Part shown: positions 1 to 64,000 of the stretch, one piece after another
How positions within the stretch are numbered: the stretch's first letter is position 1
Layout: each line of letters opens with the position of its first letter
NCBI GenBank assembly: GCA_000091205.1
Contig: AP006502.2
Length of the DNA stretch: 64,000 bases
From: Cyanidioschyzon merolae
Taxonomy: Eukaryota
Reading direction: 5' to 3' (one strand)
Position numbers and translations under genes: made by a program
Notes under the pieces: model-generated
Told to the model about the DNA's origin: nothing
The model's input: the letters and a program-made list of their open reading frames with translations, nothing else
Databases searched by the model: none

Positions 1-410
1 CCCGCGTCTCTCGGCGTTGCCATTTCATCCGACATGAAACAATATTGTAATATAATGCTTTTATATGGAATCAATGGACACAATATGTTGGAGCGCGGCG
101 ACAATCCGCCCTACCGCAGTGCCGACTCGCGCCGCACCAGCGCCGCTCTACCGCCTGCACAAGTCTATCGTACCAGGAACGTGTCTATCCACGAACGTCA
201 GTGTACTTTTCTCGACAGTCGCGGCCGGTGCTTCTGGGTCCTCGAACCCGTATCCTTGTGTACGACGTCGGTTTTGGTAGACGGATCGAGTGAGTACGGC
301 TGGGTGACGGTGACGCCTGTGAGGTCGGGTGCTCGTCGTCGGCGACGTCTCTGTGCCTGACAGGGGCGGTGGTGAGCGCGACTGTGCGCAGCGCACGTTA
401 ACAGGGCGTC

Positions 411-1013
411 ATGCGCATCGAAAAGTGTTATGTCTGCGGCGCGAACGTCTACCCGGGCCATGGCAGTGTTTTTGTGCGGAACGACGCAACTTTTTTCCAT
501 TTCTGTCGTTCCAAGTGTATTCGAGCCTTCCGACGCAAGCGCAACCCGCGCTACCTACGTTGGACGAAAGCTTACCGCAAGGCCCACGGGAAGGAGCTCG
601 CCCAAGATCTGACGTTCGCCTTTGAACGACAGCGGCACACTGTGCCCAAGTATGACAGAGAACTTGTTCGGGACACTTTGGCGGCGATCGAACGCGTGAC
701 CCAGGTGCAACAGGAGCGACAAAAAGCGTTTTACCTCCAGAGAATGCGCGTGAAACAGCGCATAGAGCAAAGAGAGGCAGCCGTTGAGCTTGCCCGGCAG
801 CGAGCGACAACCAGCCTGCGTGCCATCGAAAAGCTGCCGAGTGTACAGCGGCGACTGTCACACAGAGCATCCCATCCCTTGGTACGCGAGGCGCGCGCTG
901 CGCTCGTCGCAGCCAGTTCCATGCAGGAACCTGCGCCAACGCACTCTGAGCATGGTTATATGGCGAGTGAGCTCACGGACGGCGCTCCGCAGCCGAACGG
1001 GACCCTGTCGTGA
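411..1013 (+). CDS. RLP24: Ribosome biogenesis protein RLP24 (ribosomal L24e-like, TRASH domain).
   Basis: The N-terminus MRIEKCYVCG..VYPGHG..FVRND..FCRSKC..RKRNPR..WTKAYRKAHGKE has the Rlp24/L24e hallmark. A charged coiled C-terminal tail follows, as in Rlp24 rather than RPL24. The ORF starts at ATG and stops at TGA. Confidence 0.85.
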   Translation: MRIEKCYVCGANVYPGHGSVFVRNDATFFHFCRSKCIRAFRRKRNPRYLRWTKAYRKAHGKELAQDLTFAFERQRHTVPKYDRELVRDTLAAIERVTQVQQERQKAFYLQRMRVKQRIEQREAAVELARQRATTSLRAIEKLPSVQRRLSHRASHPLVREARAALVAASSMQEPAPTHSEHGYMASELTDGAPQPNGTLS

Positions 1014-2162
1014 GCACTCGAGGTTCCCCGGTCGTGTCTTGCCGGGGTTGCGCTCCGGCCTTCGAGCACCAGAACCTGCAACAGATTCTGCGCAGATCGA
1101 CTGGTACGGGCGCGAGCGATGCATTCTAGATGCATCTTGTTTCTGCCGAGCGAAATTTAGCGATACTCGGCATGGTATCGTTTACGCACGTGCATGTGTT
1201 CCAGCTTTGCGTGCGCTGCCGCATTCTACGAAGAGCGACCGTCGATCTCGACGAACGAGATGTCAGATACGTACCCGACGTGCATGGTGAAGGAATCGGG
1301 GCTGAAGTTTTACGTAGCAGGGATACCGTGAGGTTTCATGGCGCACGCTTCCGCCATTTGCGTCGTCAGCAGGTATTGCATTGCGGGTTTCTCTCCACCG
1401 AGTCAACATCAACTGCGTAAATTATCAAGTTGCCGACGATCGATTTCGCTGGAGGAGGTCCCGCTAGTTACACAGACAATGCCCCGCGGCATCATAATGA
1501 CATCGGAAACTCGCTGCTCCCTGATTTGTGCGGACAGTGATGGAGATCACGAAGCGGATTGCTCGAAATTCGAATCCAGCGTCTCCTGCAAAACTACCGC
1601 GCAACGTAATATAGAAGCATCTGTAGATAACCGGTTATCTCCTGTGTGACTTTGGGCAGCGTCCGCGACTGCGGGCGCCCAAGCGGGTACAACGATTGAC
1701 GGTACATCAGAACGCGGCACGTTCAGTTCTTCAGCGATCAAACGCTGAGCACCAGTACGCCGAGATCTCCGGTGTACCAGACGCCGGTACACGTCCGTGG
1801 ATCACCCCGCTGAGGTGGAGCGCTCCGGAGCAGGGTGCCCGACGCGCTCGGCACTTGACATTGGCATCAGCCGCGCTCGTTTCTAATGTCATAAAGAACG
1901 CCGCTTTGTTCGGAGGCGCACACCATACGTACGCACCGCAGAAACCCTGACGTATTCCCGCGGCACTGACGGGAACGTTTTTGAACGACTCGTCATGTCT
2001 GGGCATCCTCAGAGAGATCCTCCTCTATATGCGTCCTGTGGAGCAGCTTGGCACCGCCACGAGGCCACCGCGCAAGCGAAAACGCGCGACAGACTGTTGA
2101 TGCGGTACCGTTAAACGCAAGGGGAACTCTCCAGTGCCACAGACGCCATGCTCTGGTCATCT

Positions 2163-2858
2163 TTATGAGCTGGTCCGGTTCGTGTGTGTCTTGATGATCT
2201 CCAGGATCTCCGAATAGGCTTCGTATTTGGAGTTGCGAACAAGACCGCCGAACTTGCGCGGTTGCTCCTGCGCCAATAGCTCCTCGACCAACTGTTGAGC
2301 AGTGCGGTTTCTCGAGTCGCGCAACTCAAATCGCAAGAAATCACACGCTGCATCAGTCAGTGCACGAACCGTTGCTGGACGTGCATACCCGCATGCCATG
2401 TGCAGCGCGGTGAGCCCCTGCGAGTCTTGCGCGTTCACATCGACACCAGCCTTGATGAGCATTTCGACGACTTCGGCCAAACCGAGCGCCGCGGCAAAGT
2501 GCAGCGCTGTTCGGTTATCCCGGTCGACAGCGTTCACATCGAAAGGAAGACCTCTGCCGTCCAGGTGAGCCCGCAGTAGCTCTCGCGCTCGTTCCGCGTT
2601 CGTATTCGGTGGCTGCAGCGCTGTGTGCAACGGCAGCGGGTCATAGGTATCGCGCAGGTGCACTTGTTCCTTCTGCGCACTATCTGGCTGTTTTCTCCAA
2701 AACGAGCCAATACACTGTAAACTACGCGCAGATGACGCTTGTCTCGGAAGTTTTTGCGTCGAATACGAGCGCAGTGGCAACCGCTGTCTTGTCAACAGCC
2801 GTCGCTGCAGTCGAGTCGCGTGCGCAGGGCTCGAGGAAACCAGAAACATGCTTTCCAA
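2163..2858 (-). CDS. Ankyrin-repeat protein with an S/R-rich N-terminal extension that may be a targeting peptide.
   Basis: Two clear ANK repeats are present (..NRTALHFAAALGLAEVVEMLIKAGVDVNAQDSQGLTALHMACGYARPATVRAL..). The exact start is uncertain. Confidence 0.55.
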   Translation of the reverse strand: MESMFLVSSSPAHATRLQRRLLTRQRLPLRSYSTQKLPRQASSARSLQCIGSFWRKQPDSAQKEQVHLRDTYDPLPLHTALQPPNTNAERARELLRAHLDGRGLPFDVNAVDRDNRTALHFAAALGLAEVVEMLIKAGVDVNAQDSQGLTALHMACGYARPATVRALTDAACDFLRFELRDSRNRTAQQLVEELLAQEQPRKFGGLVRNSKYEAYSEILEIIKTHTNRTSS

Positions 2859-3614
2859 CGTGCTTCACTGCTGCCAACTTGTCCCGCCTATACCAGGCGT
2901 CAGGTTCTACAAGTCGCCGCCTCGGGTAGCGTAACCTCTATGTGTAGTCGACGATAACGACGACAACGACGAAAACGTCGAAGTCGTTGGTGTATGCTGG
3001 CGTCTTTAGTGGTAATGACAGTTGGCGTCGTGGTGCCGGAGCAGGCCGCGGAGCTCATGTGCGTCGCTCCGCGGCTGGTGCTCCCAGCGCGCCGTCCGGT
3101 TTAGGCACGTTTTCCATCGCGATGACCCAAGTGCGTCAGCAGCTGATCCTGGCGATACAAGCGTTGTTGACGAGTGCGTACATTTGCATATGCACTGATG
3201 CTTGTGGGATATTGCGAGCGTTGAATAGGACTGCATGTATATGTCTATGGACACGAACACGCATTGGCTGGTAAACAAAGACTGAGGTACGTTCTGGTAG
3301 GGATCATTGCCGAGGCGATACGCTATCGCCAGCAACAAGAGCGGCATCACAGTTCCTGGGAGACGATTCGTGCGGTCCGACGCCGCGCTCGGTCGTTGGC
3401 AGCCAACAACCGAACATTCGTCTTCATAATCTCTATGCCGAGGCTGGTCTCATAAATCCATCATGGGAATACGCTGGGGGCGCGTCGTTCGGCAGATACT
3501 GTTGCAGGTTTTTGCACGTTTCGTGCTGCGTTTTTACGACGATGTCGGACACATCTGTGGCTTCCACAACGCTGGGTCACGCTGAGCATGTTCCAGCGTT
3601 CCTGAACGGGTGTT

Positions 3615-4523
3615 TCACGGTTTCGAACTCGACCCGGATCCGCTGATATTTCCTGCGTGCAACCCGCATTCCTTCTTGGTTTGGTCCTCCCACCACCAAC
3701 GGCCTTCACGTTCATGCTGGCCAGGGAGGACGGCACGCGTGCAGGGCTCACACCCGATGCTGATGTAACCGCGCTCATGGAGTTCGTTGTATGGGACTTC
3801 CAGAATTCGGATTGTGTCCCAAACCTGCTTCGAGCTCATGTTCGCAAGCGGGTTAAACTTGACAAGCATGCCGTCGCCCTCGAGACCTGCGAACGTCGGG
3901 TCTACCTGCGCCACGGGGATCGCGGCCCGAGTACCAGGTGACTGATCACGTCGCTGACCCGTGATCCACGCTCGAAGGGTAGCCAGCTGCTTCCTCAGGG
4001 GCTGAACTTTGCGGACGCCGCAGCACTCTTGGTGCCCATCCGTGTAGAACGAGAAGAGACCCTTGTTTCGGACGAGTTTCTCTACTTCAGTCGCATCCGG
4101 GAAGCAGTATTCGATGCGGATTTCATAGTGGCGCTCCACGCGATCGAAGAAACGGTACGTTTCAGGGTGCAACCGACCAGTGTCCAGGGCGAACACACGG
4201 AACGGCCGTTTCGTTTGCGACGCATACTCGACAAGGAGCACGTCCTCCGCACCCGAGAACGCAATAGCACAGTCAGACCCGAAAACTCGGAGCGCTGCGT
4301 CGATCACCTCCACCGGGTCGGAGTTTTCGTCCAAAGATGCAAATTCAGCGGGAAGACTCGGCACTACTGCCGTTGCGTGTATACCAAGCACTCCCGAGCG
4401 TCCGCTACGCAAAGTCGCACGTTTGGGTTGCCCAAGCGGCCGCCAGGCGATCACGCGTCGACTGCACGCACACTTAGACCGCCGTTGCGAACTGCTCGGG
4501 AAACCAGCTGTGAACTGGAACAT
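3615..4523 (-). CDS. cysH: Adenylyl-sulfate (APS/PAPS) reductase, CysH family, Fe-S cluster type; it lacks a thioredoxin domain.
   Basis: The CysH motifs are present: a CC pair (CCGVRKV), CEPC, and the C-terminal KECGLH catalytic motif. The PAPS-reductase fold signature ..[16 protein letters not shown].. is also present. There is an N-terminal extension. Confidence 0.8.
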
Positions 4524-6744
4524 GAGTCAGATGCACCTCAGGAAGGCTCACGTTGACGAAACGCACGTACCCTCTAGAGGAAGTTTTTCGTGGGTATCAC
4601 GAGCGCGCGCGTTACCCAGACACCGACTCGCAATGCTCGACGTCGCACCGCCGGGTGCCGCTGCGCGTGCGTCGGGATCGGGGGCTGTTTGCGCGCGTGC
4701 CGCGACACCGGCGCGACGGCAGGCGTTCCCCCACAGCGGCCACCGCCGATGATTGCCACGGAGGCGCAGGGGGCCAAATTCGCATGGCGGCGGATGCAGT
4801 GCGTGCATGCCACGTGGACATGCATCGCCCTCGTCATTCGTTCGAACTGACACGGATGCGATGATGCCGAATCGGGATTCGAACATGCGTGTCCCGTTGG
4901 TGTTGGTGCTGTATCCGCAAGGAGCGCTTGCGCCAAGATATGACTATGAGCGTTCCAGTGTTTGCTTGTTTGTCACGGGAGCAGCCAAGGACTTGTCAGA
5001 TTGTGTGCGGACCCAGTACATCACATAGATCCCACTGTCGAGTCAGTAGTTTGGAGTTTGATCCAGTTGAAACCGGTCGAGGACGGTCGTGCGTGCGAAC
5101 GCCGTTCGCGTGGTGCGGGGTTCTCTCGTGGCTTGTGGCTGTGCTCATTGGGACCAGAGCTGCGGTTTCGAGACGTCTTGATGTATGGAAGTCGTCCAGA
5201 GATCGACTGGGACTCGCGTACGCTGCCTCACGGAGTCCGCGAGCCAGCAGCACCTCTGCCACTGCGACGGTGGCGAACGTGGGTATTGCCGGCGCCGGGG
5301 CTCCGACGAGCGCGTTGGCGGCGACCTCAGCGTTGAAGAGCTCACCGGCGGGGCCAGCGGCGGCCGTACTCACGGCAGCCGTGTGGATGCGTTCACGTCT
5401 CACGATTCTACTGGTGTTGGTGCCGTGTACACTCGGGGGTTGGTTGCTGGTCGAGGGTCTGCGCGAGTTCGAGAAGCGAAAGCCGGTTTGGCGAACTGCG
5501 AGTCCGGATGTGGCCACCAGAGATCAAGGGAATCAATAGTCCTTGGTATACATCCCGCAAACTTCATGTATGTACAGTTTCATGCGAACCATGCCATCTA
5601 CAGCACGTGTCAATTGTATATATCGTTCTAGGTGCAGGGCTCGGAAGGCGCTTGCCAGCAAGGCCGTGTACTATGCGAATCGACTGGAGCTGATCTCGGA
5701 AATCGAGTGATCGATACTGTTTGAGAAAAAGCATCGAAAGTAAACGCACTGTCATGCATCGCTGATCGTAGCGCGAACACATTGTGCACGAGGCGTACTC
5801 ATTGGGGCGAATACAAGGGACCGGCGTTCGACGACGGACCCCGACACCGGAACGCGATGCGTGGACCAGTGCACCGATAAACTTGTGGTGCGTCCACGTG
5901 ACAGGTTATCATGCAGGCACCGTGCCGACAGTTCTCGTAGGTTCCTCAGGTAGGTAGCGCTTTAAACGAGCGTGCATCTGGCGATACACTGGGGCTGCCA
6001 TTCGAACTGGGACAGGTTTCCTGCGCTCTTTCGAGCTCAGGAGACGCTGGACTACCTGTGCTGTCTGCTGCGACTAATGAAATAACCTATAAGCGCTGGG
6101 GCGCTTCATGGTGAACCAAAGCTATGCGAAACAGGCAAATTTTTCGCGTTGCTTGGCCCCTGCCCAGCTCGCATGCGTTACGGAACGAGCATGCCGCGTA
6201 TCGCCAACATGCGATATGCTCGTCCTGAAACCGCACCACTGCACGCAATCTATCGCATCCTAAACACCCAAGCGTCTCGAGTTGTCAACCGTGCGTCACG
6301 TGCTCGTGCGGCATCCAGATGCAGCAACGATGGCCCCAGCTGCAGTCCTGCGCTCGCTTTTGGAATGGCAGCGTTTGTTCTATGTGGCCAACACGCCCGT
6401 CCACTGACTGGCGTTCGAGGCTGTTCGGCGTGGCGCCCTGGATGCACGACCAACACCCGATGCACAAATGATACCTCGCATGAGTCGGGGCGCATCGTCG
6501 GTGTTTGCGCGCTGTCTGAAGCGGCATCATTCCCGTCAAGGTCAACCGGGACCCGCTTGTGCGATGTATCGACGCTCGTGACCAGATGAAGTCGTCCGTC
6601 TCCCGTGAAAGGCGGCTTCATAACAACCACGCATTCCAGCTTGCTAGTTATCTTGGGTGTAATCATGCTTTCCCAAACTGACACTGCAGCATTGTCCTAC
6701 GTTTTGTTCTTCACCGACACCACAGCCATCGACTTGAGCCTCTT

Positions 6745-8694
6745 TCAGGCCGAGAGTACCGCACTCGACGCATTCGGCAACGCTTCCCTCCACTGCAGCG
6801 AATCCTTCAACGCCAGCGTAAGCATCAGTGCCTGGGCATAGTTCAGTCGCGGATCGCAAGCTGAATGGTACGCGCGAGCGAGGTCATGAACTGCGGTTCG
6901 GGTGGCGCCACCAAGGCACTCGGTCACCGCTTCGCCGCTCATTTCCAGGTGTATGCCACCAGCAGGCACACCTTCGGCAGCGGTAATTTCAAAGAATAAC
7001 CGCATCTCGTCGAGAACCTGCTCACAGTCTCGAGTCTTGAATGAATTGCCGTTCTTGTCCCGAACACTCTGGGTATTCGCATGCATCGGATCGCACATCC
7101 AGACGACTGCGAGGCCGCTGCGCTTCACCGCTGCCATGAGCGGTGGAAGCTTTCGCTGGAGAGCATCCACACCCATGCGTGTGATCAGTGTCAGACGTCC
7201 GGGAGTGTTCGCGGGATTCAGGATCTCGGCTAGCGCAAATACTTGCTCCAGTGTAGCGTTTCCAGACAGTTTCACGCCAATCGGATTGGAAACACCTCGA
7301 AGAAACTCAACATGAGCGCCATCAATCTGGCGAGTGCGCTCACCTATCCAGAGAAAATGAGCACTTGTCGCATAATACTGCGGCGCTGATAATAAATCGA
7401 TAGGCGATCCCGCGTCTCGGTTCAGGTGCTCCAGGGTATGTGCATTGCCCGAAGGAGACCAGTCGGCAAGGCGCACTAGGCCTTCCTCGTACGGAAGTAA
7501 AAGTGCTTCGTGCGACGTGAACACATTCTCGATCACGTTTGTGTCGATACTTGTTACATGGCGGCCAGTGCTGCTCATCACTATGATTTCTTCATCGATT
7601 CCTTGCACCAGGTTTTGAATCGCCTTCACCAGGTTCGAGTCCACGACGCTGTCCCAGGCCAGTTTCTCGCTCAAAATCCTCAGCGATTCCATCGGAGACG
7701 CATGCAGGTGCTCAAGAACACGCAGATGTTCCAGAGACGCGGACGCATGCCGGTACGCCTGCAAGAGTCGCTGTGGGTCCGGAGTTCGCGCTCTGCCATT
7801 CGGTGCTGCGGAGTGCACGATGTCGCCCCGGAACGACGGCAGCCCGTCCGCATCCACAGGAGCAGAGCGAGGCTTCGCAAACTGACCTGCTATGCGTCCG
7901 ATTCGAACGATACGCCGCTTGCTCCCAGTACTCGATAAGATAGCCGCCTGGGCAGCCAGCAAATGGTAGAGGCTTATGTTGTACTCGAGGGTGCGGCTCG
8001 AGAACGTTTCGGCACAGTCCCCACCCTGAATCACGAACGCCTCACCGTGACACGCCGCGGCCAAGTGCTCGTGCAGTGATCTGATCGATTTGGGTGTCAC
8101 GAGACCGGGGAGTGTGCGCAAACCCGCTTCGACGAGCGCCAGCTGGTCTTTATCCGGGTACACGGGTAGCTGGTGCGCAGGTCGCTGGCGCCAGGAGCTC
8201 GGTGACCACGGCTCCGACCCTACCTGCCGACCCCCGATCGAGACGCTGTTTCGCAGTCCGAACGCTCCGCAGCCATCGCCGAGCCGTACGCAGACCTCCG
8301 CGCCCCGTTCAACGTAGTAGACGCGGCTGCTCAGCGCGACGCTTCCACACCGACGCACCGCTTGCCAAGCAGCGCGCCCGCTCACTCTTCGCCGAAACGG
8401 ATTCGACACCACAAACCCTTCCATTGAACGTATAGTGCACGTAATAGCGGACGAAGGTCGCTTCGATGCAACTGAGCCCGCAACGGCTTCCGAAGCTGCC
8501 GCCCCCGGAAGCATTCTGCGCTTACAGCCAACCTCGCTGCTGCTGTTGCCGGACGCAAAAACGGCGGCAACCGGCATTCCGGCCGCCGCCAATGTCGACG
8601 CCTTCCTGCAGCGCATCCGGACACGTGTCTGGTTCCCGGCGGCGTTTTGATCATCGTTCACCTCAAATGTGTTCCACATTCCGGTGCAGGTCAT
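6745..8694 (-). CDS. 3-deoxy-D-arabino-heptulosonate-7-phosphate synthase, class II (plant/microbial type), with an N-terminal extension of ~170 aa.
   Basis: Class II DAHPS motifs: GGDCAETF, IGRIAGQFAKPRS, WIGERTRQxDGAHVEF, CDPMHANT, HLEMSGEAVTECLGG. The true start may be an internal Met downstream of the transit-like region. Confidence 0.9.
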   Translation of the reverse strand: MTCTGMWNTFEVNDDQNAAGNQTRVRMRCRKASTLAAAGMPVAAVFASGNSSSEVGCKRRMLPGAAASEAVAGSVASKRPSSAITCTIRSMEGFVVSNPFRRRVSGRAAWQAVRRCGSVALSSRVYYVERGAEVCVRLGDGCGAFGLRNSVSIGGRQVGSEPWSPSSWRQRPAHQLPVYPDKDQLALVEAGLRTLPGLVTPKSIRSLHEHLAAACHGEAFVIQGGDCAETFSSRTLEYNISLYHLLAAQAAILSSTGSKRRIVRIGRIAGQFAKPRSAPVDADGLPSFRGDIVHSAAPNGRARTPDPQRLLQAYRHASASLEHLRVLEHLHASPMESLRILSEKLAWDSVVDSNLVKAIQNLVQGIDEEIIVMSSTGRHVTSIDTNVIENVFTSHEALLLPYEEGLVRLADWSPSGNAHTLEHLNRDAGSPIDLLSAPQYYATSAHFLWIGERTRQIDGAHVEFLRGVSNPIGVKLSGNATLEQVFALAEILNPANTPGRLTLITRMGVDALQRKLPPLMAAVKRSGLAVVWMCDPMHANTQSVRDKNGNSFKTRDCEQVLDEMRLFFEITAAEGVPAGGIHLEMSGEAVTECLGGATRTAVHDLARAYHSACDPRLNYAQALMLTLALKDSLQWREALPNASSAVLSA

Positions 8695-9763
8695 CAGGTG
8701 CTTTTTCGCGGTTTTGTAGCGGTTGCGGTCGAAGTGCGTTCATTTTCAAACATAAGATACCCTAGGGAAAGGTGCGGACATAAAATTCGGGGAACTTGGA
8801 GGGCGGCATTGCTGGGTTCTACAAAAAACCCGAAAGAAGTCCATGTTCTCGCTGACCCGCGCGCGAAGCAGAGCGAGTGACGGACAGGAAGAAGAAGAAG
8901 AAGGAGATAGAGGAAACACTGTTTGCCTGACAAGTCGATGACGAGACTGCATTAGCACAGAGGGTATGCGTTCGAGGAATCCTTGCAATATTGAGTTCCC
9001 CTAGAGGCAGTGCATGTAAGGAGTTCGTAAACCTGAACGCTAACGCTGCTTCAAGTATAAGACGACGTGCTGTGCTGAGGACGAAACTCGAGGACCTGAC
9101 GCGAACCAGCATCGTCGGGCAGCCTCTCAGGCTCGAAGTATGCCTCGATAAACCGAAATCGATAGCAGGCGGCCAGTCAAAACAGGCTGGAAGGCGTCTG
9201 CGAGGGCGTAGATATATATAAACGCTCCATCGTCGTAGGGTGTTTACGAATGACTGAACGCTCAGATACTGCAGCAGCGCGTGCAGCGCATTCGCGGCAG
9301 CGCACACGCATGCGCAACGGCGCGACGATGCAGGCGCGCACATCGATCCAGTGCGTTGTTAGCGGACTGCCATACGCGGGCATCGAACACCAGCGTGTTG
9401 CCGGCGTGCACGATTCCTGTAGGCAACTTGCGGTAGCGACTGCCGCCTCGAGAGTGCAGCGGAGGAGATCACACACATAAATGTATTCCATTGGATTGGG
9501 GGTTCTCGGCGAGAAGGTAACCTACCGTGCAATCCATTCGAGATTAGAGGCTCTTCGTGCAACAGTCTCCGCAACCGGCAAATGCGCTACGGACATCGAG
9601 GGGCAGGGCGCTTTTCGCCAAGGTCTGTGCACCCGTAATGATAGTATCCAGCACCAAACAATCCGCGTGTGGAAGACGTCGTCCCCCAGGCCGGATGTCT
9701 CTCCGAAAGCAGAACCCTTATTCCCATCATTTCCTCTAGTCGTGGAGCACTGGTTTTGCTGGA

Positions 9764-12142
9764 ATGCTCGCGTGTCCAGGGGCAGCTCGGGGAGAACGCC
9801 GCACCGTCAGCGACGACGCACCGTCGCCGCGGCGCGATCAGCGCACCGTTTCGCGTCGGAACATTCGCCGCGTGGGGCCGGCAGCGCGCGCCTCTCCTTC
9901 GCGCTCCATGCATCGTGGCGTCGCCATCCCTGCGACTGTCCAGCCACGCTCCTATCTTTGCATTGTGTTGCGTGGAGCACGTATGGTCGAGCCGTCTGTG
10001 GTGTGGTGGTGCCTGGTGGAAGCGCTCAAGCGACGCTTACTCCGTCAACAGCGCTGGCAGTTATGGCTCCTGGTCGTGGGCCTTTTCCTTCTTTGTACGA
10101 TACGCCCAAGGATGCAGAGTGTTCTGGATGCCGCCAGTAAGGAACCCGGGTCCCTACTGGATCCGAATCCAATGTATATTCCTGCGTGGGACGCACAAAC
10201 CGGTGCGGTGCTAACAGCTTTTGATCCTCAGAGGCACCTCCTGCCGTTCCACTTCATTGCATGCTCTTCAGATGACTGGGGCCGCATCGCGGATAGCGTC
10301 CCACTATTTCGCGACTCGCATGCACGTCAGGAGTTTCTGGCCGTGGCGTCTGAGGAGCTGAAGCGTTCACTGCGCCAGACCGACTGGTCCATGGCAACCG
10401 TAGAAACCGTGCGTGATCTGCAGCGACTCCACGAGTTCCTACTTCGCCTGCAGGAGGCTGCAGGAGAACCGCGTCAGCGTTTCGTGCTGTCACCCATGTG
10501 GGTTGTCGGCGGACCCGACATCCCCGCCATGCAAAACCAGCTCGATATCAAACGGGAAGGCAGCACCGGGCCGCTGCGTGAACGATCATCTGACGCCCAG
10601 CTCTGGGTGGACGCTCGCGTCCAGCGCGCAGCTGCGACCCCGGAACGCCGGGGTCGCATGCGTCTGGTACAGCGGTCGCCTAGGGAGAGATGGCGAAACA
10701 GTCGCCAGCGGCTGCATGAAACGCATGCCGAGTATCCGCAGCCGGGTGTCGGGCAGCGCTCCACGGACCCCGTGGGCGAAACGCGGCGCGCTGGGGTAAC
10801 TTTGCAACGCCCTGATTCCCTGAAGAGGTTCACGGGCCAATCGTCGACGTGGGGATTGCTGACGCGGCCGGTCGTACCTACAGACGCACAGGCTGTACAC
10901 GCTGCACCAACAGGTTTCCCCTATCGAAGCATGTACATGTGCCGGCTTTCACGAAACGGTGCATCAATACTTCCAGGCCGCGATCTGATCGAATCCATTG
11001 AGGTTGCCGAATGGTACCGTAAGCTGTGGTACGATCGCGTGTGGGCACCTCAGTTCCACGGCAGCGCCCATATCCATCCACATCGCTGGCTCGAAGCGCT
11101 CGAGCGGACACGACCTCTGCGGCGACAACGAAGCACTGCAAGGACGCGAATTATTCGCAGCGCCTACGACAGCCTCCGTGAAGGCTACGTCTACGCGGGA
11201 AACATCACCGCTCTGCGTTCTGAGTTCGCGGATGGCGCTTGGTCACCGGCAAGCCTACGAAAAGGCATTGAGACATTTGCAGGGTTTTGGGGTTATCGAC
11301 CGCGGGTTATGAGCTCGCCGCATAACACCTGGACGCCGTCGTTCGTCCAGCATCTCGTTGCGAGTCATGCAGTCTTTGGCATCGATGCTGGCACTGGTCA
11401 ATGTGCGACGCTCGTGATTCCAAACGCGACTCAGCGCTCCGTTTCATGCATCGATCGTGAACCGTGGGATACGTTCGCGGGGCGTGCCGCGCGTCTCGAT
11501 GCGCGCATGCCACTCATCCAGGAGCGGATTGCGGCGTTGAGGCCGGGATTTACGAGCCTCGCCTGGCACGCACAGAATGCACTGAGCGCGACGACATCGC
11601 CCCGGGTGGCTGCTGCGCACCTGGAGCATCTGGAAACGTTTGTGCATTGGGTACAGCGCCAGAATCATACTGTTTTCGTGACATCCAATGAACTTCATCA
11701 AATTCGTTTGCGTGGATGGAGCCTCGAGGTATGGCCAGATGCATTCGTTTATCGAAATTTTCTCCCATACGACATACTCGTATTGGTTCCGTGCCTTGAG
11801 GACATGTTCTCAGGAGCTTCGCCATGGGAAGCAGCGCCTTTACGCGTCGTCCGGCTTGATCAGCGTCTCATCCGCGCTCCGATCTCACAGTCGAGTCCCG
11901 AACTGACGCAGTGCCGACCCTGGTCGGCACTGATGGCGGATTCACAGCACGGGCATGCACTGCCTCGGAGCTTACGATACATTCAGCGGCAGAAGCAGAA
12001 ACGGAAGCAGCTTGCCGCCACTCCGGCCTTTCGAGGTTGTCGCTGTCAGCGCATTCGATTGCCCTCGTTTATGGATGATGGCGTCCTTCTTCTGCCAGGC
12101 AACAGTCATTGGATCGAGGTTCGGCGCCTGTCGCACGAGTGA
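9764..12142 (+). CDS. Large hypothetical protein (792 aa) with an N-terminal hydrophobic signal-anchor segment. No domain recognised.
   Basis: It is a long uninterrupted ORF of balanced composition. A predicted TM helix (WQLWLLVVGLFLLCTI) lies near the N-terminus. There are no recognisable catalytic motifs. Confidence 0.45.
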   Translation: MLACPGAARGERRTVSDDAPSPRRDQRTVSRRNIRRVGPAARASPSRSMHRGVAIPATVQPRSYLCIVLRGARMVEPSVVWWCLVEALKRRLLRQQRWQLWLLVVGLFLLCTIRPRMQSVLDAASKEPGSLLDPNPMYIPAWDAQTGAVLTAFDPQRHLLPFHFIACSSDDWGRIADSVPLFRDSHARQEFLAVASEELKRSLRQTDWSMATVETVRDLQRLHEFLLRLQEAAGEPRQRFVLSPMWVVGGPDIPAMQNQLDIKREGSTGPLRERSSDAQLWVDARVQRAAATPERRGRMRLVQRSPRERWRNSRQRLHETHAEYPQPGVGQRSTDPVGETRRAGVTLQRPDSLKRFTGQSSTWGLLTRPVVPTDAQAVHAAPTGFPYRSMYMCRLSRNGASILPGRDLIESIEVAEWYRKLWYDRVWAPQFHGSAHIHPHRWLEALERTRPLRRQRSTARTRIIRSAYDSLREGYVYAGNITALRSEFADGAWSPASLRKGIETFAGFWGYRPRVMSSPHNTWTPSFVQHLVASHAVFGIDAGTGQCATLVIPNATQRSVSCIDREPWDTFAGRAARLDARMPLIQERIAALRPGFTSLAWHAQNALSATTSPRVAAAHLEHLETFVHWVQRQNHTVFVTSNELHQIRLRGWSLEVWPDAFVYRNFLPYDILVLVPCLEDMFSGASPWEAAPLRVVRLDQRLIRAPISQSSPELTQCRPWSALMADSQHGHALPRSLRYIQRQKQKRKQLAATPAFRGCRCQRIRLPSFMDDGVLLLPGNSHWIEVRRLSHE

Positions 12143-12644
12143 ATCTTGACTGTAAATCACCGCCATGCATGCATGTTTGCATGAATCCATGCTTCCATAA
12201 CGTACGTCATGGTCGATCACCGCACTGTCACAGCGATCACTGGCTATCAAGGAACACATGCACACGACTCCACGAATGCTCCGACTGGGCAGGATGATCC
12301 GCCGTCCGCCAGAGACGACGCACACCGCCCAGCGCCTGAGGATGTACTCGCGGAGACGCCGCGACACCCGAACACCCACTAAAATAGCCCCGGCGATCGA
12401 ATCACGCCTCCAGCGACCGCTGCAGTGCATGCAGCGTTGTAGCAACCGGGCACCGGGTGCTCGAGAAACACGAGGCCGCTCGATCGCTCCTAGCCTCGAT
12501 GACCAACGGTAGCGAGTAAGCAGCCGAGGGAGCGCTCAAACTTCTACGGATCAACAGTTATCTGCTGCAGAGTTATCGGGAGTCCATACTTGACCAAACC
12601 AACACGGTTCGACGCGCACCTGTTTTCCTCGGCAGGATAAGCGC

Positions 12645-14134
12645 ATGTCTGCATGCGGATGCACCACTCTGCGCACCAGAGAACAGGGTGCCGGATCGAA
12701 TCGCCTGCAGCGCCGCAGATGCACCACACGAAGAAGTCGTGACCCGCCGGCGCGGTACGAGCGCACTACGCGCAGCATTCGAGCAGCGCTGTTGTGCACC
12801 AGCGTTGACGACTGCCAGAACACTCTTCCGGAAAACCTATTCCACAATCAGAACACGAGGCAGTCGCTTAAAATAATGCTTACTTTCGAAGCGTTTGTAG
12901 CGGGTGCTATCTGGGATATTGAGCGCAATGGCTCGTGGCTGGCACCGCGCTGGCGCCGGTCAAGCGTGAAGCGTCGGGCGCCGTTGGGGCAGCGCCCGCC
13001 CGTGAGCGGAACCCGGAACTTGGCGGGAAAAGAGCCAAGCGGACCAGCACGGTCGGAGGGTCCTTTCTTTACCTCCAAATGGGGACGCTCCGAGAGCAGT
13101 CAAGCGGGATCTCAGGCCGGTGCAGGTCGCCAAAAGTTCTTGAACAAGAGCGAGCGCGTTCCCGAGCCGCTCGAAGACCCACTGTTCGAGTCACTGCTGG
13201 GACCGGAGCCCGCTGAGAAGCGCAGCAAACACAAGTCTTCAAAGAAACAGTCCGTAGACAGGCTGGTGCGAGGAAAGCAAAAGTACTTTTTCGAAGGCGC
13301 AGTATCTGAGACGGAAGCGTACAACATGTTTGCGAACTTGCTAGAGAGCGAGTCGCTCACGCAATATGCTGCCCGTGCAGAGGTCGAATGGTTCGATGCG
13401 AAGCGCCTTGAGGCAGCGTCTAAGAATAGGCGTGGATTCCCCTCCGTTGGCGAGATCCAGGACCTCCTGTACGATGAACTCATCGACACCGACGGCAAAC
13501 GGTGGCGCGAGACCGTTGTGCCATCGGACAATCGCGTGCTCCTTGTCTTGTTTCAGGTTTCCCCGATTGACGTGGAATTTCCCAGATACTTGGAACATTT
13601 TCACGCTGCGTTAAATCTGACGCCAACGGATGCTATCCATTTGATCGCGGTTTCGCGGGAGAAGCCATCAACGAATCGCAAAACGATGCGCAAGCTGAAC
13701 TTACGCTTTCCGCTTTTGAGCGATGAGCAGGGTGCACTTGGTGCGCTTTTTGGGACAGGAAATAAGCCCCATATGTTGATTTTCTATCGAGAGAAAACGC
13801 CGAGCGGCATCGAGGGTTGGTTCTTCGATCGCTGTGCGCGCGCCGAACTACCCAGCAAACTTTTGGAGAACACCGTTGACTATGCCCGCAAGCTAGTTGC
13901 CCAACGATTGCAGGCGAGCATGCGGGCAAAGCAGAATCCGACGAGCACCGGCGCCAGAGCGGCTGGCACTGATTCCGTTGCGAACACAGGAATGCAACCG
14001 GTGCCGCCGGGACCAGGTGCGTCACGCTCGCCGCAGGCCGCTGGTGCCCAGGCGACGTCCACGTCGACCGCGGGTGCCGCAGCACCAGAGCGCAGGATCG
14101 GACAGAATCCTCCGGCAGCAGGGCGCACTGAACT

Positions 14135-14165
<31 letters not shown>

Positions 14166-14618
14166 AGCGGTGCCTCTGCATCGACACCAACCGCTGCCGA
14201 GAGACTCTCTGCGGCATCGAAAGCGGTACCGCTGGCAGATCGAACGTCTTCGACACCCGCAGCAGCGGGTCGCGGCACCGTATCAAAAAACGAGGCCAGG
14301 GCGCGGCTCGTGCTTAATCACTCAACACACTTGGAAGGCCTCATTAGCGTTTTAGAGCGGCTGGCGGTCTATGAAAGCATTCGCAAAATCGTTCCAGGAA
14401 GACTTTACACGGCACGGAGCAATGCAGAGCGCTTGAGCATTCGCGTCACCGTGCCTGTCGCTGGAGGTTGGAAGCTTGTCGCTCGCAAGGGAACGCAAGT
14501 TCAGGATGTGTTCGTTACCCTGGAAAGTCCCTCAAGCGCGTATGCAGTGGCCCACCAGAGATCCATTTTATCAAAGGAGCAATTGCAGCGACTCGTCGAC
14601 GAGGCCATTGCGGCCTGA
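12645..14618 (+). CDS. Hypothetical protein with a thioredoxin-fold (AhpC/TSA-like) domain that lacks the peroxidatic Cys, plus a poly-Q tract. The likely true start is the ATG at 12876.
   Basis: The segment ..VLLVLFQVSPIDVEF..LNLRFPLLSDEQGALGALFG..KPHMLIFY.. resembles a peroxiredoxin/BCP fold but has no T/SxxC. A (CAG)9CAA run encodes Q10. The N-terminal 77 codons are R-rich and probably non-coding. Confidence 0.5.
14136..14165 (+). repeat. (CAG)9-CAA trinucleotide repeat encoding poly-Q inside the CDS 12645..14618.
   Basis: Direct reading of the sequence. Confidence 0.9.
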
Positions 14619-15000
14619 CCTCAAAGACCCGCGACACGCAATTTCTGAGCAGTCTCTAGCCAGCAAAGTTCCGATGACTACCGTGAAGGCTGGGCCAAAT
14701 TTGCCGACTATCGAATTTGGCTCGCAAATGGCGGCTCTTGTGCGTCGCTGATGCGTAAAACACAGAACGCTGGGGCTCTGTGGCTGGCTCTGGTGCAGGC
14801 TCATCCCGCGGAGGGATTTGGGCGTCTTCCACATGTCCACGAGTTCAGCAACGTAGCGTCCACCAGGACAAGTGCCCAGAACGCAATTCGTCATACTGCG
14901 TATGGTCGACGCTTGCGTATGCTGCCGTGGCTGCCAGGGCCCTCGAACGCCTCCTCTGCCGTCAACAGCGTTCCGTGTACACAAAAAAGCGGTTCGCGTG

Positions 15001-15022
15001 ACACACACACACACACACACAC
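15001..15022. repeat. (AC)11 dinucleotide microsatellite in an intergenic region.
   Basis: acacacacacacacacacacac is read directly. Confidence 0.95.
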
Positions 15023-16612
15023 GACTCGCTCGAGAGCGGCACGTTAGCCTCAGCCCTCAGGTCTCCATGTCCTTTTGTAGACGCTTGCAAGCGAGAGCCT
15101 ATCAGTCATCTCAGAATAAAATGGAACGGCCTCTCGAACTCGGGCGTACACTCCAATGTTTGGATGTTGTCCCGTGATTTTCAACACCAGCTTTTGCGGG
15201 ATTTTCTTTTCTGTGACCGCTTCCGTTTCGTATCTCTTACTTCCGGCTTTCAAGATGCGGGTCACTCCTGTCCCTCGAGCTCCACTGGAAACAGTCGGGG
15301 GATATTGATGGCAGCTTTTTCGTCCCGATTTGGCCGCCTCCAGCACTTGTCGACGCAGTTGACGTTCAGGTGAAAGTTGCGATCCTCGATTCGCTTGCGA
15401 TTCCCATCTTTATTGGAAGTAGTTATGGTGCGCCCTTCACAAAGCAAATGATTGGCCGTTGTTCGGTGTTCCCCTGGATCCACTGGACCTCATCGACCGA
15501 GCGCCATCGTGCGGCTCGTGAAATCCTGCCTCAGCGCTCGGCACCGGCCCATGACGGGTACAGTACGCTGCACTCGATGTCATCGCCTGTTTCCGCGCCC
15601 GATACCGTACCCTTCCATCACGTAGTTCCGCTGAGCGATTCTCTGAAACAGTACGTTGTCTGCCGTACAAGCAAACGCGCTTTGTTCCATTTGATAGAGG
15701 ATTTATGGAATACGATGTTGTCTATGATGAAATAAAATGCGGGAAGGACGATCCACGCTGAGGAACATCTCGAACAATGGCGATCCGGTCTACGCTTCCT
15801 TCATGAAAAGTGATGTCGTATGCTCCATTGGTATCGATTGCTGCGATGACGCAAGTGCTAGTCCGAGACACCTTTCCATGCAAATAGGAGAAACACGAAC
15901 ATATTCGAGAATATCTAGTAAGATGTATCATGGTGGTGCTGCCGAAAACAATGTCTTCGATGCTCGCACCGGGAAGACCGTTTGTCTTTCGAATGGGAGA
16001 GATTATTTGGCGCGACAAGTTCACCGAGATCCCCGCACAAGCGTATAACCAAGTCGTCCAGGGACGGTTTCAAGTGTCTTCCGTCGTCAATTGAGCGACA
16101 CGGCTAGCTGCGCCCACGAGTTACCTTGAAAAACCAAGATGGAAAACTTGAAGAACGGATGATTCTAGGCATGCATTAGATGATGATATCGATATTTTAC
16201 GAAACCTTGTGCGAGGCCGTCATGAACCAGTTGGATTCGGGTCACGTCACGAATTCCAGCGGCAGGGCGTCGAACGTGCCACATCCCGAAACACAACCGT
16301 GGATCCCGCATCGACTTTTGAACCCGATAAACCTCTTCGCATTACTAGGAATGCTGAGGTCTTACATTTAGAAGAACTCGGGAACAATCGCAAGCTAGAA
16401 CAGAGCGAGTCGTTCAGTGCTATTTTCTATGAAGGTGACGCGGGTGTCGAGCGCCCGGACGCGCAGCCCCTGGTGCGACCATACCAACTGTTCCGCTCCC
16501 GCTGCACAGATACGCGTTTCCGCTTCTAAAATAGGTCTAGGAAGCTGCCGCGGGACGGGAACGCTTTTCGTCGTTCCCAAACCCGGCTGGGTCCGCCGGC
16601 TCGGTACACAGC

Positions 16613-17983
16613 ATGTCCAAAAAAACAAGTGACGACCAACGCCAAACAGTCAGCAAGTCAAGAGCTGTGGCTTTCATTCACCCGGATCTCGGGCTCGGTG
16701 GAGCCGAGCGTCTCGTCGTGGACACAGCGCTTGAACTACGCGCGCGACACCATACCGTCGTCCTGTACACGCTGCATCTGGACCCTCAGCGCTGCTTTTC
16801 TCATGTTCTAGATGGTTCTTGTGGGAAAGTGGTTTGTGTAGAGAACCGTGTGATACGTTTCATTAGACGTTTCGTCTGGGGACACGCGTTGCGCGCTGCG
16901 CTCTCCTGCGCAGTGCTGGCGGCAAGCGTGCCGCTCGACTATGATGTCGTCTTCGTGGACCTGGTTGCAATACCGCTCATGATTCTATGGTGGAAGAGGT
17001 TCCTGCAAAGGATCAGCTTGCACTGGAAAACGAGTCGGTACCTGGAAGCCGACGCCGCACGAAGATCCCGTCCTCGACCGCTTCTCGTGTACTATTGCCA
17101 TTTTCCCGATCGTCTGCTGGCACCTGGTGCCTCTTTCGAAAGCGTACCCACTGGCGTTGGTCCACCCAAACAATCGGAGACCTGGTGGCGACGCTGGCTG
17201 CGCAGTCTCTATCGCAGCGTTGTGGACAGCCTAGAAGCCTGCAGCATCGCGCACGCAGATAGGATCCTGGTGAATAGTCAGTTTACAAGTCGAGTCGTCG
17301 AGAGAACGTTTCCTCGAGCAACTCGGAGCCGAAAGCCGTGCGTCTTGTATCCGCCAGTACCTGCATCGCCGGCGGATGTGAGCGAACCCCGCATACCCGA
17401 CATGGTTCCCAAGCGCCCGTTCCTTCTCTGCATCAGTCGCTTTGAACGGAAGAAAAGGATGGAACTGGCGGTCCACGCACTCGCTCTACTCTATCAGGAT
17501 ACACGAGTGCGTGAAAGGCGGGTAATGCTAGTGATTGCCGGCGGCTATGACGAACGATTGACTGAGAACGTCGAATACCATGCAGATTTGCAAAAGCTTG
17601 CCGAAAAACTCGGCATCACGGAGGCGGTGATTTTCGCTCCCAACGTCAGTGATGCGGCTCGTGACGCCCTACTTTCACGCTGCGTGGCGTTGGTGTACAC
17701 GCCATCCTTTGAGCATTTCGGTATCGTGCCCTTAGAAGCGATGCGAGCGGGGAAGCCGGTCGTCGCCTGTAACAGCGGTGGTCCACGGGAAACCGTTGTC
17801 CACGAGGTGACGGGGCTGTTGTGCGACGAGCCGGTCACCCCAGAGGCGTTCTCACAAGCGCTCAAATCGCTTGTGATGGACGAGGAAAAGCGGCAACGGC
17901 TTGGTCAGAATGCACGGGAGCGCGCAGTGCAATGTTTCTCCCGTAAGGTCTTCGGAGATCAACTCGTCTCTCTTCTCGGTTGA
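16613..17983 (+). CDS. ALG2: ALG2-like alpha-1,3/1,6-mannosyltransferase (GT4 family).
   Basis: A GT4 N-domain (AFIHPDLGLGGAERLVVDTA) is present. The C-terminal E-x7-E region is FEHFGIVPLEAMRAGKPVVACNSGGPRETV. Overall length and layout match ALG2. Confidence 0.85.
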   Translation: MSKKTSDDQRQTVSKSRAVAFIHPDLGLGGAERLVVDTALELRARHHTVVLYTLHLDPQRCFSHVLDGSCGKVVCVENRVIRFIRRFVWGHALRAALSCAVLAASVPLDYDVVFVDLVAIPLMILWWKRFLQRISLHWKTSRYLEADAARRSRPRPLLVYYCHFPDRLLAPGASFESVPTGVGPPKQSETWWRRWLRSLYRSVVDSLEACSIAHADRILVNSQFTSRVVERTFPRATRSRKPCVLYPPVPASPADVSEPRIPDMVPKRPFLLCISRFERKKRMELAVHALALLYQDTRVRERRVMLVIAGGYDERLTENVEYHADLQKLAEKLGITEAVIFAPNVSDAARDALLSRCVALVYTPSFEHFGIVPLEAMRAGKPVVACNSGGPRETVVHEVTGLLCDEPVTPEAFSQALKSLVMDEEKRQRLGQNARERAVQCFSRKVFGDQLVSLLG

Positions 17984-19121
17984 GGATGCCATCGGAAGCC
18001 AGCAACGGGCGACGAGGCCGTGGCATTCGCAGCGCGCGCACTTGTCGTCTTGCGATTCCGCGTGCGGGCGTCAGAGTCGCGAATGCGCATGCGCGAGAGA
18101 GTACGCATCCGCCGCGCGCGCGTAGCACTTGACCGCGTGCCAGCCGCATCGCCATGCTTCATGGATCGAAGTGGCACCCAGAGCGGATGCTTTCGGGCAC
18201 CTTACGCTCGCGCCTGGATCCGTGCATAACTGGCGTCGTCATTCCCGCGTTAAACCGTGCCAACACGCTGGCAACTCCACCGGGTTTACCGATTCCAGAA
18301 ACACAAACCAGGAAGGAGCTCGCCAGCGAAATCCTTCCGCGTCCGAAAAGAAAACCGAACCCATTGGTAGCCGCCCCTGAACCTGGTGCATATCACGTGG
18401 ATACCGACCATGAACATGCGTTTCGCCGCGGCGCTGGCGAAGATGCGGCGCGCGGGTCCATGGCGTCGAATGATCGCGCACGCACAGGTCGATGGATAGA
18501 CTGGGACACGTGTCCACGGATGGGCGTTCCCGCGAAGCAGTCGTTCCGCGTACGCACCTGAGGGCCATTCGTGGACCGGTAGCCGGCGTTCCGTGTGCCG
18601 GAATCGTACGCGCTTCCATGTATGTACGTTTTGTGTCCTATCGCCGCGGCGATGCTCAGCTGCGTTTCCTGAATGGGCGTTACCCGGGCCGGATCTCTTT
18701 TTCCGGTGCTGTGCTGGGAGCCGTTTCGCCAGGAACCTTCCGCGACCTTGCTCGATTGGCTTGATAATTATCGAAGCATATCATCGGCCGCAGGGAAACA
18801 TGACTGCATGCGTGATGGCGTCGAATGCTAGCGCCGTGCGGAAGCCGCGCATACCGGGGTACACGAGCCCCGGGGCCGATATCGACGCCATGCCGGCAGC
18901 AGCGCAGGTAGCGTAGGCTGCGTTTTCGCTCGAGGAGACCGCTTCCAGAGCCGGTTCATGGAATGCCTGGGGCGATCGACTTATTCGTTTTCAGTCTTAT
19001 GGACTCGATTGGGACCGAATACCTCGACTTGAATCCGGAGAACGTTGCACCACCGTGTGCTTGCGTACCAGCGCGATCTGAGACACGTACGAGCGACAAA
19101 CCTGCGTCTCGAAGGACCGCA

Positions 19122-20423
19122 CTAGTCTTGGTCCCAGTCAGGTCGCTCCCAGAAATAGCGTGGTGAAGCATCCGTCTTGGCGGTGAGCACCTCCACGCCC
19201 GCGTTCGTTACCAGCAGCGTTTCCTCGAACTGGGCAGAGCGTCCGCCATCGCTCGTTACTGCTGTCCACTGGTCCGGCCAGAGAACGTCACGTGCACTGC
19301 CCTGACAAATCATCGGCTCAATGGTGAACGTATTCCCGGCCCGGGCCACACCAGGAGTTTTGTTTTTCCGGTAGTGGGGAATATTCGGAGCCGCATGGAA
19401 TAGCCGATGGATGCCGTGGCCACAATACGTTCGTACAACATTGTGCCCCAGTTTCTGCGCTTGCTCCTCAACCGCTGCCCCAATATCCCGGAAAGCTAGG
19501 CCCGGTTTCACGATGCGAATACCAGCTTGCAGACAGTCGTATGCGTTTTTGACCAAAATTCGAGAGGCTCGGTCAACATGGCCCACCAGAAACGTCTCAT
19601 TCAGGTCACCGTGGAAGCCGTCCACATAAAGCGTCACATCAATGTTGACAATATCTCCATCTTCTAGAGGCCTACAGTCCGGGATCCCGTGGCATATGAC
19701 TTCGTTCACGGAAGTGCAACACGACTTGGGAAAGCCGTAGTAGTTCAGCGGCGACGGGTACGCACCGCGAGCGATGCACGCCTCGTGAACGACTGCATCG
19801 AGCTCGTCCGTGGTTACGCCAACGTCAACAGCCTTGCCCGCAAGATCGAGCACCTCACGCGCAAGTCTGCACGCTCGACGCATACCCTCGATCTCGTGCG
19901 GACGCAGACACGGTATCTGGTTGGAACGCTTCGCCGCCTCCTCCGCGGCCGATACCCCGGTCTCTGCGTAGTCCGGCCGCGGAATCGTCGGCGGTACCGC
20001 TCGCTGAGGCGTTACTTTCCAGGGTCGCAGTGGGCCGGTGTACCCTGCGTAGCCGTGAAAACAGGGCGGAGGGTCCGCCGCGCTATCGTTCACCTCGTTT
20101 ACCGTTGCAGTGTGGTTACGCTGCAAGCTTCTCGCAAGCAACGCCAGGTGCAGGCGCTGGTGCAACGGCCACGTTCGGTTGAAACAAGCAACCGAGCAGA
20201 AAAACGCAGGAGGACCCTTGAACCCCAGTCGAGTACACACCGGGCAGCGGTACCTACCCAGGTGTTTACAGGCGGCGGCGGCACAGTGGCGCTCTTGACA
20301 AGCGTCCGCTGGACACTTCTCGAGCTGCACCGGTGCGGCTGCGTTCAGCGACTCGTCGGTGGTTTGTGGTGTACCCCACTTTGACGGAGCATCGAGAGCG
20401 CCATTCTTGCTCTTGGAGCTCAT
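19122..20423 (-). CDS. METAP1: Methionine aminopeptidase type 1 with an N-terminal C6H2/MYND-like zinc finger.
   Basis: Zn-finger cysteines lie in ..CPADACQERHC..CPVCTRLGF..CSVACF..H..H. Pita-bread metal ligands are in ..DGDIVNIDVTLYVDGFHGDLNETF..HGIHRLFH..FTIEPM..EETLLVT. Confidence 0.9.
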   Translation of the reverse strand: MSSKSKNGALDAPSKWGTPQTTDESLNAAAPVQLEKCPADACQERHCAAAACKHLGRYRCPVCTRLGFKGPPAFFCSVACFNRTWPLHQRLHLALLARSLQRNHTATVNEVNDSAADPPPCFHGYAGYTGPLRPWKVTPQRAVPPTIPRPDYAETGVSAAEEAAKRSNQIPCLRPHEIEGMRRACRLAREVLDLAGKAVDVGVTTDELDAVVHEACIARGAYPSPLNYYGFPKSCCTSVNEVICHGIPDCRPLEDGDIVNIDVTLYVDGFHGDLNETFLVGHVDRASRILVKNAYDCLQAGIRIVKPGLAFRDIGAAVEEQAQKLGHNVVRTYCGHGIHRLFHAAPNIPHYRKNKTPGVARAGNTFTIEPMICQGSARDVLWPDQWTAVTSDGGRSAQFEETLLVTNAGVEVLTAKTDASPRYFWERPDWDQD

Positions 20424-20886
20424 GCCTCTACACTAGACCAGGTCTGGTCTCTGGTACAGCCACAGCACTGGCCTCGGGGCGCTCGTACCGAAAGGGGGCA
20501 AGCACAGCATCCCCACCGACCGGCGTTCTGGATCGTGGAGACGCAGGGCGGCGCGCCGTTCTCTTTCGTTCTCTGTATATCGAGACGATACCAGGGGCAT
20601 CCGGCAGCTCGCTGGAGCTCACCTGTATGTTATACCGAACCGGACGCAGCGGTTGAGCTGATGCGTCGTTCCGTGTCACTAGTTGCAGTCGCGCGCCTGT
20701 TACGTGTTGGCTAGGTCTCTCACTTCCCGTCGCATAAAGAGTAACGGGCGGAGCGCTTCCTCCAGCGTGGGTTGTTCAAGGTCAGGCGCTCGCTATTTTG
20801 ATGCTGGCTGACTACTGGCTTGTGAAGCGGTCTCGTAGACGTGTGGCAGGACGCCCGCAGTGAGCAACTGGTAAGCGTCTGCTCCT

Positions 20887-22488
20887 GTGGGAACAGAGAC
20901 TGTTCGCGCTGCTACCATGCGTGACCAGCAGCAGCTTGCTGGACGTCCGCGAAAACGTCGTTTCAGTGCTGTGAATCATCTAGATGCAGACTCCGGTGTG
21001 GGATCAACTGGAACTAATGCGGCTGCCGGTAGTCAGGTTTCTTCATTTTTGACCGCACTCGCTGGAAAGCGTCACACCGCTGATACCGAGCGCTCAACTG
21101 GAAACCAGTTGGCTGCCGCTGGCCAGGTTGCCTCCTTTTTGACTGTGTTAGCTGGCAAGCGAACCAGCGCTGATGCTCCGTCTTCATTCTCTGCTCATGG
21201 AAGAACGACCAGTGCGTCGCAAACAGCAGTTGCCAGGGAGAACCCTTATGTTAGTGAGCCGCTGTTACAGGCACTCAGAGAAAGCGGCCTAGCGGATAAA
21301 CGCCGGCAGCTACACGAGTATGTGCCAGGTTCGTGGATTCGATGGGCGCATCATCTGCGTCTCCAGCGGCAAAACGAGATCGAATGGGAGAAATGGTTGC
21401 GATATGGTATGAATGTCACGAGTCTCGCAGTGAGCGAAGCAAGAGCACCGCACTACTTGGTTGCTGAGACGATGCTCCCGTCCAGGAGTAGTCACGAGAC
21501 GCAACTGGAACCATGGGATGAACTCTTGGTTGCTACCTCTTCAACAGCTTGCTCCTATGCGGAGGCGCTGAAAATGGCGACGCTCTTCGATCCGACACAG
21601 GAGGCGTTTCGCCGGCCTTTTGACGCCACGTCCCTTGCCAGGTTCATTCAGGCGCCACCATATCCAAATTGTATGAGCATCGACTTGACGCTGCCAGAGG
21701 AGCGACGACGCATTCGGCGCGCAAGAAGGCTCCAGAAACGACAGGAAATGGAGCATCTGAGACGCGCTGGCGCTGCTCCGCCGCCACTTGCTCACCGACG
21801 AGCCTTCCACGGGGTGCTAGCGGCCCTGGAAGCGCGACAGACGCGAGCTGGCGCCGCCTACGGGGCCTTGGCCACAGACCAACTGCGTCAGGTTGCGCAA
21901 GCGATGGTAACAGAGCGCATGCGCCAGCATGAGGCACGGAACGAAGCGAACAAACGTTCCGCCGCAGAGCGTGCGCTTGCGCGGAAACAGAAGCTAGAGC
22001 GAGACCGTCAAAGAGGCCTCGTCACGAAAGTGTACGCGCTCTGGACAAAAGGTATGACGAGTCCGAACGTGCGGCGCTTGCTTTTCCAGCTGTCAGCAGC
22101 TGCGGAGCGAATTGGTGTGAACGGTTTTATTCTGGAATGGCGGGAACGTTTCTTCAAGCACTGGGCAGGTGGCCTTCGATTTGCGGTCTTCATCGCCATC
22201 CAGGGTGGTGAAACCGCGACTCGCCAATGGGATGCTCTCCTCGAGCGACGGATGTCTCATACGGAAGATCGACTGCTTCTCGATCGTGTATGGCAAAGCA
22301 CCTGGATCAGGGTTCTAGCAGGCGCCGCCCCAGTGACACTGCGGGGTGTGTCCTCGGAGGACAGCGCCCGGATGCTCACATTCGAGGCGCAAGTCGCTGA
22401 ACTGTATGATATTGCACGCGCACGTTTCCTCTTGCATGTCGCAAAAGACACCTCTACGCCAGAGCGGAATGAGCATGATCTGTTTTAG
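20887..22488 (+). CDS. Hypothetical charged coiled-coil protein carrying an internal ~30-aa tandem duplication.
   Basis: It is a long ORF. The duplication AAGSQVSSFLTALAGKRHTAD / AAGQVASFLTVLAGKRTSAD lies at about 21019-21180. The ORF ends with TAG. Confidence 0.5.
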   Translation: MGTETVRAATMRDQQQLAGRPRKRRFSAVNHLDADSGVGSTGTNAAAGSQVSSFLTALAGKRHTADTERSTGNQLAAAGQVASFLTVLAGKRTSADAPSSFSAHGRTTSASQTAVARENPYVSEPLLQALRESGLADKRRQLHEYVPGSWIRWAHHLRLQRQNEIEWEKWLRYGMNVTSLAVSEARAPHYLVAETMLPSRSSHETQLEPWDELLVATSSTACSYAEALKMATLFDPTQEAFRRPFDATSLARFIQAPPYPNCMSIDLTLPEERRRIRRARRLQKRQEMEHLRRAGAAPPPLAHRRAFHGVLAALEARQTRAGAAYGALATDQLRQVAQAMVTERMRQHEARNEANKRSAAERALARKQKLERDRQRGLVTKVYALWTKGMTSPNVRRLLFQLSAAAERIGVNGFILEWRERFFKHWAGGLRFAVFIAIQGGETATRQWDALLERRMSHTEDRLLLDRVWQSTWIRVLAGAAPVTLRGVSSEDSARMLTFEAQVAELYDIARARFLLHVAKDTSTPERNEHDLF

Positions 22489-22959
22489 TGAGGCACAGCA
22501 CAAAGTACCAAACGCTCTCCGCAAAAGATACCACTGCAATCGATTGGAAAGAGTATGTCCTGTTAGGGTGAAGCGGGCACGACAGGAAACGCTTCCCCAG
22601 CGTTTCCTCTTCCCAGGGAGCATGTGATCCAGGTTTTCGCCTACGGACATCTATCCTACTCGAATTCCAGACGTTTCTTTTGCATGCGACAACTCCAGTG
22701 CCGCGTTAAGCGGGTATTACATGATTCGCGAGGCGCTTAGAGCACGTCCAGAAGACGCGAGGCAGGCGTCCCATCTACGTGCATCCAGATCGAGGGAATG
22801 CGTCCGAAGTTGCCCCTGGCGAAGAAAAGCTCTCGTCACCTGTGTGTCCATAAACACACGACGCTAGGCCGCAGTGTTTTTGCTGCCGTTTGGAATCCTG
22901 TTGGTACAGGTCTATCGTTGAAGTCTTCATCGATGCGCTGCAGATGCGGAAGCAGCCTA

Positions 22960-24249
22960 CTAAATTTCTTCAACGAGACGCCGTTCATGGCGCTGATTCT
23001 CAACGGATCCACCGAGCGGCACCCGGAGAGAGAGCGTCGTCGGTGCAGAGGCGGCCCGCAGAGGTACGAGGGTCCCATCCAGACGAAGCCGAAGCAACAC
23101 CGTTTCCGAACAAGTTGGAGTACCAGCTTGGAATACACCTTCCTCTACTGCGTGAATTGAAAGCGAGTCCCCGGAAACACCTGGAGAAACGTACCGAAGC
23201 AAACCTCGATGAAACGCGGTCCGATGCCCGTCGAGGCATCGGCGGTATGCTGGTTCCCAGCGAAGGCGCCAGCCCCAATGGGTGCCTATGGCTCGAAGCA
23301 CAGCACTTTCGAGCGTTTCAACTACCGGTTGCCATGATCGATATGCTGTTCGTAAACAGGCTGGCAGGCGTACATCGAGCACGTCAACGAGCTCGGTGGC
23401 GGCGGGAGCAGGCACCGAGGCCTCAACGCCGCGAGCCCCCACACGGTCAAGCGGAAAGCTTCTTCGCTGGATGCGAGCTACCAACACTGTATCTGCAGTG
23501 CCGACGAGGTTTCCGTTTGCTGTCAATTGCAGATCAGCATAGGACGGATGGACCAGCTCCGAGTCCGGAGAGAAGCGCCAATGGATGTAGACTTGTTGAT
23601 CGAACTCCCGGCTCGTCATCGTACACGCTGCATTTCCCAGTGATACTAGGTCCATCTGCTGCTCCAGGTCTCTTTGCAGGACCCGGAGCCAGTGCAGGAC
23701 GCTGTAGCGCTGCCTCAACGAAAGTACAGTCTGCACGAGAGTATCGGGAACGGAGCTCGAGGTGGGTGTGGCGCTTTCCTCGCCAGGGGGCTCGGTATGT
23801 TTGCGCGACAACGCCTCGACCTGGTCCAGAGCAAGCAGGCGCCGCCACCGCTGACTTGACACGGTTTGCGCGGTACCCCGTATTCGAAGCAAACGCAAGA
23901 GGTCTGCCTTGACGTCCAGGATTCCAAGAGCCTCGCTTTCGTTTGCGGCTATTCTTTCCAGTTCCCGTTCGAATGCTTCCGGGTCCAGTTCGAAGAGTTC
24001 GAGAGCCACTGTGGCCACAGCGCCGAGCTCATGCTTTAGATCTTCAAGGATTGCTCTCAGGAGTGCAGCTGGAACAAGAGGTGCGGGGGTTACCTCCGAT
24101 TTCGACGTCGGCAGCCGTGCGTCGCCTTGGAGGCGCTCCGCAAAACATAGCACCGTGCACAGGACGACATACCGAAGCAGCGTGCCTTGGCTAGCGCGTG
24201 CTTCCACGCTGGCGGTACTCTCCGCGGCATACCCTCCCGTGGTGTCCAT
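22960..24249 (-). CDS. Hypothetical protein (429 aa), leucine-rich and helical.
   Basis: Its composition is balanced. The overlapping plus-strand ORF 22890..23912 is R/P/A-rich, which is typical of spurious antisense ORFs in GC-rich DNA. Confidence 0.4.
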   Translation of the reverse strand: MDTTGGYAAESTASVEARASQGTLLRYVVLCTVLCFAERLQGDARLPTSKSEVTPAPLVPAALLRAILEDLKHELGAVATVALELFELDPEAFERELERIAANESEALGILDVKADLLRLLRIRGTAQTVSSQRWRRLLALDQVEALSRKHTEPPGEESATPTSSSVPDTLVQTVLSLRQRYSVLHWLRVLQRDLEQQMDLVSLGNAACTMTSREFDQQVYIHWRFSPDSELVHPSYADLQLTANGNLVGTADTVLVARIQRRSFPLDRVGARGVEASVPAPAATELVDVLDVRLPACLRTAYRSWQPVVETLESAVLRAIGTHWGWRLRWEPAYRRCLDGHRTAFHRGLLRYVSPGVSGDSLSIHAVEEGVFQAGTPTCSETVLLRLRLDGTLVPLRAASAPTTLSLRVPLGGSVENQRHERRLVEEI

Positions 24250-24637
24250 AAACGCGGTCCACTGCTTCGGTACTCGCCAACGCGAGTACTCGGAGAACGC
24301 TGTTCACGGAGAGCAAGTCTTGAACCGCCGGGTACTCGTGCGTCCAGTGCGTTGCCAGCCAACTGGATGGTGGTCGTTCAGCGCGCTCGCGCTTCAACCG
24401 CGTACACCGTCATTATCCCGGGAGGTCAAAGCCTGGTGCTCCGACTCAAGCCGCACATATGAGTTACGACTTTACGTGCTTTAGACTTGAAACGACATGT
24501 GTCCAGTTGTCATTGGACCTGTCTCTGCAGTACACGTTCTGAACCAACATGGTACCTCCTATCCTGAGCAATACAGCGCGTTCGCCAAGTACGGAGTCGC
24601 CCTTCCCACACGCACTGAGTTATCCTTGCAACGACGC

Positions 24638-25843
24638 TTACTCCACAATCGCGGTCTCTCCACGTTCCAACAACTCCTGGACGGTCGGAAAGTCTTCGGT
24701 TATGAGCGTCATCAGCTCGTCGCGGCTAACGAGGCCGTCCGCGTTCGGGTCCATAGCCTTGTTGAAAATGCGGATAGCACTCCGCATCCGAGCGCGGTTG
24801 ATGAGGTTGCGAACTGTGCGCGCGTTAGAGAAGTATGGCATCTGCATACGCTTCTCGATGTACGCACGGCAGGCGGGGATCGCATCGTCTGCGATACGGT
24901 ACTCCATATCGCGGACCATCACCTTCGCGATGTCGACCAACTCCTCGAGTGTATAGTCCGGGAAGCTGATGTGATTTCCGATTCGGGAGCTGATGCCGGG
25001 GATATACGAATAGAATTTGTTCATGCGGTCCTCGTAGCCGGCAAAAATGACCACGAGATCCTCACGCTGCTCCTCCATGACGTTCAGCAAAATCTCGATG
25101 GCCTCGACACCGTAGTCGCGATCATTCGCGGCATTGTAGAGGTAGTACGCCTCGTCGATGAAAAGCACGCCTCCGAATGCGCGCTTGATTACCTCCTTGG
25201 TTTTCGGTGCGGTATGACCCACGTATTGTCCGACGAGGTCGTCGCGCGTGGCAACGATGAGATGGCCCGATCGGCTGTAGCCCATGGCCTTCAGAATTTG
25301 ACCCATGCGCATCGCAACAGTCGTCTTGCCCGTACCAGGCGAACCAGTAAATGCCATGTGCAAGGATGGTGTCGTACCAGTCAAACCCAAGCGGCTTCGC
25401 AGCTTGTCGACTACCAGCAGTGCGGCGATTTCCCGAACCCGATCCTTGACCGGTTTCAGACCAACCAAGTCGTGGTCGAGCTTCTGTAGGATATCGAGCA
25501 CGCCCTCTTTCTGAAGAAACTCGTCGATAGTGCCAGCCTCTTTGTCGTCAGGGATACTCATCAGTTCTTCGATTTTGCGTTGGCGCCGCAAACGCTCCTC
25601 GCGACGCGCCCGGTCTCGCCGTTCCGCCTCCTCGCGAGCGAGACGTGCCTCCACGTCACGCTCCTTGAGCGCATCACTAAGTCGACGTTCAGTTGGTTGC
25701 TCATAGTCTGAGCTTTCGTCAGCACGCAGACGAAAAGCTGCCGGGACAGCAGCGCCACTACGCTTTGAATTAGAGCACTTTGCGAGTGCCGGCGCCCGAA
25801 TGCGCAGTGAAATCCCCTGAAGACTAGTCGTAAAACCCAACAT
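24638..25843 (-). CDS. cbbX: CbbX, the red-type Rubisco activase (AAA+ ATPase), with a charged N-terminal extension of ~100 aa.
   Basis: Walker A is GSPGTGKTTVA and Walker B is VLFIDEAYYL. The CbbX-specific C-terminal region is ..FAGYEDRMNKFYSYIPGISSRIGNHISFPDY... The ORF stops at TAA. Confidence 0.9.
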   Translation of the reverse strand: MLGFTTSLQGISLRIRAPALAKCSNSKRSGAAVPAAFRLRADESSDYEQPTERRLSDALKERDVEARLAREEAERRDRARREERLRRQRKIEELMSIPDDKEAGTIDEFLQKEGVLDILQKLDHDLVGLKPVKDRVREIAALLVVDKLRSRLGLTGTTPSLHMAFTGSPGTGKTTVAMRMGQILKAMGYSRSGHLIVATRDDLVGQYVGHTAPKTKEVIKRAFGGVLFIDEAYYLYNAANDRDYGVEAIEILLNVMEEQREDLVVIFAGYEDRMNKFYSYIPGISSRIGNHISFPDYTLEELVDIAKVMVRDMEYRIADDAIPACRAYIEKRMQMPYFSNARTVRNLINRARMRSAIRIFNKAMDPNADGLVSRDELMTLITEDFPTVQELLERGETAIVE

Positions 25844-26817
25844 GCTTCAAAGTATATATGTCAGTCTATGAATTGAACTATATTACCTGTGTTAAAGTGA
25901 ATTTTAGCACCGTATGTTACGAGCAGTCGCGAAAGCTCCACACACGCACACACACAACCGTTGTATACCGAGCGGAGCAAAGAATTCGAGCCATTCGTGT
26001 GATGCGACGCAGCATGCGCTCGCCCGCAGCCGCTCGCCCGCAGCCGCTCCGTCGTGCGCATGCCGCGCCGCATCACACGATCCCAGATGTGACCGATCGC
26101 GGCGAACGACGTGACATCGATTTCCTTCCGATTCGATAGGGCGTGTGTCCGCTGACCACGGATCCAGGACTGCGGGATGGATGCAGGTACTCGGGGAAGC
26201 GTGCATCATGTTGCACTCTAATTTCGATTACCGTTAAGTTCTCTTGGGCGTGCGGGCCGTTTCGTACGTTCTATCTTGAACCGAGTGCCTGCCGTGCTGT
26301 ACCCATCATAGCACCGAGACCGCTGGCACGGATGCCGTATTGAGAAAGCACGCGGTATTGCGCGAATACTGAGGGTGTCGGCTCGATGCCATGATTCGTT
26401 CAACGCGGCACCGCAGTGCATAATCGTGCCGGGAGCCAGCAAGCTGTGCATGCGGACATCCTGTCTGCCGACGCGCGGAGCGATATGCTACGAGTCCGCT
26501 GCGACCAGGGCGACGCCCAGACGCAGCGTAACCGTCCCTAGTGCAAGAATAAAGTGCGATGCCGACGATTTGCTCAGGTATTGCCACAGCACGCGCCACA
26601 GAACAGAGCGTGAAACACGAGTCCAACAGACTTGGACGCTCCGCGGGACCTAATACCGAGGAGGTAAACTCTCGAGAATATGGAAAACCTTTTCTTCCTT
26701 CCACGCTACCGAGAAAGCGAAACGAAATTATGATACGGTTGCTAGTCAGTGATAAGTTTCTGTTCTTTCCGCACCATACTGCATCACAGGGATGATGCGT
26801 GCGCAGCTACGAGCCAT

Positions 26818-26970
26818 CGATGCAGGGGCAGGGCCTCACAACAGACTCGGTGCACTGCGGAACTTGCGGCCTGATCCATATCTTCAAGGGAACCGATGCA
26901 GGGGCAGGGCCTCACAACAGACTCGGTGCACTGCGGAACTTGCGGCGTGATCCATATCTTCAAGGGAACT
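26818..26970. repeat. Tandem duplication of two 76-bp copies in the CbbX-DDX3 divergent intergenic region.
   Basis: The units are 26819-26894 and 26895-26970. They are nearly identical, differing at one C/G and at the 3' end. Confidence 0.9.
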
Positions 26971-26990
26971 ATGGATAGTCGCTCGACAAA

Positions 26991-27095
26991 CTTGGAAGTA
27001 CGGCGTGGAATGATGGGCGCTTTCCCGGAGGCCGATACCCATCCAGCCCGCAATCTGGGATCCATGGTCCATGGGAACGTTTTGTCATCGAAAAG
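26991..27095 (+). repeat. Conserved non-coding element, copy 1. Its ~60-bp core is ~85% identical to 33495-33553.
   Basis: Both copies share the core cccgcaatctgggatccatGgtcCatggGaaCgttttgTcatcg. This copy lies ~245 bp upstream of the DDX3/Ded1 ATG and contains the ATG of a 66-codon upstream ORF (27071..27271). Confidence 0.7.
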
Positions 27096-27338
27096 AAAAA
27101 TCCGTCGCTGCAGCGGCGGCGACGGCGGCGACGGCGGCGGCGGCGGTGCCCAAACGCGCCCCCGCGAATCGCGTTACCGTTTCACAATCGCTTCTGCAGT
27201 CGTTTGTATACTGTGGAGAGAATACTGACGAAAATGCCAGAAGAAACAACATCAACAGTGTAAAGGAATGATCATAACGAGCAGAGGGATACGAGGGAGC
27301 GTCACGGTTCAGAAAGGGACGCCAGAGACGGCGCAAAG

Positions 27339-29222
27339 ATGGCTCGATCTTACGTACCGCCCCATATGCGGCGGCAACTGGAACAGCAGCTCCGAGTAGG
27401 TGCGGCAGCAACCGAGCGCCCACAGCCGTTTCAGGGAAACGGTGCTCCCGAGGGGCGTGCTGCCTCATCTGGGGGCTTCTTTCGAAGTGGTTCTGGGGCG
27501 TCAAGAGGAGGCAGCTCTTTTGGAGGTGGCGTGATGGGTGCTCGGGAACGCGGCACCGGGAGCGCTGCTCCGGGTGGCGGTCGGCGTTGGGGTGCGGCTC
27601 CGACAGGCCCTGGACACCAATCAGGCGCGTCATCGCGCTTGCAGCGCCTTGGATTGTGGGAGGAAACAAACCCCTACTACAGCAGTGGGCTGGGGAAGCC
27701 TCAGGAACAGGATCACGCTGCCGCTGATGCGAACGGCGAGGTTCTAGAGCTTTTCAACGGCCAGAATACTGGCATCAACTTTGACAAGTACGACGATATT
27801 CCAGTAGAAGTTTCCGGTGAGAACGTCGTACCGGAGATCATGTCCTTTGAGACCAGCGGTATGGATAAGATTCTCCTGCGGAATGTCGCACTGTCAGGGT
27901 ACCGCAAGCCCACACCTGTGCAGCGGCACGCGATCCCGACGGTGATGGCTGGTCGCGACCTCATGTCATGTGCCCAGACCGGAAGCGGGAAGACTGCAGC
28001 GTTTGTGCTGCCTGTTCTACATCAGATGCTGTTGATGGGCGGCCCCGCGCCACCGCCATCCTCGTCGGGCGTAGGCGGGATTTCCTCGCGCTCCCGTTGC
28101 TCGTATCCAACGTATCTGATTCTGGCTCCGACGCGGGAGCTTGCATCGCAAATCTTCTCTGAGTGCCGGAAGTTCTGTTACGGCACCAGTATTCGCGCCG
28201 CCGTGATCTACGGTGGCTCCGAAAATACCCGTGAGCAACTGCGCGCCGTGGAGAATCAAGTTGATATTGTGGTGGCAACACCCGGGCGCCTTTTGGATTT
28301 TATTGACCGGGGCCGCATCCATTTGGCAAACGTCCGGTTCCTGACCCTTGACGAGGCGGACCGTATGCTCGATATGGGTTTCGAGCCTCAGATCCGGCAG
28401 ATTGTGGAGAACTGCGACATGCCGGCGGCTGGCCAACGCCAAACGCTCATGTTCAGCGCAACCTTCCCACGGGAAATCCAACGGCTTGCCTCCGACTTTC
28501 TGCACGACTATATTTTCCTTGCCGTGGGGCGAGTCGGTTCCACCACGGATTTCATTGTGCAACGTATCGAGTTTTGCGAGGACCATTTGAAACGAGAGAT
28601 GCTGCTAGATCTCTTGAACAGCATACCCGGCTTGACCTTGGTTTTTGTAGATACAAAGCGAGCCGCCGATGCTCTCGAGGACTTTTTACTGCGACACGGG
28701 TATGCGGCGTCGTCGATTCACGGAGACCGGAGCCAACGCGAGCGCGAAGACTCGCTCGCAGCTTTCCGTTCAGGACAGACGCCTATTCTCGTTGCAACGG
28801 ATGTGGCTGCTCGTGGTTTGGATATCCCGAATGTTGCGCACGTCGTCAACTACGAGTTGCCAGCAGCCATTGATGACTACGTGCATCGGATTGGCCGAAC
28901 TGGTCGAGCTGGCAACCAGGGCATCGCGACCTCTTTTGCGAACGAAAAGAATCGGGGCATTGTACGTGACCTCATTGAACTCCTACAGGAGGCCGGCCAA
29001 GAGGTTCCCTCCTGGCTCTATACGATGTGTCAGGCACCAGTAGCCCGGAGCGGTAGCGGTCGAGCGGGGCGTGGCGGTCGTTTCGGCGGACGCGATATGC
29101 GTCGCGAAACGGGTGCTCCACGTCGACCTGCATTCGCAGGGAATGCATCATCGACCTCGACGATGCGCGACGAGCCCTGGGGAGGTGGCAACTGGCGTGC
29201 CTCCGGCGGAAGCGCCTGGTAA
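27339..29222 (+). CDS. DED1: DEAD-box ATP-dependent RNA helicase of the DDX3/Ded1 family.
   Basis: Helicase motifs are present: [56 protein letters not shown]-rich N-terminus and RGG tail follow the Ded1 pattern. The ORF stops at TAA. Confidence 0.9.
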
Positions 29223-29603
29223 GCACATGGACCGCTCCGTTGTACCTCGCGTCCGTTACTATGTACTCTAAACATCTCAATATACGAGCAGCAGGTTGTT
29301 GGTTTCGTTTTCAGTTGTGGCGTCGAGTGGATACCATTCCGAGCGCCTCGATGCTGGCGTCGCGTCTGAGCCCAGGCCTGCGCTTGCCCCGAATCAAAGT
29401 GCTTCAGGCAGGTCGTTCTATTGGTGCCAGCGTGACCTGGTCGTCCAAATTGTGAAGCAGACCAGTTGATGTGTCCTGTTCTGTGCACACCAGACAGCAG
29501 GCTCTGTAGATGTCTGGACGTGGCGTACGGCTCGGCGGTTTGTTTGTGCTTACCTGGCGTGCGGCGAGCGACCCAGCCGCGCCCTGAAAGCGCCTGCGCG
29601 TGG

Positions 29604-29621
29604 TTATTGTTATTGTTATTG
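29604..29621. repeat. (TTATTG)3 minisatellite.
   Basis: Read directly from the sequence. Confidence 0.8.
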
Positions 29622-30899
29622 GGTACTACAAGCAGCAATTGCGCCTTTGGGAGGATGCACCATCGACACATCGATTTTCTGTAATCAAAAACATGTGCCT
29701 GTCGGCAAGCGACATCCTCTGGTACGCCATGAGCCTTCCAAGGGTGCAGCGCCTGCACCACGGCGCACAGCATCGCTGAAGGTACTCGAAGCAGCTGGAT
29801 AGCTGGGGCCTGGGAATGGGTGTGCGTGGGGAAAGATCACGGCGGACGATGCGCTGGGGGATACCCAGGGGAAAAAATAGATTGGATCTGTACGCATGCC
29901 AGGCTAAAATGGAACGCGTCCCCCAGGCGAACTCAGGTGTCTGCTCTAAGGAAAGGGTCTCTTTCCATGATCATGATCAGCACCAGCGTTTGCAGGCTTT
30001 TCCGCTACTGTCCGTTTTTCCTCTCTCGTTCTCTCTTATATCCGGCATTGCACAGGTCGGACGCTCGTATCCCTTGCGAGGTAATCCCAACAGTCGACGG
30101 ACGTGGACAGTGGCTTTAGAGACTGGATTTCGGAGTTTCCGACGGTTGTCGACGCATTTCACGTACAAACCGAAGTTGCGATCTACGCTTTGCGAACCAT
30201 TTCGATTTCCTTCGTATGCAACCTCTGTGCATGCTGCGCAGCGGTAACGCTTGACGCTGATCAGGTATACCCATAGGTCCATCATTTCTCTCGTGGCGCG
30301 GAGGCCGCGTTGCGGCGCATGAAGGCTTGCACCCTCGCTCAATACACACGTTCTTGTTGGGTACTGAGAGCTTCCCCATATGCTTCCAAAGATTTCCGCG
30401 CCTACTTTCGTTCTTTAACGATCACGCGCTTCTTCGGCACGGTGCCTGCGGCGCGCTATCCGCTGCGCTCGCAAGTGCAGGCCCTTCTATTCGATGCTAT
30501 ATTCGTGGAGCGCCAAATTACTCACAGTGACATAAGTAACGGAAGAAGAACCCAACTTAGAAAGCTTTCCGATCCGGTTACTGTCCCTTCTTGGAGAACG
30601 GTGACAATCTCGCCACTGAGAGCGATCGCCGTTTTGACTCAAGTCCGAGTTGAAGTCCCTCTGCCATGCACACAGAAGAGACGGGAGCCTTTGCAAGTAT
30701 ATCCCGTCGGGGGGACCATGCTGCTGTGGACTTTTGTTTCGTTGATGTCCACAAAAAGAGAAGGACTGGCAGTTCGAACGTTGTTCTTTATTTGGTGCGA
30801 CGAGTCCATTGAAATTTGGGCAAGAGCTGACGAACAAGTCATCAAGGGACGAGGTCAAGTATTTTATTCCGTGAATCCGGCGGTTCGAAATGCTGCACC

Positions 30900-33400
30900 C
30901 ACGAGTTGCCATGAACCAAAATGATCGAGAACTTGAAGCGTATGTGATTTGACGAAGCTACACATAGGGATTGGACACGAGCGGAGGCTTTTAAATGTGA
31001 ATCGCATGATAAGATCGGCTATTAAATGAACCCTTTTTCGATAAAGTTGCGAATCATCTTGATTCTAGTGACGCTACGAAATCCGAGTAGACAGCATCGG
31101 AGGAGCCGCTTCGAAAGCGCGACCGAGAATCCGAGAAATTCCAATGAATCCATTAGCACCCTGTGTTCACTATCCTCTTTTTATACACATGTGATCAGAG
31201 AAACAAAAACGCTTTCTTCGAACGTCCAGGATAAATGAATACCTACTCACAGACGCTTCCCAGTCTTTTCCGACCGGCAGCCTGCTATCGGCTTCAGCTT
31301 CTCCTTGTACACTTTGAGCCTGAAAGGTTGCCCCATGAAGTTGGATCACCTCAGGTCCGCAGATCTCGTCTTCTGCACCGCATATCGTCTGGCGTGGATG
31401 GCGGCGTTGAAGTCTCGGTTCACGACCTCCATGCGTTTATTGCAGCTGGTTGGACTCACTATCGCGAGGCTCACTCGAACTTTTGCATTCTGTACCACTA
31501 CAGTCCCGCCATTGGCCTGTCGAGCAAACACCTTTTTTTTTGTCAGTGTCCCTCTTCTTCGTCACTTGCTCTTCTTCGTTCGATGGCCGGCGAGCATATT
31601 GTTTTCGTCCATTTCGGGCGCCCGGCGATGACGGGCCTGCAGGATCCTCGACTGCCATGTGCATAACTGTCCCTTGGATGTTTTGTTTCTTTAAAATGAA
31701 CGCACTTGTTTATGCCCCTTTGTGGTGACCTTCACGGACGGAGAAGGGCCTGCGGAGGAACGACGCATGATATCCCGATGTGTCGCCGTGTGCTGAACGC
31801 TCTAGCGATTCACCTAGAGGATCGATCAATACGTTTCATAATAGACAACACGCCTTCCATGGGCTTCAACCACGGAGCGTACGGAGGAACGAAAAGCAGC
31901 TCTACCCCGATAGAGTGCGCAAAAGCTCGGACGCAATGGGAACGCTGAAATGCCACGTTTTCCAACAGAGGGACGTCACCAGACCCACAGGTGAAAGGTC
32001 TTCGATCATTCAACAAAGTGGTTCATGCTGGCCTGTGAGCCTGCTCTACGAGCGAAACCGAAGGCTCCACTGGAATCCAGTGCACAGCTAGAACACATGA
32101 TGATGTCCTGGTTCTCTTCGAGTTCGATCATATATACAACGGGCCCCATCACCTCGAGTACCCGTGTACGCTCAGTCGATTTCATCCGATGGACGTGTCA
32201 TCTGCGGAGGGAAAACAAAGCAACATAACTCCGTTTCATACCGACCGCTGAGTTCCAGGACCGCTATTGTTGTGATTTCGATGGTAAATGGCCGTGCGTG
32301 AACCAGGACTTTTTCTGCGCTTGTATTCCAACGTTTTCAGGACTATACGAACAAACAGTGAAGAAACAGAGACGGTCATGGTGGCTACTAGCGTCGCTCT
32401 CTGCTTGCTGTGCGATGATCAATCGGTCGTTTACGATCATTGGCAGCAAACAGTCTTTGAGAATGCACATATCTGGCACGGAGCGCTTGTTGTTGTTTCT
32501 TTCAGTATTCCTCAACTATCTGGGTACATTGGTATGACCAACCTGAAGGAGTAATGCAGTCCTCCATGTGCACTTCCGTAAAGCGCATTTCCTATGGGCA
32601 ACTCGGCTCCGATCTACACTGTACATTGGAGTGTGATATCGATCGTCTGCTACGCAGCGTGGCAGGTGGCGGCACGAAACTGTTTTGAACGACTGTAACG
32701 GGAGGTGAATGGTGGAACCTGCAGTTATGGTGCAGAATGATGAATGACCTCACGTACGCGGATAACGTTGGCGCCCAATCGAAGATGTTTCAGTTCGTGA
32801 CTGCGAACCATCGATCAACGTACAGAAACGATCCGATTGCTTCATCCTATGGATGATGGAAAAAGAAGAGAAAATTACTATTGTATTGGCGAAAGTGTGC
32901 CGAAAGAACAGAAACAAACCACTAACTAGGAACTCGATAACAGTAGGTTTCCCTCTGTACGATAAACCTTAGAAAAGGGGGACGCTTTCCGTACGATCGA
33001 AAGTTTCCCTTGTAGACGGAAGAGCCCACAAGCCGGACGAGTCTCCGGGGCTCGTACTTCATGCCCCTCCCCCAGTGGCGGATGTTGTGACGAGACGTTA
33101 GCGACTCGTTCACATTGCGAATGCACTCTGGAACTCTGGGCAGTTGGACGGTGTCTGTGCGTCGCCCTGGTCCGGGTGGACTCCTGGAATATCGCTTCGC
33201 GCTGCTGCAGGCAATAGGTCTATATGCACAGCTTGCGGGGTTTCAGAATAATTATGCACTCTGACCCCGCTTCAGGTGAAGCACTCCTCGACCCGATGCC
33301 CTCAGTGGTATGACGAAGCCGTTCTGACTCCGTGATGCATCTGCTCCAGCGTTTTAGGCGCTACTGCCGGTGCATTGATGCAAGAACTCGGCACACGTTA
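30900..33400. mobile_element. AT-rich block with no long ORFs that harbours the mariner-like remnant. It is probably a decayed DNA-transposon insertion, and its boundaries are uncertain.
   Basis: GC content drops against the flanking genes. It contains a (T)10 run and the transposase fragments. A weak inverted match (gctcttc..cgt.c near 31568 and 33023) may mark degenerate TIRs. Confidence 0.35.
31810..32515 (-). pseudogene. Degenerate mariner-like (Tc1/mariner superfamily) transposase remnant.
   Basis: Minus-strand fragments in three frames align with the Mos1 transposase. CFFTVCSYSPENVGIQAQKKSWFTHGHLPS matches IVTGDEKWIHYDNPKRKKSWVKPGQPS, with the first DDE Asp lost. LVEQAHRPA matches LLHDNARPH. 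LLFVPPYAPWLKPME matches LPHPPYSPDLAPSD. Stops and frameshifts separate the fragments. Confidence 0.55.
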
Positions 33401-33449
33401 GAACGTACAAAACAACCAGCACATCCGAAAGAAAGTACAAGCAATGGAA

Positions 33450-33555
33450 CTTGGAGGTAGGGTGTAGCATCATGATGGAAGCTTTTTCGATTGCGATTAT
33501 CCATCCCGCAATCTGGGATCCATAGTCAATGGAATGTTTTGGCATCGGAACAAAA
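33450..33555 (+). repeat. Conserved non-coding element, copy 2, overlapping the annotated 5' end of the KMO ORF.
   Basis: It aligns with 26991-27095 over ~105 bp. The core is ccatcccgcaatctgggatccatagtcaatggaatgttttggcatcgg. Confidence 0.7.
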
Positions 33556-35805
33556 TCCATTTCTGCGCCAGAACAATTTTTCACTTGCACGCGAGACCAC
33601 CCAGAGCCGGAACTTGGGGCAAAGAGCGCTATGGCGTCTTCTGAAAGCTTCTCGGGCAAGGAATATACAATTGCTTCGAATGACCACACAACTGACCCGG
33701 TTCGGCGTGTGCTCCACTTTCATAGCGAAGCGAGTAAGGGCCTCAAGAACCGGGAAGAGGGCTCGTCAACCAAGCCGTCTCCGGCAAAGACGTTGCAGTT
33801 GTCTGAGAGCTGCGAACAAGACGCCCTTGCTTGCGCCTCAGAGGTGCGTATCCGAACGGTTCGCTCGTCACCAGAGTCTGGGTCACCAGGTGTCGCCGCT
33901 TCGACGGTGCTCGCACGTGACCCCGCTGTCGTGCTGGGTGCCGGCCCAGCGGGCTGCCTCATCGCACTCGAACTCAGTCGTCTTGGTATTCCCGTAGAAG
34001 TTTTTGAATATCGCTCCGCGCATTATTTTAGACCCTATATAGAGTACGCTGGAGGTGGCGGTGATCGGGCTCCTTACCAGCGATATCGCGGACGATCGAT
34101 CAATCTGGCACTTTCGGCGCGAGGTTTGCGTGCACTGGAAACCGTCGGACTCGCACAGCGCATCCAGCAAATAGGTGTGCCTATGCGGGGGCGCATGATC
34201 CACGATACAGCAGGACGCGTACACTTTCAGGCCTACGGTGGTCGTCCCGAGGAGTACTTGCTCTCGGTATCGCGCACCACGCTGAATCAGATGCTCGTGG
34301 AGACCTGTCTGCTCGATGAGCGCGGCCTGATTACGATGCATTTTGGAAAGAAATGTACCGACATTGATCTCGACCAGTGCGTCTTGACATTCGAGGATGG
34401 ATGGATGTCACCGAGGCACCACGGTTGGCCAGAATCAAATACTGAGGACACGGTTGATTCGCCACCGAGTAGCCGCAGCCTCGAGCGAGAACGAAGAGCG
34501 CGAAAGCGCGCAGCACCCGCGCGCGGCTTCCTGGGCACCAAAGAGAGAACGCCGCGTACGCCGCAGCACGACGCTACGCACAGAGAGCCTGGTGCCGAGG
34601 CCGTCCCCGGGTCGCTGATGTCGTCAACCGGACGCTCGACGTCAGCCGGAGCGGTCTCGACGCGTCATGTCACTGCAAGTTTTATCATAGGTGCGGATGG
34701 TGCACATTCGCGGGTGCGCCAAGCCATGCAACGACTTGTGCCTTTCAATTACGAGCAGGAGTACATCCCAACGGCGTACAAGGAGCTCTCGATTCCGTCA
34801 CGCATACAGCGAGATGACACCGGGGGCTCTTCGGGCGGTTACTTGTTGGCACCGCACGCGTTGCATATCTGGCCTCGACATCGCTTTATGTTGATTGCAC
34901 TGCCAAACCGAGACGGCTCCTTCACTGCTACGTTATTTATGAACAGAGATGCGGATCCAGGAGCGCCAGACGTGCCTTCGTTTGCAACCGTTCGAACGCC
35001 TTCGCAAATCCAGCAATTTTTCGAGTCCTATTTTCCGGATATTTACGCGCTTGTGCCATCGCTGGTCGCAGATTACCAGAGTAACCCGGTTGCTCCGCTC
35101 TTTACGATTCGCTGTGCACCATTTCATTACCGCGGCAGGGCGGTTCTCGTCGGAGATGCAGCACACGTGATGGTGCCGTTCTATGGTCAAGGTTGCAATG
35201 CCGCCATGGAGGATTGCCGGATTCTGGCAAATTTCTTCCGTGAAGAGATACGCCTCGCTGCGCTTCGAGCACCAAACAGACGCGTGCGGGGATGCGTGCG
35301 GCTCCCTGCCTCGGACTTGACGGTTGACTTCGAGGATGGCATTGCAGAGGACGACTTGACAGATGCGAAAGGCCTGCAGCGTGCTCTAGCCGATGATGGA
35401 TATCTGGGCGGTGTCGTAGATTCGGAATCCGAGGGCGCGGCACTTTTGGACCTGGAGCGGGTGTTCTCTGCCTATAGCGCTGAACGGAAACCGAATGCTG
35501 ACGCGATCACCAACTTGGCGCTCGAAAATTACTGGGAAATGGCCAGTAAGACCTCGTCGCGTCTTTTCCGCTGGAAACGTGAGATCCAAAACCAACTTCA
35601 CGCGCTCATGCCTTGTTATTTCATGAGCCTTTATCACATGATCTCATTCAGCAACATTCCCTATGCAGAAAGCGTTCGCAGAGCTCAGAAGCAGGATCGT
35701 GTCATGAACGCGCTCTTCCGCTCATTAGGCTTGGGCTGTGTCAGCTTTGCTGGATTCATGCTGTGGCGCGCTTGTCACTTGCTACGCAAAGCACAGAGAA
35801 ATTGA
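33529..35805 (+). CDS. KMO: Kynurenine 3-monooxygenase (FAD-dependent) with low-complexity insertions and a C-terminal TM segment.
   Basis: The FAD GxGxxG motif is VVLGAGPAGCLIALEL. Other motifs are FIIGADGAHSRVR and the diagnostic KMO motif VLVGDAAHVMVPFYGQGCNAAMEDC. A C-terminal hydrophobic anchor is present. The more likely start is the ATG at 33631 (MASSESF). Confidence 0.8.
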   Translation: MECFGIGTKSISAPEQFFTCTRDHPEPELGAKSAMASSESFSGKEYTIASNDHTTDPVRRVLHFHSEASKGLKNREEGSSTKPSPAKTLQLSESCEQDALACASEVRIRTVRSSPESGSPGVAASTVLARDPAVVLGAGPAGCLIALELSRLGIPVEVFEYRSAHYFRPYIEYAGGGGDRAPYQRYRGRSINLALSARGLRALETVGLAQRIQQIGVPMRGRMIHDTAGRVHFQAYGGRPEEYLLSVSRTTLNQMLVETCLLDERGLITMHFGKKCTDIDLDQCVLTFEDGWMSPRHHGWPESNTEDTVDSPPSSRSLERERRARKRAAPARGFLGTKERTPRTPQHDATHREPGAEAVPGSLMSSTGRSTSAGAVSTRHVTASFIIGADGAHSRVRQAMQRLVPFNYEQEYIPTAYKELSIPSRIQRDDTGGSSGGYLLAPHALHIWPRHRFMLIALPNRDGSFTATLFMNRDADPGAPDVPSFATVRTPSQIQQFFESYFPDIYALVPSLVADYQSNPVAPLFTIRCAPFHYRGRAVLVGDAAHVMVPFYGQGCNAAMEDCRILANFFREEIRLAALRAPNRRVRGCVRLPASDLTVDFEDGIAEDDLTDAKGLQRALADDGYLGGVVDSESEGAALLDLERVFSAYSAERKPNADAITNLALENYWEMASKTSSRLFRWKREIQNQLHALMPCYFMSLYHMISFSNIPYAESVRRAQKQDRVMNALFRSLGLGCVSFAGFMLWRACHLLRKAQRN

Positions 35806-36793
35806 GGATTCACGGAAAGCATCCGCGATGAATCGATCTGCTCCGAGCTGCACGACAGGCGTGCGTTGCGTGCGCACTGAGAACGCCACCAAGTGGGACG
35901 GCATGCGTCGTGTGCGGTGCGGTGCGGTGGAGTGACTGCCGGGAGCATCTAACGCTGACGCTTGCCCGCGTTACGCGGAGTTGTCTGGTCACGGCACGGC
36001 GGACGCAATCGACGCTGCACGCAAAAGGTCGCTGGATGCCTTCAGTCCCTATTTGTCTTTTATGGAATACTGCTAGGAAGCTTGTGGAGCATCCAACCGT
36101 CGGTGAAGGAGCGGTGCTCACATGCCTGGTAGCGGGCAACGCTTGCAATTTCCGGCACCATCTAATCAGAGACTCCGATGGTATCCAGTAAAGGAATCGA
36201 TGCGGAAGGCGCCGGGTTCTCGTTATCGCCTCCGCTGTGCCTGCTTGGCAAAGATCCCGCACGGGTGCAGAGCCGGCCTCCAGTCAACGCGTGATCATGC
36301 CCTGATGTAACATACGCTGAAACTTTACGAGCCAGAAGCTTCGTGAAAGACCTGCAATATAAAATAGGGCATTTCCCAGGAACGCAGACGCTGGATATGT
36401 CACGTCTTTGAAACATGGACGCCGGGCCTACATATGCGAGGGATTGATCGCGTTCTCGAGCGTCCTGCGCGCCTTGCGCACGTGCACAGAGACACCAAAA
36501 ACCATAGCACTGATCGGTTTACCGTTCACAAGCAGGAGCAGCGGCACCCGGAGCACCAGCACCAGTACCAGCGATGTCGCTGGCCGTCGTTCGCATCACC
36601 TGCGGTGCTGCGCGCGGAATCACAAGCGCCCATGTGCGAGCACCGTGAATACCGCGTCTTCCAGACGTCGTGTTTCCTAGCGCAGATCAATACGCCCGTG
36701 CATGTACATAGGAGTCGGTGCGTCATCCACGCAATGCACAATCTCCCAGTCTGCAGTGAACGTACTTGCGACGCTCAAACCAGGCATGGCGCT

Positions 36794-37759
36794 TTATGAC
36801 AATCTCCGCGCGCTCGTATGCCTCCTCGTGCTGGTCACGGAACCTCTTGCGGTCGATGCCAGCATACCAGCTTTCGCAGCGGACGTCGTTTGATCCCCGG
36901 CATCTGCTGAAAAATGGGTGCTTTTCACGAACTGTTGCGCTTCACTCGTGGGTTCGGAAGATAGCGCAGCTTCTTTCTCGCGAGATCTGCTCTGTTTTGG
37001 AGTCCGATACGACTTGCGGAAAAAGTCCCAAAACAAATAGCAGAACGAAATACCAACCAACTGTCCGAAAATAAAGGCCCGCATGGATCCTGAGCACCCC
37101 TTAGGATGCCTAAAGTAAAAGTAGACGAAAGGATAGGTTGCGGTTAAATCAATGACGAACTGAACGATCTGCGCCATCGTTAGATGCTGCTTCCACCAGA
37201 CCCTATACCCGAGCGCCGACACCGCGTAGTAGTAGTACATGAAAACATGCACAAACGAGTTTGCCACTACTAGAATGAAATGAATCACCATCGAAGTCCG
37301 AAGGTACATCCAGAAAAGCGGCAGCACTACGCAATGGTGATAGACGTGCAGGAAGCTCAGAGGCCGTTTCCGCAAAACCATGATGATGGTATCGAGTAAC
37401 TCATAATACTTGCTGACGTAGAACACATACATCCAGAAAAGCAAGCGACCGCGCATCACGGTACCGCGGTGGTCGCAGGCTATTGCACGCAACCCGTCTG
37501 GCTCTCGTACGGCATGCAGCATGATTTCAATGAGCGTCCCGAAACCCATGGCCAACGAAAGAAGCGTGAGAAAAACGTTGTGCAGGACGACCGCGCTTCG
37601 CAGAGAGAACGGGCGGCGTGTCCGCATGACTCGCTCGAGCCCTGTGATCACCAGCAGGTAAATGGCGATACCGGCCAAAGGGTACACGGGGCGCGAAAGC
37701 GGCGCACCACGGAACCCGAAGTTTTCCGAGTATTCCAAGAGCGGTTGTAGGCGAGTCAT
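36794..37759 (-). CDS. ELO: ELO-family fatty-acid elongase (3-ketoacyl-CoA synthase).
   Basis: The HxxHH box is LSFLHVYHHCVV. MYYYY and multiple TM helices are present. The C-terminus is K/R-rich. Confidence 0.9.
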   Translation of the reverse strand: MTRLQPLLEYSENFGFRGAPLSRPVYPLAGIAIYLLVITGLERVMRTRRPFSLRSAVVLHNVFLTLLSLAMGFGTLIEIMLHAVREPDGLRAIACDHRGTVMRGRLLFWMYVFYVSKYYELLDTIIMVLRKRPLSFLHVYHHCVVLPLFWMYLRTSMVIHFILVVANSFVHVFMYYYYAVSALGYRVWWKQHLTMAQIVQFVIDLTATYPFVYFYFRHPKGCSGSMRAFIFGQLVGISFCYLFWDFFRKSYRTPKQSRSREKEAALSSEPTSEAQQFVKSTHFSADAGDQTTSAAKAGMLASTARGSVTSTRRHTSARRLS

Positions 37760-38674
37760 ACGTTCGAGCGTTTGTCGAATTCAGAAAAGCGCCGGCTGAA
37801 AAAATTGCGCAATACGCAGCGCCAGAGCAGAGACAATGCGAACAGTGCAGCGCTCCCCGCCGTGCGAGGCACGATGCAAACGCACGAACCGTGCGACTTC
37901 GAAGACGACGCAGCGAGACCGCAGTGGCCGAGAACTGCGCTCTGTACCAAGTTTCGCGTGTTCAAGAGTTACTTCGCTGTGAGCTACTTGGCAAACAACT
38001 CCGCAGGTAAACTTGGAGCAGTTCCCAGTCAGCGTATCGTTCCTGAGTTGCAACCCTCTTCTCAAGAAAAAAAAGATACCGCGCAAACTAGGACTATTTG
38101 GCTGGTAAGTTCCAGTGGAAGGAAGCTGCCTGTACGAAGAGAAGTTTTGTTTAGTGACGAAGCACAGGGTCCACACAATGCAGTCCCTGACTTGACGCCG
38201 TATTGTGCGCTGCGCTGCACCGAAGCAGTGCAACCGCCAACCCGAGCGTGCACCGAGCCCACAATGGACGCCTGTCTTGCGAGTGCGGTCTCAACACCGC
38301 AAAAGCGACTCGTTCGCGCTGCACCAGCACCTGCTTCTGGAACGGTCTACGGCGCGGTTCCGTGAGCGAACGCGTTGCACAAGCAGTCGAGAGCGCCGTC
38401 GTCACTTGCGCCGCACGAAGCGCCAGCACACGGATGCGTATATTTTTGCACGCATGCGTGCGTGCGCCGACGGCGGCGACGCGAATGCGCTGCCACAGCG
38501 CCCCAGGCACGACATCAGAGATTTGCGTTGCGCTCGTTGCGGAAGACGGTGCCAACGCTGCTGCCTTTGCCGCTACCTGCAACGCACCTGTACATGTATC
38601 GAAGACCGGAACGAGCCTTGCTGCAGAATCTGGAAATTGGGACGTAGTTCAGGTTCGAACGGTGTCTTTCTACG

Positions 38675-39463
38675 ATGACAAGTCAAGAGTCGGGCGTACG
38701 TCGCCTGGAGTGGACGCTTACCACCGCGGAATCCCTCCGGAAACTCACCGAAGAGAGCGCAACTGCTCCGGTCGTTATTGACTACATCTTATCGAAGCAA
38801 GAGGTGCTGACCACGAGGGATGTCATTGACGCGCTGTTTCTGGTCTATGATCTTCTTGTCTGGTCAGCGACAAGCTTCGCAATGCCCATATCCACAGTTG
38901 TGCGCATGCTATCGTTGCCCTTGCTTGTCGCACTGCAACGGTCCGCCATTGCAGCCTCTCTGCAGAGTGGTCCGAGCCCATGGCCCCAGTGGGAGCACGT
39001 CGCTGTCGGGGGCACCTTTGACCGGTTGCACGCAGGCCATCGACTGCTGCTGTCTGCTGCCCGATACCTGTGCCGCTCGCATCTCTACATCGGGGTCTCC
39101 GGCGAGGCACTCGTCGCCGACAAGGCGCAGAAACACAACCTGCAGGCATTCCCCGAGCGGTGTGCTGCTGTCCAAGGCTTTATGCTGCTTCTGGGGAGCG
39201 TGGTTTCTCACTTGAGCACGGTGAACATCCATCTCGTCGAGTTGGAGGACGCTGCTGGACCTGCTGCGACGGACCCGTCGCTTCAAGCGCTGGTGGTGTC
39301 CGAGGAAACCGCCGCTGCGGCAACTGCAATTAACCGACAACGGCAGGAAAGGGGCCTGTGCGAAGTGGTTTTAGTTCAGGTTCCCATTCTTTGGCAAACG
39401 CGCCCCGATGGAAAACGGGAGAAAGTGAGTTCGACCTGGCTTCGGCAGATGCTCAATGGCTGA
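38675..39463 (+). CDS. COAD: Phosphopantetheine adenylyltransferase (eukaryotic PPAT/CoaD type) with an N-terminal extension of ~110 aa.
   Basis: The nucleotidyltransferase motif is VAVGGTFDRLHAGHRLLL. Also present are ..LQALVVSEETAAAATAINRQRQERGL.. and ..SSTWLRQML, which closely parallel plant PPAT. Confidence 0.75.
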   Translation: MTSQESGVRRLEWTLTTAESLRKLTEESATAPVVIDYILSKQEVLTTRDVIDALFLVYDLLVWSATSFAMPISTVVRMLSLPLLVALQRSAIAASLQSGPSPWPQWEHVAVGGTFDRLHAGHRLLLSAARYLCRSHLYIGVSGEALVADKAQKHNLQAFPERCAAVQGFMLLLGSVVSHLSTVNIHLVELEDAAGPAATDPSLQALVVSEETAAAATAINRQRQERGLCEVVLVQVPILWQTRPDGKREKVSSTWLRQMLNG

Positions 39464-39660
39464 ATCAGACACAGCGCGTGGGCGGAAACGCTGCGCGTGC
39501 CGCACGTTTTGCGACAAAGTCGCCTTTGGACTCGCTTCGGTCCACTGACGCAACCAAAGCACCATGTCGGTTGCGCAGCTGACCCGAAACATGATCGTAG
39601 ACCGAGTTGAATAACTCGGTTGGTCACGGTCGGATCGGAGCGCGCAACAGCGGCTTCCGA

Positions 39661-42270
39661 TTAAGACGGAGGACTTCCCGTAGACACCTCTTCCTCGCCT
39701 TTCCTGAGCTCGATCTCTCTCTCGAGAACTTTCTCAGCGCGTTGGAAAAGAAGCTGCCAGAAACGAACCGACTGGCGTTCGAGAAGCTTGCCCATGATCA
39801 TTCGCGAGTCTTGAAACAGTTCTCGTACGACTAGTCGCAGCAGATTCGGATTCCTCCGTAGCGTATTCAAATCAAAGCGCTGCGATGTCGTCTCGAGCTC
39901 ACGGGGTAGTGGCGGCAGCAGCTGCTCGAGCAGCAGCTCCTGGATCGCCCTGAGTCGCGCTGAATTGGGTTCCCCGCTGCTCGGAACGATGCCAAACGTT
40001 GCACGCGAGAGCGTCTGCAGAAACGCCAACTGTAAGTCATCCACGATATCAACGAATTCATTCAAGAGGCCTTCGCGCAGAAAGAATCCCTCATTTGAGA
40101 GCAGGTATTCTAGGGCGAGGTTCCAGGCAGCGTCGGCGGACATGGGCTCGAACGGATCCACCGCAAAACCAGCAACGCCCCTGAAGCGCAACATATCCGA
40201 GCTTGACGCAGCGCTGCTTGCATCGGGGAATACGGAACCGTTTTCGCCGCTTGATGCCCCATCTCCTCCAAGAGCCAGACTGCTCTGACGGATCATCGTG
40301 AAGAGTCGATTCCAGCGAATCCGGCGAGTGGTGGTATCGAGCAGCACCTGCTGGACTGCTTCCCGCAGCGCCGGCGTCGGAGCGAAGAGTAACCGCCGCG
40401 CAACATATGGGTACGCAGCATCAACAATCCTGAAACCAGGGTCGTACTTGAGCGCAAGCCCCTCGAGCGCCGTCAATGAACGCATCACCAGCGCCAGGCT
40501 CGCCGGTATCCGAATGGGATACGCGAACGCGACCCGGCCCAGGTTCGAAGTCAACGTTGCAAAGTTCAGGTCCGTGAGGGTCGCGCGACGTCCACCTCGT
40601 TCTGCATCCGCATTGCTCGCTCGCTTGGATGCCTCGAAGGCTTCCTCCAGCGCTCGGCTGACGGGCAGCGGGTCCACATCGGGTGGAAGGAAATCCAACG
40701 CCACCAAATCACGACTCAGCTCGGCGTACTCCTTGTTAATGAGATGCGTGATCGCCATGATCAAGTGATATCGTCGGTCAGCATCAAGTTCCGCCATACA
40801 ACCAAAGTCCAGGTACACGAGTCTGCCTTCTGGTAGGGAACAGAGAAAATTTCCTGGGTGTGGATCTGCATGAAAAAACCCGTCATCCAATAGCTGTTGA
40901 AGTGAGCTCGCCACTCCGATTCGAATGAGACGCAGAGCATCCTGTTTTTCCCATTGTGACGGTTTGAGGCCGTTAATCCATTCCAGCGCCAACACATACG
41001 GCGTTGTGTAGCGCCAAAGGATGTGGGGCACGAGGATCTTGTCTCGAAGCGTCGCGTCGTTTGCTGCCAAGGACGGCGCTCGTGCGTACAACGATCGGAA
41101 GCGTTCCGCGTTCATAGCTTCGTGGACGTAATCCATCTCCTCGAAAAGTCGCTCCCCGAACTCATCCACGATTGCTGGCAAATCGGAGCGCAGTCGGAAA
41201 AACTTTCTCGCCTTATCTGCAAGCCAGCGTAGGATCAACAGATCCAGCGGCACGTCTAAATGAAGGCGTGGTCGCTGCACTTTGACAGCAACCTCCATCC
41301 CGGAATCTGAAAGCTGCGCCCGATAGACCTGCCCGAGCGACGCTGATGCAACCGGCTCAGGCATGCGACTCGCATCGAATGCACCGTTGCCAAATAACTG
41401 GTGCATGGCCTCAGCGCCAAGTTCGGCCCTGAGCAAGGCCCACGCCTCTTCTTTGGGAAACGGACCTACGTCGTCCTGCAATTTCTGGAGCTCAACCATA
41501 AAAGTCGGACCAACAATATCCGGCCGACTGCTGAGCGTCTGCCCCAGTTTGATTGCAGTGGCGCCAAAGTCGACGGCGAGCGCTCGTAGCTCGGCGGCAG
41601 AGCTTGCATCCATGCGGATGCCTTTCTCGTTCGCCAGCGCCTGGCGAAGCTCCGGGTCCCGTAGCCGCCAGCGATACCGTACAAACCAGAGCAACAGCGG
41701 GAACGCGACAGCCGCGGCCCGAGCGATGACCAAGTCGAATCGCCAACGATAGAAGCGAGCAAACGCCTGCAGATCGTAGTGAAGGAACTCGGCGCGACCT
41801 CGACGAGTGATCCAAGAGCGCAGGCGTCGCCAGTCCTGGCGTACCAGCGCCCATCCGCGAAGCCCCGCCTCGACCTCCTCGGTGTACCGATATCGGCGCT
41901 GGATTTGCTGAACATCCATGGGTATCGCATTCGAGGTTCCGGGTGCCGAATGCGCAGAAACGATGACGCTCTCCGTCTCCGACAGACTCGCTTTGGTGAC
42001 GCGCCAAAACTGGTCAAGGTGAGCGTGCTTGCGGCGCTGTCGCCATAGGCCTCGCCGTCCCGTACAATCCCAACGGCCACAAAAGTAAACTTCTCGAGCG
42101 AAAGGCTGCGCACGCCAAAATACCGGTTGAGAGAGCATGAACGCCGTTAGAGGCACCTGGGGATGCACGGGCTGCGCTTGCAAAGTAGCGCGTGCTCCAG
42201 CTCTCACCCGGTTCACGGGTTCTGGGTTGCAACACCCCTTGTCACGACCTGAGAACTGCATACCATGCAA
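39661..42270 (-). CDS. ABC1/UbiB-family atypical protein kinase (ADCK / plastid ABC1K-like).
   Basis: ABC1 motifs are present: ..FGATAIKLGQTLSSRPDIVGP.., ..PVASASLGQVYRAQL..GMEVAVKVQRP.., ..FFHADPHPGNFL.., ..LVYLDFGCM... The N-terminal start is uncertain. Confidence 0.85.
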   Translation of the reverse strand: MHGMQFSGRDKGCCNPEPVNRVRAGARATLQAQPVHPQVPLTAFMLSQPVFWRAQPFAREVYFCGRWDCTGRRGLWRQRRKHAHLDQFWRVTKASLSETESVIVSAHSAPGTSNAIPMDVQQIQRRYRYTEEVEAGLRGWALVRQDWRRLRSWITRRGRAEFLHYDLQAFARFYRWRFDLVIARAAAVAFPLLLWFVRYRWRLRDPELRQALANEKGIRMDASSAAELRALAVDFGATAIKLGQTLSSRPDIVGPTFMVELQKLQDDVGPFPKEEAWALLRAELGAEAMHQLFGNGAFDASRMPEPVASASLGQVYRAQLSDSGMEVAVKVQRPRLHLDVPLDLLILRWLADKARKFFRLRSDLPAIVDEFGERLFEEMDYVHEAMNAERFRSLYARAPSLAANDATLRDKILVPHILWRYTTPYVLALEWINGLKPSQWEKQDALRLIRIGVASSLQQLLDDGFFHADPHPGNFLCSLPEGRLVYLDFGCMAELDADRRYHLIMAITHLINKEYAELSRDLVALDFLPPDVDPLPVSRALEEAFEASKRASNADAERGGRRATLTDLNFATLTSNLGRVAFAYPIRIPASLALVMRSLTALEGLALKYDPGFRIVDAAYPYVARRLLFAPTPALREAVQQVLLDTTTRRIRWNRLFTMIRQSSLALGGDGASSGENGSVFPDASSAASSSDMLRFRGVAGFAVDPFEPMSADAAWNLALEYLLSNEGFFLREGLLNEFVDIVDDLQLAFLQTLSRATFGIVPSSGEPNSARLRAIQELLLEQLLPPLPRELETTSQRFDLNTLRRNPNLLRLVVRELFQDSRMIMGKLLERQSVRFWQLLFQRAEKVLEREIELRKGEEEVSTGSPPS

Positions 42271-42550
42271 TGCCCAGGTATCTTGCCTCGACTGTCAAAC
42301 AAACGCGTGACTGCCCACGTGGTGATTCGTCAAAAGCCGCACGCAGTTATCCAGTCGGGACGTTCACAGCCAAGAACGTTTTCGTAACGGTGATGAAGCA
42401 GGCGCGAATCCGTGACGCCACCGCGCACAAGTCGTCGCAGCAGCTGTGCATCGATCGGTGAACGCTGCGCTGCGGCCGCTGCTGTCGAGTAGGCGCTGCT
42501 GGGGGGCTGCAGTGATGTCCGATGAACATGGAAAAATGAATTTTGCGTTC

Positions 42551-43328
42551 TGTCCCTGTCATGCGAATGTTATTTCCGAGGTATTCTAGGTGTACAGCAT
42601 CGACATTGTCTGTGTACCAAGTGGAGCACACGGATTCGTGTGTAGGTCCAGGATTCGCGGTGGTCTTTTTCTCGGAATACGCCTTCGACGCTTTGCCGTC
42701 GGCGTTCGCGACGTCATCGGAATCGAGATGATTCGCGACGCTCTCCGAGAACACTTCAAGAAAGTAACCCGGATCATTATGCAGGGCATGCGTACGGGCC
42801 CCGGCGATTCTCCGTTGCGTACATGGAGCATGCCCAAACCGCGCATGCTCCAAGATACCGATCTCTGTTTCAGGACAGCTTGTGGGCGCAGCAGTGCTTG
42901 CCGCAGGACTGACGCGGAATAAATCGGGGTATCGTCCCGTGACGCCTTTTTCGCAAGCACATACCAAGCGTTCACTGAAAATCACTTGTGAACTGTTCGT
43001 AGACTCCGTTCGAAGCACACATCCTCGATTCCGTGTGGGCATCCACGACGCGCCATTTGACACCAGCGTGATGCCTCGTGCCTTGAACAGTACTCACCCT
43101 GACAACGGGCGAAATCGGGACTGGAAAGCCACCATCACCATCCTTTGACTGCCGAGCACGAAGCCGGCGAGAAAAGAAAAACCGGCGTGCTACGAGCTGG
43201 AGATAGTCGGGCGGAAACGGCATCGGTGTCGGAAGAGCGCGCAACGGCTTGTGTTGATGCGCATTGGCAGAGACTCGAACGCAAGCGCATACGCCTATGT
43301 TGCTACGCCTGTTCCATTTTATACTGAC
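42551..43328 (+). repeat. 778-bp dispersed repeat, copy A. It is ~99% identical to 53384..54161 and in direct orientation.
   Basis: Base-by-base comparison shows only about seven mismatches. The termini are 5'-TGTC...GAC(A/G)-3'. It contains the 5' ~170 codons of a minus-strand ORF (42347..43063) and about 265 bp upstream of it. Confidence 0.9.
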
Positions 43329-45664
43329 GTGAATGTAACGACAATCGGGAATGCTTTGTATCGAATGGATGATCTTCTCATGAAATAGGACAGATGAAGA
43401 TTCAGTTCGCGTCTCGCGATGGACGTCCTGCGAGCGGAGACGCTCGAAGCCCAGGGCGCTCTGCTGAGTCACCGCGTTTGCCTGGCAGCAGCCTGTGCAC
43501 TTGGCAGCGCGTCGCAATGCTAGCACGCAGCGTCCTCGAGCAGTCGTCTACAGCGACATGGCAGCGCCTTTTGCGTCTATATAGTCGCTGCGACGGCGAA
43601 TGGCACGCAACAGCAAGCATCTTCGACAGCCTTGGGACTCGAAGTGTCACTGGATTCTTTAAGCTCGCATGCGCTAGCGGACCACGGGACTGGAGCTGAC
43701 GCAACATCGCGCTCTCTGTGGATGAGACAAGGCCCAAGCTCCGATGACCGTCGGCGTTCGCGTGCCTCCCTGACTTGGGTGTGGTGCTTCTATCCAGTAT
43801 CATAGACCATGTACACCGAGAATACAGGTGAGTCCATCGAGTCTCGCCTCCATTGGGGAATGCAGCACCAGGATCCAGGGAATGTAGAAGCCTCCATAGA
43901 CAGCAGGGGTGCTTTCCCTGGTTAAAGACAGCGCTCGTCCATCCGGAAAACAGATGCGGTTGGACGCATCGAACCTTTACCAGGAAAGCAACCGCATGTA
44001 ACCCAGCCAGAGCGACGGCAACACAAGCGGAGATCTCCAAGCATACCGCACTATGTTCCATCCTCCGTAGGGTGGCACGCGAAGAAGAAACCTCTCGTGC
44101 ATGTGCGTTTCAAGGCTTTCTAATGGACGACGAGGCATCACCATTGGCATCATTGGATCAAGAAGAATCGTCCTCGCTTGATGGAAGGCTTTTGCAGGCG
44201 CCGCAGCCACGCGTTTTTCTGCGCACTTCCTGCCCGGCGCTCTTTCCGTATCTAGCCGCAGAACAAGAAGCGCGAACTGTGTGGAGACCGTTTCATGCAG
44301 TGTCTGCGGAACTGACGTCTTTTATACGCCTGCAGGACTTGTGCAGGCACGTTTTCTGGTATCATCTTCGACGAACGCCAGCGTCTGCACTAGAAGTCGT
44401 CTCTGGTTGTACCAGGGGCTGCTACCCCGTTTCGTGGTGTTTCCGCTCGGAATAGGTCTTTGTGCGGGATTCGAGCGCAGCACCGATTGCAGGCCTATCG
44501 CGCTACTGGTGTCATGTTTTGCGATTGTTTATCCCGAGAGCCCAGCCCATGTTTGCAAGCGGTCCAGAACATGGACTATGTTCGCTGCTATACCCCCGGT
44601 TCAAAGCTACATTCGTGACGGAATGCGGTCCCAGCGTGTCGACGAGGAGCTCCCCAGCACGACGCCCGAAGATCGCTGTGAATCGTGCCGTACAGGAGCT
44701 TCTGCGGATACACTCAGAATCGGATGCACCGCGATACCTGTTCGGGAGCTGCTTTCACATGGAAACGGATGTGCGGAGGAGGCGCAGAACGCTGTCCAGT
44801 GTCAACCTGATAGACATCGCTCCGCACTGAAATCGTCCGCAATAACTGACCGTCCCCCGAACGAGGTTACACCAGTTGAGGATGACGAGGAGGATTCGAA
44901 CGAGGCTGACGCTGTGGTCATCGGAGCGACACTCAAGCATTGCGCCAACATGCGCAGAGACGAACAAAGTTGGGCTGTTTGCTTCTCCAAAAAACCTGCG
45001 AAAGCAGCAGAGGAGCGACCAGTCGCCGATAAGAACAGGTTCAAGTATGCTCCTTTCGCGGGGACGCTGATTCCTCCATTATAGGCCCTGGGAAACGAAT
45101 TCCGATGACGATCGTTTGATGCTGCAGAGGCCACGACTCTGCAAGTCTCGCTTCAGGATACGCGTGCGCGCTTTCCAGAAACTTGCCACATTTGCATCGC
45201 TATTCCTCGTTGCTTCGGCTGGAATCGGGTTGCACATTCACGCGCACGCTGTCTATTCCAAGCGTGACCCACGAACGTGGGGTTTTCCCAATCCAGCACC
45301 AGAGGCTGCTAGTGCTACAATAGCCTCTGTCCTCGGAAATGCGCCAAGTTCTATGCTTCGATCGTACTTGTGCCATTGCCTTTTGGCTATAACGCTGCAT
45401 GAAAAGACCTCCGTCGCTTGGTACGGCGTCAGCGCACCAAACGCGCTGCCGCCTCATCTCGGGCGTTTTCTTCAACGCCCTACAACTGCGATACTACACG
45501 GAGTCTCGCATGCCGTGCGGCACTGCTGACTGGCATGGTACTCCCTGTACGAATTTGCGCCACGTTCACTGTATCGTCCGTGCTCCATGGCTCGCTTTTA
45601 ATCGCACCCGAAGCGAGTCACTTTGGATTAGCTCGTTGAGATAGGCAGATTCGCTTCGCAGAGA

Positions 45665-46591
45665 TCATGCTAATGGTTCAATCCCGCCATTGCGTTGCCA
45701 AGTATCCACAATCTCAACGGTTAGTAAAACTAGCCGCGTTGACTGGTTCAGAATCGCAGACTCTAAAGGAGACCTCTGGCTGGTTGAAGTCCCGATCGAG
45801 GTACCGGGCGCCTGGGGCATCGACTTGAGCTGCAGCTGCTGCTCCAGACGTATTCGAGCGAGATCATAGCCGGCTCGTGCTGCATCTACAATGGACTGCA
45901 CGAAGCGATCAAACTGGTCAGGAACTCGGAACTCCTCCGTGATCGCTCGATTCCGACTGGACTGTTCAGACGGGGCCTCCGGCGGCATGCGATCGCGAGG
46001 AAAGTTCACATAGCGAAGCACCTTGAAGACCAGCGTTAGCCATATCGTGCGCAGCTCTACTTCATCAGCTTCTAGTGGACGAGGGAGTTCGCCACTAGCG
46101 CTTCGGTTTCCAGAACGAAGTGACTCGGCACCGACGCGGCGGAGCTCGATTTCTAGCGCATCCAGCGAGTAACCAAGGCGGTAGGCCCGAACAGTGGAGG
46201 CAATAAACGACCGTAGTGCAGCAACATACGGCACGCCACTTTGCGGTAAGCATGCGTTGAGAAACGCCTCGTGGATGGCTCCCGCCACCCCGTTGACGTC
46301 ATCGTTCTCAGCGGCGGAGGATAACACCAGCCGATAGACTACGCCGCGAGGTGACGCAGATTGGTGCAGTGCTTTCCGGTGGCCTCTCCAGTGTAGCTCG
46401 GCGCTACCGAAGCTTGGCACGAAAGCCCCTGGTGCCAACGGGCAACCCATACCTCCAGATAAAGGCATCAGCTGAGTGCGTAGCGTGCGTTGCGGCAAAG
46501 CGGCAACCCGTCGGCCTCCAGCGTGCAAGTGCGTTCCTGCCGCTGCAAATGAAGCCGTTCGTCGTAGCGTGCTCATTGCAAAGCAGAGCAT
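45665..46591 (-). CDS. Hypothetical protein (308 aa) with an S/T/R-rich N-terminus that may be an organelle presequence.
   Basis: The ORF is long with balanced composition and has no recognisable motif. Confidence 0.35.
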   Translation of the reverse strand: MLCFAMSTLRRTASFAAAGTHLHAGGRRVAALPQRTLRTQLMPLSGGMGCPLAPGAFVPSFGSAELHWRGHRKALHQSASPRGVVYRLVLSSAAENDDVNGVAGAIHEAFLNACLPQSGVPYVAALRSFIASTVRAYRLGYSLDALEIELRRVGAESLRSGNRSASGELPRPLEADEVELRTIWLTLVFKVLRYVNFPRDRMPPEAPSEQSSRNRAITEEFRVPDQFDRFVQSIVDAARAGYDLARIRLEQQLQLKSMPQAPGTSIGTSTSQRSPLESAILNQSTRLVLLTVEIVDTWQRNGGIEPLA

Positions 46592-47841
46592 TGGCGGTAC
46601 ACCCTTTCACGTTTCCGTTATCGCTCTTAGCAGGGACAGCAACTCCACGCAGAAGCTGCGAAGCAAGCAAGTACCCGCTGTAGCTCAAGGCGGACGCCAG
46701 CGCTCGACGCGTGCCTCGGGATCTTCGCACGCGCGCCTGCGCTGCCGTTGGGCAGCCGCAGGTCGCTTATGATCGATGGTTTTTTTCGATGACAAAACGT
46801 TTCCATGGACTGCGGAAAACAGATTGCGGGTAGGTAATGGCAATCGAAGAAGCGTCCATCATGGTGCTACGCCCTATCTAAAAGTTCTATTACTTATAAT
46901 TCCCTTCGGATGAAATGGTCGTTTCGTGCGTTCTCTCTTTCGCCGAGTGCCTACCGCGAGCACCCGCCGTCGCGCGTATACCGCTGGTGCGCATGCCCCA
47001 CCGAGACAGAACCGCCTTTCTATGCTACTGAGGGCGTCCGCTCGAAGGATGATTCACCTGACACAGAATCAGGGCTCATTATCATTCTGGGAGCCTGCAA
47101 GCTGCGAGGCAGATATGCCGCTTGGGGCAGAGCGAAGCGATACACTAGGAGTCTACCGCGATCAGGACGACGCCCAGACACAGCATCCCGCTCCTAGTCT
47201 CCGAATATACTGCGCGTTGACGAGTTGCTCAGGTCTCGCTAAAGCACCAGCTACTGCAGAGTCGCATGAAGCACGAGTCGGGGAGACTCGTCCGGCTCGC
47301 GGGACCACCTGCCAATAAGATAAACTTTCGATAATATGGAAACCATTTCCCCTTTTAACGGTTATCGTTGAGGGCTGCGCAATTTTCATCATGTTGCTCG
47401 TTAGTGGTTCGTCTATGTTCTTTTGTCTGCAGCGCAGTCCATACGCGCACACCCGTATCTTGTAGGCATCAGACAAGACGCGTATCAGGCGGTTGAAAGG
47501 AAACGCGATCCTGACCATGAGCTTGTAGCTCTATGGTAAAAGACGTATTAGGGTTGAAGACGTAGCAAAGTATAGTGTTTTATCCCAATTGTGCTCCAAC
47601 ACTCAAGATAGTGTATTCATGTGATTTTTCACGGTTTATAGCAGAAGCGTTCGAAGTACGTTCTTTTTCTAAAAATAAAAATAAAGTTGTGGAAATAGAA
47701 GTGGAAGATCCTGGAGAGCTGGTATCCCCGGTTGCCGGAAACAGACGAATAACATTGCGGAGCAAAGAGGAATCGGGGAAGACGAAGAAGCAAAAAGGGG
47801 AGGCCCGACGCCGAAAGCTGCAAGAAAGACGATAATGCGAC

Positions 47842-49551
47842 GTGATGGTGGTGAAAGCCTGTCTTCTTAAACATATCAAGGATCCTTACAGGGAAAAGTT
47901 GCGAGACGCTATCAGAAACCGTATCGACTCGTACTCCAAGAGCATCGTCAAGGCGTCGTCAGGTCTGATGCATTTGGCGAGGGGGATGTATCGCGACGTG
48001 AAGCACATGGAAACAGTCGAGATTCCGGACGAGTTTTTCGATAAGACCTTTAGTCGTCAGCTGATGTTTGGCACAGGGGAAGCTCCGAGGGAAAATGAGC
48101 GAATGCATGCCCTCCACGAGAAACATCCCTTTTACAGGTTCGAGGGTAATCGAAACAAGGGGGACTGGGGTATTTACGACAATGGGGCGATGAAGTACCT
48201 CACGAATCTGAAAAACCATTTGACAGTGAACCTCGAACGTTTCATGATACGCGCCGTGTTTGCGCTCCACCCGGGCATCTCTCGCAATGGAAAATGGGCG
48301 ATTATCAGTGGCATCATGAAAGATCGCAAGCATGAAGACGAGATCGAATTTGTCGGAGAAAAGGCGTCAAACGAGAGCACGAGTGAGGATTCCGTCATCC
48401 GCGCGGTTATACAAGAGCATCGTGCAGTCTCGGGGCTGACGAACCCAGCAGAAAATGTATTAGATTTGAAAAAAGATAAGGAAAGATACTATCGCCTCGT
48501 CCTGCGCTATTTCGTGTTTTTGGACCGTGAACTCGAATGCAAGGCAGAGATGAAGCTGAATGGGACAAAAAATGAAGATTCGGGGAGACGGAAGGCTGCG
48601 CTTCTGGGTAAGCGCTTCAACGTCGTTCCGTTATGCAACATCAAGTCACATTTTGACACCATCGACTCCAGAATCGCTCACGGCAGCATAAAGGAGATCA
48701 GTCCGGAGTTCGATGTAAGGAGGACAGAGTTCACTGGTGGAAACCGGGAGACGTACTGGAAGAACATCTTCAATTTCAAACGGCTCAAAGTCAGCAAACA
48801 AAAGGTATTCACTGGGATGATCGAAAACAATGGGGTAGCCATGTGTGTCCACTATCGGCGGTCGAAGGTGGATCGCCCAATCGTGCCTTTCGCTTCGCCC
48901 TCTGCGAAGCATGAAGAAAGCAAAGAGGCGGATCCTGTGATGCAGGAGGTGCAGGATAACGACTCTGTCGTTGGCGCGGACCCGGGGAACACGAACATCG
49001 TAACCATCGCAGTACCCAAGCACGGGGTATATGGTAACGACGGCAATTTACGTCAGAAAGACATGCGTCTTTTGAGAATCTCGAGAGCGAGATGCTACCG
49101 AGAATCCGGTATAATGAATGTGAGGAAGAAAATTTCTGCATGGGATGCAGGAATGAAGGATCACCTGGAAGCCACGAGCGCGGTGACGAGCCGAGAAGCA
49201 GACTTTAAAGCTTTTCGGAAATTCGTGGAAGTTCGTGTTGCGCATTGGGATGCCCTGTGGGAGGAGTATACCGAGCCCAGATGGGCTCGTTTGCGTATGA
49301 ATCTATACTGTGGAAAGCAGCGGGCGTTCGCGAATTTTTTCAATGAGTTGAGCGCCTTGAAGGAGGATGAAAATCAGAGGCTAGTAGTAGCATACGGAGC
49401 AGGGCGATGGACGACCCAAAAAGGGTGTACACCAGCTCCAACGACGAGGGTGTACAAGGAGTGCGCACGGCGTTTCGTTACGAACCCGGTAGATGAGTTT
49501 CGAACATCGTATACACACCATGAACTGTGGTGTACACTTCAGAGGGTCTAG
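47842..49551 (+). CDS. Fanzor-like protein (eukaryotic TnpB/OMEGA-family RuvC nuclease homologue). This is the main ORF body, and it is interrupted at the C-terminus.
   Basis: A ~380-aa N-terminal region precedes the RuvC-I-like motif [16 protein letters not shown], whose Asp codon is at 48979-48981. Near the end, [15 protein letters not shown] resembles the TnpB TS-x-C zinc-finger lead-in. The ORF ends at an in-frame TAG (49549-49551). An in-frame TAA at 47833 separates it from an upstream 86-codon ORF with a K/R-rich NLS-like tail. Confidence 0.7.
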
Positions 49552-49763
49552 ATGGAAAAGTGTCCGGGGAGCCCCGAGGATATAGCAAAGTACGGACCGC
49601 TGACAGACGAGCAAATGGAAAGGATAACGAAAGTGCGCAGGCTACTTGCATTAGTGAGTAAACTCCTAACGGCACGAAACAGGTGGAGTTTGTGAACCGA
49701 GACTTGAACGCCGCTATCAATGTAAGGAGATGTGCGGTACTGGAGAATAGACCTCCAGACTAA
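49552..49763 (+). other. Displaced C-terminal segment of the Fanzor/TnpB-like gene carrying the RuvC-III motif. It reads as either a pseudogene tail or an exon after short introns.
   Basis: In the frame of positions divisible by 3, codons 49683..49763 read VEFVNRDLNAAINVRRCAVLENRPPD*, with RDLNAAINV being the canonical TnpB/Fanzor RuvC-III motif. It is separated from the main ORF by the TAG. A 29-nt GTGAGT..CTAAC..AG element (49654-49682) would splice frame 1 into this frame in phase. Confidence 0.6.
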
Positions 49764-50020
49764 ACAAGAGGGAACTTTGATGGACAATTCTGAAAGTTTT
49801 ACTATATGAGAAAAAGTTGGAAGCAGTTGTGGGTGGCCGGTCGAACAAGTCTGGCAGGCGTCTGCACATCAGTTGGAGACGTTTCGTTTAGGGTGTGTCG
49901 TTCGCCACTACTGTACACTGCCGGCAGCATCGTTCGACTTTAGATAGGCGTTTGGTGTTGGCTGCGTCTTAGACCTATAACGAGGCAGACCGATACGAAG
50001 CTCGGTGAAAGGAGCCGTTT

Positions 50021-51781
50021 ATGGGTCCCGCCGCTGCTCAGCCGCCACAGCTGGCGGCGCACGGACTCGACGAGAGCGGCTCGTTCCGGGACTCGGGCAC
50101 CGGCGTCTTTGAAGACAGCTACACTGCACAAGGCGGTTTCGCAGAGCTTAAAGCTCAGCCGCTGTCGGAAGCGTCGATGCCTCGACGTAAACATCAGACT
50201 GAAAGAGGAAAACTTGGCCGAGTAGACGGATTGTTCGAGGAGGCGCCCCCCGGTGACTCGGTTGTTATAGATACCGTCACTGCAGAAAACGGTTCCAGCT
50301 CGGCACGTAGGAGGTTTGAGTGGCGGTTGGCACTCCGTAAGCTCGGTCCGGCTTTTCTAATCTCAATCGGGTACATGGATCCGGGAAACTGGGCTACGGA
50401 TATCGAGGGCGGCTCACGTTTCGGCTATCGGCTGCTGTGGGTGCTGGTTGTCTCCAACGTCATGGCGTGGCTGCTACAAACGCTTGCTTCACGCCTGGGT
50501 ATCGTGACAGGTCGCCATTTGGCACAGCTGTGTCGCGAGGCGTATCCGCGCATCATCGCGATGACGCTGTTCGCGCTCGCCGAAACAGCGATCATCGCTA
50601 CGGACCTGGCGGAAGTCATTGGAACGGCCGTTGGCTTGAATTTGGTCTTGGGTATCCCGCTCCTGCTCGGTATCCTGGTGACAACGCTCGACACGCTCCT
50701 GCTTCTGATGGCACAGCGTGCTGGTGGGCTACGTCGGATCGAACAAATTGTCCTATCTTTGTTATTCGTCATCACGATATGCTTCGCATTGGAGCTGGTA
50801 TTGAGCAAACCCAGTTTCATCCAAATGATTGGAGGGCTGGTACCGCGTATCGACGGGCAAAGCCTTCTGGTTGCTCTAGGTATGTTGGGCGCGACGGTGA
50901 TGCCGCACAATTTCTACCTCCACTCCGCCATTGTGATTCGTGATGCGACTGTGAGGCGCCCTGCCGACTCGTGCGTGTCCACGTCGGCGACACGCACGGC
51001 AGACGGGACAGCGCATAACGGACACGACTTGGCAGGCTGCACTGATGATTCGGATCGCGGGCGCGAACTCGAGTGCGTCTATTCAGCGATCGACTGTGCG
51101 GTTGCGCTGAATGCGGCGTTCTTTATTAATGCGGCGATTCTTATCACAGCGGCATCCTCTTTTTGGGCGAATCACGTGCAAGTGGCGACCTTGCAGGAAG
51201 CACATGCCCTTTTAGAGCGCGTGCTACCCATTCGTCTCTGGGGTCGCGTGGAAGTTGCGCCGCTCGTCTTTGGGATCGCTTTGATCGCAGCAGGCCAGTC
51301 AAGTACCATCACCGGAACACTCGCCGGCCAGTATGTCATGGAGGGCTTTCTAGGACTTTCTCTGCAGATGTGGCAACAGCGATTACTGACGCGGCTATGC
51401 GCGGTCGTGCCGAGCGTGCTGGTTATCATCCTACTTGGGCCCGAGAGCACCTACAGGCTCTTAATTCTTTCCCAGGTAGTTCTATCGCTTCAGCTGCCAT
51501 TCGCGATTGTGCCCATGATTCGATTCACTGGGAGCAAGGCACTCATGGGTGAGCGGTTTGCCTCGGGAATGTGGACTCGTATCTGTGCCTGGTGCGCTGC
51601 TGCGTTCATCATCGTACTGAACCTGTGGATGGCTGGCTCGATGCTCTTCGATGCCTTCCGGGTGCAGTCTGGTCGAACTGCTGGCGCAGTCGTTGGCGGT
51701 GTTCTCGCCGTTCCGCTCACCATCTATCTTCTCGGTGTACTGGTCTGGCTGTGTATGTACAGAGGGTTTAGAAATGAATGA
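50021..51781 (+). CDS. NRAMP: NRAMP-family divalent metal transporter (MntH/DMT1-like).
   Basis: The NRAMP motifs are IGYMDPGNWATDIEGG and MPHNFYLHSA. The ORF has about 11-12 TM helices and stops at TGA. Confidence 0.9.
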   Translation: MGPAAAQPPQLAAHGLDESGSFRDSGTGVFEDSYTAQGGFAELKAQPLSEASMPRRKHQTERGKLGRVDGLFEEAPPGDSVVIDTVTAENGSSSARRRFEWRLALRKLGPAFLISIGYMDPGNWATDIEGGSRFGYRLLWVLVVSNVMAWLLQTLASRLGIVTGRHLAQLCREAYPRIIAMTLFALAETAIIATDLAEVIGTAVGLNLVLGIPLLLGILVTTLDTLLLLMAQRAGGLRRIEQIVLSLLFVITICFALELVLSKPSFIQMIGGLVPRIDGQSLLVALGMLGATVMPHNFYLHSAIVIRDATVRRPADSCVSTSATRTADGTAHNGHDLAGCTDDSDRGRELECVYSAIDCAVALNAAFFINAAILITAASSFWANHVQVATLQEAHALLERVLPIRLWGRVEVAPLVFGIALIAAGQSSTITGTLAGQYVMEGFLGLSLQMWQQRLLTRLCAVVPSVLVIILLGPESTYRLLILSQVVLSLQLPFAIVPMIRFTGSKALMGERFASGMWTRICAWCAAAFIIVLNLWMAGSMLFDAFRVQSGRTAGAVVGGVLAVPLTIYLLGVLVWLCMYRGFRNE

Positions 51782-52145
51782 TCAGCGTAAAATTTGGCGG
51801 TCGTCTCACCGGCAGCGCTATGCGGTGCACGCCGCCGCGATTGATGCCGTCGAGGCTGCCGTCCGCGGCGACGAAGTACCAGCCTGGATCAGACGAACCT
51901 GCGACCTCGTCAGCGCTGCGTTCGCGATGGAACAGGATCCGATCCGTATGGATCAGCACACACTCTAAACGAAGACGAAACCTATACCGTGGGGCGTCTT
52001 TCCGAATTTGGCGTCCTTCTTCGCGGCAATGCCCACGGTCCACCGACGGCAGGGGCAGCGACAGTCCAACGCCAAACACGTAACGACGCTTTTGTGACCC
52101 GAAAAGCACAAAAACGAAGCTGAGCATCTGGCGCCGCAGTGTCCA

Positions 52146-52922
52146 CTAGGCGGACGGCAATGTCGGGCGATTCGCGAGCAGCCACTCGACAACACAATGC
52201 ACGCCATACCCGGTGAGCGCGTCAACGTGCTGGAGCGCGACAGGTCCCACGGCGCCCTTCTTTGTCACGCCTTCGATGAGTCGCGTGAGCGCTTCTTCCC
52301 AATGAGGAGCGGCATCCTCAAATTGGCCTCCATGGAGCCTGTTGATCACCAGGATAAGCGGCCGCTTTGGCGACGGCTGCGAATGCTTGGACCCAGCGTC
52401 GGCGATACCGTGACGACTGCATCCCGCTTCGGCGACGGACGCAGCGGCAGAGGGGGCAAGGTGCTCGCAGGTCTCCTGCAGTGCCGCGATGCACTCTTCT
52501 ATCCGAGTTGCATCAGATCCGTCGATGACCCATACCACGGCATCAGCCTGTTGCAGATACCTACCCCAAAGAAAACGGAAAGAGGCGTCCCCGCCGAGGT
52601 CCAAGAGCACCCAAGTAACCTCCGGACCGTTGGCCGCACTCGTGACCGAGAAGCGGTCGAGTCCCACGGTCGGAATATAGCGCTCTCGTTGGCCATCAAC
52701 TGAACCATTGGAGTCTGGGTGCACGGGTTCGGCAACCCAGCGCTGCGCAACGGCGGCGACGGGGTGCGCGTTCGAGCTCGGTACCTCACCCGCTAGCCTC
52801 TTGCGAATCGCGCGTACTAGCGTCGACTTTCCCGAACCCTTCAGTCCTAAGAAGACAACTCGATAGGGTGGATGCCTCTCTACCCAAAATGTGTTAGCAA
52901 GACTCGAAAGCAGTCCAAACAT
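52146..52922 (-). CDS. Atypical ARF/SAR/SR-beta-like small GTPase.
   Basis: An N-terminal amphipathic helix is present. G1 is GLKGSGKST and G3 is LLDLGGD. G4 NKxD is replaced by a divergent sequence, and there is a ~35-aa insertion after G1. Confidence 0.55.
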   Translation of the reverse strand: MFGLLSSLANTFWVERHPPYRVVFLGLKGSGKSTLVRAIRKRLAGEVPSSNAHPVAAVAQRWVAEPVHPDSNGSVDGQRERYIPTVGLDRFSVTSAANGPEVTWVLLDLGGDASFRFLWGRYLQQADAVVWVIDGSDATRIEECIAALQETCEHLAPSAAASVAEAGCSRHGIADAGSKHSQPSPKRPLILVINRLHGGQFEDAAPHWEEALTRLIEGVTKKGAVGPVALQHVDALTGYGVHCVVEWLLANRPTLPSA

Positions 52923-53383
52923 GCGGCGTTCGTTGCACGTCCCTTCGGCGCGAGTCTGGTGCTCCCTGGCCGCTCACGAACGTCCTCTGTGACCAGCAAA
53001 CGGGGTCGCGCTGCCTCAACCAGAGCGTCTTGCCCGTAGAAGGCATGGACTTTGCTCAAACTCGTACAAGTGCCTAGCGGTGGTACTCAGCACGTGCGAC
53101 CAGGCAAGCAGCGGCAGCAGCAGCAGAAGCGAAAACATCGATCATTCGGTCTGTCGAGTCGCGCACCCGCAAACGCCACCTACCTCCGCGGCACCCGAGC
53201 TCGGCAGAAGTTCTCTTGCTGCATCGACGGCACGGCGCTGTCGAAGCGTTCAAGGTAAGTATGCTGTTGGAGATGAAAGTCAGGTCTATGAGGTCAGTGT
53301 TTAGCACTGTGCCTCATTTCGTGCCCGGAGACCTGACGTCAGCATTCGTGATAGACTGAACTAGCGCACTGGACTACCCGCTT

Positions 53384-54161
53384 TGTCCCTGTCATGCGAA
53401 TGTTATTTCCGAGGTATTCTAGGTGTACAGCATCGAAATTGTCTGTGTACCAAGTGGAGCACACGGATTCATGTGTAGGTCCAGGATTCGCGGTGGTCTT
53501 TTTCTCGGAATACGCCTTCGACGCTTTGCCGTCGGCGTTCGCGACGTCATCGGAATCGAGATGATTCGCGACGCTCTCCGAGAACACTTCAAGAAAGTAA
53601 CCCGTATCATTATGCAGGGCATGCGTACGGGCCCCGGCGATTCTCCGTTGCGTACATGGAGCATGCCCAAACCGCGCATGCTCCAAGATACCGATCTCTG
53701 TTTCAGGACAGCTTGTGGGCGCAGCAGTGCTTGCCGCAGGACTGACGCGGAATAAATCGGGGTATCGTCCCGTGACGCCTTTTTCGCAAGCACATACCAA
53801 GCGTTCACTGAAAATCACTTGTGAACTGTTCGTAGACTCCGTTCGAAGCACACATCCTCGATTCCGTGTGGGCATCCACGACGCGCCATTTGACACCAGC
53901 GTGATGCCTCGTGCCTTGAACAGTACTCACCCTGACAACGGGCGAAATCGGGACTGGAAAGCCACCATCACCATCTTTTGACTGCCGAGCACGAAGCCGG
54001 CGAGAAAAGAAAAACCGGCGTGCTACGAGCTGGAGATAGTCGGGCGGAAACGGCATCGGTGTCGGAAGAGCGCGCAACGGCTTGTGTTGATGCGCATTGG
54101 CAGAGACTCGAACGCTAGCGCATACGCCTATGTTGCTACGCCTGTTCCATTTTATACTGAC
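53384..54161 (+). repeat. 778-bp dispersed repeat, copy B, the partner of 42551..43328.
   Basis: Same as copy A. Its ORF copy is 53339..53896 on the minus strand, which diverges once outside the repeat. Confidence 0.9.
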
Positions 54162-54751
54162 ATTTGCTGAGCACGTTCCCCGCTGAATACCGGCGGGTCG
54201 GCGGCGTGCATGCACTGCTCTACGGAATGTTCGGCTGATGTTGTCAGCGCAGCAGACGTCTTAAACAAACATTCGACGCGGTCGTGGTCCGCTTGGCTCG
54301 AACGCTCGACTAAAGGAAGAGGCTCGAACAGGCGTCCAGCCACTCTGTCTGGCAGGTGCCATCTATTTACCAAGTACCAGCGGAGAATCTTGATTTTATG
54401 CCCACGTACTCTGCTGCAAGAACACCTATTGCCTCGTGTACTAGTCGTTCCGAGCGAATGCCCACGCGTACGGCGTATAGGCAACGCTTTCTCCCGCCCC
54501 GGCGCCAGCCAGCTGTACGAGAAAAGCACGTCACGCACCAAGCAGGTCACCACCTGTCTGCCGGGGATGCTCCCGACGGGCAAGAACCACTTGTGTCGAT
54601 CGTAATGGTAAACCAGCAGTGCCAGCATAACAGACGTCAGGCCGCGAACCCTCCACGCACACACACACAGTCGCTGTTTGACTGATACTGTCCTGTCGAG
54701 AAAGCGTCCTCGTCTGCCCAGCTACGCAGCTCCGGAGCGCCGTCCAACGAC

Positions 54752-55294
54752 TCACTCAAACTCGAGCTCCTCCTCCTCCTCGCTGCCGCTACCCGACACG
54801 GCTTCCATGGCGGCTTTGCGAGTTTCCGACTGGATGTACAAGATAATCAGGAACGCAACAGGGATCAGAGTGCCCAGGAACACCGCCAAGTACGCACCGA
54901 ACTGCACGGTCATACCGCTCTCCTCTGCGGCGTATCCCATCGAAGGAAGTGCCCACATAGCCGCCGCGAGCGACACCGCTGACGCAACTGGCGAACCTGA
55001 CTGCGCCTCCGGGGCACGTGTCGCACCAGCAACGCGCTGCTGCTGCTGCTGCTGCTTCAGCAAAACGGCGGCGCGCGTGCAGCCAACAGCTCGGTGAACG
55101 CGCATCGTCGAGCGGCTCGGTAGGGGTGCTCGCACCCTTTGCTTCAGCACAAGCCGCGACTTTGATGAATATCCAACCAAGTTTGTCACAAACAACGTGT
55201 TCATCGCTGCAACTTCTGTAGTGAGGCTTGACGAAGCGCGGCTTGCGATAGAGACAACCGCAGCACGCTCAGACAGCGATGGCGATCGCGGCAC
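54752..55294 (-). CDS. Small single-pass membrane protein with an S/R-rich presequence, a Q6 run and an acidic C-terminal tail. It may be organelle-targeted.
   Basis: The ORF is 180 aa. A TM helix is at GAYLAVFLGTLIPVAFLIILYI, and the tail is SGSGSEEEEELEFE. Confidence 0.4.
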   Translation of the reverse strand: MPRSPSLSERAAVVSIASRASSSLTTEVAAMNTLFVTNLVGYSSKSRLVLKQRVRAPLPSRSTMRVHRAVGCTRAAVLLKQQQQQQRVAGATRAPEAQSGSPVASAVSLAAAMWALPSMGYAAEESGMTVQFGAYLAVFLGTLIPVAFLIILYIQSETRKAAMEAVSGSGSEEEEELEFE

Positions 55295-55840
55295 AGCGGG
55301 CCGAGCATCGCAGGCAGCGCAGCAGGCACCGGGGCCGCGAGATCACCACGGAGGAGGCGCGGAGGCGCGGAGGCACTGCCGCTGTACCTGCCGCTCGCGT
55401 CTCCGCGGCCCAGCAGCGGATCGCGAGGCGCGGCTGCCTGCTGCGCAGCCTGCGCTGCCAGGATGCTACACCACATCGCTGCGTCCACGCGTACCTGTCC
55501 GGGTGCGCGTATCATCATGCTTAGGACCAATGAATGGACCTCATTTTCTCCACAGATGCTCCAGCGTCCCATACAATCCAGATGCGTCTTCTCCCCCCGG
55601 AGGGGGGGGGACGGTTGCAGACCCCTGATGCATCCATGAACACACCCGATATCGAGCCTACTGCGGCTCGTGTCGATGAGGATGGCGCAGAGGTCGGCCT
55701 CAGAGGCGGCAGCTTACGTCCGGGAGTGGCCTCCAGAGCTCCTGGCCTGCAGCGGCATCCGCTCGGTGCGCTCCTCGCCAGCCTGTCGGCTATGTACCGA
55801 TCGGCGGCGCGCCCGGGGCGCCTCGAGCGCGATCCGCCGC

Positions 55841-55880
55841 TGCTGCTGCCTGCTGCTGCCTGCTGCTGCCTGCTGCTGCC
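55841..55880. repeat. (TGCTGCTGCC)4 tandem repeat in a GC-rich intergenic region.
   Basis: Read directly from the sequence. Confidence 0.9.
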
Positions 55881-56503
55881 TGTTCCTGCAGCGGCGGCGG
55901 TGCGCGCCGCTGTGCTCGCGGCGGCATCTCGCCGAGCGTCGCCCCGAGCACAACCGATGCGCGCGTGCGCAGCAGTGCCACGAAGCGGACGACGCAGGCA
56001 TCATACGAGAGGATCGACTTTGTGGCATTACTGTTTGTTGCTCAGAGCGTGCTTCTTGCGTATCTGTACGTTTCGAAAGCCTGCATTACACACCGACACT
56101 TTTGAAGCATGTTTGTGAACGGCTCACTTTCAGTAAAGGTCAAGAAGGGAGCAGCTTCAGCATCAGTGGCACGTGCCGCAGCGCACACGCGTCGAACAGC
56201 TGGTGTCGCTACAGCAAAGCGTACAGGTGCTACGCGTTCGCCTGTGCAAATGGTTCTTGCTCCACACGTCGCGCAGCCGCTGGAGACAGTGGTAGCTTTT
56301 GCGAACACACAAAGTACCAGCTTGCTCACAGCAGCAAATGAAAGCGACTTTGGCGGTTATTTCATTCCGGCGATATCGCTCATCATACTCGGTGCGATTA
56401 TCCTGGCGCTCTCGCCACCACTGCGTGACTAGGGCGTCGGAACGTAGCCGAGCGGGCCTGGTCATCGCGTTTACCGGGTGATGCGTATGGGATAGTTTCA
56501 GTT

Positions 56504-57829
56504 TTACACGTTAAAGCGAAACAGTATAACGTCGCCCTCTTGCACCACATAATCCTTTCCTTCAGCACGGACGAGTCCCTGCTCCCGCGCACTCGTCAAG
56601 CTACCTGCCTTCACTAGATCCACGAAGGATACAGTTTCCGCGCGGATAAAGCCCCGTTCAAAGTCCGAGTGAATCACACCGGCCGCCTGGGGCGCCTTGG
56701 TGCCCCGCGGAATCGTCCATGCGCGCGTCTCCTGCGGTCCGCAGGTAAAGAACGTGCATAGCCCGAGCGTCTCGTATGCGGCACGAACCAAAGCCCGTAA
56801 GCCTATATTTTGGAGATCGTTGATGCCTAGCGATTCCAAGTACTGCTCTCGCTCGAGCGGTGGAAGCTCTACAAGCTCGCTCTCCAGTTGCGCCGACACC
56901 GCCACAACAGGGGCCTGTTCGAGTGCGGCGTATTCGAAGACCTCACGCACGAGCGCAAGCGGGCTTTCGTTATCCGGCCAGACATTTGCCTGCATTTTCG
57001 CCTTCGCCAGCGTTTCTGTGGCAGCAGCAAGCACGCTGTCGGCAACATTCGCAGCATAGATGACCGGTTTGGCGGTCAGCAGACCCAGGCGACGTAGGGC
57101 CTGTCGCTCATCCACGGTGCAGTCGGATAAAGAACGCCTGATCGGCATCCCAGCATCTAGCGCCTTCGTGACGCGCTCGAGTGCACTGCGTTCGGTGTCC
57201 TCGGCCAACTGACTCGAGGTCATCGTGCCCGCGCCTGCTGAACGGCGCGAGCTACCCGGCTTTCGCAGGCGCTCAAGCCTCTTCTCCACCATAGCCAAGT
57301 CGGCTAGCATAAGCTCTGTATCAATGGTTTCAATATCTTGCTTGGGATGGACATGACCAGCGACATGCACCACGCGTTCGTCCATAAAACATCGAACGAC
57401 ATGCACAATCGCATCACATTCACGGATATGCGAGAGGAATCTGTTGCCGAGGCCTTCGCCCCGCGATGCGCCCTTCACCAGACCTGCAATATCTACAAAC
57501 TCCAAGTAAGTGGGGACGATGCGGCTGGAGCCGCCGATCTCCGATAGCACCTCGAGACGGGAGTCGGGCACCGTAACTACCCCAATATTCGGCTCGATCG
57601 TGCAGAAGGGAAAGTTGGCTGCCTCTGCTTTCGTCTGCTCGCACAGTGCATTGAAAAGCGTCGATTTGCCTACGTTCGGCAAGCCAACTATTCCGGTTTG
57701 GAGCTTGCAACGCAAGGAACGGCTGGACGCCAGTGACGCAGGTCTAGAGCGGTATCGTGCCTGGGTTTGTCTCACGGCTACTGGTCGTGCCCAGGCCGCT
57801 GTGGTGACTATCCCAGCGAAGCCGAGCAT
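56504..57829 (-). CDS. ychF: Obg-like ATPase YchF/OLA1 with an N-terminal presequence, probably organellar.
   Basis: Motifs are [17 protein letters not shown], ..FCTIEPN.G.V.VPD.RL.., ..[21 protein letters not shown].. and a C-terminal TGS domain (..[19 protein letters not shown]). About 40 aa of R/S-rich sequence lead the ORF. Confidence 0.9.
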
Positions 57830-60800
57830 GGTGCTTTGCGGACGTCACCGTTCGCAAGGGTTTCAAAAGTCGGCGTCGCTGGCCAGCACCCAGGAACACC
57901 GCAGTCAAACGCGCCACCGGATGCTCCAGTTGATATTCAGAGAGCGCGCCCTGAGTACTCTGTGGTCGTAAGCGTCGATTCTGCAGCGCAGCACGCCACC
58001 CCAACGTGTACAACGTGTGTGAAGCGACTTCACGTTGCAGTACAACGGAGCGCCTGCAAGAGCACAGGTTCAAGTAGGCAACGCAGTGCAGCTGCCGACT
58101 TGCCGCAACGCAATGCAGCGCGACGTGCCGAGTCTGACGGCGTTACAGCCAGCGTGTTGCTGCTCAAGCGGTCCTCGATGCACTGCCTGCTGGAATACCT
58201 TTCCATGCAGGTCCTTCTTGTTTTTCGTTTGGTTTTCTCGCAGGTACTCACTGAAAGGAATTTATTGGGTTGCTTGGGGAAAAGTTGCGTAAAGACTTGA
58301 TCCTGTAAATACTAGCTTGCGAAGACGCAGACTCATTTGCACAAGTCAGCAATTCTGCGGGCAGCACGTGGATGACGCACCCTGTTCGTCGACGTTATCC
58401 TGAACGCCGCGCACTCAAAACATAACCTGTGGAACTCTATGTACACGGCCATCTCCTCGTCCATACATGCTACTCGAGACGTTTTCTACCGAATAATACT
58501 AGAGAAACCACAGGTACTGAAGTGTCCACAACATTGAAACGAACGATGACGAAGGGACACCGATGGAGAACGGAAACAGGTGCGCTTCTGCTGGAGATCG
58601 TCGTGCGTTGAGCAACAAACGATCGATGTCGCACTGAAACGCGATCGCTCAGTCCAACACGAACGAGTTTTCGACTCAGTCTACGAGACCTCGTTGGGAG
58701 AAACGCCAGACCGATACATGCGGTACTCCAAACGGGCTAATCATCTGACCGAATCGGAGAGACAAGCGAGCGTCTCGAAAATGTCATTCCGAGCGGCGAT
58801 TCAATCGACAGGTCACCTGTGAAGCGACAAGCGATCTTTTCTGTTCAGCAATGCGTCCATCATCGAGGCGGCCCGGTGGCTTCTCCGCCGCGCATTCCTC
58901 TGTCTCGCTCGTACACATCGTCGCTTTCCATCATTCACAGGCGGTGAACGAGTACGCAGCTCCGATTCGCGTTGAACCGGTCGTCGTGTTAACCTATTCT
59001 CTCAGGTTCACTTGACTCGAATGCATCGTGTCTACTGTAGCAACGCCATTTTGACGCTCGCGAATCATTGGATGAGTCACTCGCATCCGTGGCACCGTTC
59101 TTCGACAAGTGGTTCGATACCTTCACCAGTCTTGGACTGGTATATTGCCGGCCTGCTCGTGGGCCGGAAGGAGCGAAAAGATGCACTCCGGTCCATGGCC
59201 GTGCACGCAACGGAACAGGTGACGAAAAACTGCATGTGAGGAAGTTGAGATACATGCACGAAAAAGGCGAGTTTCGGTGCTACTGCCCAACCTGCGCATC
59301 TGAATCCCGAGTGAAAACGGATATTGGATAGATTCAGCACATCCATGCAAACCGGCTGCGCAAAGGAACAGATGAAGAAGGTGGCGGTAACTACGAGCAA
59401 GTATGATAAAGCCTTTGCACAATTTTGTGTGCAGCATTCGCTTAGCTCGTTCAAGGGTTCTCGTTTAAAGTGAGAATATGGAAATAAGTTGGCGTGGATG
59501 ATGGAGACCGAGGGGATATCCATCCGCACGCACTCTGTTCGACCGAAGCCAATGTCGAGGAACGAGACCCCTCGTCCATCGTTCAAGCTTGAGGAAGAGA
59601 ATGACGCTTTCGTGAGCGTGCTTCTCGGATTTCAGGAAATAATCGCCGCCACCCCACCTCTGTATGAAGACAACGGAGCCAGAAACCAGAATGGAAACCA
59701 CATGAAGCTGCTCAAACATTGACGGGACTCGTTATGATCGGGGATCGGTCACGATGACCCCCAAGAGGCATGCCCGCAGTAGAGTGAGCGTGCCAAGACG
59801 CATGCCGACGCCCTCAGTACAGCACCGGGCAGCGGCAGATGCCTTGCGCCCTGCATTCAGAGAGAGCACACACACGAGCGCTCAAACGAAGCATGCGGAC
59901 GACGTATGCTGGGCGATCATGAGACCGCTCGGGATTCGTCAACGATGTCGATTTTACGGATGCAGGAAGCAGGTATTCGCCAAATTTTCGAATGTGTCGG
60001 AGACGGCAATGACGAACAAGTTGGATCGTTTCGTGGCAGCCTATGGCGCTGGACGCAGTGTGACGCCCAGAGCAGCACTCCTGTATCTTCGACGAGCGCG
60101 TACACCGAGTGCTGGAATCGATGGTATACGATTCCTGTCGATGCGCTCCCTAACGACATACACGCATCACAGCGACGGATGCACACACGGAAACAGACGG
60201 ATAAGAAGAGACGGAAATCGACATGGACACACGAAACGCTGGGCGGTAAACTCTGACCGAACATCAAATGGCGAAGCACTCGAAAACGAGGCGCTCGCGA
60301 TGGTGTAACACGACCAGCAACCCGACGTGCAAGCATGTTCTGCGTACCCCGAGACCTGAGCGCCCCGCTCAACGCCTGCAAAAGTATCGTACGTACGGAG
60401 CGCTCAGCAGGTTTGTTTCAAGCGATACTTCGAAGGCATCGCACAGTGCATCGTGCGGGCATTGTGCTAGAACGCCGATGACTTGCGATGGAACGAGTCA
60501 GTGGCCAGAAGCGAGAGCATCGGATTCTTGCCTTGAGCAAAGCACGCGCATGGTACGGTTCAGGTATCCGTGAGAAAGGCCAAAACGCGCGGCATATACG
60601 TCTACATGGATCGGGAACGATTTTCCCGGTCAATAGTTGAACCATGATATTGTTCCGGTATACGACACCAGCGAGTCTATGAAGCTTAGAATCTATGGAT
60701 GTACGACGGAGCAAGCATGCATATCCGAAGACGCGCCCAGGTTACCATCGAGAGCAACTCGGCCGAGTGCCAAGTCAACCGAATACGTCTGCTGCAACAC

Positions 60801-61153
60801 GAACCTCCGAGAGACGCCCTTCACGTCAAGATTCGAAGCTGCTGCTGCTGCTACTGCTGCTGCTGCTGGTAAAGTATGTTCAGCGCGAATCACCAACGCC
60901 TCCGCTTGCCAACGCTCGCGTCGAGCAGGCAGTCATCCGGCCCTGGAGCAGCGGCTGCTATCGACAACGCCAGCAGTTCTGAAGCAGCTCCATAGTGAAT
61001 TCAGCTTTACGGGTCCTGGGCTACATCCGTAATCAAGTCACCGAGGGGGCGAGTTTCAGGTGCAAACGATCACGAAACGCGTCGCTGCCGGCACCAGCGT
61101 CGCGCATGGAACGAAAGCGCTCCACGTAAACCTTGCCCCAGCTTGCAGCGCTA

Positions 61154-63982
61154 TCAGACTCGAGCGGCGCTGTTGCTCGTCACTTCCAAGCGCACAAACG
61201 GATGCTTCAAGAGGTCCGCAGCACTCGGACGCTTGGATGGTTCCCATACCCAACACGCTTTGAGAAAGGAGGCGCACTCAGCGGATAGGTTCGGGGGTAT
61301 TGGTGGCATGCGATCTTGGACCATTCGAAAAAGTGCTGCCATGGCATTGAGCGTGTGATACGGTCTGCGACCGGTGGCGAGCTCCAGCACCGTGCACCCG
61401 AGACTCCAGATATCCACGCTGTGATCATAGGGTCGTCCTTCAATCATTTCCGGTGCAATGTACCAGGGCGTTCCGACCATGGTGTGTCCGCTGCCGGCAG
61501 TCTGCAGATCAACACATGAACTCACGCCGAAGTCGGTAATTTTCACCATTCCGTTCTGGTTCACCATGATATTTCCCGGTTTCAGGTCGCGATGCGTGAC
61601 CCCGTGGGAATGCAGGTATCGCAGACCGTGCAGCACCTGACGCGTGATTTCGCGTACCAGCGGCTCGTGGAACTCGTTGAACTGGGCCAAGTGTTCTGCG
61701 AGCGACCACCCGTCCACATATTCAATCACGAGGTTCAGATCGCCCTTCTCGCCGATAAATGACCCCTTGTACTCGACAATGTTCTCGTGCCGTAAACGTT
61801 GCCACAGACGCTGCTCCTTGAAGGCCCTCGGATCCACGGTGTAGAGCGTCTGGCCGCTATCCACCGCGTGGAACGATTTGATGGCCACGATTTCGTTGGT
61901 TCGAACGTTGCGTGCCATGTAGACGACACCGTAACCACCGCGACCGAGAACCTGGCCCAGCTCAAAGGTATCTACGGTGTAGAAATGATCTTTCTGGGCA
62001 TTCGCTAGCGGTCGCATGGTCACCGTTCGACCGGTCGACTGGAATGCACCAACGGACGGCCGCAGTGGTCTACATTTGAGTGATAGCGGTGCTAGCGCAG
62101 AGACCTGTCCTTCCACAGCTACCGAGGCAAGGTTGTTGCTCTTTGAGCGTTGCCCCTCGGGTGCGCTCCGGACAAGCGCAGATCGCAGGTCGATGAGTGC
62201 TGCCTCAGAGCGTCCACTCTGAACGCTTCGTATCGAGCACTGACGCAGGTGCGTCAGGAGTGTTTGTCGAATATCGCTGCCCGCACGGGCAAGAACGATG
62301 AGTGCACGGCGAGTCTCGGAGCTGAGCTCCCCGGCGGGTTTCGCAAGCTCCAGTATCGACAGCAGGGGCAGGTCAACGCTCAGAGAGGCAGCAACGCGAG
62401 CGGTCGCAGCCTCGAGACACAGGTTCGCCAGCGCCCTGCAAGCGTCTGCCAGGGGGTTTGTGGACGCAGACTCGAAATAGTGCGTAGCCTGTCGCTGCTC
62501 GCACTGCTCGATGAAACGACAGAGCGTTTGCGTGACGAGGGGCCAGTTACGGGCAGCTGCACGACCGCGTGCGGTTGCACCCAAGTTGCCAAACGCTCGA
62601 CACGCTTCGGCAATGGTGTCGCTAGCACGGAAGACGTGCGAATGGTCTGCAGAGGGGGCACGGTCGAACTCGTGCCAAAGCTGACCGCTCGCAAGTTCGG
62701 ACGCGATGAGCCTGGCAAGTGCGGGAAACACCCCGATATCTATCAAGTAGTCGTGGACAGCACCGCTCTGAAGCGATAACTCGGCAATAATGCTGGCAAC
62801 ATGGAAGTTGAACTCGGCTCGCTCTGCTGGCTTGCGGAAGGCATCAATGTGTCGAAGAATCGCCTTGATGCACTTGGCCTTCACCAGTGCGAGTGCGCAC
62901 GGTGGCTCCTGGGCGATGTTTCCGAAGGCTCCGGTCGCTTCAACCATCGCGCCCTGCATGATTTCATGTTCGACCAGGACCTGGGGGGCGGATAACACCT
63001 GCACGAGCGCGGGGATAACGCCCAAACGGACCATTCCTTCGGCAGTGCGCGGACTCCCAGCCGTGAGATTCCGGAGCGCGCGTGTCGCTGAGGCCAATGT
63101 GGAGAGTAGCACCCCGAGCGCAGCGCTCGCTCCGCACTCTACCAAAGACGTTGTGGTGCGGGTTGCAGTGGCAAGCTCTGGAATCACGGAACGCACAAAT
63201 CCAATGAGTGCAGATGGTGCGTCGGCACGCACCAGCTTTTCTTCAAGCTCTTCCAGTACCGACAGCTCCGCCAGCGCAAAGGCTGCATGCGACTTGCCTA
63301 GATCAGAAGTCTTCGCGTCACGCAGCGCCGACACCAGGAACGGGATCGCCTCGCGCTCGACGAGCTTTCGACGTGCCTCATCGCTCCGAGCAGCGATTCG
63401 TGCCACTCGCAGCAGCTGGACCTCGGCTTGCGGAGCTGCCCAGTTCTCCACAGGCGTGTTCGAGCTGCAGCCGTTTCCAATACTGCTGGATGATGCTGAG
63501 TCCGTTCTCCGGTGCCCAGCGTCGGCGTCGGCTCGCGCACTGGCCTCCTCCGCCGCAGCCCGCACACTCGTCGGAACCTGACGCGGCACCAGCGAGCGAC
63601 GGCGAGCAGAGCCCGACGCCCCTACCGCCCCCTTGACGCTGGCAACTGGTATAGACTGCTCGCTGGGACGTTGAGACGCCTGCTGCTGAAGGAGGCGCTG
63701 CCCGGCTTTGGCCGGTTGAGAAGTCTCACCGGGTTTTCGCCCACCAACGTCGGCGCGCGCCACCTGTCGTGCACGCACCGGAGCCGCATCCCCACTTTTC
63801 GATCCTTGCAACCCGTGAACGGGAACAGCTGCAGGCGCGCGTGCTGCTGCAGTTTCGATCGAGCGCCCCGAGCGCTTCCCCGCAGCTCCCTTGCTCTGCT
63901 CTTTATGCACTTCCTTCGGGTGCTTTTTCTTGCCGATAGTAAAGAATCCCATGAGGATCTCCGTTTTGCAGGTAGCTTGCAA
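61154..63982 (-). CDS. Ser/Thr protein kinase (STE/MAP3K-like) with N-terminal armadillo/HEAT repeats and a C-terminal kinase domain.
   Basis: Kinase subdomains are present: GRGGYGVVY, AIK, HRDLKPGN, DFG, GTPWYIAPE, DIWSLGC. The N-terminal ~550 aa are repetitive, helical and ARM-like. The start lies near the window edge. Confidence 0.85.
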   Translation of the reverse strand: MQATCKTEILMGFFTIGKKKHPKEVHKEQSKGAAGKRSGRSIETAAARAPAAVPVHGLQGSKSGDAAPVRARQVARADVGGRKPGETSQPAKAGQRLLQQQASQRPSEQSIPVASVKGAVGASGSARRRSLVPRQVPTSVRAAAEEASARADADAGHRRTDSASSSSIGNGCSSNTPVENWAAPQAEVQLLRVARIAARSDEARRKLVEREAIPFLVSALRDAKTSDLGKSHAAFALAELSVLEELEEKLVRADAPSALIGFVRSVIPELATATRTTTSLVECGASAALGVLLSTLASATRALRNLTAGSPRTAEGMVRLGVIPALVQVLSAPQVLVEHEIMQGAMVEATGAFGNIAQEPPCALALVKAKCIKAILRHIDAFRKPAERAEFNFHVASIIAELSLQSGAVHDYLIDIGVFPALARLIASELASGQLWHEFDRAPSADHSHVFRASDTIAEACRAFGNLGATARGRAAARNWPLVTQTLCRFIEQCEQRQATHYFESASTNPLADACRALANLCLEAATARVAASLSVDLPLLSILELAKPAGELSSETRRALIVLARAGSDIRQTLLTHLRQCSIRSVQSGRSEAALIDLRSALVRSAPEGQRSKSNNLASVAVEGQVSALAPLSLKCRPLRPSVGAFQSTGRTVTMRPLANAQKDHFYTVDTFELGQVLGRGGYGVVYMARNVRTNEIVAIKSFHAVDSGQTLYTVDPRAFKEQRLWQRLRHENIVEYKGSFIGEKGDLNLVIEYVDGWSLAEHLAQFNEFHEPLVREITRQVLHGLRYLHSHGVTHRDLKPGNIMVNQNGMVKITDFGVSSCVDLQTAGSGHTMVGTPWYIAPEMIEGRPYDHSVDIWSLGCTVLELATGRRPYHTLNAMAALFRMVQDRMPPIPPNLSAECASFLKACWVWEPSKRPSAADLLKHPFVRLEVTSNSAARV

Positions 63983-64000
63983 AACAGCGACCAGCCTGTT

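Follow-up and report, generated by a model that had tools for sequence, protein, structure and literature searches.

The window analysed here is a 64,000-nucleotide stretch of the Cyanidioschyzon merolae genome (GenBank assembly GCA_000091205.1, contig AP006502.2), in which Pfam searches identified an AAA ATPase gene, a DEAD-box helicase gene (DDX3), a KMO-like FAD monooxygenase gene and an ELO gene (Table 1). The DDX3 protein matched a hot-spring metagenome protein at 100%, the Cyanidiococcus yangmingshanensis protein at 86% and the Cyanidium caldarium protein at 76%, which places the window in a red alga of the Cyanidioschyzon type. By exact look-up the DDX3 ORF of the window had no record, and its 662-aa gene call (P0001) did. 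Ten metagenome contigs (L001-L010) carry the same locus at ~99.1% identity, with all of the repeat copies described below present.

An earlier note had drawn attention to a non-coding element of ~100 bp shared by two stretches of the window, 26991-27095 upstream of DDX3 (hereafter copy A) and 33450-33555 upstream of the KMO-like gene (copy B). The similarity is real and lies far above chance: window self-BLAST aligned 26989-27111 with 33448-33566 on the same strand (74.6% identity, 126 columns, E ~2e-13), and direct alignment of the two intervals gave 80/106 identical columns (75.5%). Within them, a core of 34 nt (27041-27074 and 33499-33532) aligned without gaps at 91% identity. Both the number of copies and the length given in the note proved too small, however. 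A degenerate 28-nt core pattern matched the window four times, where shuffles expect 0, the other two matches lying on the minus strand at 26149-26176 and 46803-46830; because the pattern was composed from these same four window copies, this count shows its specificity only and is not an independent test. Homology also continues past ~100 bp, for a total of 645 bp in copy B and ~190 bp in copy A, and self-BLAST aligned 32897-33563 in opposite orientation with 26113-26774 and 46780-47423 at 63-70% over ~650 bp.

CMe-1A is a Fanzor1 element of C. merolae with a 3169-bp consensus and ~150 copies at ~80% to that consensus, without terminal inverted repeats (TIRs), and its 5' 635 bp form a separate repeat, TE-N2_CMe, of ~70 copies (Bao & Jurka 2013, Mobile DNA 4:12, PMC3627910). 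The CMe-1A consensus was taken from Additional file 2 of PMC3627910 and mapped onto the window by blastn, giving four placements of the left end with E-values from 1e-21 down to 0. Against the reverse complement of consensus 1-95, 26991-27095 was 82.0% and 33450-33555 was 82.8% identical; since each interval is 82-83% identical to the consensus and the two are only 75.5% identical to one another, they would be independent descendants of one master copy. On the basis of these alignments, the two stretches very probably descend independently from the ~100 bp at the 5' terminus (the left end) of CMe-1A / TE-N2_CMe, and both have decayed. As judged from the extent of homology, copy B forms the outermost stretch of a 636-bp module present in full, and copy A is a 188-bp stub that retains the terminus. 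The noted piece and the Fanzor gene read on opposite strands. The module is a discrete 5' unit that also occurs alone, with matches ending at consensus 636 in 26153-26768, in 32903-33547 and in metagenome contig L038.

Table 1. Genes and CMe-1A-derived features of the window, and metagenome loci with inverted junctions (marked by contig).
Feature	Position	Strand	Basis or remark
AAA ATPase	24638-25843	-	Pfam
DEAD-box helicase DDX3	27339-29222		Pfam
KMO-like FAD monooxygenase	33529-35805		Pfam
ELO gene		-	Pfam
CMe-1A internal-deletion derivative	8657..9201	+	blastn; consensus 794-973 joined to 2850-3084
Stand-alone 636-bp module, TE-N2_CMe-like	26133..26768	+	Consensus 21-636 at 26153-26768, 73.2%
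Position-1 end of that module	near 26133		Faces AAA-ATPase gene start at 25843
76-bp x 2 tandem duplication in copy A	26818..26969		TRF period 76, 2.0 copies, 98% matches
Copy A, left-end stub	26903..27090	-	Consensus 1-179; blastn 70.2%, 191 columns
Copy A position 1	27090		Faces DDX3 ATG at 27339
Remnants (Fanzor C-terminus + right end)	31250..31707	-	blastn; consensus 869-1018 + 2833-3083
636-bp module, first ~100 bases = copy B	32903..33547	-	Consensus 1-636, 79.9%, 646 columns
Copy B position 1	33547		85 nt upstream of KMO-like ATG 33632; ATG 33529 inside module
Full-length CMe-1A	46787..49950	+	Consensus 1-3169, 84.2%, 3175 columns
5' module of full-length copy	46787-47423	+	Carries core at 46803-46830
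Fanzor1 coding remnants of full-length copy	47761-49787	+	tblastn of family proteins
Inverted junction, L038	3961-4598 with 4622-7135		Module with CMe-1A-derived unit
Inverted junction, L019	7464-7696 with 7710-8265		Module with CMe-1A-derived unit
Inverted junction, L017	9086-9328 with 8808-9072		Module with CMe-1A-derived unit

At least eight further copies were found in hot-spring metagenome contigs; five distinct copies were retrieved with the core pattern and five more were reached independently through the ORF. Measured along the module, conservation of the core is 0.85 against 0.6-0.75 pairwise elsewhere, an excess that is inflated because five of the copies had been picked out by the core pattern itself. 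Relative to CMe-1A / TE-N2_CMe as published, nothing essential differs: the window copies (636-bp module, full 3169-bp copy) are at 73-84%, likewise lack TIRs, lie ~16-30% from the consensus and include a Fanzor1-type ORF. Homology seems to run ~10 nt further at both ends than in the published consensus, with T-rich sequence before position 1 and a common flank, TTNGGTGGTG, past position 3169. The family is already known: it was published in 2013 together with its consensus, copy number and Fanzor content, and the repeat class was described in 2004-2007.

In the stand-alone module at 26133..26768, which is inverted relative to copy A, the terminal ~20 nt are diverged but visible in alignments. 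The 76-bp unit inside copy A duplicates consensus ~113-188 and is homologous to the module; its number is polymorphic in natural populations, with two units in the window and in L001/2/7/9 and one in L003/4/5/6/8/10. The full-length copy lies in a 3.2-kb unit (46727-49986) that recurs in other metagenome contigs at 70-82% identity; it retains an open frame of 569 codons (47842-49551), followed by a frameshift near 49662-49683, and its coding region is followed by a right end of ~70-160 nt. In the remnants at 31250..31707 nearly the entire ORF is deleted, with Fanzor residues 700-752 found by tblastn at 31486-31331, and these remnants belong either to the same decayed element as the module at 32903..33547 or to a neighbouring one. 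The derivative at 8657..9201 has neither the 5' module nor the ORF. Deletion derivatives of this kind recur (window 8657-9201 and 31250-31707; L026 3851-4389; L037 10823-11371; L017 8389-9072; L021 2995-3656), and in each of them the Fanzor upstream region (consensus ~683/790-~970/1018) is fused to ~2833-3084, which holds the C-terminal codons and the right-end region. Such a derivative could be a non-autonomous element with the guide-RNA region only.

Homologues of the reading frame of the full-length copy form 87 protein clusters, without exception from the same sample type. The longest members of the family (700-750 aa) contain the motifs GADPG, VDEFRTS and NRDFNAAINI, which we take to be the split RuvC signature of TnpB/Fanzor nucleases. 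An AF2 model, with a pLDDT of only 53 and TM-scores of 0.2-0.28 to the Fanzor1 structures, returned Fanzor1 SpuFz (Spizellomyces) and GtFz (Guillardia) as its top five Foldseek PDB matches (E 7e-7 to 1e-4), the next PDB match having an E-value of 0.5. PDB sequence searches with a single protein and with a 15-sequence profile gave no matches, and the local Pfam library gave none except a faint 11-residue match to the Cas12f1-like TNB domain (E 0.23); the precomputed label on the family is PF26935 (DUF8286). Taken together, the motifs and the predicted fold assign the ORF of the full-length copy to Fanzor1, a eukaryotic TnpB-like RNA-guided nuclease. One metagenome copy, L033, has an intact 752-aa Fanzor ORF but no core, only the last ~30 nt being retained; the core is therefore not required for the ORF to be intact. 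A second, distant Fanzor/TnpB-like remnant, broken into short ORFs and 23-35% identical to CMe-1 family proteins, was seen at 59411-60475 (+), and the adjoining stretch 58179-59255 is 61% similar to L024 2831-3921.

The Fanzor ATG lies at consensus 906, so that the 636-bp module is non-coding upstream sequence; tblastx between copies of the module gave about equal scores in all six frames, which likewise argues that the module is non-coding, and in the element body there was a slight excess for the Fanzor frame. The omega (guide) RNA of Fanzor elements originates at the right end, where it overlaps or follows the 3' end of the nuclease ORF, and the flank serves as the guide (PMC10432273). Because the guide RNA is made there, the noted left-end piece is not guide RNA: it lies ~900 nt upstream of the Fanzor ATG, on the other strand and at the end opposite to the omega RNA, and an omega-RNA reading of the two stretches was dropped on that account.

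The right end itself is kept from the Fanzor stop codon to the terminus, plus ~10 nt, and is a candidate omega-RNA region. Stems with variable loops are found there (window 49790-49960 and L013, L017, L019, L033, L034, L036, L037 and L038); an Alifold consensus of the right end contains stems in which 4/50 pairs are compensatory, with a slightly unfavourable covariation term (+1.65). A terminal hairpin, read by eye and absent from the Alifold consensus, occurs there in two versions, CGTTCGA-CTT-TCGAACG and CGTTTTTC-TTTT-GAAAGGCG.

A structured RNA at the left end was considered as well; the earlier note had listed a small ncRNA among its options. The repeated stretches would then be several copies of a structured small ncRNA gene or of a riboswitch-like leader. 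All nine copies are compatible with a small hairpin, CCG....CUG(N7)UGG....UGG, with 98% of cells paired, but the same pairing was reached by 219/500 shuffles. The consensus fold of the tip amounts to only -4.2 kcal/mol with zero compensatory pairs, single-sequence folding of both strands gives z-scores between -1.45 and +1.28, and no Rfam family matched at the gathering threshold. The folding check that the note had suggested therefore lends the ncRNA option no support, with no covariation, z within 1.5 sd and no Rfam match, and we regard that option as wholly improbable.

Among the classes named in the note, a MITE fragment came closest, in that both stretches are terminal fragments of a published transposon family; the TIRs of a MITE are lacking. 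No pair linking both termini was found by an inverted-repeat scan of 46700-50050, and MITE was rejected as a class on the scan and literature for the module (no TIRs) and on the one full-length copy inspected (no target-site duplications, TSDs). The inverted pair 26133-26768 / 26903-27090 consists of two separate copies and not of the TIRs of one element. A trypanosomatid retroposon of the SIDER or '79-bp signature' type was also tried and dropped: genes in the window alternate strands, and DDX3 places the window in the Cyanidiales.

TE-N2_CMe might instead be a SINE-like retroposon, transcribed in the orientation used by the note and copied by the reverse transcriptase (RT) of a non-LTR retrotransposon; the noted piece would then form its 3' end, closed by an A-rich tail, and 5' truncation would account for the short copies. 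Such a mode fits a constant end with a variable inner boundary (consensus 1-179 in copy A, 11-212 in L013, 10-264 in L024) and an 8-13-nt A-rich stretch just beyond consensus position 1 in most copies (e.g. GAAAAGAAAAATC, AAAAAAACC), and a source of RT exists among the 26 non-LTR retrotransposons of C. merolae, three with intact RT (Nozaki 2007). By its appearance, however, the A-rich stretch belongs to the element itself and does not represent a poly(A) tail, since it is short, interrupted and alike among copies. No TSDs were seen at the flanks of the single full-length copy inspected, and ARAGORN and Rfam gave no matches to a tRNA-like head. The module is, moreover, antisense at a fixed junction (636/637) in full-length CMe-1A and flipped in place in L038, and this combination fits recombination or DNA-level insertion better than a SINE. 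We consider retroposition of this kind very unlikely, and the left end of CMe-1A / TE-N2_CMe stays the preferred identification.

At three loci, 14-24 bp separate the position-1 end of the module from consensus 660-683 of a CMe-1A-derived unit, and the arrangement is inverted with respect to the published consensus (Table 1). These inverted junctions suggest that CMe-1A is made up of two parts, TE-N2_CMe and a distinct Fanzor unit beginning near position 660.

The surroundings of the left end were compared over 13 distinct position-1 ends, of which the window supplied four, the core-pattern scan five and ORF-based look-ups four. An ORF start lies 85-350 nt in front of 11/13 of them. Eight of these 11 ends face host ORFs and three face CMe-1A-derived units beginning at consensus 660-683, as in L038, where the flipped module faces such a unit. 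Pfam supports four of the host ORFs (AAA ATPase, DDX3, KMO and an MFS transporter in L034); a lyase-like gene (L013) and an acyl-CoA-synthetase-like gene (L024) were identified by reading the translation only, and the remaining host ORFs have a faint CBS match (L037) or, for one of 308 aa, no Pfam match. Against p = 0.5 the count of 11/13 is nominally significant (one-sided ~0.01), but against a null of p ~0.65, in which insertions are tolerated mainly upstream of genes, it is not. The right end of full-length copies faces host 5' ends as well (5/6, at 70-540 nt), so the bias belongs to the location of the whole element and not to its left end. The note's statement that both stretches lie just upstream of a gene on its coding strand holds for 11/13 copies in upstream position and co-orientation, with the correction that only one side of each element borders a gene start. 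The counts are read most simply as whole elements occupying DNA upstream of genes, although such a passive model explains 11/13 only if insertions are biased to upstream regions.

A more active relationship with the adjoining genes could take two forms: the outward-reading tip may have been exapted as a promoter or 5'UTR module that serves the adjoining gene, or TE-N2_CMe may integrate preferentially, in fixed orientation, a few hundred bp upstream of ORFs. TE-N2_CMe would then move as a unit of its own and insert or persist a few hundred bp in front of ORFs so that position 1 looks toward the start codon, which may cover host genes and, in the flipped arrangement, the Fanzor unit itself. DDX3, KMO and other genes of this very compact genome might in that case draw some promoter or leader activity from the outward-facing tip. 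Besides the aim of the position-1 end at an ORF start in 11/13 copies, such a role is favoured by gaps between element and ATG of only 85 nt (KMO) and ~110 nt (the L013 gene), which leave scant space for an independent promoter, and by the transcription of C. merolae repeats (Nozaki 2007). Weighing against it are the similar placement of the opposite end (5/6), the loss of significance under the p ~0.65 null, tip ATGs and a uORF that are not conserved among copies, and the silencing mark H3K27me3, which about half of C. merolae repeats carry and which goes with weak expression (PMC5405695). The orthologues of DDX3 and KMO in Cyanidiococcus lack the element. We judge exaptation or preferred integration to be unlikely, and so too the separate mobile unit with an active tip; since the elements are upstream and co-oriented in 11/13 cases, an incidental promoter contribution may nevertheless occur.

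The syntenic Cyanidiococcus locus (L011) has the same gene order, and the repeat was absent from its 22 kb by nhmmer, blastn and tblastn (no match). The proposal that the two stretches form a shared cis-regulatory module is not supported, the element being absent from the orthologues of both genes. Between DDX3 and KMO the spacer measures 785 bp there against 4409 bp in the window, much of the enlarged spacer being filled by a second dispersed repeat family. The divergent AAA-DDX3 spacer is of nearly the same length in both, 1495 bp in the window (25843-27339) and 1498 bp in Cyanidiococcus (L011 8502-10001); ~0.8 kb of it is TE-N2_CMe-derived in the window, and none is in Cyanidiococcus. That second family (59-61% identity), which has no match to the CMe-1A consensus, was observed at 29895-31170, 15107-16153, 42612-43075 and 53445-53908. 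Direct repeats of 783 bp, 99% identical (42546-43328 and 53379-54161), bracket 10.8 kb of sequence in which the full-length CMe-1A copy lies, and L032 runs from 43328 straight into 53384, reflecting either an assembly collapse or a deletion/duplication polymorphism.

Both start codons pointed out in the note are present as described. The ATG at 27071 opens a uORF of 66 codons that ends at 27271, and the annotated KMO start, ATG 33529, lies within the repeat and in frame. Homology of the KMO protein with its Cyanidiococcus orthologue begins only at residue 116 of the long ORF, which makes the first, repeat-internal ATG doubtful, as the note had suspected. The suggestion of a 5'UTR module with an upstream start is not supported as a designed feature, since the ATGs are not conserved among copies and the distance from element to gene ATG varies over 85-350 nt. 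A GCG/GGC trinucleotide run of ~11 units (27113-27146) lies between copy A and the DDX3 start, within the uORF.

Several described systems resemble the element in part. A 'novel interspersed repetitive element' of C. merolae, with a mean size of 3.2 kb, accounts for 5% of the genome and is transcribed, and its truncated ORF shows faint similarity to WSV486 of WSSV (Nozaki et al. 2007); these repeats were later named 'WSV repeats', with H3K27me3 on half of all repeats (Mikulski et al. 2017, PMC5405695), and Fanzor1 has been listed in WSSV (Bao & Jurka 2013, PMC3627910). CMe-1A shares with them the 3.2-kb size, the dispersal, the decayed ORF and the link to white spot syndrome virus, and from size, host and viral link the two are probably equivalent. 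The left end (LE) of IS200/IS605-IS607 TnpB transposons and of other Fanzor transposons is similarly non-coding and precedes the gene for a TnpB-family nuclease, the guide RNA being encoded at the other end, and TIRs are absent. At 636 bp, however, the CMe-1A module is far longer than an IS200/IS605-IS607 LE (~100-200 bp) and multiplies alone, and CMe-1A has no linked TnpA-type transposase and no detectable conserved subterminal hairpin or target-adjacent motif. Tf1 of fission yeast is a promoter-targeting retroelement. Its placement ~100-400 bp upstream of ORFs is similar, but it belongs to a different element class, and the upstream placement of CMe-1A, a putative targeting, rests on only 13 copies.

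In the proposed account, the tip would be best preserved for being a cis-acting terminus needed by the mobilising machinery, and the copies that spread would be those that kept it intact. The remaining part of the 636-bp module probably serves the Fanzor gene as its upstream region and 5'UTR. No transposase is associated with the element, and alignment of the flanks gave nothing convincing as a TAM-like motif or TSD, with no motif in common. Its closeness to the DDX3 and KMO starts is accounted for most simply if elements survive in the intergenic stretches ahead of genes, the genome being very compact, and a host function is not required. For annotation of the C. merolae genome, the value of the identification is that ATG 33529 and the 66-codon uORF at 27071 lie in transposon-derived DNA and are not to be read as conserved gene features; of modest interest for the family is that both ends of a Fanzor element lie unusually near host start codons.

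Follow-up and report, generated by a model that had tools for sequence, protein, structure and literature searches.

The DDX3–KMO spacer and its contents

The window, a 64,000-nucleotide stretch of Cyanidioschyzon merolae contig AP006502.2, contains a gene-poor spacer of lower GC content in which the relic of a transposase resides. The spacer is flanked by a DDX3 gene (match to PDB DDX3X, E = 1e-164) and a KMO gene (E = 1e-73), in agreement with the gene-free interval between these two genes that a preliminary description had reported. A six-frame Pfam scan of 29223–31200 found no domain in any frame, a three-frame Pfam scan of 30900–33500 returned a single DDE_3 match and nothing else, and Pfam and NCBIfam scans of the 'KKSW' ORF and the remaining short ORFs gave no matches. 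Across the whole window, neither Rfam models nor tRNA scanning gave a match, and a blastn comparison with a phage collection was likewise negative. The orthologous DDX3–KMO locus, sought among all retrieved loci to date the insertion, was found only on the same-species contigs L001–L004, and the ELO protein of the window was found only on JGI metagenome contigs bearing the same block at 99% identity, in keeping with a Cyanidioschyzon-type red algal host.

The block had also been called AT-richer than its host DNA. This is borne out, if only modestly, by a GC content of 0.48–0.51 at 30–33 kb, the figure for the window as a whole being 0.566. This deficit is the repeat family's own composition and not a product of decay. 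As a cause of the low GC content, RIP-like or GC-to-AT decay was rejected, since 75 GC-to-AT changes stand against 85 AT-to-GC changes and the 20-copy family consensus already has a GC content of 0.497. The spacer is occupied by the following features:

31195–32697, minus strand: whole unit of about 1.5 kb, made up of the leader, the transposase pseudogene, a Fanzor1 gene with an internal deletion and the 3' terminal region; recurs at independent loci
32627–32697, minus strand: 5' leader with the terminal TA-CAGTC, conserved in 18 copies
31713–32626, minus strand: transposase pseudogene of the IS630/Tc1/mariner superfamily, DD35E type, full length at about 303 codons, stop at 31710–31712
32200–32202, minus strand: codon of the first catalytic Asp (SADDTSIG, aligning with VDETSFG of intact relatives), from the consensus alignment
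31960–31962, minus strand: second catalytic position, Glu replacing Asp (LLENVAF versus LLDNVAFH), from the consensus alignment
31855–31857, minus strand: third catalytic Glu (PPYAPWLKPMEG), 35 residues past the second position, from the consensus alignment
31247–31664, minus strand: Fanzor1 remnant of CMe-1 type, in which about 1.8 kb is missing between an N-terminus (MHMAVEDPAGPSSPG..EEEQVTKK) and a C-terminal part (AKVRVSLAIVS..VVNRDFNAAIHA..GQPFRLKVYKEKLKPIAGCRSEKTGKRL); one frameshift, stop at 31247–31249
31391–31426, minus strand: surviving RuvC-III motif (VVNRDFNAAIHA; NRDFNAAIHA), matching the CMe-1 protein
31195–31246, minus strand: 3' terminal non-coding region (..GAAAGCGTTTTTGTTTCTCTGA), with the 3' end GAAACGTTTTCGTTTCACTGA conserved across copies
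32698–32902, no strand: unassigned spacer of 205 bp between the two repeats, GC 0.45, without similarity to the CMe-1A spacer or other copies (z = 0.4)
32903–33547, minus strand: separate TE-N2_CMe-like repeat, equivalent to the 5' 636 bp of CMe-1A (79.7% identity to CMe-1A 1–636, E = 6e-159)

Two repeats in one spacer

Copies of the 1.5-kb unit at about 69–70% nucleotide identity are present at L005 (9467–10874), L012 (5549–6770 and 10983–12359) and L017 (1–1295), and the unit also occurs at about 20 further metagenome loci. Similarity between copies is bounded on the 5' side by TA followed by (C/T)AGTC (TTA followed by CAGTCGTTC in the window, with CAGTC from 32695) and on the 3' side by ..CACTGA (..CTCTGA in the window, last base 31195). 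The ends of the element lie at about 31195 and 32697 instead of 31.55 and 33.05 kb, as had been suggested; near the latter positions, where TIRs had been anticipated, only chance-level short inverted repeats occur. TIRs are not significant at the ends of the window unit (observed score reached in 154 of 500 shuffles) or of the consensus (287 of 500), and the two unit ends have in common only the terminal tetranucleotide CAGT/ACTG. The intact relative L018 carries TIRs adjoining TA on either side (TA-CACTCTACC.. and ..GGTTGAGTG-TA; 2 of 500 shuffles). On its 5' side the unit is preceded by TA in the window (32697–32696) and in about 7 of the 18 copies compared. Past ..CACTGA on the 3' side the base varies, the flank reading A+N in place of a clear TA, so that Tc1-type hallmarks of the unit ends are tentative at best.

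The copies carry stops and frameshifts at differing places at about 70% pairwise identity, and identity between the window copy and the 20-copy consensus is 79%; with this value and no GC-to-AT bias, its decay appears to be neutral. The consensus itself still requires about three frame corrections; it may be an imperfect reconstruction, or the amplifying master may have been defective already and dependent on mobilisation in trans. One and the same deletion junction is common to at least five loci with different flanks, and the 3' end is kept in all remaining deletion classes.

The second repeat in the spacer, which was overlooked in the preliminary description, overlaps with its 5' end the first ATG of the KMO ORF (33529). 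TE-N2_CMe is known as a stand-alone 635-bp repeat with about 70 copies, and CMe-1A of C. merolae was reported as an element without a transposase, its class given as unknown (Bao & Jurka 2013, PMC3627910). Paralogues of the TE-N2-like repeat lie in the window at 46787–47423 and 26153–26768, the former within a complete CMe-1A copy (46787–49950) that shows 84% identity to the published consensus over 3169 bp. CMe-1A is laid out as an arm (1–636), a 152-bp spacer, a transposase-leader relic (788–817, 30 bp), a transposase-tail relic (853–868) and the Fanzor gene.

The 645-bp repeat most likely inserted independently into the same tolerant intergenic spacer. Its arm, a spacer of about 200 bp and the leader of the unit do follow one another in the order and orientation of CMe-1A, as expected if arm, transposase and Fanzor stump had formed one contiguous ancestral element, the full-length progenitor of CMe-1A. 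We regard such a continuity as unlikely, given that the window spacer does not resemble that of CMe-1A, that an arm lies directly upstream in the same orientation in none of about 20 other transposase copies, and that TE-N2_CMe occurs independently elsewhere.

The position of the repeat could alternatively reflect exaptation, in which KMO would draw its promoter or 5'-UTR from the TE-N2-like repeat and perhaps also from the relic, or the 68-aa ORF at 31810–32016 would be a retained peptide. Each of the window's four TE-N2-type 5' ends lies 0–310 bp upstream of a divergent host gene start (33547/KMO, 26153/AAA ATPase, 46787/ORF 46591 and 27090/DDX3), the 3.2-kb repeats of C. merolae have been reported as transcribed (PMC1955436), and homologous short ORFs carry the annotation 'transposon' protein. 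By comparison, the neutral-looking divergence of the copies and the scatter of their lesions argue against retention, and a compact genome may simply tolerate insertions only in promoter-side spacers, which leaves exaptation improbable.

A DD35E transposase pseudogene

The presence of a decayed transposase on the minus strand of 31810–32515, which the preliminary description had proposed, is confirmed by profile and protein-to-DNA searches. The 68-aa ORF matches Pfam DDE_3 (E = 5.4e-8, 33.3 bits, cutoff 28.6) and the NCBIfam IS630 transposase (E = 2.4e-8), and has 197 relatives at E ≤ 1e-3 in 1.84 billion proteins, the best at 1.6e-12; with the same ORF, a word-indexed homologue search and a phmmer search against the PDB returned nothing. 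In tblastn, full-length intact relatives of about 300 aa match the window at E = 3e-22. A protein-to-DNA alignment with the family consensus that allows for frameshifts reveals a whole gene running from 32626 to 31713 instead of the three isolated fragments described at first. The pseudogene shares 65.5% amino-acid identity with the consensus and is collinear over its full length with intact relatives of 299–302 aa, including the N-terminal region MYSVDRSRV.., where an HTH is suggested by sub-threshold Pfam matches (HTH_Tnp_Tc3_2, E = 3.8e-4 for the consensus and 8.9e-7 for P0007; HTH_23, 5.8e-5). The frameshifts and stops noted earlier are indeed present, six of each: in-frame stops lie at 32518, 32184, 32151, 32130, 32008 and 31812, and frameshifts at 32398, 32310, 32210, 32085, 31984 and 31791. 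Joining the fragments yields a significant alignment, as had been expected, the frameshift-corrected stitched pseudo-protein matching DDE_3 at E = 1.4e-10 and the NCBIfam IS630 model at E = 1.4e-8.

The catalytic residues of intact relatives are spaced as D-77-D-35-E, with Glu at 35 in all eight relatives measured and in the window. The family possesses the triad, of which the window copy has a degenerate version. Among three earlier motif assignments, only the PPYSPDL region was placed correctly, corresponding to PPYAPWLKPMEG (31887–31852). The KKSW/GQPS stretch, thought to follow the first catalytic Asp, is read in the wrong frame (32320–32291) and lies upstream of the real Asp (32202–32200), and the supposed catalytic motif DNARPH is LNDRRPF (32013–31993) in the linker before the second position, the true motif being LLENVAF (31968–31948).

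The transposase is assigned to the IS630/Tc1/mariner (ITm) superfamily, and the term 'mariner' applies at superfamily level only. The family consensus matches DDE_3 at E = 5e-21. The bacterial IS630 model (NCBIfam NF033545; Pfam DDE_3) is the best-scoring curated model and is matched over nearly its full length by intact relatives and the consensus, at 110–130 bits, above the curated cutoff of 100, with 119–130 bits for the consensus and one intact relative; the window copy reaches 34.6 bits owing to its decay. Against solved structures, the family profile matches Sleeping Beauty (Tc1; SB100X) weakly (E = 4e-4), over the region from the second D to the E.

The initial designation as a mariner-like, Mos1-type DDE(D) transposase therefore stands for the superfamily, through DDE_3 and IS630, and falls for the mariner family. 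A true mariner element of the Mos1-like DD34D kind would share the superfamily fold, which is common to the window transposase, Mos1 (DD34D) and Sleeping Beauty/Tc1 (DD34E); the PPY(S/A)P..NP(I/M)E motif is like that of Mos1, and SETMAR/Hsmar1 (E = 0.024) and Mos1 (E = 0.13, not significant) are matched by the family profile below threshold. However, the third catalytic residue is E at 35 and not D at 34, the mariner Pfam family is unmatched in any scan (E ≤ 1–10), a phmmer search of every PDB chain, Mos1 included, with the consensus returns nothing at E ≤ 1, the best solved relative is of Tc1 type, and the IS630 model is passed above its cutoff. Membership of the mariner family is thus very improbable and already refuted. 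Least probable of all, and likewise already refuted, is chance similarity, bacterial IS630 contamination or a recent horizontal insertion: the best-scoring model was built for bacterial IS630 and the nearest BLASTX matches of C. merolae relics are bacterial transposases (Nozaki et al., PMC1955436), but chance is excluded by the E-values of the transposase matches, and these readings are further contradicted by the position of the unit between eukaryotic genes on contigs of several metagenomes at 99% identity, by its fusion to a eukaryote-type Fanzor1 and by its multi-copy, heavily decayed state in algal contigs.

The Fanzor1 remnant and a probable two-gene ancestor

The Fanzor1 remnant starts 45 bp past the transposase stop. 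The published CMe-1A consensus aligns to the window at 869–968 (31707 to 31602, 74.5%) and 2844–3083 (31486 to 31250, 72%), and the intervening portion of about 969–2843, which bears RuvC-I and RuvC-II, is deleted. In translation, both the N-terminal peptide and the RuvC-III peptide agree with the published CMe-1 protein; intact relatives (FVNRDVNAALNI, FVNRDKNAAINI) and the full CMe-1A copy of the window (VNRDLNAAINV near 49690) share the RuvC-III motif. Of the complete Fanzor1 RuvC and zinc finger pattern, D-X(125,275)-[TS][TS]-X-X-[C4]-X(5,50)-RD, the final RD motif alone survives, and the stretch is accordingly classified by its sequence as a remnant and not a functional member. A profile of full-length Fanzor relatives matches the solved Parasitella Fanzor1 at E = 1.9e-10, but the Pfam TnpB/Cas12f domain is matched by only one intact relative, and weakly so (E = 0.011). 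Owing to the six stops and six frameshifts, the replacement of D by E at the second catalytic position and the loss of RuvC-I, RuvC-II and the zinc finger from the Fanzor stump, the window copy is enzymatically inert today. This truncated gene, the other half of the element beside the transposase, had gone unnoticed in the preliminary description.

Of 12 related loci whose sequence extends past the transposase, 11 have a Fanzor homologue 10–240 bp downstream of it, and intact relatives elsewhere carry the transposase and a full-length Fanzor1 within about 3 kb. The clade of DD35E transposases of about 300 aa is paired with Fanzor1 almost always, in compact elements of about 3 kb from metagenomes whose GC content ranges from 0.38 to 0.60. 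No copy with both transposase and full-length Fanzor was found in a metagenome scan among about 20 Cyanidioschyzon-type loci, and the two-gene ancestor in the Cyanidioschyzon lineage is thus deduced from the junction and the relatives.

Taking together the observed identity, extent and lesions of the relic, its gene order, its multi-copy distribution and its intact two-gene relatives, we conclude that it is very probably the transposase half of a dead deletion derivative, about 1.5 kb long, of a two-gene DNA transposon encoding a transposase and Fanzor1. The ancestor would have been about 3 kb long, with an ITm DDE transposase of about 300 aa (HTH N-terminus, D-77-D-35-E) followed on the same strand by a Fanzor1 of about 630–730 aa. 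From the known biology of these families, the transposase would have performed cut-and-paste of the element, and the Fanzor, guided by RNA from the 3' end of the element, would have cleaved targets and thereby aided retention or spread. In the presumed order of events, an internal deletion took about 1.8 kb from the Fanzor gene in the lineage of the window copy, the derivative with both ends intact then spread to several loci, and neutral decay would have followed.

By itself, the window feature is an ordinary genomic fossil of minor weight: a dead transposon fragment accounts for the gene-free, lower-GC spacer and is better masked than annotated as a gene. Cyanidioschyzon is a textbook 'almost transposon-free' eukaryote, and the CMe-1A/TE-N2 repeats, about 5% of its genome, are its one abundant repeat. 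Copies like that of the window physically tie this repeat to an IS630/Tc1-type transposase. The chances are even, in our estimate, that the junction of transposase stop, 45 bp and Fanzor start marks CMe-1A/TE-N2 as descendants of an IS630/Tc1-type DD35E transposon with Fanzor1, that the 'class II' relics are remains of the autonomous partner, and that the clade is a widespread transposase–Fanzor1 lineage not yet described as such. The same copies lead to intact transposase–Fanzor1 relatives with short, definable ends, which could serve the study of cooperation between a Fanzor nuclease and a cut-and-paste transposase and could be compact sources of Fanzor/guide pairs.

Eight 'class II elements', few, degenerate and nearest to bacterial transposases, were reported in C. 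merolae 10D, in an account that does not mention the Fanzor link (Nozaki et al. 2007, PMC1955436). The 'transposon' protein BAM81807.1/XP_005537843.1 of this strain (89 aa) belongs to the same transposase family (64% identity over the DDE C-terminal part), and its locus (L005/L006) carries the same transposase and Fanzor-stump unit as the window, whose copy occupies a different locus. The stump after the window transposase is CMe-1 Fanzor sequence; CMe-1A retains only short leader and tail relics of the transposase, whereas the window unit has kept the transposase and lost most of the Fanzor gene. The window element is also distinct from bacterial IS630 in residing in a eukaryotic nuclear genome and in its pairing with Fanzor1.

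Fanzor1 inside Mariner/Tc1/IS630 transposons, together with Fanzor-only and gene-less derivatives, has precedent (PMC3627910; bioRxiv 10.1101/2024.09.03.611062). PUl-1 and PGv-1 (PMC3627910) and Fanzor families A–C of a Chlamydomonas giant endogenous virus (bioRxiv 10.1101/2024.09.03.611062) have the same order of transposase then Fanzor1 within about 3–3.6 kb, and derivatives of the same kinds, Fanzor-only and gene-less. PUl-1 bears clear 24-bp TIRs and TA duplications, whereas no TIRs survive in the algal copies. The PUl-1 transposase shows recognisable homology (26% identity, E = 3e-15), with D-75-D-44-E spacing compared to D-77-D-35-E in the present clade. The DD35E spacing is shared with Traveler, a DD35E Tc1/mariner family (PMC7093834) likened here by spacing alone.

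Identity of the transposase pseudogene

The 68-aa minus-strand ORF at 31810-32016 matches Pfam DDE_3 above the gathering threshold (E=5.4e-8) and residues 231-274 of 299 in the NCBI IS630 transposase model (E=2.4e-8). Searching 1.84 billion representative proteins exhaustively by HMMER with this ORF returned 197 matches at E<=1e-3 (best 1.6e-12); a C. merolae 10D protein annotated 'transposon' belongs to one cluster matched by the relic. The full-length relatives (299-302 aa) combine an N-terminal helix-turn-helix with a DDE_3 domain, and align to the window by tblastn from the first residue (window 32626, MYSVDRSRVAHRK..) to the C-terminus, with E up to 3e-22. Frameshift-aware alignment of the family consensus protein to the window DNA defines a pseudogene at 32626->31713 (-), with 65.5% amino-acid identity to the consensus, 6 in-frame stops and 6 frameshifts, followed by a stop codon at 31710-31712 (-). 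The joined fragments match DDE_3 significantly (E=1.4e-10), and together with the DDE_3 and IS630 matches, the tblastn alignment and the lesions this bears out the decayed transposase placed at 31810-32515 (-) in the preliminary description.

Catalytic positions of the transposase pseudogene
32202-32200 (-), codon of the first catalytic Asp, within SADDTSIG
31968-31948 (-), LLENVAF motif, second catalytic position, Asp changed to Glu

Among the motifs named previously, only the PPYSPDL region (PPYAPWLKPMEG) was assigned correctly. The KKSW/GQPS region (32320-32291), placed after the first catalytic Asp, was read in the wrong frame and lies upstream of that residue; read in the correct frames, it pairs with ..RKKARFxGxP.. 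in the relatives. The supposed DNARPH is LNDRRPF (32013-31993), which in the alignment falls in the linker preceding the second catalytic position; the actual motif is LLENVAF.

The second catalytic position and the final Glu are spaced by 35 residues, and all eight intact relatives measured are D-77(81)-D-35-E. The mariner Pfam family was returned by no scan, and the transposase consensus found no match in the PDB by phmmer. The family profile yields E=4e-4 for Sleeping Beauty, 0.024 for SETMAR and 0.13 for Mos1, and the intact relatives and the consensus exceed the curated IS630 cutoff (110-130 bits versus 100). On these sequence criteria, the gene is assigned to the DD35E transposases of the IS630/Tc1/mariner superfamily. 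The spacing to Glu, the lack of a mariner Pfam match and the passed IS630 cutoff rule out mariner in the strict sense; the earlier mariner-like (Mos1) call thus stands at the superfamily level only.

Linkage of the transposase to Fanzor1

The repeats in the spacer were named from the literature and supplementary sequences (PMC3627910). CMe-1A is a 3169-bp C. merolae repeat of ~150 copies that encodes a 734-aa Fanzor1, is without TIRs and was stated to be of unknown class; its 5' 635 bp equal a separate ~70-copy repeat, TE-N2_CMe (Bao & Jurka 2013, PMC3627910).

Fanzor1-related features in the window
31707->31602 (-), Fanzor stump, 5' piece (CMe-1A 869-968, consensus alignment)
31486->31250 (-), Fanzor stump, 3' piece (CMe-1A 2844-3083, consensus alignment)
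33547->32903 (-), TE-N2-type repeat adjoining the KMO start (CMe-1A 1-636, 79.7%)
46787-49950 (+), complete CMe-1A copy (consensus 1-3169; 84% identical to the full 3169-bp consensus published for C. merolae)

Both stump pieces lie immediately downstream of the transposase stop codon. The stump encodes an N-terminus (MHMAVEDPAGPSSPG..EEEQVTKK, from ATG 31664) and a C-terminal part (AKVRVSLAIVS..VVNRDFNAAIHA..GQPFRLKVYKEKLKPIAGCRSEKTGKRL), between which ~1.8 kb is missing, including RuvC-I, RuvC-II and the zinc finger.

The complete 1.5-kb unit is also present, with ~69-70% nucleotide identity, at independent loci in related algae, and its deletion junction is common to the compared loci L005, L012 (twice) and L017. 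A metagenome scan revealed ~20 further algal copies, none with a full-length Fanzor, which fall into a few classes: a deletion identical to that of the window; a second deletion that fuses the transposase to CMe-1A at ~2737; a transposase running straight into the 3' end; and a transposase cut at codon ~270 and joined to a TE-N2 arm. All classes but the last keep the 3' end, as is usual for internally deleted DNA transposons. In the intact relatives, which come from other metagenomes (GC 0.38-0.60), a ~300-aa transposase is followed within 10-240 bp by a same-strand ~630-650-aa ORF, and this pairing occurs in 11 of the 12 related loci having downstream sequence. These ORFs are 29-40% identical to the CMe-1-type ORF of the window (E down to 1e-132) and carry the motifs VDEFRTS.. 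and FVNRDxNAAxNI; their profile matches the solved Parasitella parasitica Fanzor1 (E=1.9e-10). The recurrent algal copies with a common junction, together with the intact paired relatives, argue that transposase and Fanzor form a real unit.

Degenerate transposase relics were reported in C. merolae as eight 'class II elements' whose closest matches are bacterial transposases (2007, PMC1955436), and Fanzor1 has been known within Tc1/mariner/IS630 transposons since 2013 (PMC3627910; bioRxiv 10.1101/2024.09.03.611062). In the literature searched, Fanzor in Cyanidioschyzon is discussed only by Bao & Jurka 2013 (PMC3627910), who left CMe-1A unclassified; the physical transposase-Fanzor link may therefore be unreported, though the classification is unsurprising.

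CMe-1A itself carries, between its TE-N2 arm and Fanzor start, a 30-bp relic of the transposase-unit leader (788-817, 23/30 identical), and at 853-868 a 16-bp remnant of transposase-tail sequence. These short matches are only suggestive of CMe-1A being a reciprocal, transposase-deleted derivative.

Several further observations concern these families. Eleven loci (L018, L020, L023, L026, L035, L036, L037, L044, L053, L072 and L082), from metagenomes of brine, freshwater and other sources (GC 0.38 to 0.60), form a clade of compact ~3-kb elements in which a DD35E ~300-aa transposase precedes a ~630-650-aa Fanzor1; their hosts could be algae or giant viruses. At L005 (15237->13787), L007 (5354-6835) and L076 (4970-6464), the transposase is cut at one shared point, ~codon 270 (..RSTGR|), where it meets the 5' end of a TE-N2 arm, as also at L024, L038, L040 and L096. 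In CMe-1A, the relic of the transposase tail picks up again at this same point (consensus +811). The junction could stem from a shared hotspot of recombination or insertion, or from a third composite family that spread on its own. A second Fanzor stump at 8694-9204 (+), without a transposase, has the identical internal deletion (CMe-1A 832-887 + 2850-3084) and directly adjoins the start of the minus-strand ORF 6745-8694. In the CMe-1A copy at 46787-49950, ORF 47842-49551 (569 aa) is separated from an N-terminal 86-aa piece (47575-47835), and a frameshift precedes the RuvC-III motif VNRDLNAAINV (near 49690), so that this copy is likewise a pseudogene; its presence accounts for the dip in GC and the strong GC/AT skew over 47-50 kb.

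Unit ends, mobility and composition

Similarity across 18 copies begins at TA|(C/T)AGTCTTTCAAC.. (window TTA|CAGTCGTTCAAAAC, CAGTC from 32695) and ends at ..GAAACGTTTTCGTTTCACTGA (window ..GTTTCTCTGA, ending 31195). The two ends have a Tc1-like CAGT/ACTG tetranucleotide in common. Neither the window unit nor the consensus has a detectable extended TIR, and the 3' flank shows no clear TA. One intact relative, L018, has TA-flanked TIRs (TA|CACTCTACC.. and ..GGTTGAGTG|TA). Nothing supports the element ends formerly expected near 31.55 and 33.05 kb; the ends lie at ~32697 and 31195.

With the transposase shattered, its second catalytic residue changed and only the last RuvC motif of Fanzor left, no part of the window copy can function. 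The ancestor is modeled on described Fanzor1-bearing IS630/Tc1/mariner elements (PMC3627910; bioRxiv 10.1101/2024.09.03.611062). In the best-supported model, the DDE transposase would cut and paste the element, and the Fanzor1 nuclease, guided by RNA encoded at the right end, would bias its retention or spread. The model also draws on the general TnpB/Fanzor literature. As the distribution of the deletion derivatives shows, units with a transposase but no Fanzor continued to be mobilised, either by their own transposase or, as the ~3 frame corrections needed even by the 20-copy consensus would allow, by one supplied in trans.

The window copy is 79% identical to this consensus (GC 0.497), and its substitutions have no GC-to-AT bias (75 versus 85). 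The lower GC thus stems from the composition of the repeat family itself, and directed mutation is excluded as its cause.

Genomic setting

The window has a GC content of 56.6%, and both strands are dense with long intron-less ORFs. The 84% match to the C. merolae CMe-1A consensus over 3169 bp and the cluster membership of the 10D 'transposon' protein identify the source as a relative of Cyanidioschyzon merolae.

Genes flanking the spacer
27339-29222 (+), DDX3-type DEAD-box helicase (Pfam DEAD and Helicase_C; human DDX3X in PDB, E=1e-164)
33529-35805 (+), kynurenine 3-monooxygenase, KMO (PDB KMO, E=1e-73)

The DDX3-KMO block is found with ~99% identity on the JGI metagenome contigs carrying the ELO protein of the window, a protein matched only on such contigs. 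In the 1-kb bins of 30-33 kb, GC falls to 0.51, 0.51 and 0.48, in agreement with the AT-richer block described before; self-comparison of the window resolves this 'gene-free' block into a mosaic of dispersed repeats. In no frame does the left part of the spacer (29223-31194) contain a Pfam domain, and its sole paralogue, a weak one, is at 15.2-16.2 kb. The similarity between 29977-30938 and 15181-16153, both lower-GC spacers, comprises two colinear patches of 65-68%, with no Pfam domain or CMe-1A match; the pair may be another old unclassified repeat.

Upstream of DDX3, the spacer contains a TE-N2-type repeat at 26153-26768 (+; 73% to consensus), an inverted 100-bp fragment of the TE-N2 5' end at 26989-27090 (-) and, between them, a 76-bp tandem duplication (26818-26969, 98.7% identical). 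All four TE-N2/CMe-1A 5' ends in the window face a divergently transcribed host gene whose start codon is 0-310 bp away (33547/KMO 33529; 26153/AAA ATPase 25843; 46787/ORF start 46591; 27090/DDX3 27339), and the TE-N2 5' end at L005 (11509-11529) likewise lies beside a gene start (UQ_con, 11694). This arrangement could result from preferential insertion into promoter-side spacers, from a constraint on orientation or from promoter exaptation. At 33529-33650, the TE-N2-type repeat includes the first ATG of the 758-aa KMO ORF; translation probably begins at a Met further downstream (..MASSESF..), and the 758-aa product annotated on metagenome contigs is therefore likely over-extended N-terminally.

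Self-comparison also revealed imperfect palindromes at 25995-26080 (80% self-complementary over 88 bp) and 55305-55458 (72% over 158 bp). A 778-bp direct duplication (42551-43328 and 53384-54161; 99.4% identity, 10.8 kb apart) is much more recent than every transposon relic.

Follow-up and report, generated by a model that had tools for sequence, protein, structure and literature searches.

Near-identical 778-bp direct repeats around a block of conserved genes on chromosome 20 of Cyanidioschyzon merolae

The red alga Cyanidioschyzon merolae 10D serves as a model organism, prized for a genome that is minimal and fully finished. The window analysed here, a stretch of 64,000 nucleotides, contains two copies of a repeat (R1 and R2, or R where the copies need not be told apart), which lie in two intergenic regions of chromosome 20, together with two older relatives of the repeat (A1 and A2), a Fanzor1 element and the following genes.

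15105..16404, minus strand: A1, old member of the R family, approximately 1.3 kb, in the orientation opposite to R, ~57% identity to R
29895..31190, minus strand: A2, old member of the R family, approximately 1.3 kb, in the opposite orientation, ~56% identity to R and A1
39661..42270, minus strand: ABC1/UbiB atypical kinase gene, left flank of R1 (PF03109, E = 1e-58)
42551..43328, plus strand: R1, non-coding repeat copy of 778 bp (self-BLASTN and flank alignment)
43329..53383, no strand: interval between the R copies, 10,055 bp (gene order from relatives)
45665..46591, minus strand: gene for a 308-aa protein, conserved in Cyanidiophyceae (only a weak DUF7876 match in the Pfam scan)
46787..49950, plus strand: CMe-1A Fanzor1 element, full-length copy, 84% identity to the 3,169-bp consensus (nhmmer, BLASTN)
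50021..51781, plus strand: NRAMP manganese/iron transporter gene (PF01566, E = 4e-115)
52146..52922, minus strand: Arf-like small GTPase gene (PF00025)
53384..54161, plus strand: R2, repeat copy of 778 bp with five mismatches to R1 (self-BLASTN and flank alignment)
54752..55294, minus strand: PsbM-like nuclear gene, right flank of R2 (PF05151, 23.3 bits, below the cut-off of 24)

The protein encoded by the NRAMP gene is 100% identical to BAM83173.1 of C. merolae 10D, the exact product of the Arf-like GTPase gene is encoded in two metagenome contigs (L001 and L002), and the 308-aa gene has syntenic orthologues in L010-L013 (66-76% DNA identity) and an exact copy in L014. The order ABC1, 308-aa gene (313/327 aa in relatives), NRAMP, Arf-like GTPase, PsbM and YchF is kept in L011-L013; on the two sides of the interval, the ABC1/UbiB kinase gene is syntenic in relatives and the position of the PsbM-like gene is conserved in L010-L012. 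In Cyanidium caldarium (L010) the order is largely kept, with ABC1 inverted and placed beyond a CTP-transferase gene. From this gene order, the interval is ancestral syntenic host DNA that contains one decayed CMe-1A insertion, and not cargo. Since the interior is ancestral host DNA, the R pair does not delimit a mobile element.

Self-BLASTN of the window aligns R1 and R2 over 778 bp at 99.36% identity, with five mismatches (at 42604, 42638, 42772, 43143 and 43283), no gaps and E = 0, and the two copies are in direct orientation with a start-to-start distance of 10,833 bp. This agrees with the preliminary description, which had reported two near-identical 778-bp direct repeats bracketing about 10 kb; its value of ~99% identity stands, while its "about seven" differences are reduced to five. 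Beyond both edges the identity between R1 and R2 drops at once to background, that is, the ends are abrupt, and flank-only nhmmer searches (run on a very small database, with E values of up to 100 accepted) found no homology between the flanks of R1 and R2, nor between these and the flanks of A1 and A2. A few bases of nhmmer overrun past the edges of R correspond to alignment overhang. The termini are TGTC...CTGAC, and the next base is A after R2 and G after R1, which means that the TGTC...GAC(A) termini of the earlier account are right for R2 and wrong for R1; these ends amount to only a 4-nt match. R1 is located 281 bp upstream of the ABC1-kinase ORF (minus strand). R2 is 462 bp upstream of the ORF for the Arf-like GTPase, also on the minus strand, and its distance downstream of the PsbM-like ORF is 590 bp; both R-bearing intergenic regions are longer than their counterparts in related species.

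All four junctions between repeat and flank are present, at ~99% identity, in independent metagenome contigs (L001-L003, L007, L008, L009, L014, L017 and L018), and it follows from this recurrence that the duplication is not an assembly error in this sequence. R1 is joined to its left flank in L009 and L015-L019 and to its right flank in L014 and L017; for R2, the left junction occurs in L001-L003, L007 and L008 and the right one in L009, L015 and L016.

As previously described, each copy bears the start of one minus-strand ORF (238 aa and 185 aa), which diverges beyond the repeat. This ORF is spurious and R is non-coding. A real gene within R was rejected on three grounds: the ORF has no Pfam match, its homologues are limited to the same locus in wild strains, and the strain variants within it comprise four synonymous and ten non-synonymous changes, including a stop. 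The tblastx scores of R are equal across all frames. Searches against Rfam returned nothing in the window at gathering thresholds and nothing in R in permissive mode, A1 gave one snoRNA match of chance level that lies outside the element, and the search for tRNA genes was negative. On its reverse strand R begins with GTCAGT and ends with ...CAG, but A1 lacks the GT, and a 5'-UTR intron or introner was therefore discarded.

With R as the query, nhmmer matches A1 in two segments, 16394-15922 and 15335-15111 (E = 1e-20 and 2e-11), and A2 in two others, 31166-30710 and 30133-29900 (E = 1.5e-27 and 1.5e-7). A chunked self-search shows that A1 and A2 are homologous along their full length. A1 has approximately 580 extra nt between positions 527 and 558 of R, ends with ...CTGAG and sits 209 bp upstream of a glycosyltransferase gene at 16613; A2 adjoins a CMe-1A remnant, and the end at which it would match R over approximately the initial 40-65 nt is lacking or has diverged. 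The homology shared by A1, A2 and R stops at the right end of R, and that between A1 and R stops at its left end. These alignments show that R belongs to an old family of dispersed low-copy repeats with defined ends, of which it is a member with an internal deletion, two old and diverged copies being present elsewhere in the window.

The preliminary description had supposed that the 778-bp form might be multi-copy, and for this young form that did not hold. A scan of the JGI metagenomes with the R-terminal 22-mer recovered three contigs, each of them on one or other of the two known left flanks, and the protein cluster built on the spurious ORF, with members drawn from JGI, Logan and ENA, shows only two left flanks or tail types among the 15 members listed of 17. 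The right-terminal 23-mer of R is absent from the GTDB genome collection and from IMG/VR, the exact sequences of two plus-strand ORFs within R gave no matches, a search of the window and of the 19 fetched loci with the R family profile added no members, and the ORF of A2 has only its own orthologue in the protein collection. Across the sampled populations, young R is thus confined to two loci, and the family formed by R, A1 and A2 is small, non-coding, apparently undescribed and distinct from the known CMe-1A elements. The case that had been set against the first interpretation, a plain two-copy local duplication, is nearly what is found, but the termini of the two copies coincide with those of the family.

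C. merolae carries out efficient homologous recombination. From this capacity and from the length (778 bp), identity (99.4%) and direct orientation of R1 and R2, the two copies would be expected to behave as a low-copy repeat pair. The pair has the make-up of a substrate for non-allelic homologous recombination (NAHR): it is direct, 778 bp long, 99.36% identical (above 95%), located on one chromosome and separated by 10,833 bp from start to start. In C. merolae, URA markers are routinely recycled through direct-repeat pop-out by homologous recombination (PMC8504449). Like the repeats used for that purpose, and like low-copy NAHR repeats in general, the R pair consists of direct, near-identical copies around unique DNA, with one hybrid copy as the predicted recombination product; it differs from the URA pop-out in being natural, intergenic and derived from an old repeat family, and its deletion in vivo is a putative one, seen at the level of contigs.

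The structure predicted for such a product is found in three hot-spring metagenome contigs, L009 (18 kb), L015 (73 kb, from Yellowstone) and L016 (88 kb), each of which links the ABC1 flank to the PsbM flank through a single R. Each of them corresponds to the window from about 63.9 kb down to 54162, followed by one R and then by 42550 downward, with ~99% identity (BLASTN), and lacks exactly 10,833 bp, that is, the interval plus one repeat copy. L015 and L016 differ by 0.7% and thus represent two haplotypes. In L015, R resembles R1 at the left end and R2 on the right; the phase of SNPs within R in metagenome contigs may mix both paralogues, which weakens the case for gene conversion. The earlier proposal that the direct repeats are a substrate for deletion of the 10 kb finds in these contigs the exact one-repeat product, and they may represent a real presence/absence polymorphism.

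Taken together, these observations are probably best explained by R being a short, non-coding member of an old family, present as two young copies 10.8 kb apart that act as a low-copy NAHR repeat pair. According to this explanation, R would have reached both sites, each a few hundred bp upstream of a gene on the minus strand, as a discrete element, and recombination or gene conversion between R1 and R2 would keep the copies alike. The near-identity had been attributed to a recent shared origin or to homogenisation, and the data support that view. Recombination between R1 and R2 would loop out 10.8 kb and leave one hybrid copy between ABC1 and PsbM, and the one-repeat contigs would be real alleles.

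The strongest competing proposal, to which somewhat less than even weight is given, is that the one-repeat contigs are assembly artefacts, that all C. merolae carry both copies and that the loop formed by R, the interior and R was collapsed by assemblers or contig mergers. All three are short-read metagenome contigs, in which loop-skipping during assembly is possible, and two R copies do form a loop in the assembly graph that could be passed over when reads are assembled or contigs merged. Of the contigs from these populations, most end within or at R (L001-L003, L007, L008, L014, L018 and L019). The JGI24721 sample series, which is the source of L009, also yields L008, with the junction between the Arf-like gene and R, and both one-repeat haplotypes have a near-identical counterpart: L017, close to L016, shows the junction from R1 to the interior, and L019, close to L015, breaks inside R. 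A real deletion would, moreover, cost three genes conserved across Cyanidiophyceae. On the other hand, the same exact join occurs in three separate assemblies and in long contigs (18, 73 and 88 kb), none of the fetched contigs runs from the Arf-like gene through R2 to PsbM, and standard graph assemblers break at unresolved repeats, as they did in the other contigs here, instead of skipping 10 kb. If the contigs were artefacts, the repeats would be only a potential recombination substrate and not an observed one.

With a natural pair of 778-bp direct repeats around three conserved genes, the chromosome has an inherent site of instability, and laboratory lines could lose the NRAMP transporter, the Arf-like GTPase and the conserved 308-aa gene unnoticed. 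Provided that the one-repeat contigs are real, a metal transporter is subject to presence/absence polymorphism in wild populations, which is relevant to adaptation to metal-rich acid springs.

The notion that R moved as a discrete element has its own alternative, namely that R is not mobile and that one copy is a resident member of the old family, the other having arisen from a single non-transpositional event (templated break repair or ectopic gene conversion) in which 778 bp were copied from 10.8 kb away. The existence of only two R loci in all sampled populations, the proximity of the copies on one chromosome and the lack of a target-site duplication or terminal inverted repeat are in line with this proposal. 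It is nevertheless unlikely, since the copied tract would need to start and stop exactly at the family termini, the junctions have no microhomology and both intergenic regions are longer than in relatives.

Mobility of R as a discrete element was compared with known element classes. No target-site duplication flanks either copy or the pair as a whole (flanks GCGTTC|R1|GTGAAT and CCGCTT|R2|ATTTGC), and an inverted-repeat scan of R and its flanks found no terminal pair longer than 4 nt; R thus lacks both the terminal inverted repeats (about 10 bp or more) and the target-site duplication of a DNA transposon or MITE. The features of a Helitron (5'-TC and 3'-CTRR ends, a subterminal hairpin at the 3' end, insertion between A and T) are absent: the ends of R are TGTC...CTGAC or GTCAG...GGACA, the flanking bases are C/G and T/A, and the nearest hairpin-like palindrome ends approximately 36 nt from the end of R. 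The R family resembles SINE-like non-LTR retroelements in being non-coding and in that all four members share the end at position 778, one of them (A2, without 40-65 nt at the opposite end) as if 5' truncated; it differs from them in lacking a poly-A or microsatellite tail, a target-site duplication and polymerase III promoter boxes, there is no partner LINE within the window, and four copies are too few to judge. What suggests a discrete mobile element is the coincidence of termini among the four visible family members.

A more ambitious reading combines both questions: the R pair would make the 10.8-kb block (NRAMP, Arf-like GTPase and 308-aa gene) recurrently deletable in wild C. merolae, the block having been lost independently on at least two haplotypes and the loss having reached high frequency in some Yellowstone springs, possibly because loss of a metal importer helps in acidic, metal-rich water, and R would be an undescribed type of mobile element that inserts upstream of genes without terminal inverted repeats or target-site duplications. 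This reading is regarded as distinctly improbable. The R pair is a real feature of an ordinary structural kind, and it does not point to a new kind of biological system.

Integration of the 10.8 kb as a circle, by a single crossover into a resident R (Campbell-type), with the one-repeat allele as the ancestral state, would formally be expected to give a repeat-cargo-repeat structure beside a one-repeat allele. This is very hard to credit, because it is contradicted by the synteny of the outgroups, in which the stretch from ABC1, or the neighbour of ABC1, to PsbM already includes the 308-aa gene, NRAMP and the Arf-like gene; in gene content it is thus the two-repeat order that is ancestral, and the one-repeat form is the derived one.

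Least credible of all is that R1 and R2 bound an 11.6-kb LTR retrotransposon as its LTRs, or that each is a solo LTR: the copies are direct and nearly identical, fall within the size range and have a TG...(C)A outline with a TGTC/GACA inverted match of 4 nt at R2, but R1 and its next base end with GACG, neither the single copies nor the pair are flanked by a 4-6-bp target-site duplication, there is no TGG-initiated primer-binding site (after the 5' copy or next to either copy, on both strands) and no polypurine tract (before the 3' copy or elsewhere beside them), and the ORFs of the interior, which belong to host genes in conserved order or to the CMe-1A copy, include no gag, reverse transcriptase or integrase. 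LTR retrotransposons are, furthermore, reported absent from C. merolae (PMC1955436).

CMe-1A and TE-N2_CMe are unclassified Fanzor1-bearing repeats of C. merolae (Bao and Jurka, 2013). Like R, they are dispersed in the same genome without terminal inverted repeats or recognisable target-site duplications, whereas the R family is low-copy and ORF-less and they, together with a 3.2-kb interspersed repeat, reach a reported ~70-250 copies. The CMe-1A consensus (Bao and Jurka, 2013, supplementary file 2) has no similarity to R, A1 or A2 by nhmmer or BLASTN, and a relationship of R with the Fanzor element was rejected. The "Fanzor island" placed between the repeats by the preliminary description is such an element, a single, ordinary, decayed copy of CMe-1A as published: the ORF at 47842-49551 is cut short by a premature stop (49549-49551), and a frameshift follows later. 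The same consensus also matches five remnants (nhmmer, BLASTN).

Self-BLASTN of the window identifies as its strongest internal repeat by far a pair of 778-bp direct copies, R1 (42551-43328) and R2 (53384-54161), which align without gaps and with five mismatches (42604, 42638, 42772, 43143 and 43283; E = 0). Identity reaches background level at both edges, and a flank-only nhmmer search (E up to 100) found no homology between the R1 and R2 flanks. The near-identical direct repeat claimed in the preliminary description is thus genuine, sharp-edged and well above chance. The termini, given there as TGTC...GAC(A), are TGTC...CTGAC in both copies, and the final A holds only for R2, the next base after R1 being G. 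As had been described, the same minus-strand ORF does begin inside each copy, and the frame reaches 238 aa in R1 and 185 aa in R2. At the left junction of R1 (42549-42555), strain 10D reads GCGTTC/TGTCC and wild strains GCGTCC/TGTCT (the slash marks the repeat edge), two linked substitutions on either side of that edge; one metagenome contig (L009) has the flank variant and lacks the repeat variant.

The pair lies among the following features.

39661-42270, minus: ABC1 kinase, followed by R1
About 2.3 kb, right of R1: stretch without recognisable genes
45665-46591, minus: conserved 308-aa gene
46787-49950: Fanzor element (CMe-1A), between the 308-aa gene and NRAMP
50021-51781, plus: NRAMP
52146-52922, minus: Arf-like GTPase, followed by R2
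54752-55294, minus: PsbM-like gene, right of R2
56504-57829, minus: YchF, beyond the PsbM-like gene

Over 586 aa, the NRAMP ORF matches BAM83173.1/XP_005539209.1 of C. merolae 10D with 100% identity, and contigs approximately 99% identical to the window are present in hot-spring metagenomes (JGI, Logan, ENA), one of which (sample Ga0078972) comes from a Yellowstone hot spring. Neither tRNA genes nor Rfam matches were found in the window.

The gene order between the repeats is older than C. merolae. Contigs L011-L013, from a related species with an NRAMP 68% identical, carry CTP-transferase, ABC1, a 313-aa gene, NRAMP, Arf-like and PsbM, while the Cyanidium caldarium contig (L010) carries a 327-aa gene, NRAMP, Arf-like, PsbM, YchF and a protein kinase, with ABC1 just upstream; the interval (43329-53383) is therefore ancestral host DNA plus a CMe-1A insertion. 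The 10-kb interval is not the cargo of an element, nor do R1 and R2 bound a mobile one. The ancestral host interior rules out both a Campbell-type integration of a circle at R and an LTR element with the R copies as LTRs; the latter fails also on target-site duplication, primer-binding site, polypurine tract and gag-pol, and LTR retrotransposons are reported absent from the C. merolae genome (PMC1955436). In C. merolae, both intergenic regions that hold R (42271-45664 and 52923-54751) exceed their counterparts in L011-L013 by about 0.9-1.8 kb, which is consistent with insertions at both R sites, but this DNA is unalignable between the species.

The preliminary description also placed a Fanzor island in the bracketed segment. 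A Fanzor element is indeed present, as a single decayed copy of a published repeat: 46787-49950 is one full-length copy of the Fanzor1 element CMe-1A, with 84% identity to its 3,169-bp consensus (Bao & Jurka, 2013), for which approximately 150 genome copies were reported (PMC3627910). CMe-1A is presumably the interspersed repeat of about 3.2 kb counted at 253 copies by Nozaki et al. (2007; PMC1955436). The decay follows from a stop at 49549-49551 in place of the glutamate of the consensus, with a frameshift further on; the RuvC-III motif NRDLNAAIN (49683-49763) is in a different frame from the CMe-1A ORF. Metagenome contigs break at 49.73-49.99 kb, the 3' end of this copy. CMe-1A has no similarity to R, and there is no link between the R pair and the Fanzor copy inside the interval.

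Five further CMe-1A-derived pieces lie in the window (8653-9204; 26146-26801 with inverted 26870-27090; 31226-31707 and 32902-33546, minus; 59465-60427), among them one internal-deletion derivative and one Fanzor ORF fragment. The piece at 26146-26801 is a TE-N2_CMe-like 5' module, behind which part of it recurs in inverted orientation, and between its direct and inverted segments a 76-bp unit stands in two tandem copies, 98.7% identical (26818-26969); the minus-strand pieces form a 2.4-kb deletion derivative adjoining A2, an old relative of R. These 64 kb are repeat-rich, though the genome has been described as nearly transposon-free.

R is non-coding, because tblastx scores are similar across all frames on both strands, the minus-strand ORF has no Pfam match, its relatives among 5.8 billion proteins are only the same locus in wild strains, and the strain variants within it are mostly non-synonymous (4 synonymous and 10 non-synonymous, including one nonsense; random change would give 24% synonymous). 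With R as query, nhmmer matched two diverged relatives in the window, A1 (15105-16404, minus; matches at 16394-15922 and 15335-15111) and A2 (29895-31190, minus; 31166-30710 and 30133-29900), with E from 1e-7 to 1e-27. Both are opposite to R in orientation, about 1.3 kb long and mutually homologous over their whole length; identity is approximately 56% whether they are compared with R or with one another, and they hold some 580 nt that R lacks between its positions 527 and 558. Homology among the three stops at R's right end, give or take a few bases, and that of A1 with R stops at R's left end; with the 580-nt gap, this suggests that R is a member with an internal deletion of a repeat family, here called family A, that is discrete, old and low in copy number. 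A1 and A2 are non-coding as well and form with R a family that has apparently not been described before.

R has no terminal inverted repeats, target-site duplication or tail, and A1 and A2 have neither terminal inverted repeats nor target-site duplications. Compared with retroelements, the end at R position 778 is common to all four copies and A2 lacks the opposite end, which hints at retroelement-like 5' truncation, four copies being few for judging. In A1, R1 and R2, the same element end points to the next gene's start codon, which lies 210-460 bp off on the same strand; this arrangement may be no more than survival bias of insertions in a compact genome.

The suggestion that the 778-bp unit might be a multi-copy element was not borne out. 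In the JGI metagenome contig scan, the left-terminal 22-mer of R occurs in three contigs, none of which has a left flank other than the two already known, and the 15 listed members of the 17-member R-ORF cluster (90% identity; JGI, Logan, ENA) have two tail types only, ABC1-side or Arf-side. The right-terminal 23-mer is absent from GTDB genomes and IMG/VR, and the A2 ORF has no relatives except its own orthologue. As far as these data reach, the young form of R exists at two loci only.

The proposal that the interval is a substrate for deletion by homologous recombination is matched by metagenome contigs, three of which have exactly the predicted one-repeat structure.

L009: JGI24721J44947, 18,279 nt
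L015: IMG 3300005573, 73,237 nt
L016: IMG 3300005861, 87,987 nt

All three run from the PsbM/YchF side (from about 63.9 kb in L015 and L016, about 55.4 kb in L009) down to 54162, through one R, and on from 42550 downward on the ABC1 side, with approximately 99% identity to the window and 10,833 bp missing. L015 and L016 differ by 0.7% and therefore represent two haplotypes. The R of L015 has the R1-linked base at position 5 and, at 620-686, variants known otherwise from an R2 copy (L007), a mixed pattern such as a crossover would produce.

A serious caveat is that the one-repeat contigs could be assemblies that skipped a loop, and not true alleles. A two-repeat genome gives a looped assembly graph, and older overlap-merging pipelines can skip the loop. 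The two-repeat form also occurs in the wild: R1 is crossed by L017, whose flanks are of 10D type, its right junction is present in L014, and the left junction of R2 is present in L001-L003, L007 and L008. In favour of loop skipping, the contig with the Arf-R junction (L008) shares its sample series with L009, and near-identical haplotype counterparts carry the two-repeat junction (L017, 99.88% identical to L016) or a break in R (L019, 99.86% identical to L015). L019, a 57-kb MEGAHIT contig, begins within R beside a variable site, and most contigs of two-repeat type end in or at R, as an unresolved repeat predicts. On the side of a true deletion, direct-repeat recombination is routinely used for URA marker removal in C. 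merolae (PMC8504449), so the mechanism is plausible. We lean slightly towards the deletion allele being real. The role of the R pair is most likely passive, that of a recombination substrate able to delete the 308-aa gene, NRAMP and the Arf-like GTPase, and as such it is an instance of a feature type already well known.

A set of 14 R sequences shows no fixed difference between the R1 and R2 loci, and of its 24 variable sites 11 vary at both; two of the five R1/R2 differences in 10D (repeat positions 222 and 733) occur in the 10D R1 copy alone. This variation would fit gene conversion between the copies and is suggestive only, as contigs may mix R paralogues.

To the right of R2, the PsbM-like nuclear ORF has a long extension at the N-terminus and its PsbM-like helix at the C-terminus (Pfam 23.3 bits, cut-off 24), and its position is kept in related Cyanidiophyceae. 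Just upstream of it lies a 40-nt inverted repeat (55305-55344/55419-55458; 83% complementary, 74-nt spacer), within which L009 begins, at 55428.

Follow-up and report, generated by a model that had tools for sequence, protein, structure and literature searches.

A broken Fanzor1 reading frame in Cyanidioschyzon merolae is probably a decayed copy of the single-exon transposon family CMe-1A

Introduction

SpuFz1 is a biochemically characterised Fanzor1 nuclease, and RNA-guided nuclease activity is established for Fanzor1 proteins other than the one considered here. In Cyanidioschyzon merolae the Fanzor1 group is represented by CMe-1A, a family described by Bao & Jurka in 2013 (Mobile DNA 4:12, PMC3627910). 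It has about 150 copies, each roughly 80% identical to a consensus of about 3 kb, and it lacks terminal inverted repeats (TIRs) (PMC3627910). Its protein of 734 aa is encoded by one exon (PMC3627910, supplementary table), and its first 635 bp correspond to a separate element, TE-N2_CMe, which has about 70 copies of its own (PMC3627910). Intact proteins are still encoded by some CMe-1A copies (PMC3627910). The genome in which the family resides is extremely poor in introns, with 27 of them in 26 of 4,775 nuclear genes (PMC8831791; PMC4829280).

CMe-1A resembles bacterial TnpB of the IS200/IS605 type in the D-E-D order of the RuvC residues and in the lack of TIRs. The conserved 3' end of CMe-1A, with a hairpin placed exactly at the element boundary, recalls the right-end omega RNA of TnpB. 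On the other hand, CMe-1A differs from the bacterial system in that it has no TnpA partner, resides in a eukaryotic host and has a basic, NLS-like N-terminal extension.

The present study deals with a broken Fanzor reading frame in a stretch of 64,000 nucleotides of C. merolae DNA, hereafter the window. A first-pass annotation, made from the letters of the window, had left the choice between a pseudogene and a gene with tiny introns.

Results

Assignment of the locus to CMe-1A

The 3169-bp CMe-1A consensus and the 734-aa CMe-1 protein were taken from the supplement of Bao & Jurka 2013 (PMC3627910). End-to-end alignment of 46787-49950 with this consensus gave 84.6% identity with 11 indels of 1-4 nt, and blastn gave 84.2% over consensus positions 1-3169 (3175 columns). 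Judged by these alignments, the copy belongs to the CMe-1A family, already published in 2013 from the same genome. It has in common with the published family the genome, the 5' TE-N2_CMe module of 635 bp, the lack of TIRs and a single-exon Fanzor1 frame of 734 codons; the consensus is intact whereas the window copy carries six disabling lesions. The features of the copy are collected in Table 1.

Table 1. Features of the CMe-1A copy and of its ancestral coding region, in window coordinates
Feature	Position	Strand	Basis or remark
Complete but decayed CMe-1A copy (Fanzor1 family)	46787..49950	+	End-to-end alignment with the consensus
5' module, TE-N2_CMe	46787..47423	+	Consensus 1-636, 81.9% identical
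Non-coding leader of the Fanzor1 gene (5' UTR or promoter region)	47424..47688	+	Consensus 637-905, upstream of ATG 906
Lost start codon, ATG>GTG	47689..47691	+	ATG in the consensus and in 38/42 other copies
Ancestral Fanzor1 coding region, now in pieces	47689..49891	+	734 codons in the consensus; codon-by-codon comparison
Nonsense TAA, consensus codon 49 (Gln, CAG; CAG>TAA)	47833..47835	+	Other copies CTG 29, CAG 7, other sense codons, never stop
Longest remaining ORF, 569 codons	47842..49551	+	First ATG at 47845; contains RuvC-I and RuvC-II, lacks RuvC-III
Nonsense TAG, consensus codon 621 (Glu, GAG>TAG)	49549..49551	+	GAG in 46/52 other copies, stop in none
1-nt deletion, codon 658 (Thr, ACA>A-A)	49660..49661	+	Frame change before RuvC-III
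RuvC-III motif NRDLNAAIN, Asp codon 49701-03, out of frame	49695..49721	+	Aligns with NRD..AA.N of green-algal Fanzor1 (hhalign)
Third premature stop, TAA, consensus codon 692 (Leu, TTG>TAA)	49761..49763	+	Consensus comparison
Second 1-nt deletion, codon 701 (Pro, CCT>-TT)	49787..49788	+	Consensus comparison
Ancestral stop TAG, kept	49889..49891	+	Consensus comparison
3' terminal non-coding end	49892..49950	+	Homology with all copies stops at 49950-49961
Family terminal hairpin, degraded in this copy	about 49930-49950	+	Hairpin in most copies, two stem versions

The 5' module adjoins the Fanzor core in about one third of the metagenomic copies. In the window it was also found alone at 26153-26768 (+), at 33547-32903 (-), where it forms the 5' portion of a deleted copy, and as a further partial copy at 27090-26989 (-). 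An inverted-repeat search for TIRs found nothing joining the ends of the element; all 13 pairs were short, internal and chance-like. Rfam and tRNA scans of the window gave no matches. A search for an orthologous copy of the locus in another strain found none, and the flanks gave no matches.

Two ORFs of the window were identical to proteins of C. merolae 10D, namely 27339-29219 to XP_005539203.1 (RNA helicase) and 50021-51778 to XP_005539209.1 (manganese transporter), both on a contig of 1,621,617 bp. The host genes examined with Pfam were single unbroken ORFs with full-length domain matches, which fits the reported near-absence of introns (PMC8831791; PMC4829280). The earlier statement that host genes of the window use all three stop codons was correct, as 13 long ORFs end in TGA (8), TAA (3) and TAG (2), and the standard genetic code therefore applies.

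Relation to green-algal Fanzor1 proteins

When the profile of the CMe family was compared with a green-algal Fanzor1 profile by hhalign, a probability of 98.8% (E=8e-17) was obtained for the region of RuvC-II, linker and RuvC-III. BLASTP of CMe-1 against VCa-1 gave E=5e-13 over about 400 residues, from RuvC-I to RuvC-III. The green-algal proteins (CRe-1, -4, -5, CVu-1 and VCa-1) have the C-terminal core VxxYGxG ... P.P ... VDEFRTS ... NRDxNAAxN in common with the CMe family, at an identity of only 24-27%. They contain the zinc-finger cysteines CxxC...CxxC, whereas the CMe consensus has THHELGC and LLALVS instead. Where CRe-1 reads TSKTCYNCGC...VCNDC, the CMe consensus has a stretch of ten residues followed further on by RGLLALVSTT, and the zinc finger between RuvC-II and RuvC-III is absent from the family consensus. 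The absence of these cysteines is a family-level trait and not a lesion of the window copy.

Pfam scans that took in the window ORFs and 34 family members gave no match for the Fanzor1 protein at E<=0.1, the best touch being the Cas12f1-like TNB domain at E 0.22, and a sequence-profile search of the PDB gave no match at E<=1. For the nearest of the long homologues (P0001), an AlphaFold2 model built from a 34-sequence alignment had a mean pLDDT of 49.6, a pTM of 0.38 and values below 50 in the RuvC half, a quality too poor to support a fold comparison.

Lesions of the reading frame

The six lesions relative to the consensus are a lost start, three premature stops and two 1-nt deletions. When the coordinates were recomputed from the sequence, the description of the broken frame was confirmed. 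The TAA at 47833-47835 is in frame with the main ORF, and the TAG at 49549-49551 terminates that ORF of 569 codons in the same frame. An upstream ORF of 86 codons (47575-47835) shares the frame and ends in the tail KTKKQKGEARRRKLQERR, and the peptide VEFVNRDLNAAINVRRCAVLENRPPD, which carries the RuvC-III motif, is encoded in a different frame that stops at the TAA at 49761-49763. This last TAA had been taken as the end of the gene; it replaces Leu692 of the consensus, so it is premature, and the ancestral stop lies further downstream. The 86-codon ORF also had to be read differently. It begins 5' of the ancestral start at 47689-47691, now GTG, so that its first 38 codons are read-through of the 5' UTR, and what stands of the earlier description is the NLS-like tail, which is the true N-terminal basic region and corresponds to KTKKQKREARRQRLQERR in the CMe-1 consensus.

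The RuvC motifs are recognisable in the copy as GADPGNT (RuvC-I), VDEFRTS (RuvC-II) and NRDLNAAIN (RuvC-III). The codons of the catalytic residues Asp (48979-48981), Glu (49495-49497) and Asp (49701-49703) are all kept and no longer lie in one frame. The conserved Gly of HHELGC is Trp in this copy.

Over the coding region 47689-49891 the copy shows 78.3% amino-acid identity to CMe-1, with a dN/dS of 0.38. The 50 substitutions private to the copy are distributed over codon positions 1, 2 and 3 as 12, 19 and 19 (p=0.38 against a uniform distribution), whereas the 254 positions at which the copy departs from the majority together with other copies are distributed as 63, 64 and 127 (p=1e-7). The even spread of the private changes argues for neutral decay of the copy. 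Taken together with the bias of the shared changes to the third position, it indicates that purifying selection acted on the diverging family as long as it was active, and that the copy then drifted unconstrained. A dN/dS of 0.38 rather than 1 would result from most of the divergence having accumulated in once-active lineages before the death of the copy, and this value is compatible with inactivation at various times.

Comparison with other copies

Comparison with other copies of the element, which the first-pass annotation had proposed as a check, was run on metagenomic sequence: 80 loci yielded 55 distinct copies, and about 50 of these copies cover the columns of the intron candidates. Their mean identity to the consensus was 85.6%, a level similar to that of the window copy. 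Sense codons stand in them at the sites of the TAA at 47833 and the TAG at 49549, and codon 692 is the only lesion codon for which this does not hold throughout. At that codon the other copies have TGG (13), TCG (8), TAG (7), CTG (6) and TTG (5); from this distribution the stop may be recurrent or common to a subgroup, and is not necessarily a private lesion.

A column analysis called at least one stop or frameshift in all of the 55 other copies, a count that over-calls stops in a variable region of 75-nt tandem repeats, for example at codon 446 of one copy (L006) in which the ORF is actually continuous. What the count supports is therefore that no copy was seen to be unbroken from the ancestral ATG onward. 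When the conceptual translation was used as query in a protein search, 70 relatives with identities of 57-80% were obtained, all of them metagenomic and all predicted as contiguous ORFs, and the longest of these are unbroken across the positions of the window lesions. Three related loci likewise read without interruption across the lesion sites. Near-intact ORFs of the family, of 742 and 752 codons, are present in hot-spring metagenomes.

Internally deleted copies retain the same 3' end of about 240 nt. Across copies the terminal hairpin of the family has two stem sequences, related by compensating changes. For the last 270 nt of 20 copies, RNAalifold predicted a weak structure with a covariation term of -0.12 kcal/mol, which is almost nil.

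Discussion

Our data indicate, with a probability of about 94%, that the copy at 46787-49950 is a pseudogenised and neutrally drifting member of CMe-1A, that its Fanzor1 gene is of a single-exon kind and that the GT..AG strings within it arose by chance. According to this explanation, CMe-1A would be a non-autonomous transposable element and the window copy one of its approximately 150 old copies. The element would carry a single-exon Fanzor1 gene for a eukaryotic TnpB-like RuvC nuclease. Since its insertion or inactivation the copy would have drifted neutrally, in the course of which the start codon would have been lost, three nonsense codons gained and two single bases deleted. A full-length protein would no longer be possible, and the product of the longest ORF would be without RuvC-III.

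It had been considered that the gene might be functional, with two spliceosomal introns of 29 nt that excise the TAG and restore the frame of RuvC-III. Both GT..AG strings (49532-49560 and 49654-49682) are present as described, each with a GT start and an AG end; the second carries GTGAGT and CTAAC, and its excision does connect the two frames in phase. However, the arithmetic of the reading frames does not allow a gene to be recovered in this way. If the first candidate alone is removed a TAA is reached, if the second alone is removed the TAG stays, and if both are removed RuvC-III is out of frame, because excision of 29 nt at the first candidate shifts the conserved downstream peptide; no combination gives an ORF through RuvC-III. 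The TAA at 47833 and the lost ATG are untouched by either candidate. The consensus and about 50 copies show both segments as conserved coding sequence. The segment homologous to 49654-49682 measures 30 nt in 47 of 51 copies, and the window copy is the only one in which it measures 29 nt. The AG at the 3' end of the second candidate and its CTAAC are absent from all other copies compared, and its GTGAGT is a conserved Val-Ser codon pair. The coding span contains 11 pairs of the form GT-N25-AG where 10.2 are expected by chance. The annotation of the family gives a single exon (PMC3627910), and the whole host genome has no more than 27 introns (PMC8831791; PMC4829280). Tiny introns are thus refuted by the arithmetic of the frames and by the other copies, and the probability left to them is negligible; as far as can be judged from sequence, both GT..AG strings occur by chance within coding sequence. 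In the original alternative of pseudogene or tiny introns it is the Fanzor pseudogene that has held, and the introns have been given up in the face of the consensus, the other copies and the frames themselves.

The remaining explanations accept a broken frame in the data and differ in how it is read. If the stops and frame changes were errors of sequencing or assembly, the organism itself would carry an unbroken ORF; single-base deletions are a frequent kind of error, and two of the lesions are of this sort. But both deletions lie outside long homopolymer runs, and substitutions account for the other four lesions, two of which need two changes each (ATG>GTG, GAG>TAG, and the double changes CAG>TAA and TTG>TAA). 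The copy is about 15% diverged from the consensus with its private changes even over codon positions, as in real neutral decay. A same-species population matches the window at 4769-13694 with 99.46% identity and without gaps, which points to an accurate assembly in a stretch that excludes the element locus. Such errors are accordingly a very improbable cause of the broken frame. Programmed recoding, i.e. readthrough of stops or ribosomal frameshifting in the normal expression of the element, would agree with the calls of a stop or frameshift in each of the 55 other copies, counted by a column analysis that over-calls stops in the tandem-repeat region. Against it, the positions of the lesions differ between copies, the consensus is an unbroken ORF of 734 codons, the sites of the TAA at 47833 and the TAG at 49549 are free of stops in all other copies, and all three stop codons serve as terminators in host genes, so that the chance of recoding is vanishingly small. 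It is also conceivable, though highly unlikely, that the ORF 47842-49551 gives rise to a shortened, nuclease-dead protein that has kept some role or acquired a new one. Such a protein would have a REC-like N-terminal half with RuvC-I and RuvC-II, and would be without the NLS region and RuvC-III. The length of the ORF, its ATG at 47845 and a dN/dS below 1 against the consensus could be taken in favour of it. The low dN/dS is, however, accounted for by divergence among once-active lineages, the private substitutions show no bias in codon position, the conserved Gly of HHELGC has become Trp, and the database search gave no close homologue of this shortened form, its best match being 67-80% identical.

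The pseudogene reading concerns the window copy, and the family from which it came is a separate matter. By analogy with other Fanzor1 proteins, the ancestral CMe-1 protein may have been an RNA-guided nuclease that used an RNA from the 3' end of the element. It could further be supposed that CMe-1A acts, or until recently acted, as an RNA-guided nuclease system, that is, a Fanzor1 of a thermoacidophilic alga working without the usual zinc-finger cysteines. The sharp 3' boundary, the hairpin in two versions, the 3' end kept in deleted copies and the near-intact ORFs are what suggests it, and we consider it unlikely.

For the locus itself, the stops and the frameshift can be understood under the standard genetic code and without introns or recoding, and we recommend that 46787-49950 be masked as the pseudogene of a transposon. 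For the family, about 150 genomic copies together with hundreds in hot-spring metagenomes provide material from which an ancestral thermoacidophile Fanzor1 could be reconstructed.

Variation and decay in the CMe-1 family

The hot-spring metagenomes hold near-intact members of the CMe-1 family. One of them (L023) has an ATG-initiated open reading frame of 742 codons which starts at the internal Met53, and another (L006/L001) encodes a protein of 752 amino acids (P0001). Column analysis of 55 distinct copies revealed none that is intact from the ancestral ATG. A further source of variation is a 75-nt (25-codon) tandem repeat at consensus codons ~400-430, which encodes ...KHEEKKEADPATQEVQDND(L/F)VV.. 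and is present in one to about five units between elements (L001, L003, L008, L011, L021 and others). The decayed CMe-1A copy of the window and the published consensus have one unit each.

Green-algal Fanzor1 proteins carry CxxC...CxxC between RuvC-II and RuvC-III, whereas the consensus of the CMe-1 family has THHELGC...LLALVS at that place (alignments A3 and A4). In two distant relatives, P0060 and P0061, the second half of this region still contains a Trp-Cys. It seems that this lineage lost its zinc finger step by step.

Ends and modules of the elements

In the metagenomic loci L001-L085, most copies finish at the 3' end with a hairpin that lies exactly at the homology boundary. Its stem exists in two versions, CGTTCGA/TCGAACG and CGTTTTTC/GAAAGGCG, both of which pair, and the flank following ...GGCG is frequently TTnGnTGnTG. 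The hairpin of the window copy is degraded (49930-49950). TE-N2_CMe, a separate element equal to the 5' module of CMe-1A, directly adjoins the Fanzor core in about one third of the metagenomic copies, and in a few loci it begins 39 nt past the 3' end of the core. In the window, its solo copies or fragments lie immediately upstream of an RNA helicase gene.

Additional elements in the window (C. merolae 10D)
Feature	Window position	Strand
TE-N2_CMe, solo copy or fragment	26153-26768	+
TE-N2_CMe, solo copy or fragment	27090-26989	-
CMe-1A copy with large internal deletions	8694-8750, 8970-9201	+
CMe-1A copy with large internal deletions	33547-32903, 31707-31602, 31486-31250	-
Strongly degraded relic of a Fanzor1 lineage other than CMe-1A	~59450-60480	+

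The degraded relic shows 23-35% amino-acid identity to CMe-1 and to the metagenomic protein P0061 and is broken by several stops and frame changes; VAAYGAGRSV, TTYTHHSDGCT and VPRDLSAPLN are still readable. A single Fanzor1 family was listed for C. merolae in the 2013 survey (PMC3627910).

Positions 4769-13694 are 99.46% identical, gap-free, to L086, a JGI metagenome contig of sample 3300054705, and this match shows that an organism very closely related to the laboratory strain 10D occurs in that environmental sample.

Both internally deleted CMe-1A copies retain the start-codon piece (consensus ~832-968) and the same 3' end of ~240 nt (consensus ~2844-3084), which suggests either that they form a deletion-derivative subfamily or that the 3' end is required in cis.

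Follow-up and report, generated by a model that had tools for sequence, protein, structure and literature searches.

The window analysed here is a 64-kb stretch of DNA from the thermoacidophilic alga Cyanidioschyzon merolae, in which a repeat unit of 3189 bp (GC 0.499) occupies positions 46780..49968 on the + strand. The unit, which we read as a degenerate CMe-1A Fanzor1 element, lies between a gene for a 308-aa host protein and an Nramp (manganese transporter) gene, the latter identical over 586 of 586 residues to XP_005539209.1 of C. merolae 10D. Its limits were drawn from coverage by related loci. Among non-orthologous loci, coverage climbs from 0 to 10-78 precisely between 46780 and 49963, and comparison with one further locus (L041) extends the right end to about 49968, so that coverage is zero at 46780 and about 49968 while up to 78 loci cover the copy in between. 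The left end is sharp and lies at a T-run, and full-length units at other loci likewise measure about 3.18 kb. A division into "long" and "short" element classes was considered and rejected as an artefact of blastn sensitivity, as all units measure about 3.18 kb and differ in their 5′ modules. In total, 286 related stretches were found in the metagenome collection; these copies come from hot-spring metagenomes and not from the 10D assembly, and the divergence values given below therefore pool paralogues from more than one strain or species. The preliminary description had proposed a mobile origin for an AT-rich island beginning near 47300; mobility is supported by this multicopy distribution and by the sharp loss of coverage at both ends, and the island is not single-copy. 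Position 47300, however, is not the edge of the element, which begins at 46780 and whose 5′ module is host-like in GC (0.546).

The unit is modular, with a 644-bp 5′ module of host-like composition followed by a 2.5-kb Fanzor unit. The 5′ module (46780..47423, +; GC about 0.55) resembles TE-N2_CMe, is non-coding, starts with TTTTTTTCGATGACAAAACGTTTCC and ends in ...TATGTTCTTT. Two stand-alone occurrences, at 32903-33557 (-) and 26223-26768 (+), lie elsewhere in the window and share its 3′ end point, and the module copies within the 64 kb are about 69-71% identical to each other; other subfamilies bear a different 5′ module. The right end of the stand-alone module shows no convincing similarity to that of CMe-1A apart from a T/G-rich tail. 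Variability across codon positions in the module is flat (0.19/0.19/0.19) and thus carries no codon-phase signal. The module is followed by the AT-rich leader of the Fanzor unit (47424..47688, +), delimited by the GC profile and by comparison of copies and conserved among them from about 47457 onward. The leader contains the A-rich run aaaaataaaaataaag at 47671-47686, directly 5′ of the family start-codon position, in agreement with the AT-rich run quoted earlier. The conceptual reading frame of the Fanzor1 pseudogene, traced by three-frame translation and homologue comparison, spans 47689..49891 (+) and includes, at 48904..48979 (+), a single 75-bp coding unit (about 25 aa, KHEE.KEADP..QEVQDND) recognized from overlapping blastn matches; in other copies this unit is tandemly arranged in 1-4 repeats, visible in P0001-P0004. 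Right-end alignments define the 3′ non-coding tail and right end (49892..49968, +), with a conserved block GCCACTACTGTACAC, and a subterminal hairpin site at 49927-49951 (+) that is mutated in this copy. The last 15-20 nt of the unit are G/T-rich and loosely conserved.

The gene within the island had been described as a Fanzor, and profile comparison bears this out. A profile of eight family members matched PDB 9cf0 (Parasitella parasitica Fanzor 1) at E = 3.1e-8, with the next match at E of about 1, and the alignment spans three RuvC motifs (DPG.., DEFRTS and NRD..AA.N). A PDB search with the single sequence gave no match, only the family profile reaching a Fanzor structure, and Pfam searches with the 569-aa ORF and six homologues yielded no significant family (best, Cas12f1-like_TNB at E = 0.086 for P0068). 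From three-frame translation and the profile match, the first RuvC aspartate (GADPG) is placed at 48979-48981 (+) and the glutamate (DEFRTS) at 49495-49497 (+), and the profile match places the second aspartate (NRD), now out of frame, at 49701-49703 (+). The Fanzor1 motif given by Bao & Jurka 2013 (PMC3627910), D-X(125,275)-[TS][TS]-X-X-[zinc finger]-X(5,50)-RD, can be followed along the frame: D lies in GADPGNTN (48979), TS follows 172 codons later, and RD lies in VNRDLNAAIN (49698-49703), with the zinc-finger part matched loosely by an atypical HH..C...C arrangement. C. merolae is among the Fanzor1 hosts listed in the same paper (PMC3627910).

In this copy the gene carries at least six disabling lesions (start lost, three stops and two 1-nt deletions), leaving it without an intact ORF. 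By three-frame translation, the start codon has changed from ATG to GTG (47689-47691, +), and in-frame stops occur as TAA at 47833-47835 (+) and TAG at 49549-49551 (+), with a further TAA at 49761-49763 (+); alignment places single-nucleotide deletions, both unique to this copy, between 49660 and 49661 (+) and between 49787 and 49788 (+). Homologues 55-80% identical continue without interruption across these positions, and the TAA at 47833 is CGA in three 98-99% identical strains. The longest open stretch runs from 47842 to 49551. A 29-nt intron (GTGAGT...CAG, 49655-49683) that would restore the frame was rejected because relatives all code straight through, a 1-nt deletion lies there and the other lesions would persist. 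Judged by its reading frame, the Fanzor1 gene of this copy is a pseudogene, and the copy itself is old and, as predicted from these lesions, inactive. Intact ORFs occur in few family members (819 codons in L001 and 762 in L022). Across the family, ORF variability by codon position is uneven (0.116/0.100/0.147, vs the flat 0.19 of the 5′ module), which argues for probable selection on the Fanzor ORF at the level of the family.

The abrupt shift toward AT-richer DNA near 47300 is real. The GC profile passes from 0.55-0.62 in the flanks to 0.44-0.52 at about 47300-49970, and the interval 47300-49990, at 0.489, is the minimum of all 2691-nt intervals in the 64 kb (mean 0.565, sd 0.024; 0.08% as low), with 47300-47841 at 0.448. 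Only one other region of the 64 kb, at about 29.5-33 kb, is comparably GC-poor, and it holds remnants of the same CMe-1A family. The accompanying claim that Fanzor codon usage differs from that of the host genes stands in one respect and fails in another: the leave-one-out synonymous-codon score of the Fanzor ORF falls below host genes (z = -2.8), about midway between random and host usage, whereas its GC3 (0.596 vs 0.612 ± 0.029, n = 15 host ORFs) is host-like rather than poor. GC1/GC2/GC3 are 0.521/0.386/0.596 in the Fanzor ORF and about 0.64/0.49/0.61 in host ORFs. When the Fanzor protein, which is rich in Lys/Asn/Glu/Ile and poor in Ala/Leu/Pro, was recoded with host codon usage, GC came to 0.514 ± 0.007, as compared with an observed 0.501 and a host-gene average of 0.580, so that about 0.066 of the 0.079 deficit in GC is attributable to protein composition. 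Most of the lowering in GC goes back to the encoded protein and to the family consensus, which at 0.494 is as AT-rich as this copy; eight other family copies have GC of 0.485-0.513, with flanks of 0.52-0.61. The contrast with the surroundings has two sources, namely a protein composition that depresses GC at codon positions 1 and 2 and the AT-rich leader of the Fanzor unit. Since the family consensus has the same composition, the low GC is an inherited family trait and not a sign of recent arrival or of AT-biased decay.

Two other explanations of the low GC were weighed against inheritance from the family. It is highly improbable that the unit is a recent insertion or a recent horizontal acquisition whose AT-richness marks DNA not yet adjusted to the host, as the preliminary description had suggested. 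Such an arrival would be consistent with the real GC trough and its fairly sharp edges, with the codon score below that of host genes and with the absence of element sequence from the corresponding locus of a related cyanidiophyte (L086-L088), where ABC1, a gene of roughly 310 aa, Nramp and Arf lie in synteny. The copy, however, matches the family consensus at 85% identity and no other copy at more than 82.5%, within a family whose members are 82-91% identical to the consensus and about 80% identical pairwise; it bears the lesions described above and a mutated right-end hairpin; its GC3 is host-like; and three environmental strains that are 98-99% identical carry the insertion at this locus too. 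The family had, moreover, already been described as old, with about 80% identity to consensus (PMC3627910). Because the relative without the insertion is distant (its Nramp is 68% identical), its empty locus says nothing about recency, and its 1.5-kb intergenic DNA is unalignable, so no base-exact insertion site can be read from it. In strains that are 99% identical, the contigs are interrupted at the ends of the element and so yield no empty site from the same species. A recent arrival is already largely refuted, and neither "recent" nor "horizontal" is supported. The codon score indicates that the ORF is not fully host-like, which fits relaxed selection in a repeat and, taken alone, is also compatible with the CMe-1A family having had an older foreign origin.

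A pseudogene in a repeated family is also a usual substrate of mutational decay, and a dead repeat could in principle acquire a trough of this kind through a bias from GC to AT or through a process resembling RIP or deamination that targets repeated DNA. This explanation is very unlikely: the family consensus is already AT-rich, the substitutions by which this copy departs from it run about equally in both directions (146 S>W and 140 W>S; 0.115 and 0.108 per site), and the 5′ module of the same element retains a GC of about 0.55. The AT-richer island is therefore best understood as having inherited its contrast, and it is very probably the segment of an old, inactive CMe-1A copy that carries the Fanzor gene, CMe-1A being a non-autonomous, TIR-less repeat family of the C. 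merolae nuclear genome. As a general caution, a local GC trough at a mobile-element gene need not signal a recent or foreign origin; most of the trough here follows from the amino-acid composition of a nucleic-acid-binding protein, and synonymous sites match the host.

The Fanzor1 product of the family is presumably a TnpB-like, RuvC-type, RNA-guided nuclease, and the 3′ tail of the gene is conserved in the family. By analogy, we infer that intact members may be omega-RNA-guided nucleases, with a putative guide RNA that overlaps both the gene's 3′ end and the right end of the element, as in Fanzor/TnpB systems characterized elsewhere. Because the register of the right-end hairpin shifts between subfamilies, column-wise covariation cannot score it, and the hairpin was scored copy by copy against shuffles: most copies have it (mean z = -2.1; z below -1.5 in 19 of 30), but the copy at 46780-49968 has lost it (z = +1.5). 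From 30 right-end sequences, RNAalifold derived a weak consensus (-8.8 kcal/mol; two pairs with double changes). A systematic helix search of the right ends returned mostly G-U-rich, probably spurious helices and no convincing compensatory covariation, and Rfam gave no match.

The way in which the family moves can be approached through its ends and its modular build. The earlier observation that clear TIRs and TSDs are lacking proved correct: comparison of left ends with reverse-complemented right ends in four copies gave z = 0.1 to 2.3, and the best TSD-like matches were no better than random controls. The CMe-1A unit encodes no transposase. A hidden transposase in 46780-47840 was rejected for want of a codon-phase signal or a conserved ORF. 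An IS607-like (Fanzor2-type) or IS200/IS605-like element was likewise rejected, since no serine recombinase or Y1 HUH TnpA gene is adjacent; the interval 46780-47688 has neither a coding signal nor a conserved ORF, and Pfam returned nothing. The search for Helitron or IS607-like termini that had been proposed revealed a 3′ hairpin and an upstream T-run, with no CTRR, significant asymmetric TIR or serine recombinase.

One tentative and unlikely explanation is that CMe-1A and TE-N2_CMe are non-autonomous rolling-circle elements (HUH-type, Helitron2- or IS91-like) whose 5′ modules are swapped by read-through to the hairpin end of the next element. The joint lack of TIRs and TSDs, a conserved subterminal hairpin confined to the right end, and the pairing of copies head-to-tail and head-to-head are in keeping with it, as are a shared left end with two right ends (TE-N2 vs CMe-1A) and a shared right end with different left modules. 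The left end, moreover, always abuts a T-run of variable length, recalling the TTTT target of the Chlamydomonas Helitron2 elements that carry Fanzor1 (PMC3627910). However, no Rep/helicase gene was found in about 80 loci or in the 64-kb window, there is no 5′ hairpin or CTRR-like 3′ end, asymmetric TIR scores do not rise above chance (z = 0-2.3), and an apparent excess of 3′ parts is biased by locus retrieval. CMe-1A was, moreover, left unclassified by the very authors who had defined it and Helitron2 (PMC3627910). It is a speculative and rather improbable proposition that intact CMe-1A members (e.g., L001, L022) encode an active RNA-guided nuclease of a thermoacidophilic alga, and that the architecture of the family, with its TIR-less, TSD-less and modular build, its right-end hairpin and its T-run target, reflects undescribed rolling-circle-like or Fanzor-assisted movement with no known autonomous partner.

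The element at 46780-49968 is an ordinary and already known one, a decayed copy of a family on record since 2013 in a model alga whose genome is fully sequenced, and the locus itself has little significance. The CMe-1A family is mildly interesting, and its few intact copies, coming from a thermoacidophile, could be candidates for heat- and acid-tolerant Fanzor nucleases.

Among known systems, the Helitron2 elements of Chlamydomonas reinhardtii that carry Fanzor1 (CRe-1,2,3; PMC3627910) share with the C. merolae family an algal host, a captured Fanzor1, the lack of TIRs, a 3′ hairpin and a T-rich 5′ flank; they differ in that no 5′ hairpin, asymmetric TIRs or variable-length TSDs were detected in the CMe-1A family, which is not known to resemble any RepHel-encoding partner. 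With Fanzor1 RNA-guided nucleases of solved structure (e.g., Parasitella parasitica Fanzor 1, PDB 9cf0) the family shares RuvC D-E-D residues in the same order and context, a basic, NLS-like N-terminus and a gene adjoining the right end. The likeness is at the profile level only (E = 3e-8) and Pfam TnpB/Cas12f models were not significant; the zinc-finger region reads HH...C...C with no clear C4, and the copy at 46780-49968 is a pseudogene. The closest correspondence is with CMe-1A itself, which Bao & Jurka (2013, Mob DNA 4:12, PMC3627910) describe as a C. merolae Fanzor1 element about 3 kb long and present in about 150 copies that are about 80% identical to the consensus; it lacks TIRs, its TSDs are given as undetermined, and its 5′ 635 bp equal TE-N2_CMe, an unclassified repeat of about 70 copies. 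The present analysis arrived independently at each of these features of CMe-1A, and the assignment is based on the shared genome and the match to this published description. The two have in common the C. merolae 10D genome, a unit of about 3.2 kb with a single Fanzor1 ORF and without a transposase, about 80% identity among copies, the lack of TIRs or recognizable TSDs, 5′ sequence of ~640 bp that is also a separate repeat, and an intact ORF in only a few copies; nothing substantive separates them, the present copy being a degenerate member. The module at 46780-47423 is likened to TE-N2_CMe by the same description, as both form the 5′ end of CMe-1A and the module likewise stands alone (32903-33557, 26223-26768) with a fixed 3′ end. 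To the available account of CMe-1A the present comparison adds subfamilies that differ in their 5′ module and a tandem repeat, variable among copies, of a 75-bp coding unit.

The GC content of the region drops from 0.55-0.62 to 0.44-0.52 at ~47300 and stays low to 49970, with an immediate recovery thereafter (400-nt sliding profile). No 2691-nt window of the 64 kb falls below the 0.489 of 47300-49990 (window mean 0.565, sd 0.024; 0.08% equally low), where GC is at its lowest (0.448) in the non-coding leader (47300-47841); a comparably GC-poor stretch is found only at ~29.5-33 kb. The AT-rich island that the preliminary description had reported around a Fanzor gene is thus real, and the A-rich run quoted there is found at 47671-47686.

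Related stretches numbered 286 in a scan of metagenome contigs; 80 loci were retained and compared with 45000-52000, excluding three orthologous contigs from coverage. Non-orthologous coverage is 0 up to 46779, 10-78 loci over 46780 to ~49963, and 0 by 49980, and this confinement supports the mobile origin proposed for the island. The left end is sharp, with unrelated flanks followed by TTTTTTTCGATGACAAAACGTTTCCATGG. At the right end the block GCCACTACTGTACAC is conserved and is followed by a hairpin site and then by 15-20 G/T-rich nt of looser conservation; comparison with the related locus L041 puts this end at ~49968. Coverage and termini therefore place the element start 520 bp before the AT-rich island begins; full-length units in other loci are also ~3.18 kb. 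The neighbours are ordinary eukaryotic genes, including Nramp (50021-51781), an Arf-like GTPase and an ABC1 kinase, and the Nramp protein clusters with XP_005539209.1 of Cyanidioschyzon merolae 10D (586/586 identical); the window thus comes from 10D or from a strain that cannot be told apart from it. In a more distantly related cyanidiophyte, whose Nramp is 68% identical, the syntenic locus has the same gene order and no Fanzor-related sequence between a ~310-aa gene and Nramp; therefore, the element is an insertion between conserved neighbours. This relative is too distant for dating the insertion, and its intergenic DNA is unalignable.

The element is modular. Its 5′ module (46780-47423; 644 bp, GC ~0.55) carries no codon-phase signal, with a variability of 0.19 at all three phases versus 0.116/0.100/0.147 in the Fanzor ORF. 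Stand-alone modules resembling the separate C. merolae element TE-N2_CMe, ~69-71% identical to 46780-47423, occur at 32903-33557 (-) and 26223-26768 (+) and both stop at a common ...TCTGTTCTTT point, and an inverted left-end fragment lies at 27010-27097 (-). In other subfamilies, the same Fanzor unit follows a 5′ module of comparable length but unrelated sequence. Adjoining family copies were also observed in fixed arrangements, either head-to-head (loci L024:1410-7102, L053 and L055) or head-to-tail with a ~45-nt spacer (L009, L034 and L052), which suggests an insertion preference beside existing copies or co-mobilisation.

The absence of clear TIRs and TSDs noted previously holds under controls: in four full-length copies, the left 60 nt scored against the reverse-complemented right 60 nt do no better than shuffles (z = 0.1 to 2.3), and the best TSD-like matches are no better than those of random position pairs. 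Most copies possess a subterminal right-end hairpin, reading GCGTCGTTCGA-CTT-TCGAACGGCGT or, with the register shifted, T-rich (mean z = -2.1; z < -1.5 in 19/30); in the window copy it carries mutations (z = +1.5). Over the last 340 nt, RNAalifold and a systematic helix search yielded no convincing covariation that would indicate a structured RNA, and an Rfam search of the window was without match. Rolling-circle-type movement fits the modular design lacking TIRs and TSDs, the hairpin and the upstream T-run, but is improbable; no Rep-like partner was seen in the window or in the ~80 related loci.

The longest ORF (47842-49551, +; 569 aa) had no match in Pfam or, as a single sequence, in PDB searches, and has 69 strong homologues in environmental data (55-80% identity). 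A family profile built from eight of these matches a single protein of solved structure, that of Parasitella parasitica Fanzor 1 (9cf0; E = 3.1e-8, next E ~1), in an alignment spanning the three RuvC motifs (DPG.., DEFRTS and NRD..AA.N), so that the identification as Fanzor1 holds at the family level. Three-frame translation, intact relatives and a 30-sequence DNA alignment identify the window copy as a pseudogene. Its lesions are a lost start (family ATG to GTG, 47689-47691), stops at 47833-47835 (TAA), 49549-49551 (TAG; GAG/Glu in relatives) and 49761-49763 (TAA), a 1-nt deletion between 49660 and 49661 that is unique to this copy and takes the third RuvC motif out of the reading frame, and a second between 49787 and 49788. 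The relatives' ORF terminates at a TAG corresponding to 49889-49891, and thus the non-coding tail is just ~75 nt. The TAA at 47833-47835 reads CGA (Arg) in three independent contigs from environmental strains 98-99% identical (L047, L048 and L068); the lesion is of recent origin in this strain's lineage, as neutral decay predicts. Strain-specific lesions are still building up in the pseudogene (TAA in 10D versus CGA in these three strains). Directly upstream of the first RuvC aspartate lies a 75-bp in-frame unit (~25 aa, KHEE.KEADP..QEVQDND), single in the window copy (48904-48979) and present as 2-4 tandem repeats in many others (e.g., L001:11225-11376, L010:3281-3430 and L069:3299-3527), giving Fanzor proteins of variable length.

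The composition had been read as a sign of recent mobile or horizontal origin. In the Fanzor ORF, GC at the first, second and third codon positions is 0.521/0.386/0.596, against ~0.64/0.49/0.612 on average in 15 long host ORFs (sd of GC3 0.029), so that the deficit resides in positions 1 and 2 rather than at synonymous sites. Residues K, N, E, D, M, Y, I and F are over-represented in the protein, and A, L, P, Q and S are under-represented. When re-encoded with host codon usage it yields a GC of 0.514 +/- 0.007 (observed, 0.501; host average, 0.580), and amino-acid composition therefore accounts for ~0.066 of the 0.079 gap. The assertion that codon usage is unlike that of the host stands in part: the leave-one-out synonymous-codon score is lower (-0.002 versus 0.075 +/- 0.028, z = -2.8), roughly halfway from random (-0.087) to host usage, which fits relaxed selection in a repeat, whereas GC3 is host-like. 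The Fanzor-unit consensus itself has a GC of 0.494, eight other copies range from 0.485 to 0.513 while their flanks have 0.52-0.61, and substitutions from consensus to window copy are balanced (146 GC>AT versus 140 AT>GC). The low GC is thus a trait inherited within the family, neither a trace of recent import nor a product of AT-biased decay, and, with the host-like GC3, leaves horizontal origin unsupported. A recent insertion is not supported either: the window copy shares 85.3% identity with the consensus and 79.5% on average (maximum 82.5%) with 33 distinct other copies, and only 2/34 distinct copies keep an open frame of 750 codons or more. Given this divergence, the lesions and the broken hairpin, it is an old, dead insertion.

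Further repeats lie nearby. A 778-bp direct repeat pair (42551-43328 and 53384-54161; 99.4% identity, 10.8 kb apart) flanks the element, Nramp and Arf-like genes on both sides; it is outside the Fanzor family because no related locus covers it, contains no convincing ORF, and may be either a young repeat or the result of gene conversion. Remnants of the 3′ end of this type of Fanzor gene (40-55% amino acid identity to family members) occur at 8732-9218 (+) and 31226-31498 (-), the latter inside the GC-poor stretch at ~29.5-33 kb. A much more divergent Fanzor-like remnant at 59444-60475 (+) shares 23-35% identity with the family's proteins, P0060 being the best match (E = 3.6e-9). It lacks a long ORF, coincides with a shallower drop in GC at 58-60 kb, and may represent a second, older Fanzor1 lineage in C. 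merolae, versus the one family reported in 2013.

That family is CMe-1A, the only Fanzor1 family listed for C. merolae by Bao & Jurka (2013; PMC3627910); no other papers on Fanzor in Cyanidioschyzon were found in the literature searched. As described there, CMe-1A has ~150 copies, each ~80% identical to a consensus of ~3 kb, no TIRs and TSDs that could not be determined, and was left unclassified; its 5′ 635 bp are 95% identical to TE-N2_CMe, itself present in ~70 copies, and some copies still encode an intact Fanzor1 (PMC3627910). Each of these points agrees with the independently derived features of the window element (46780-49968, +) in the same genome, and on this likeness to the published description the element is assigned to CMe-1A, a known element already described in a well-studied genome.
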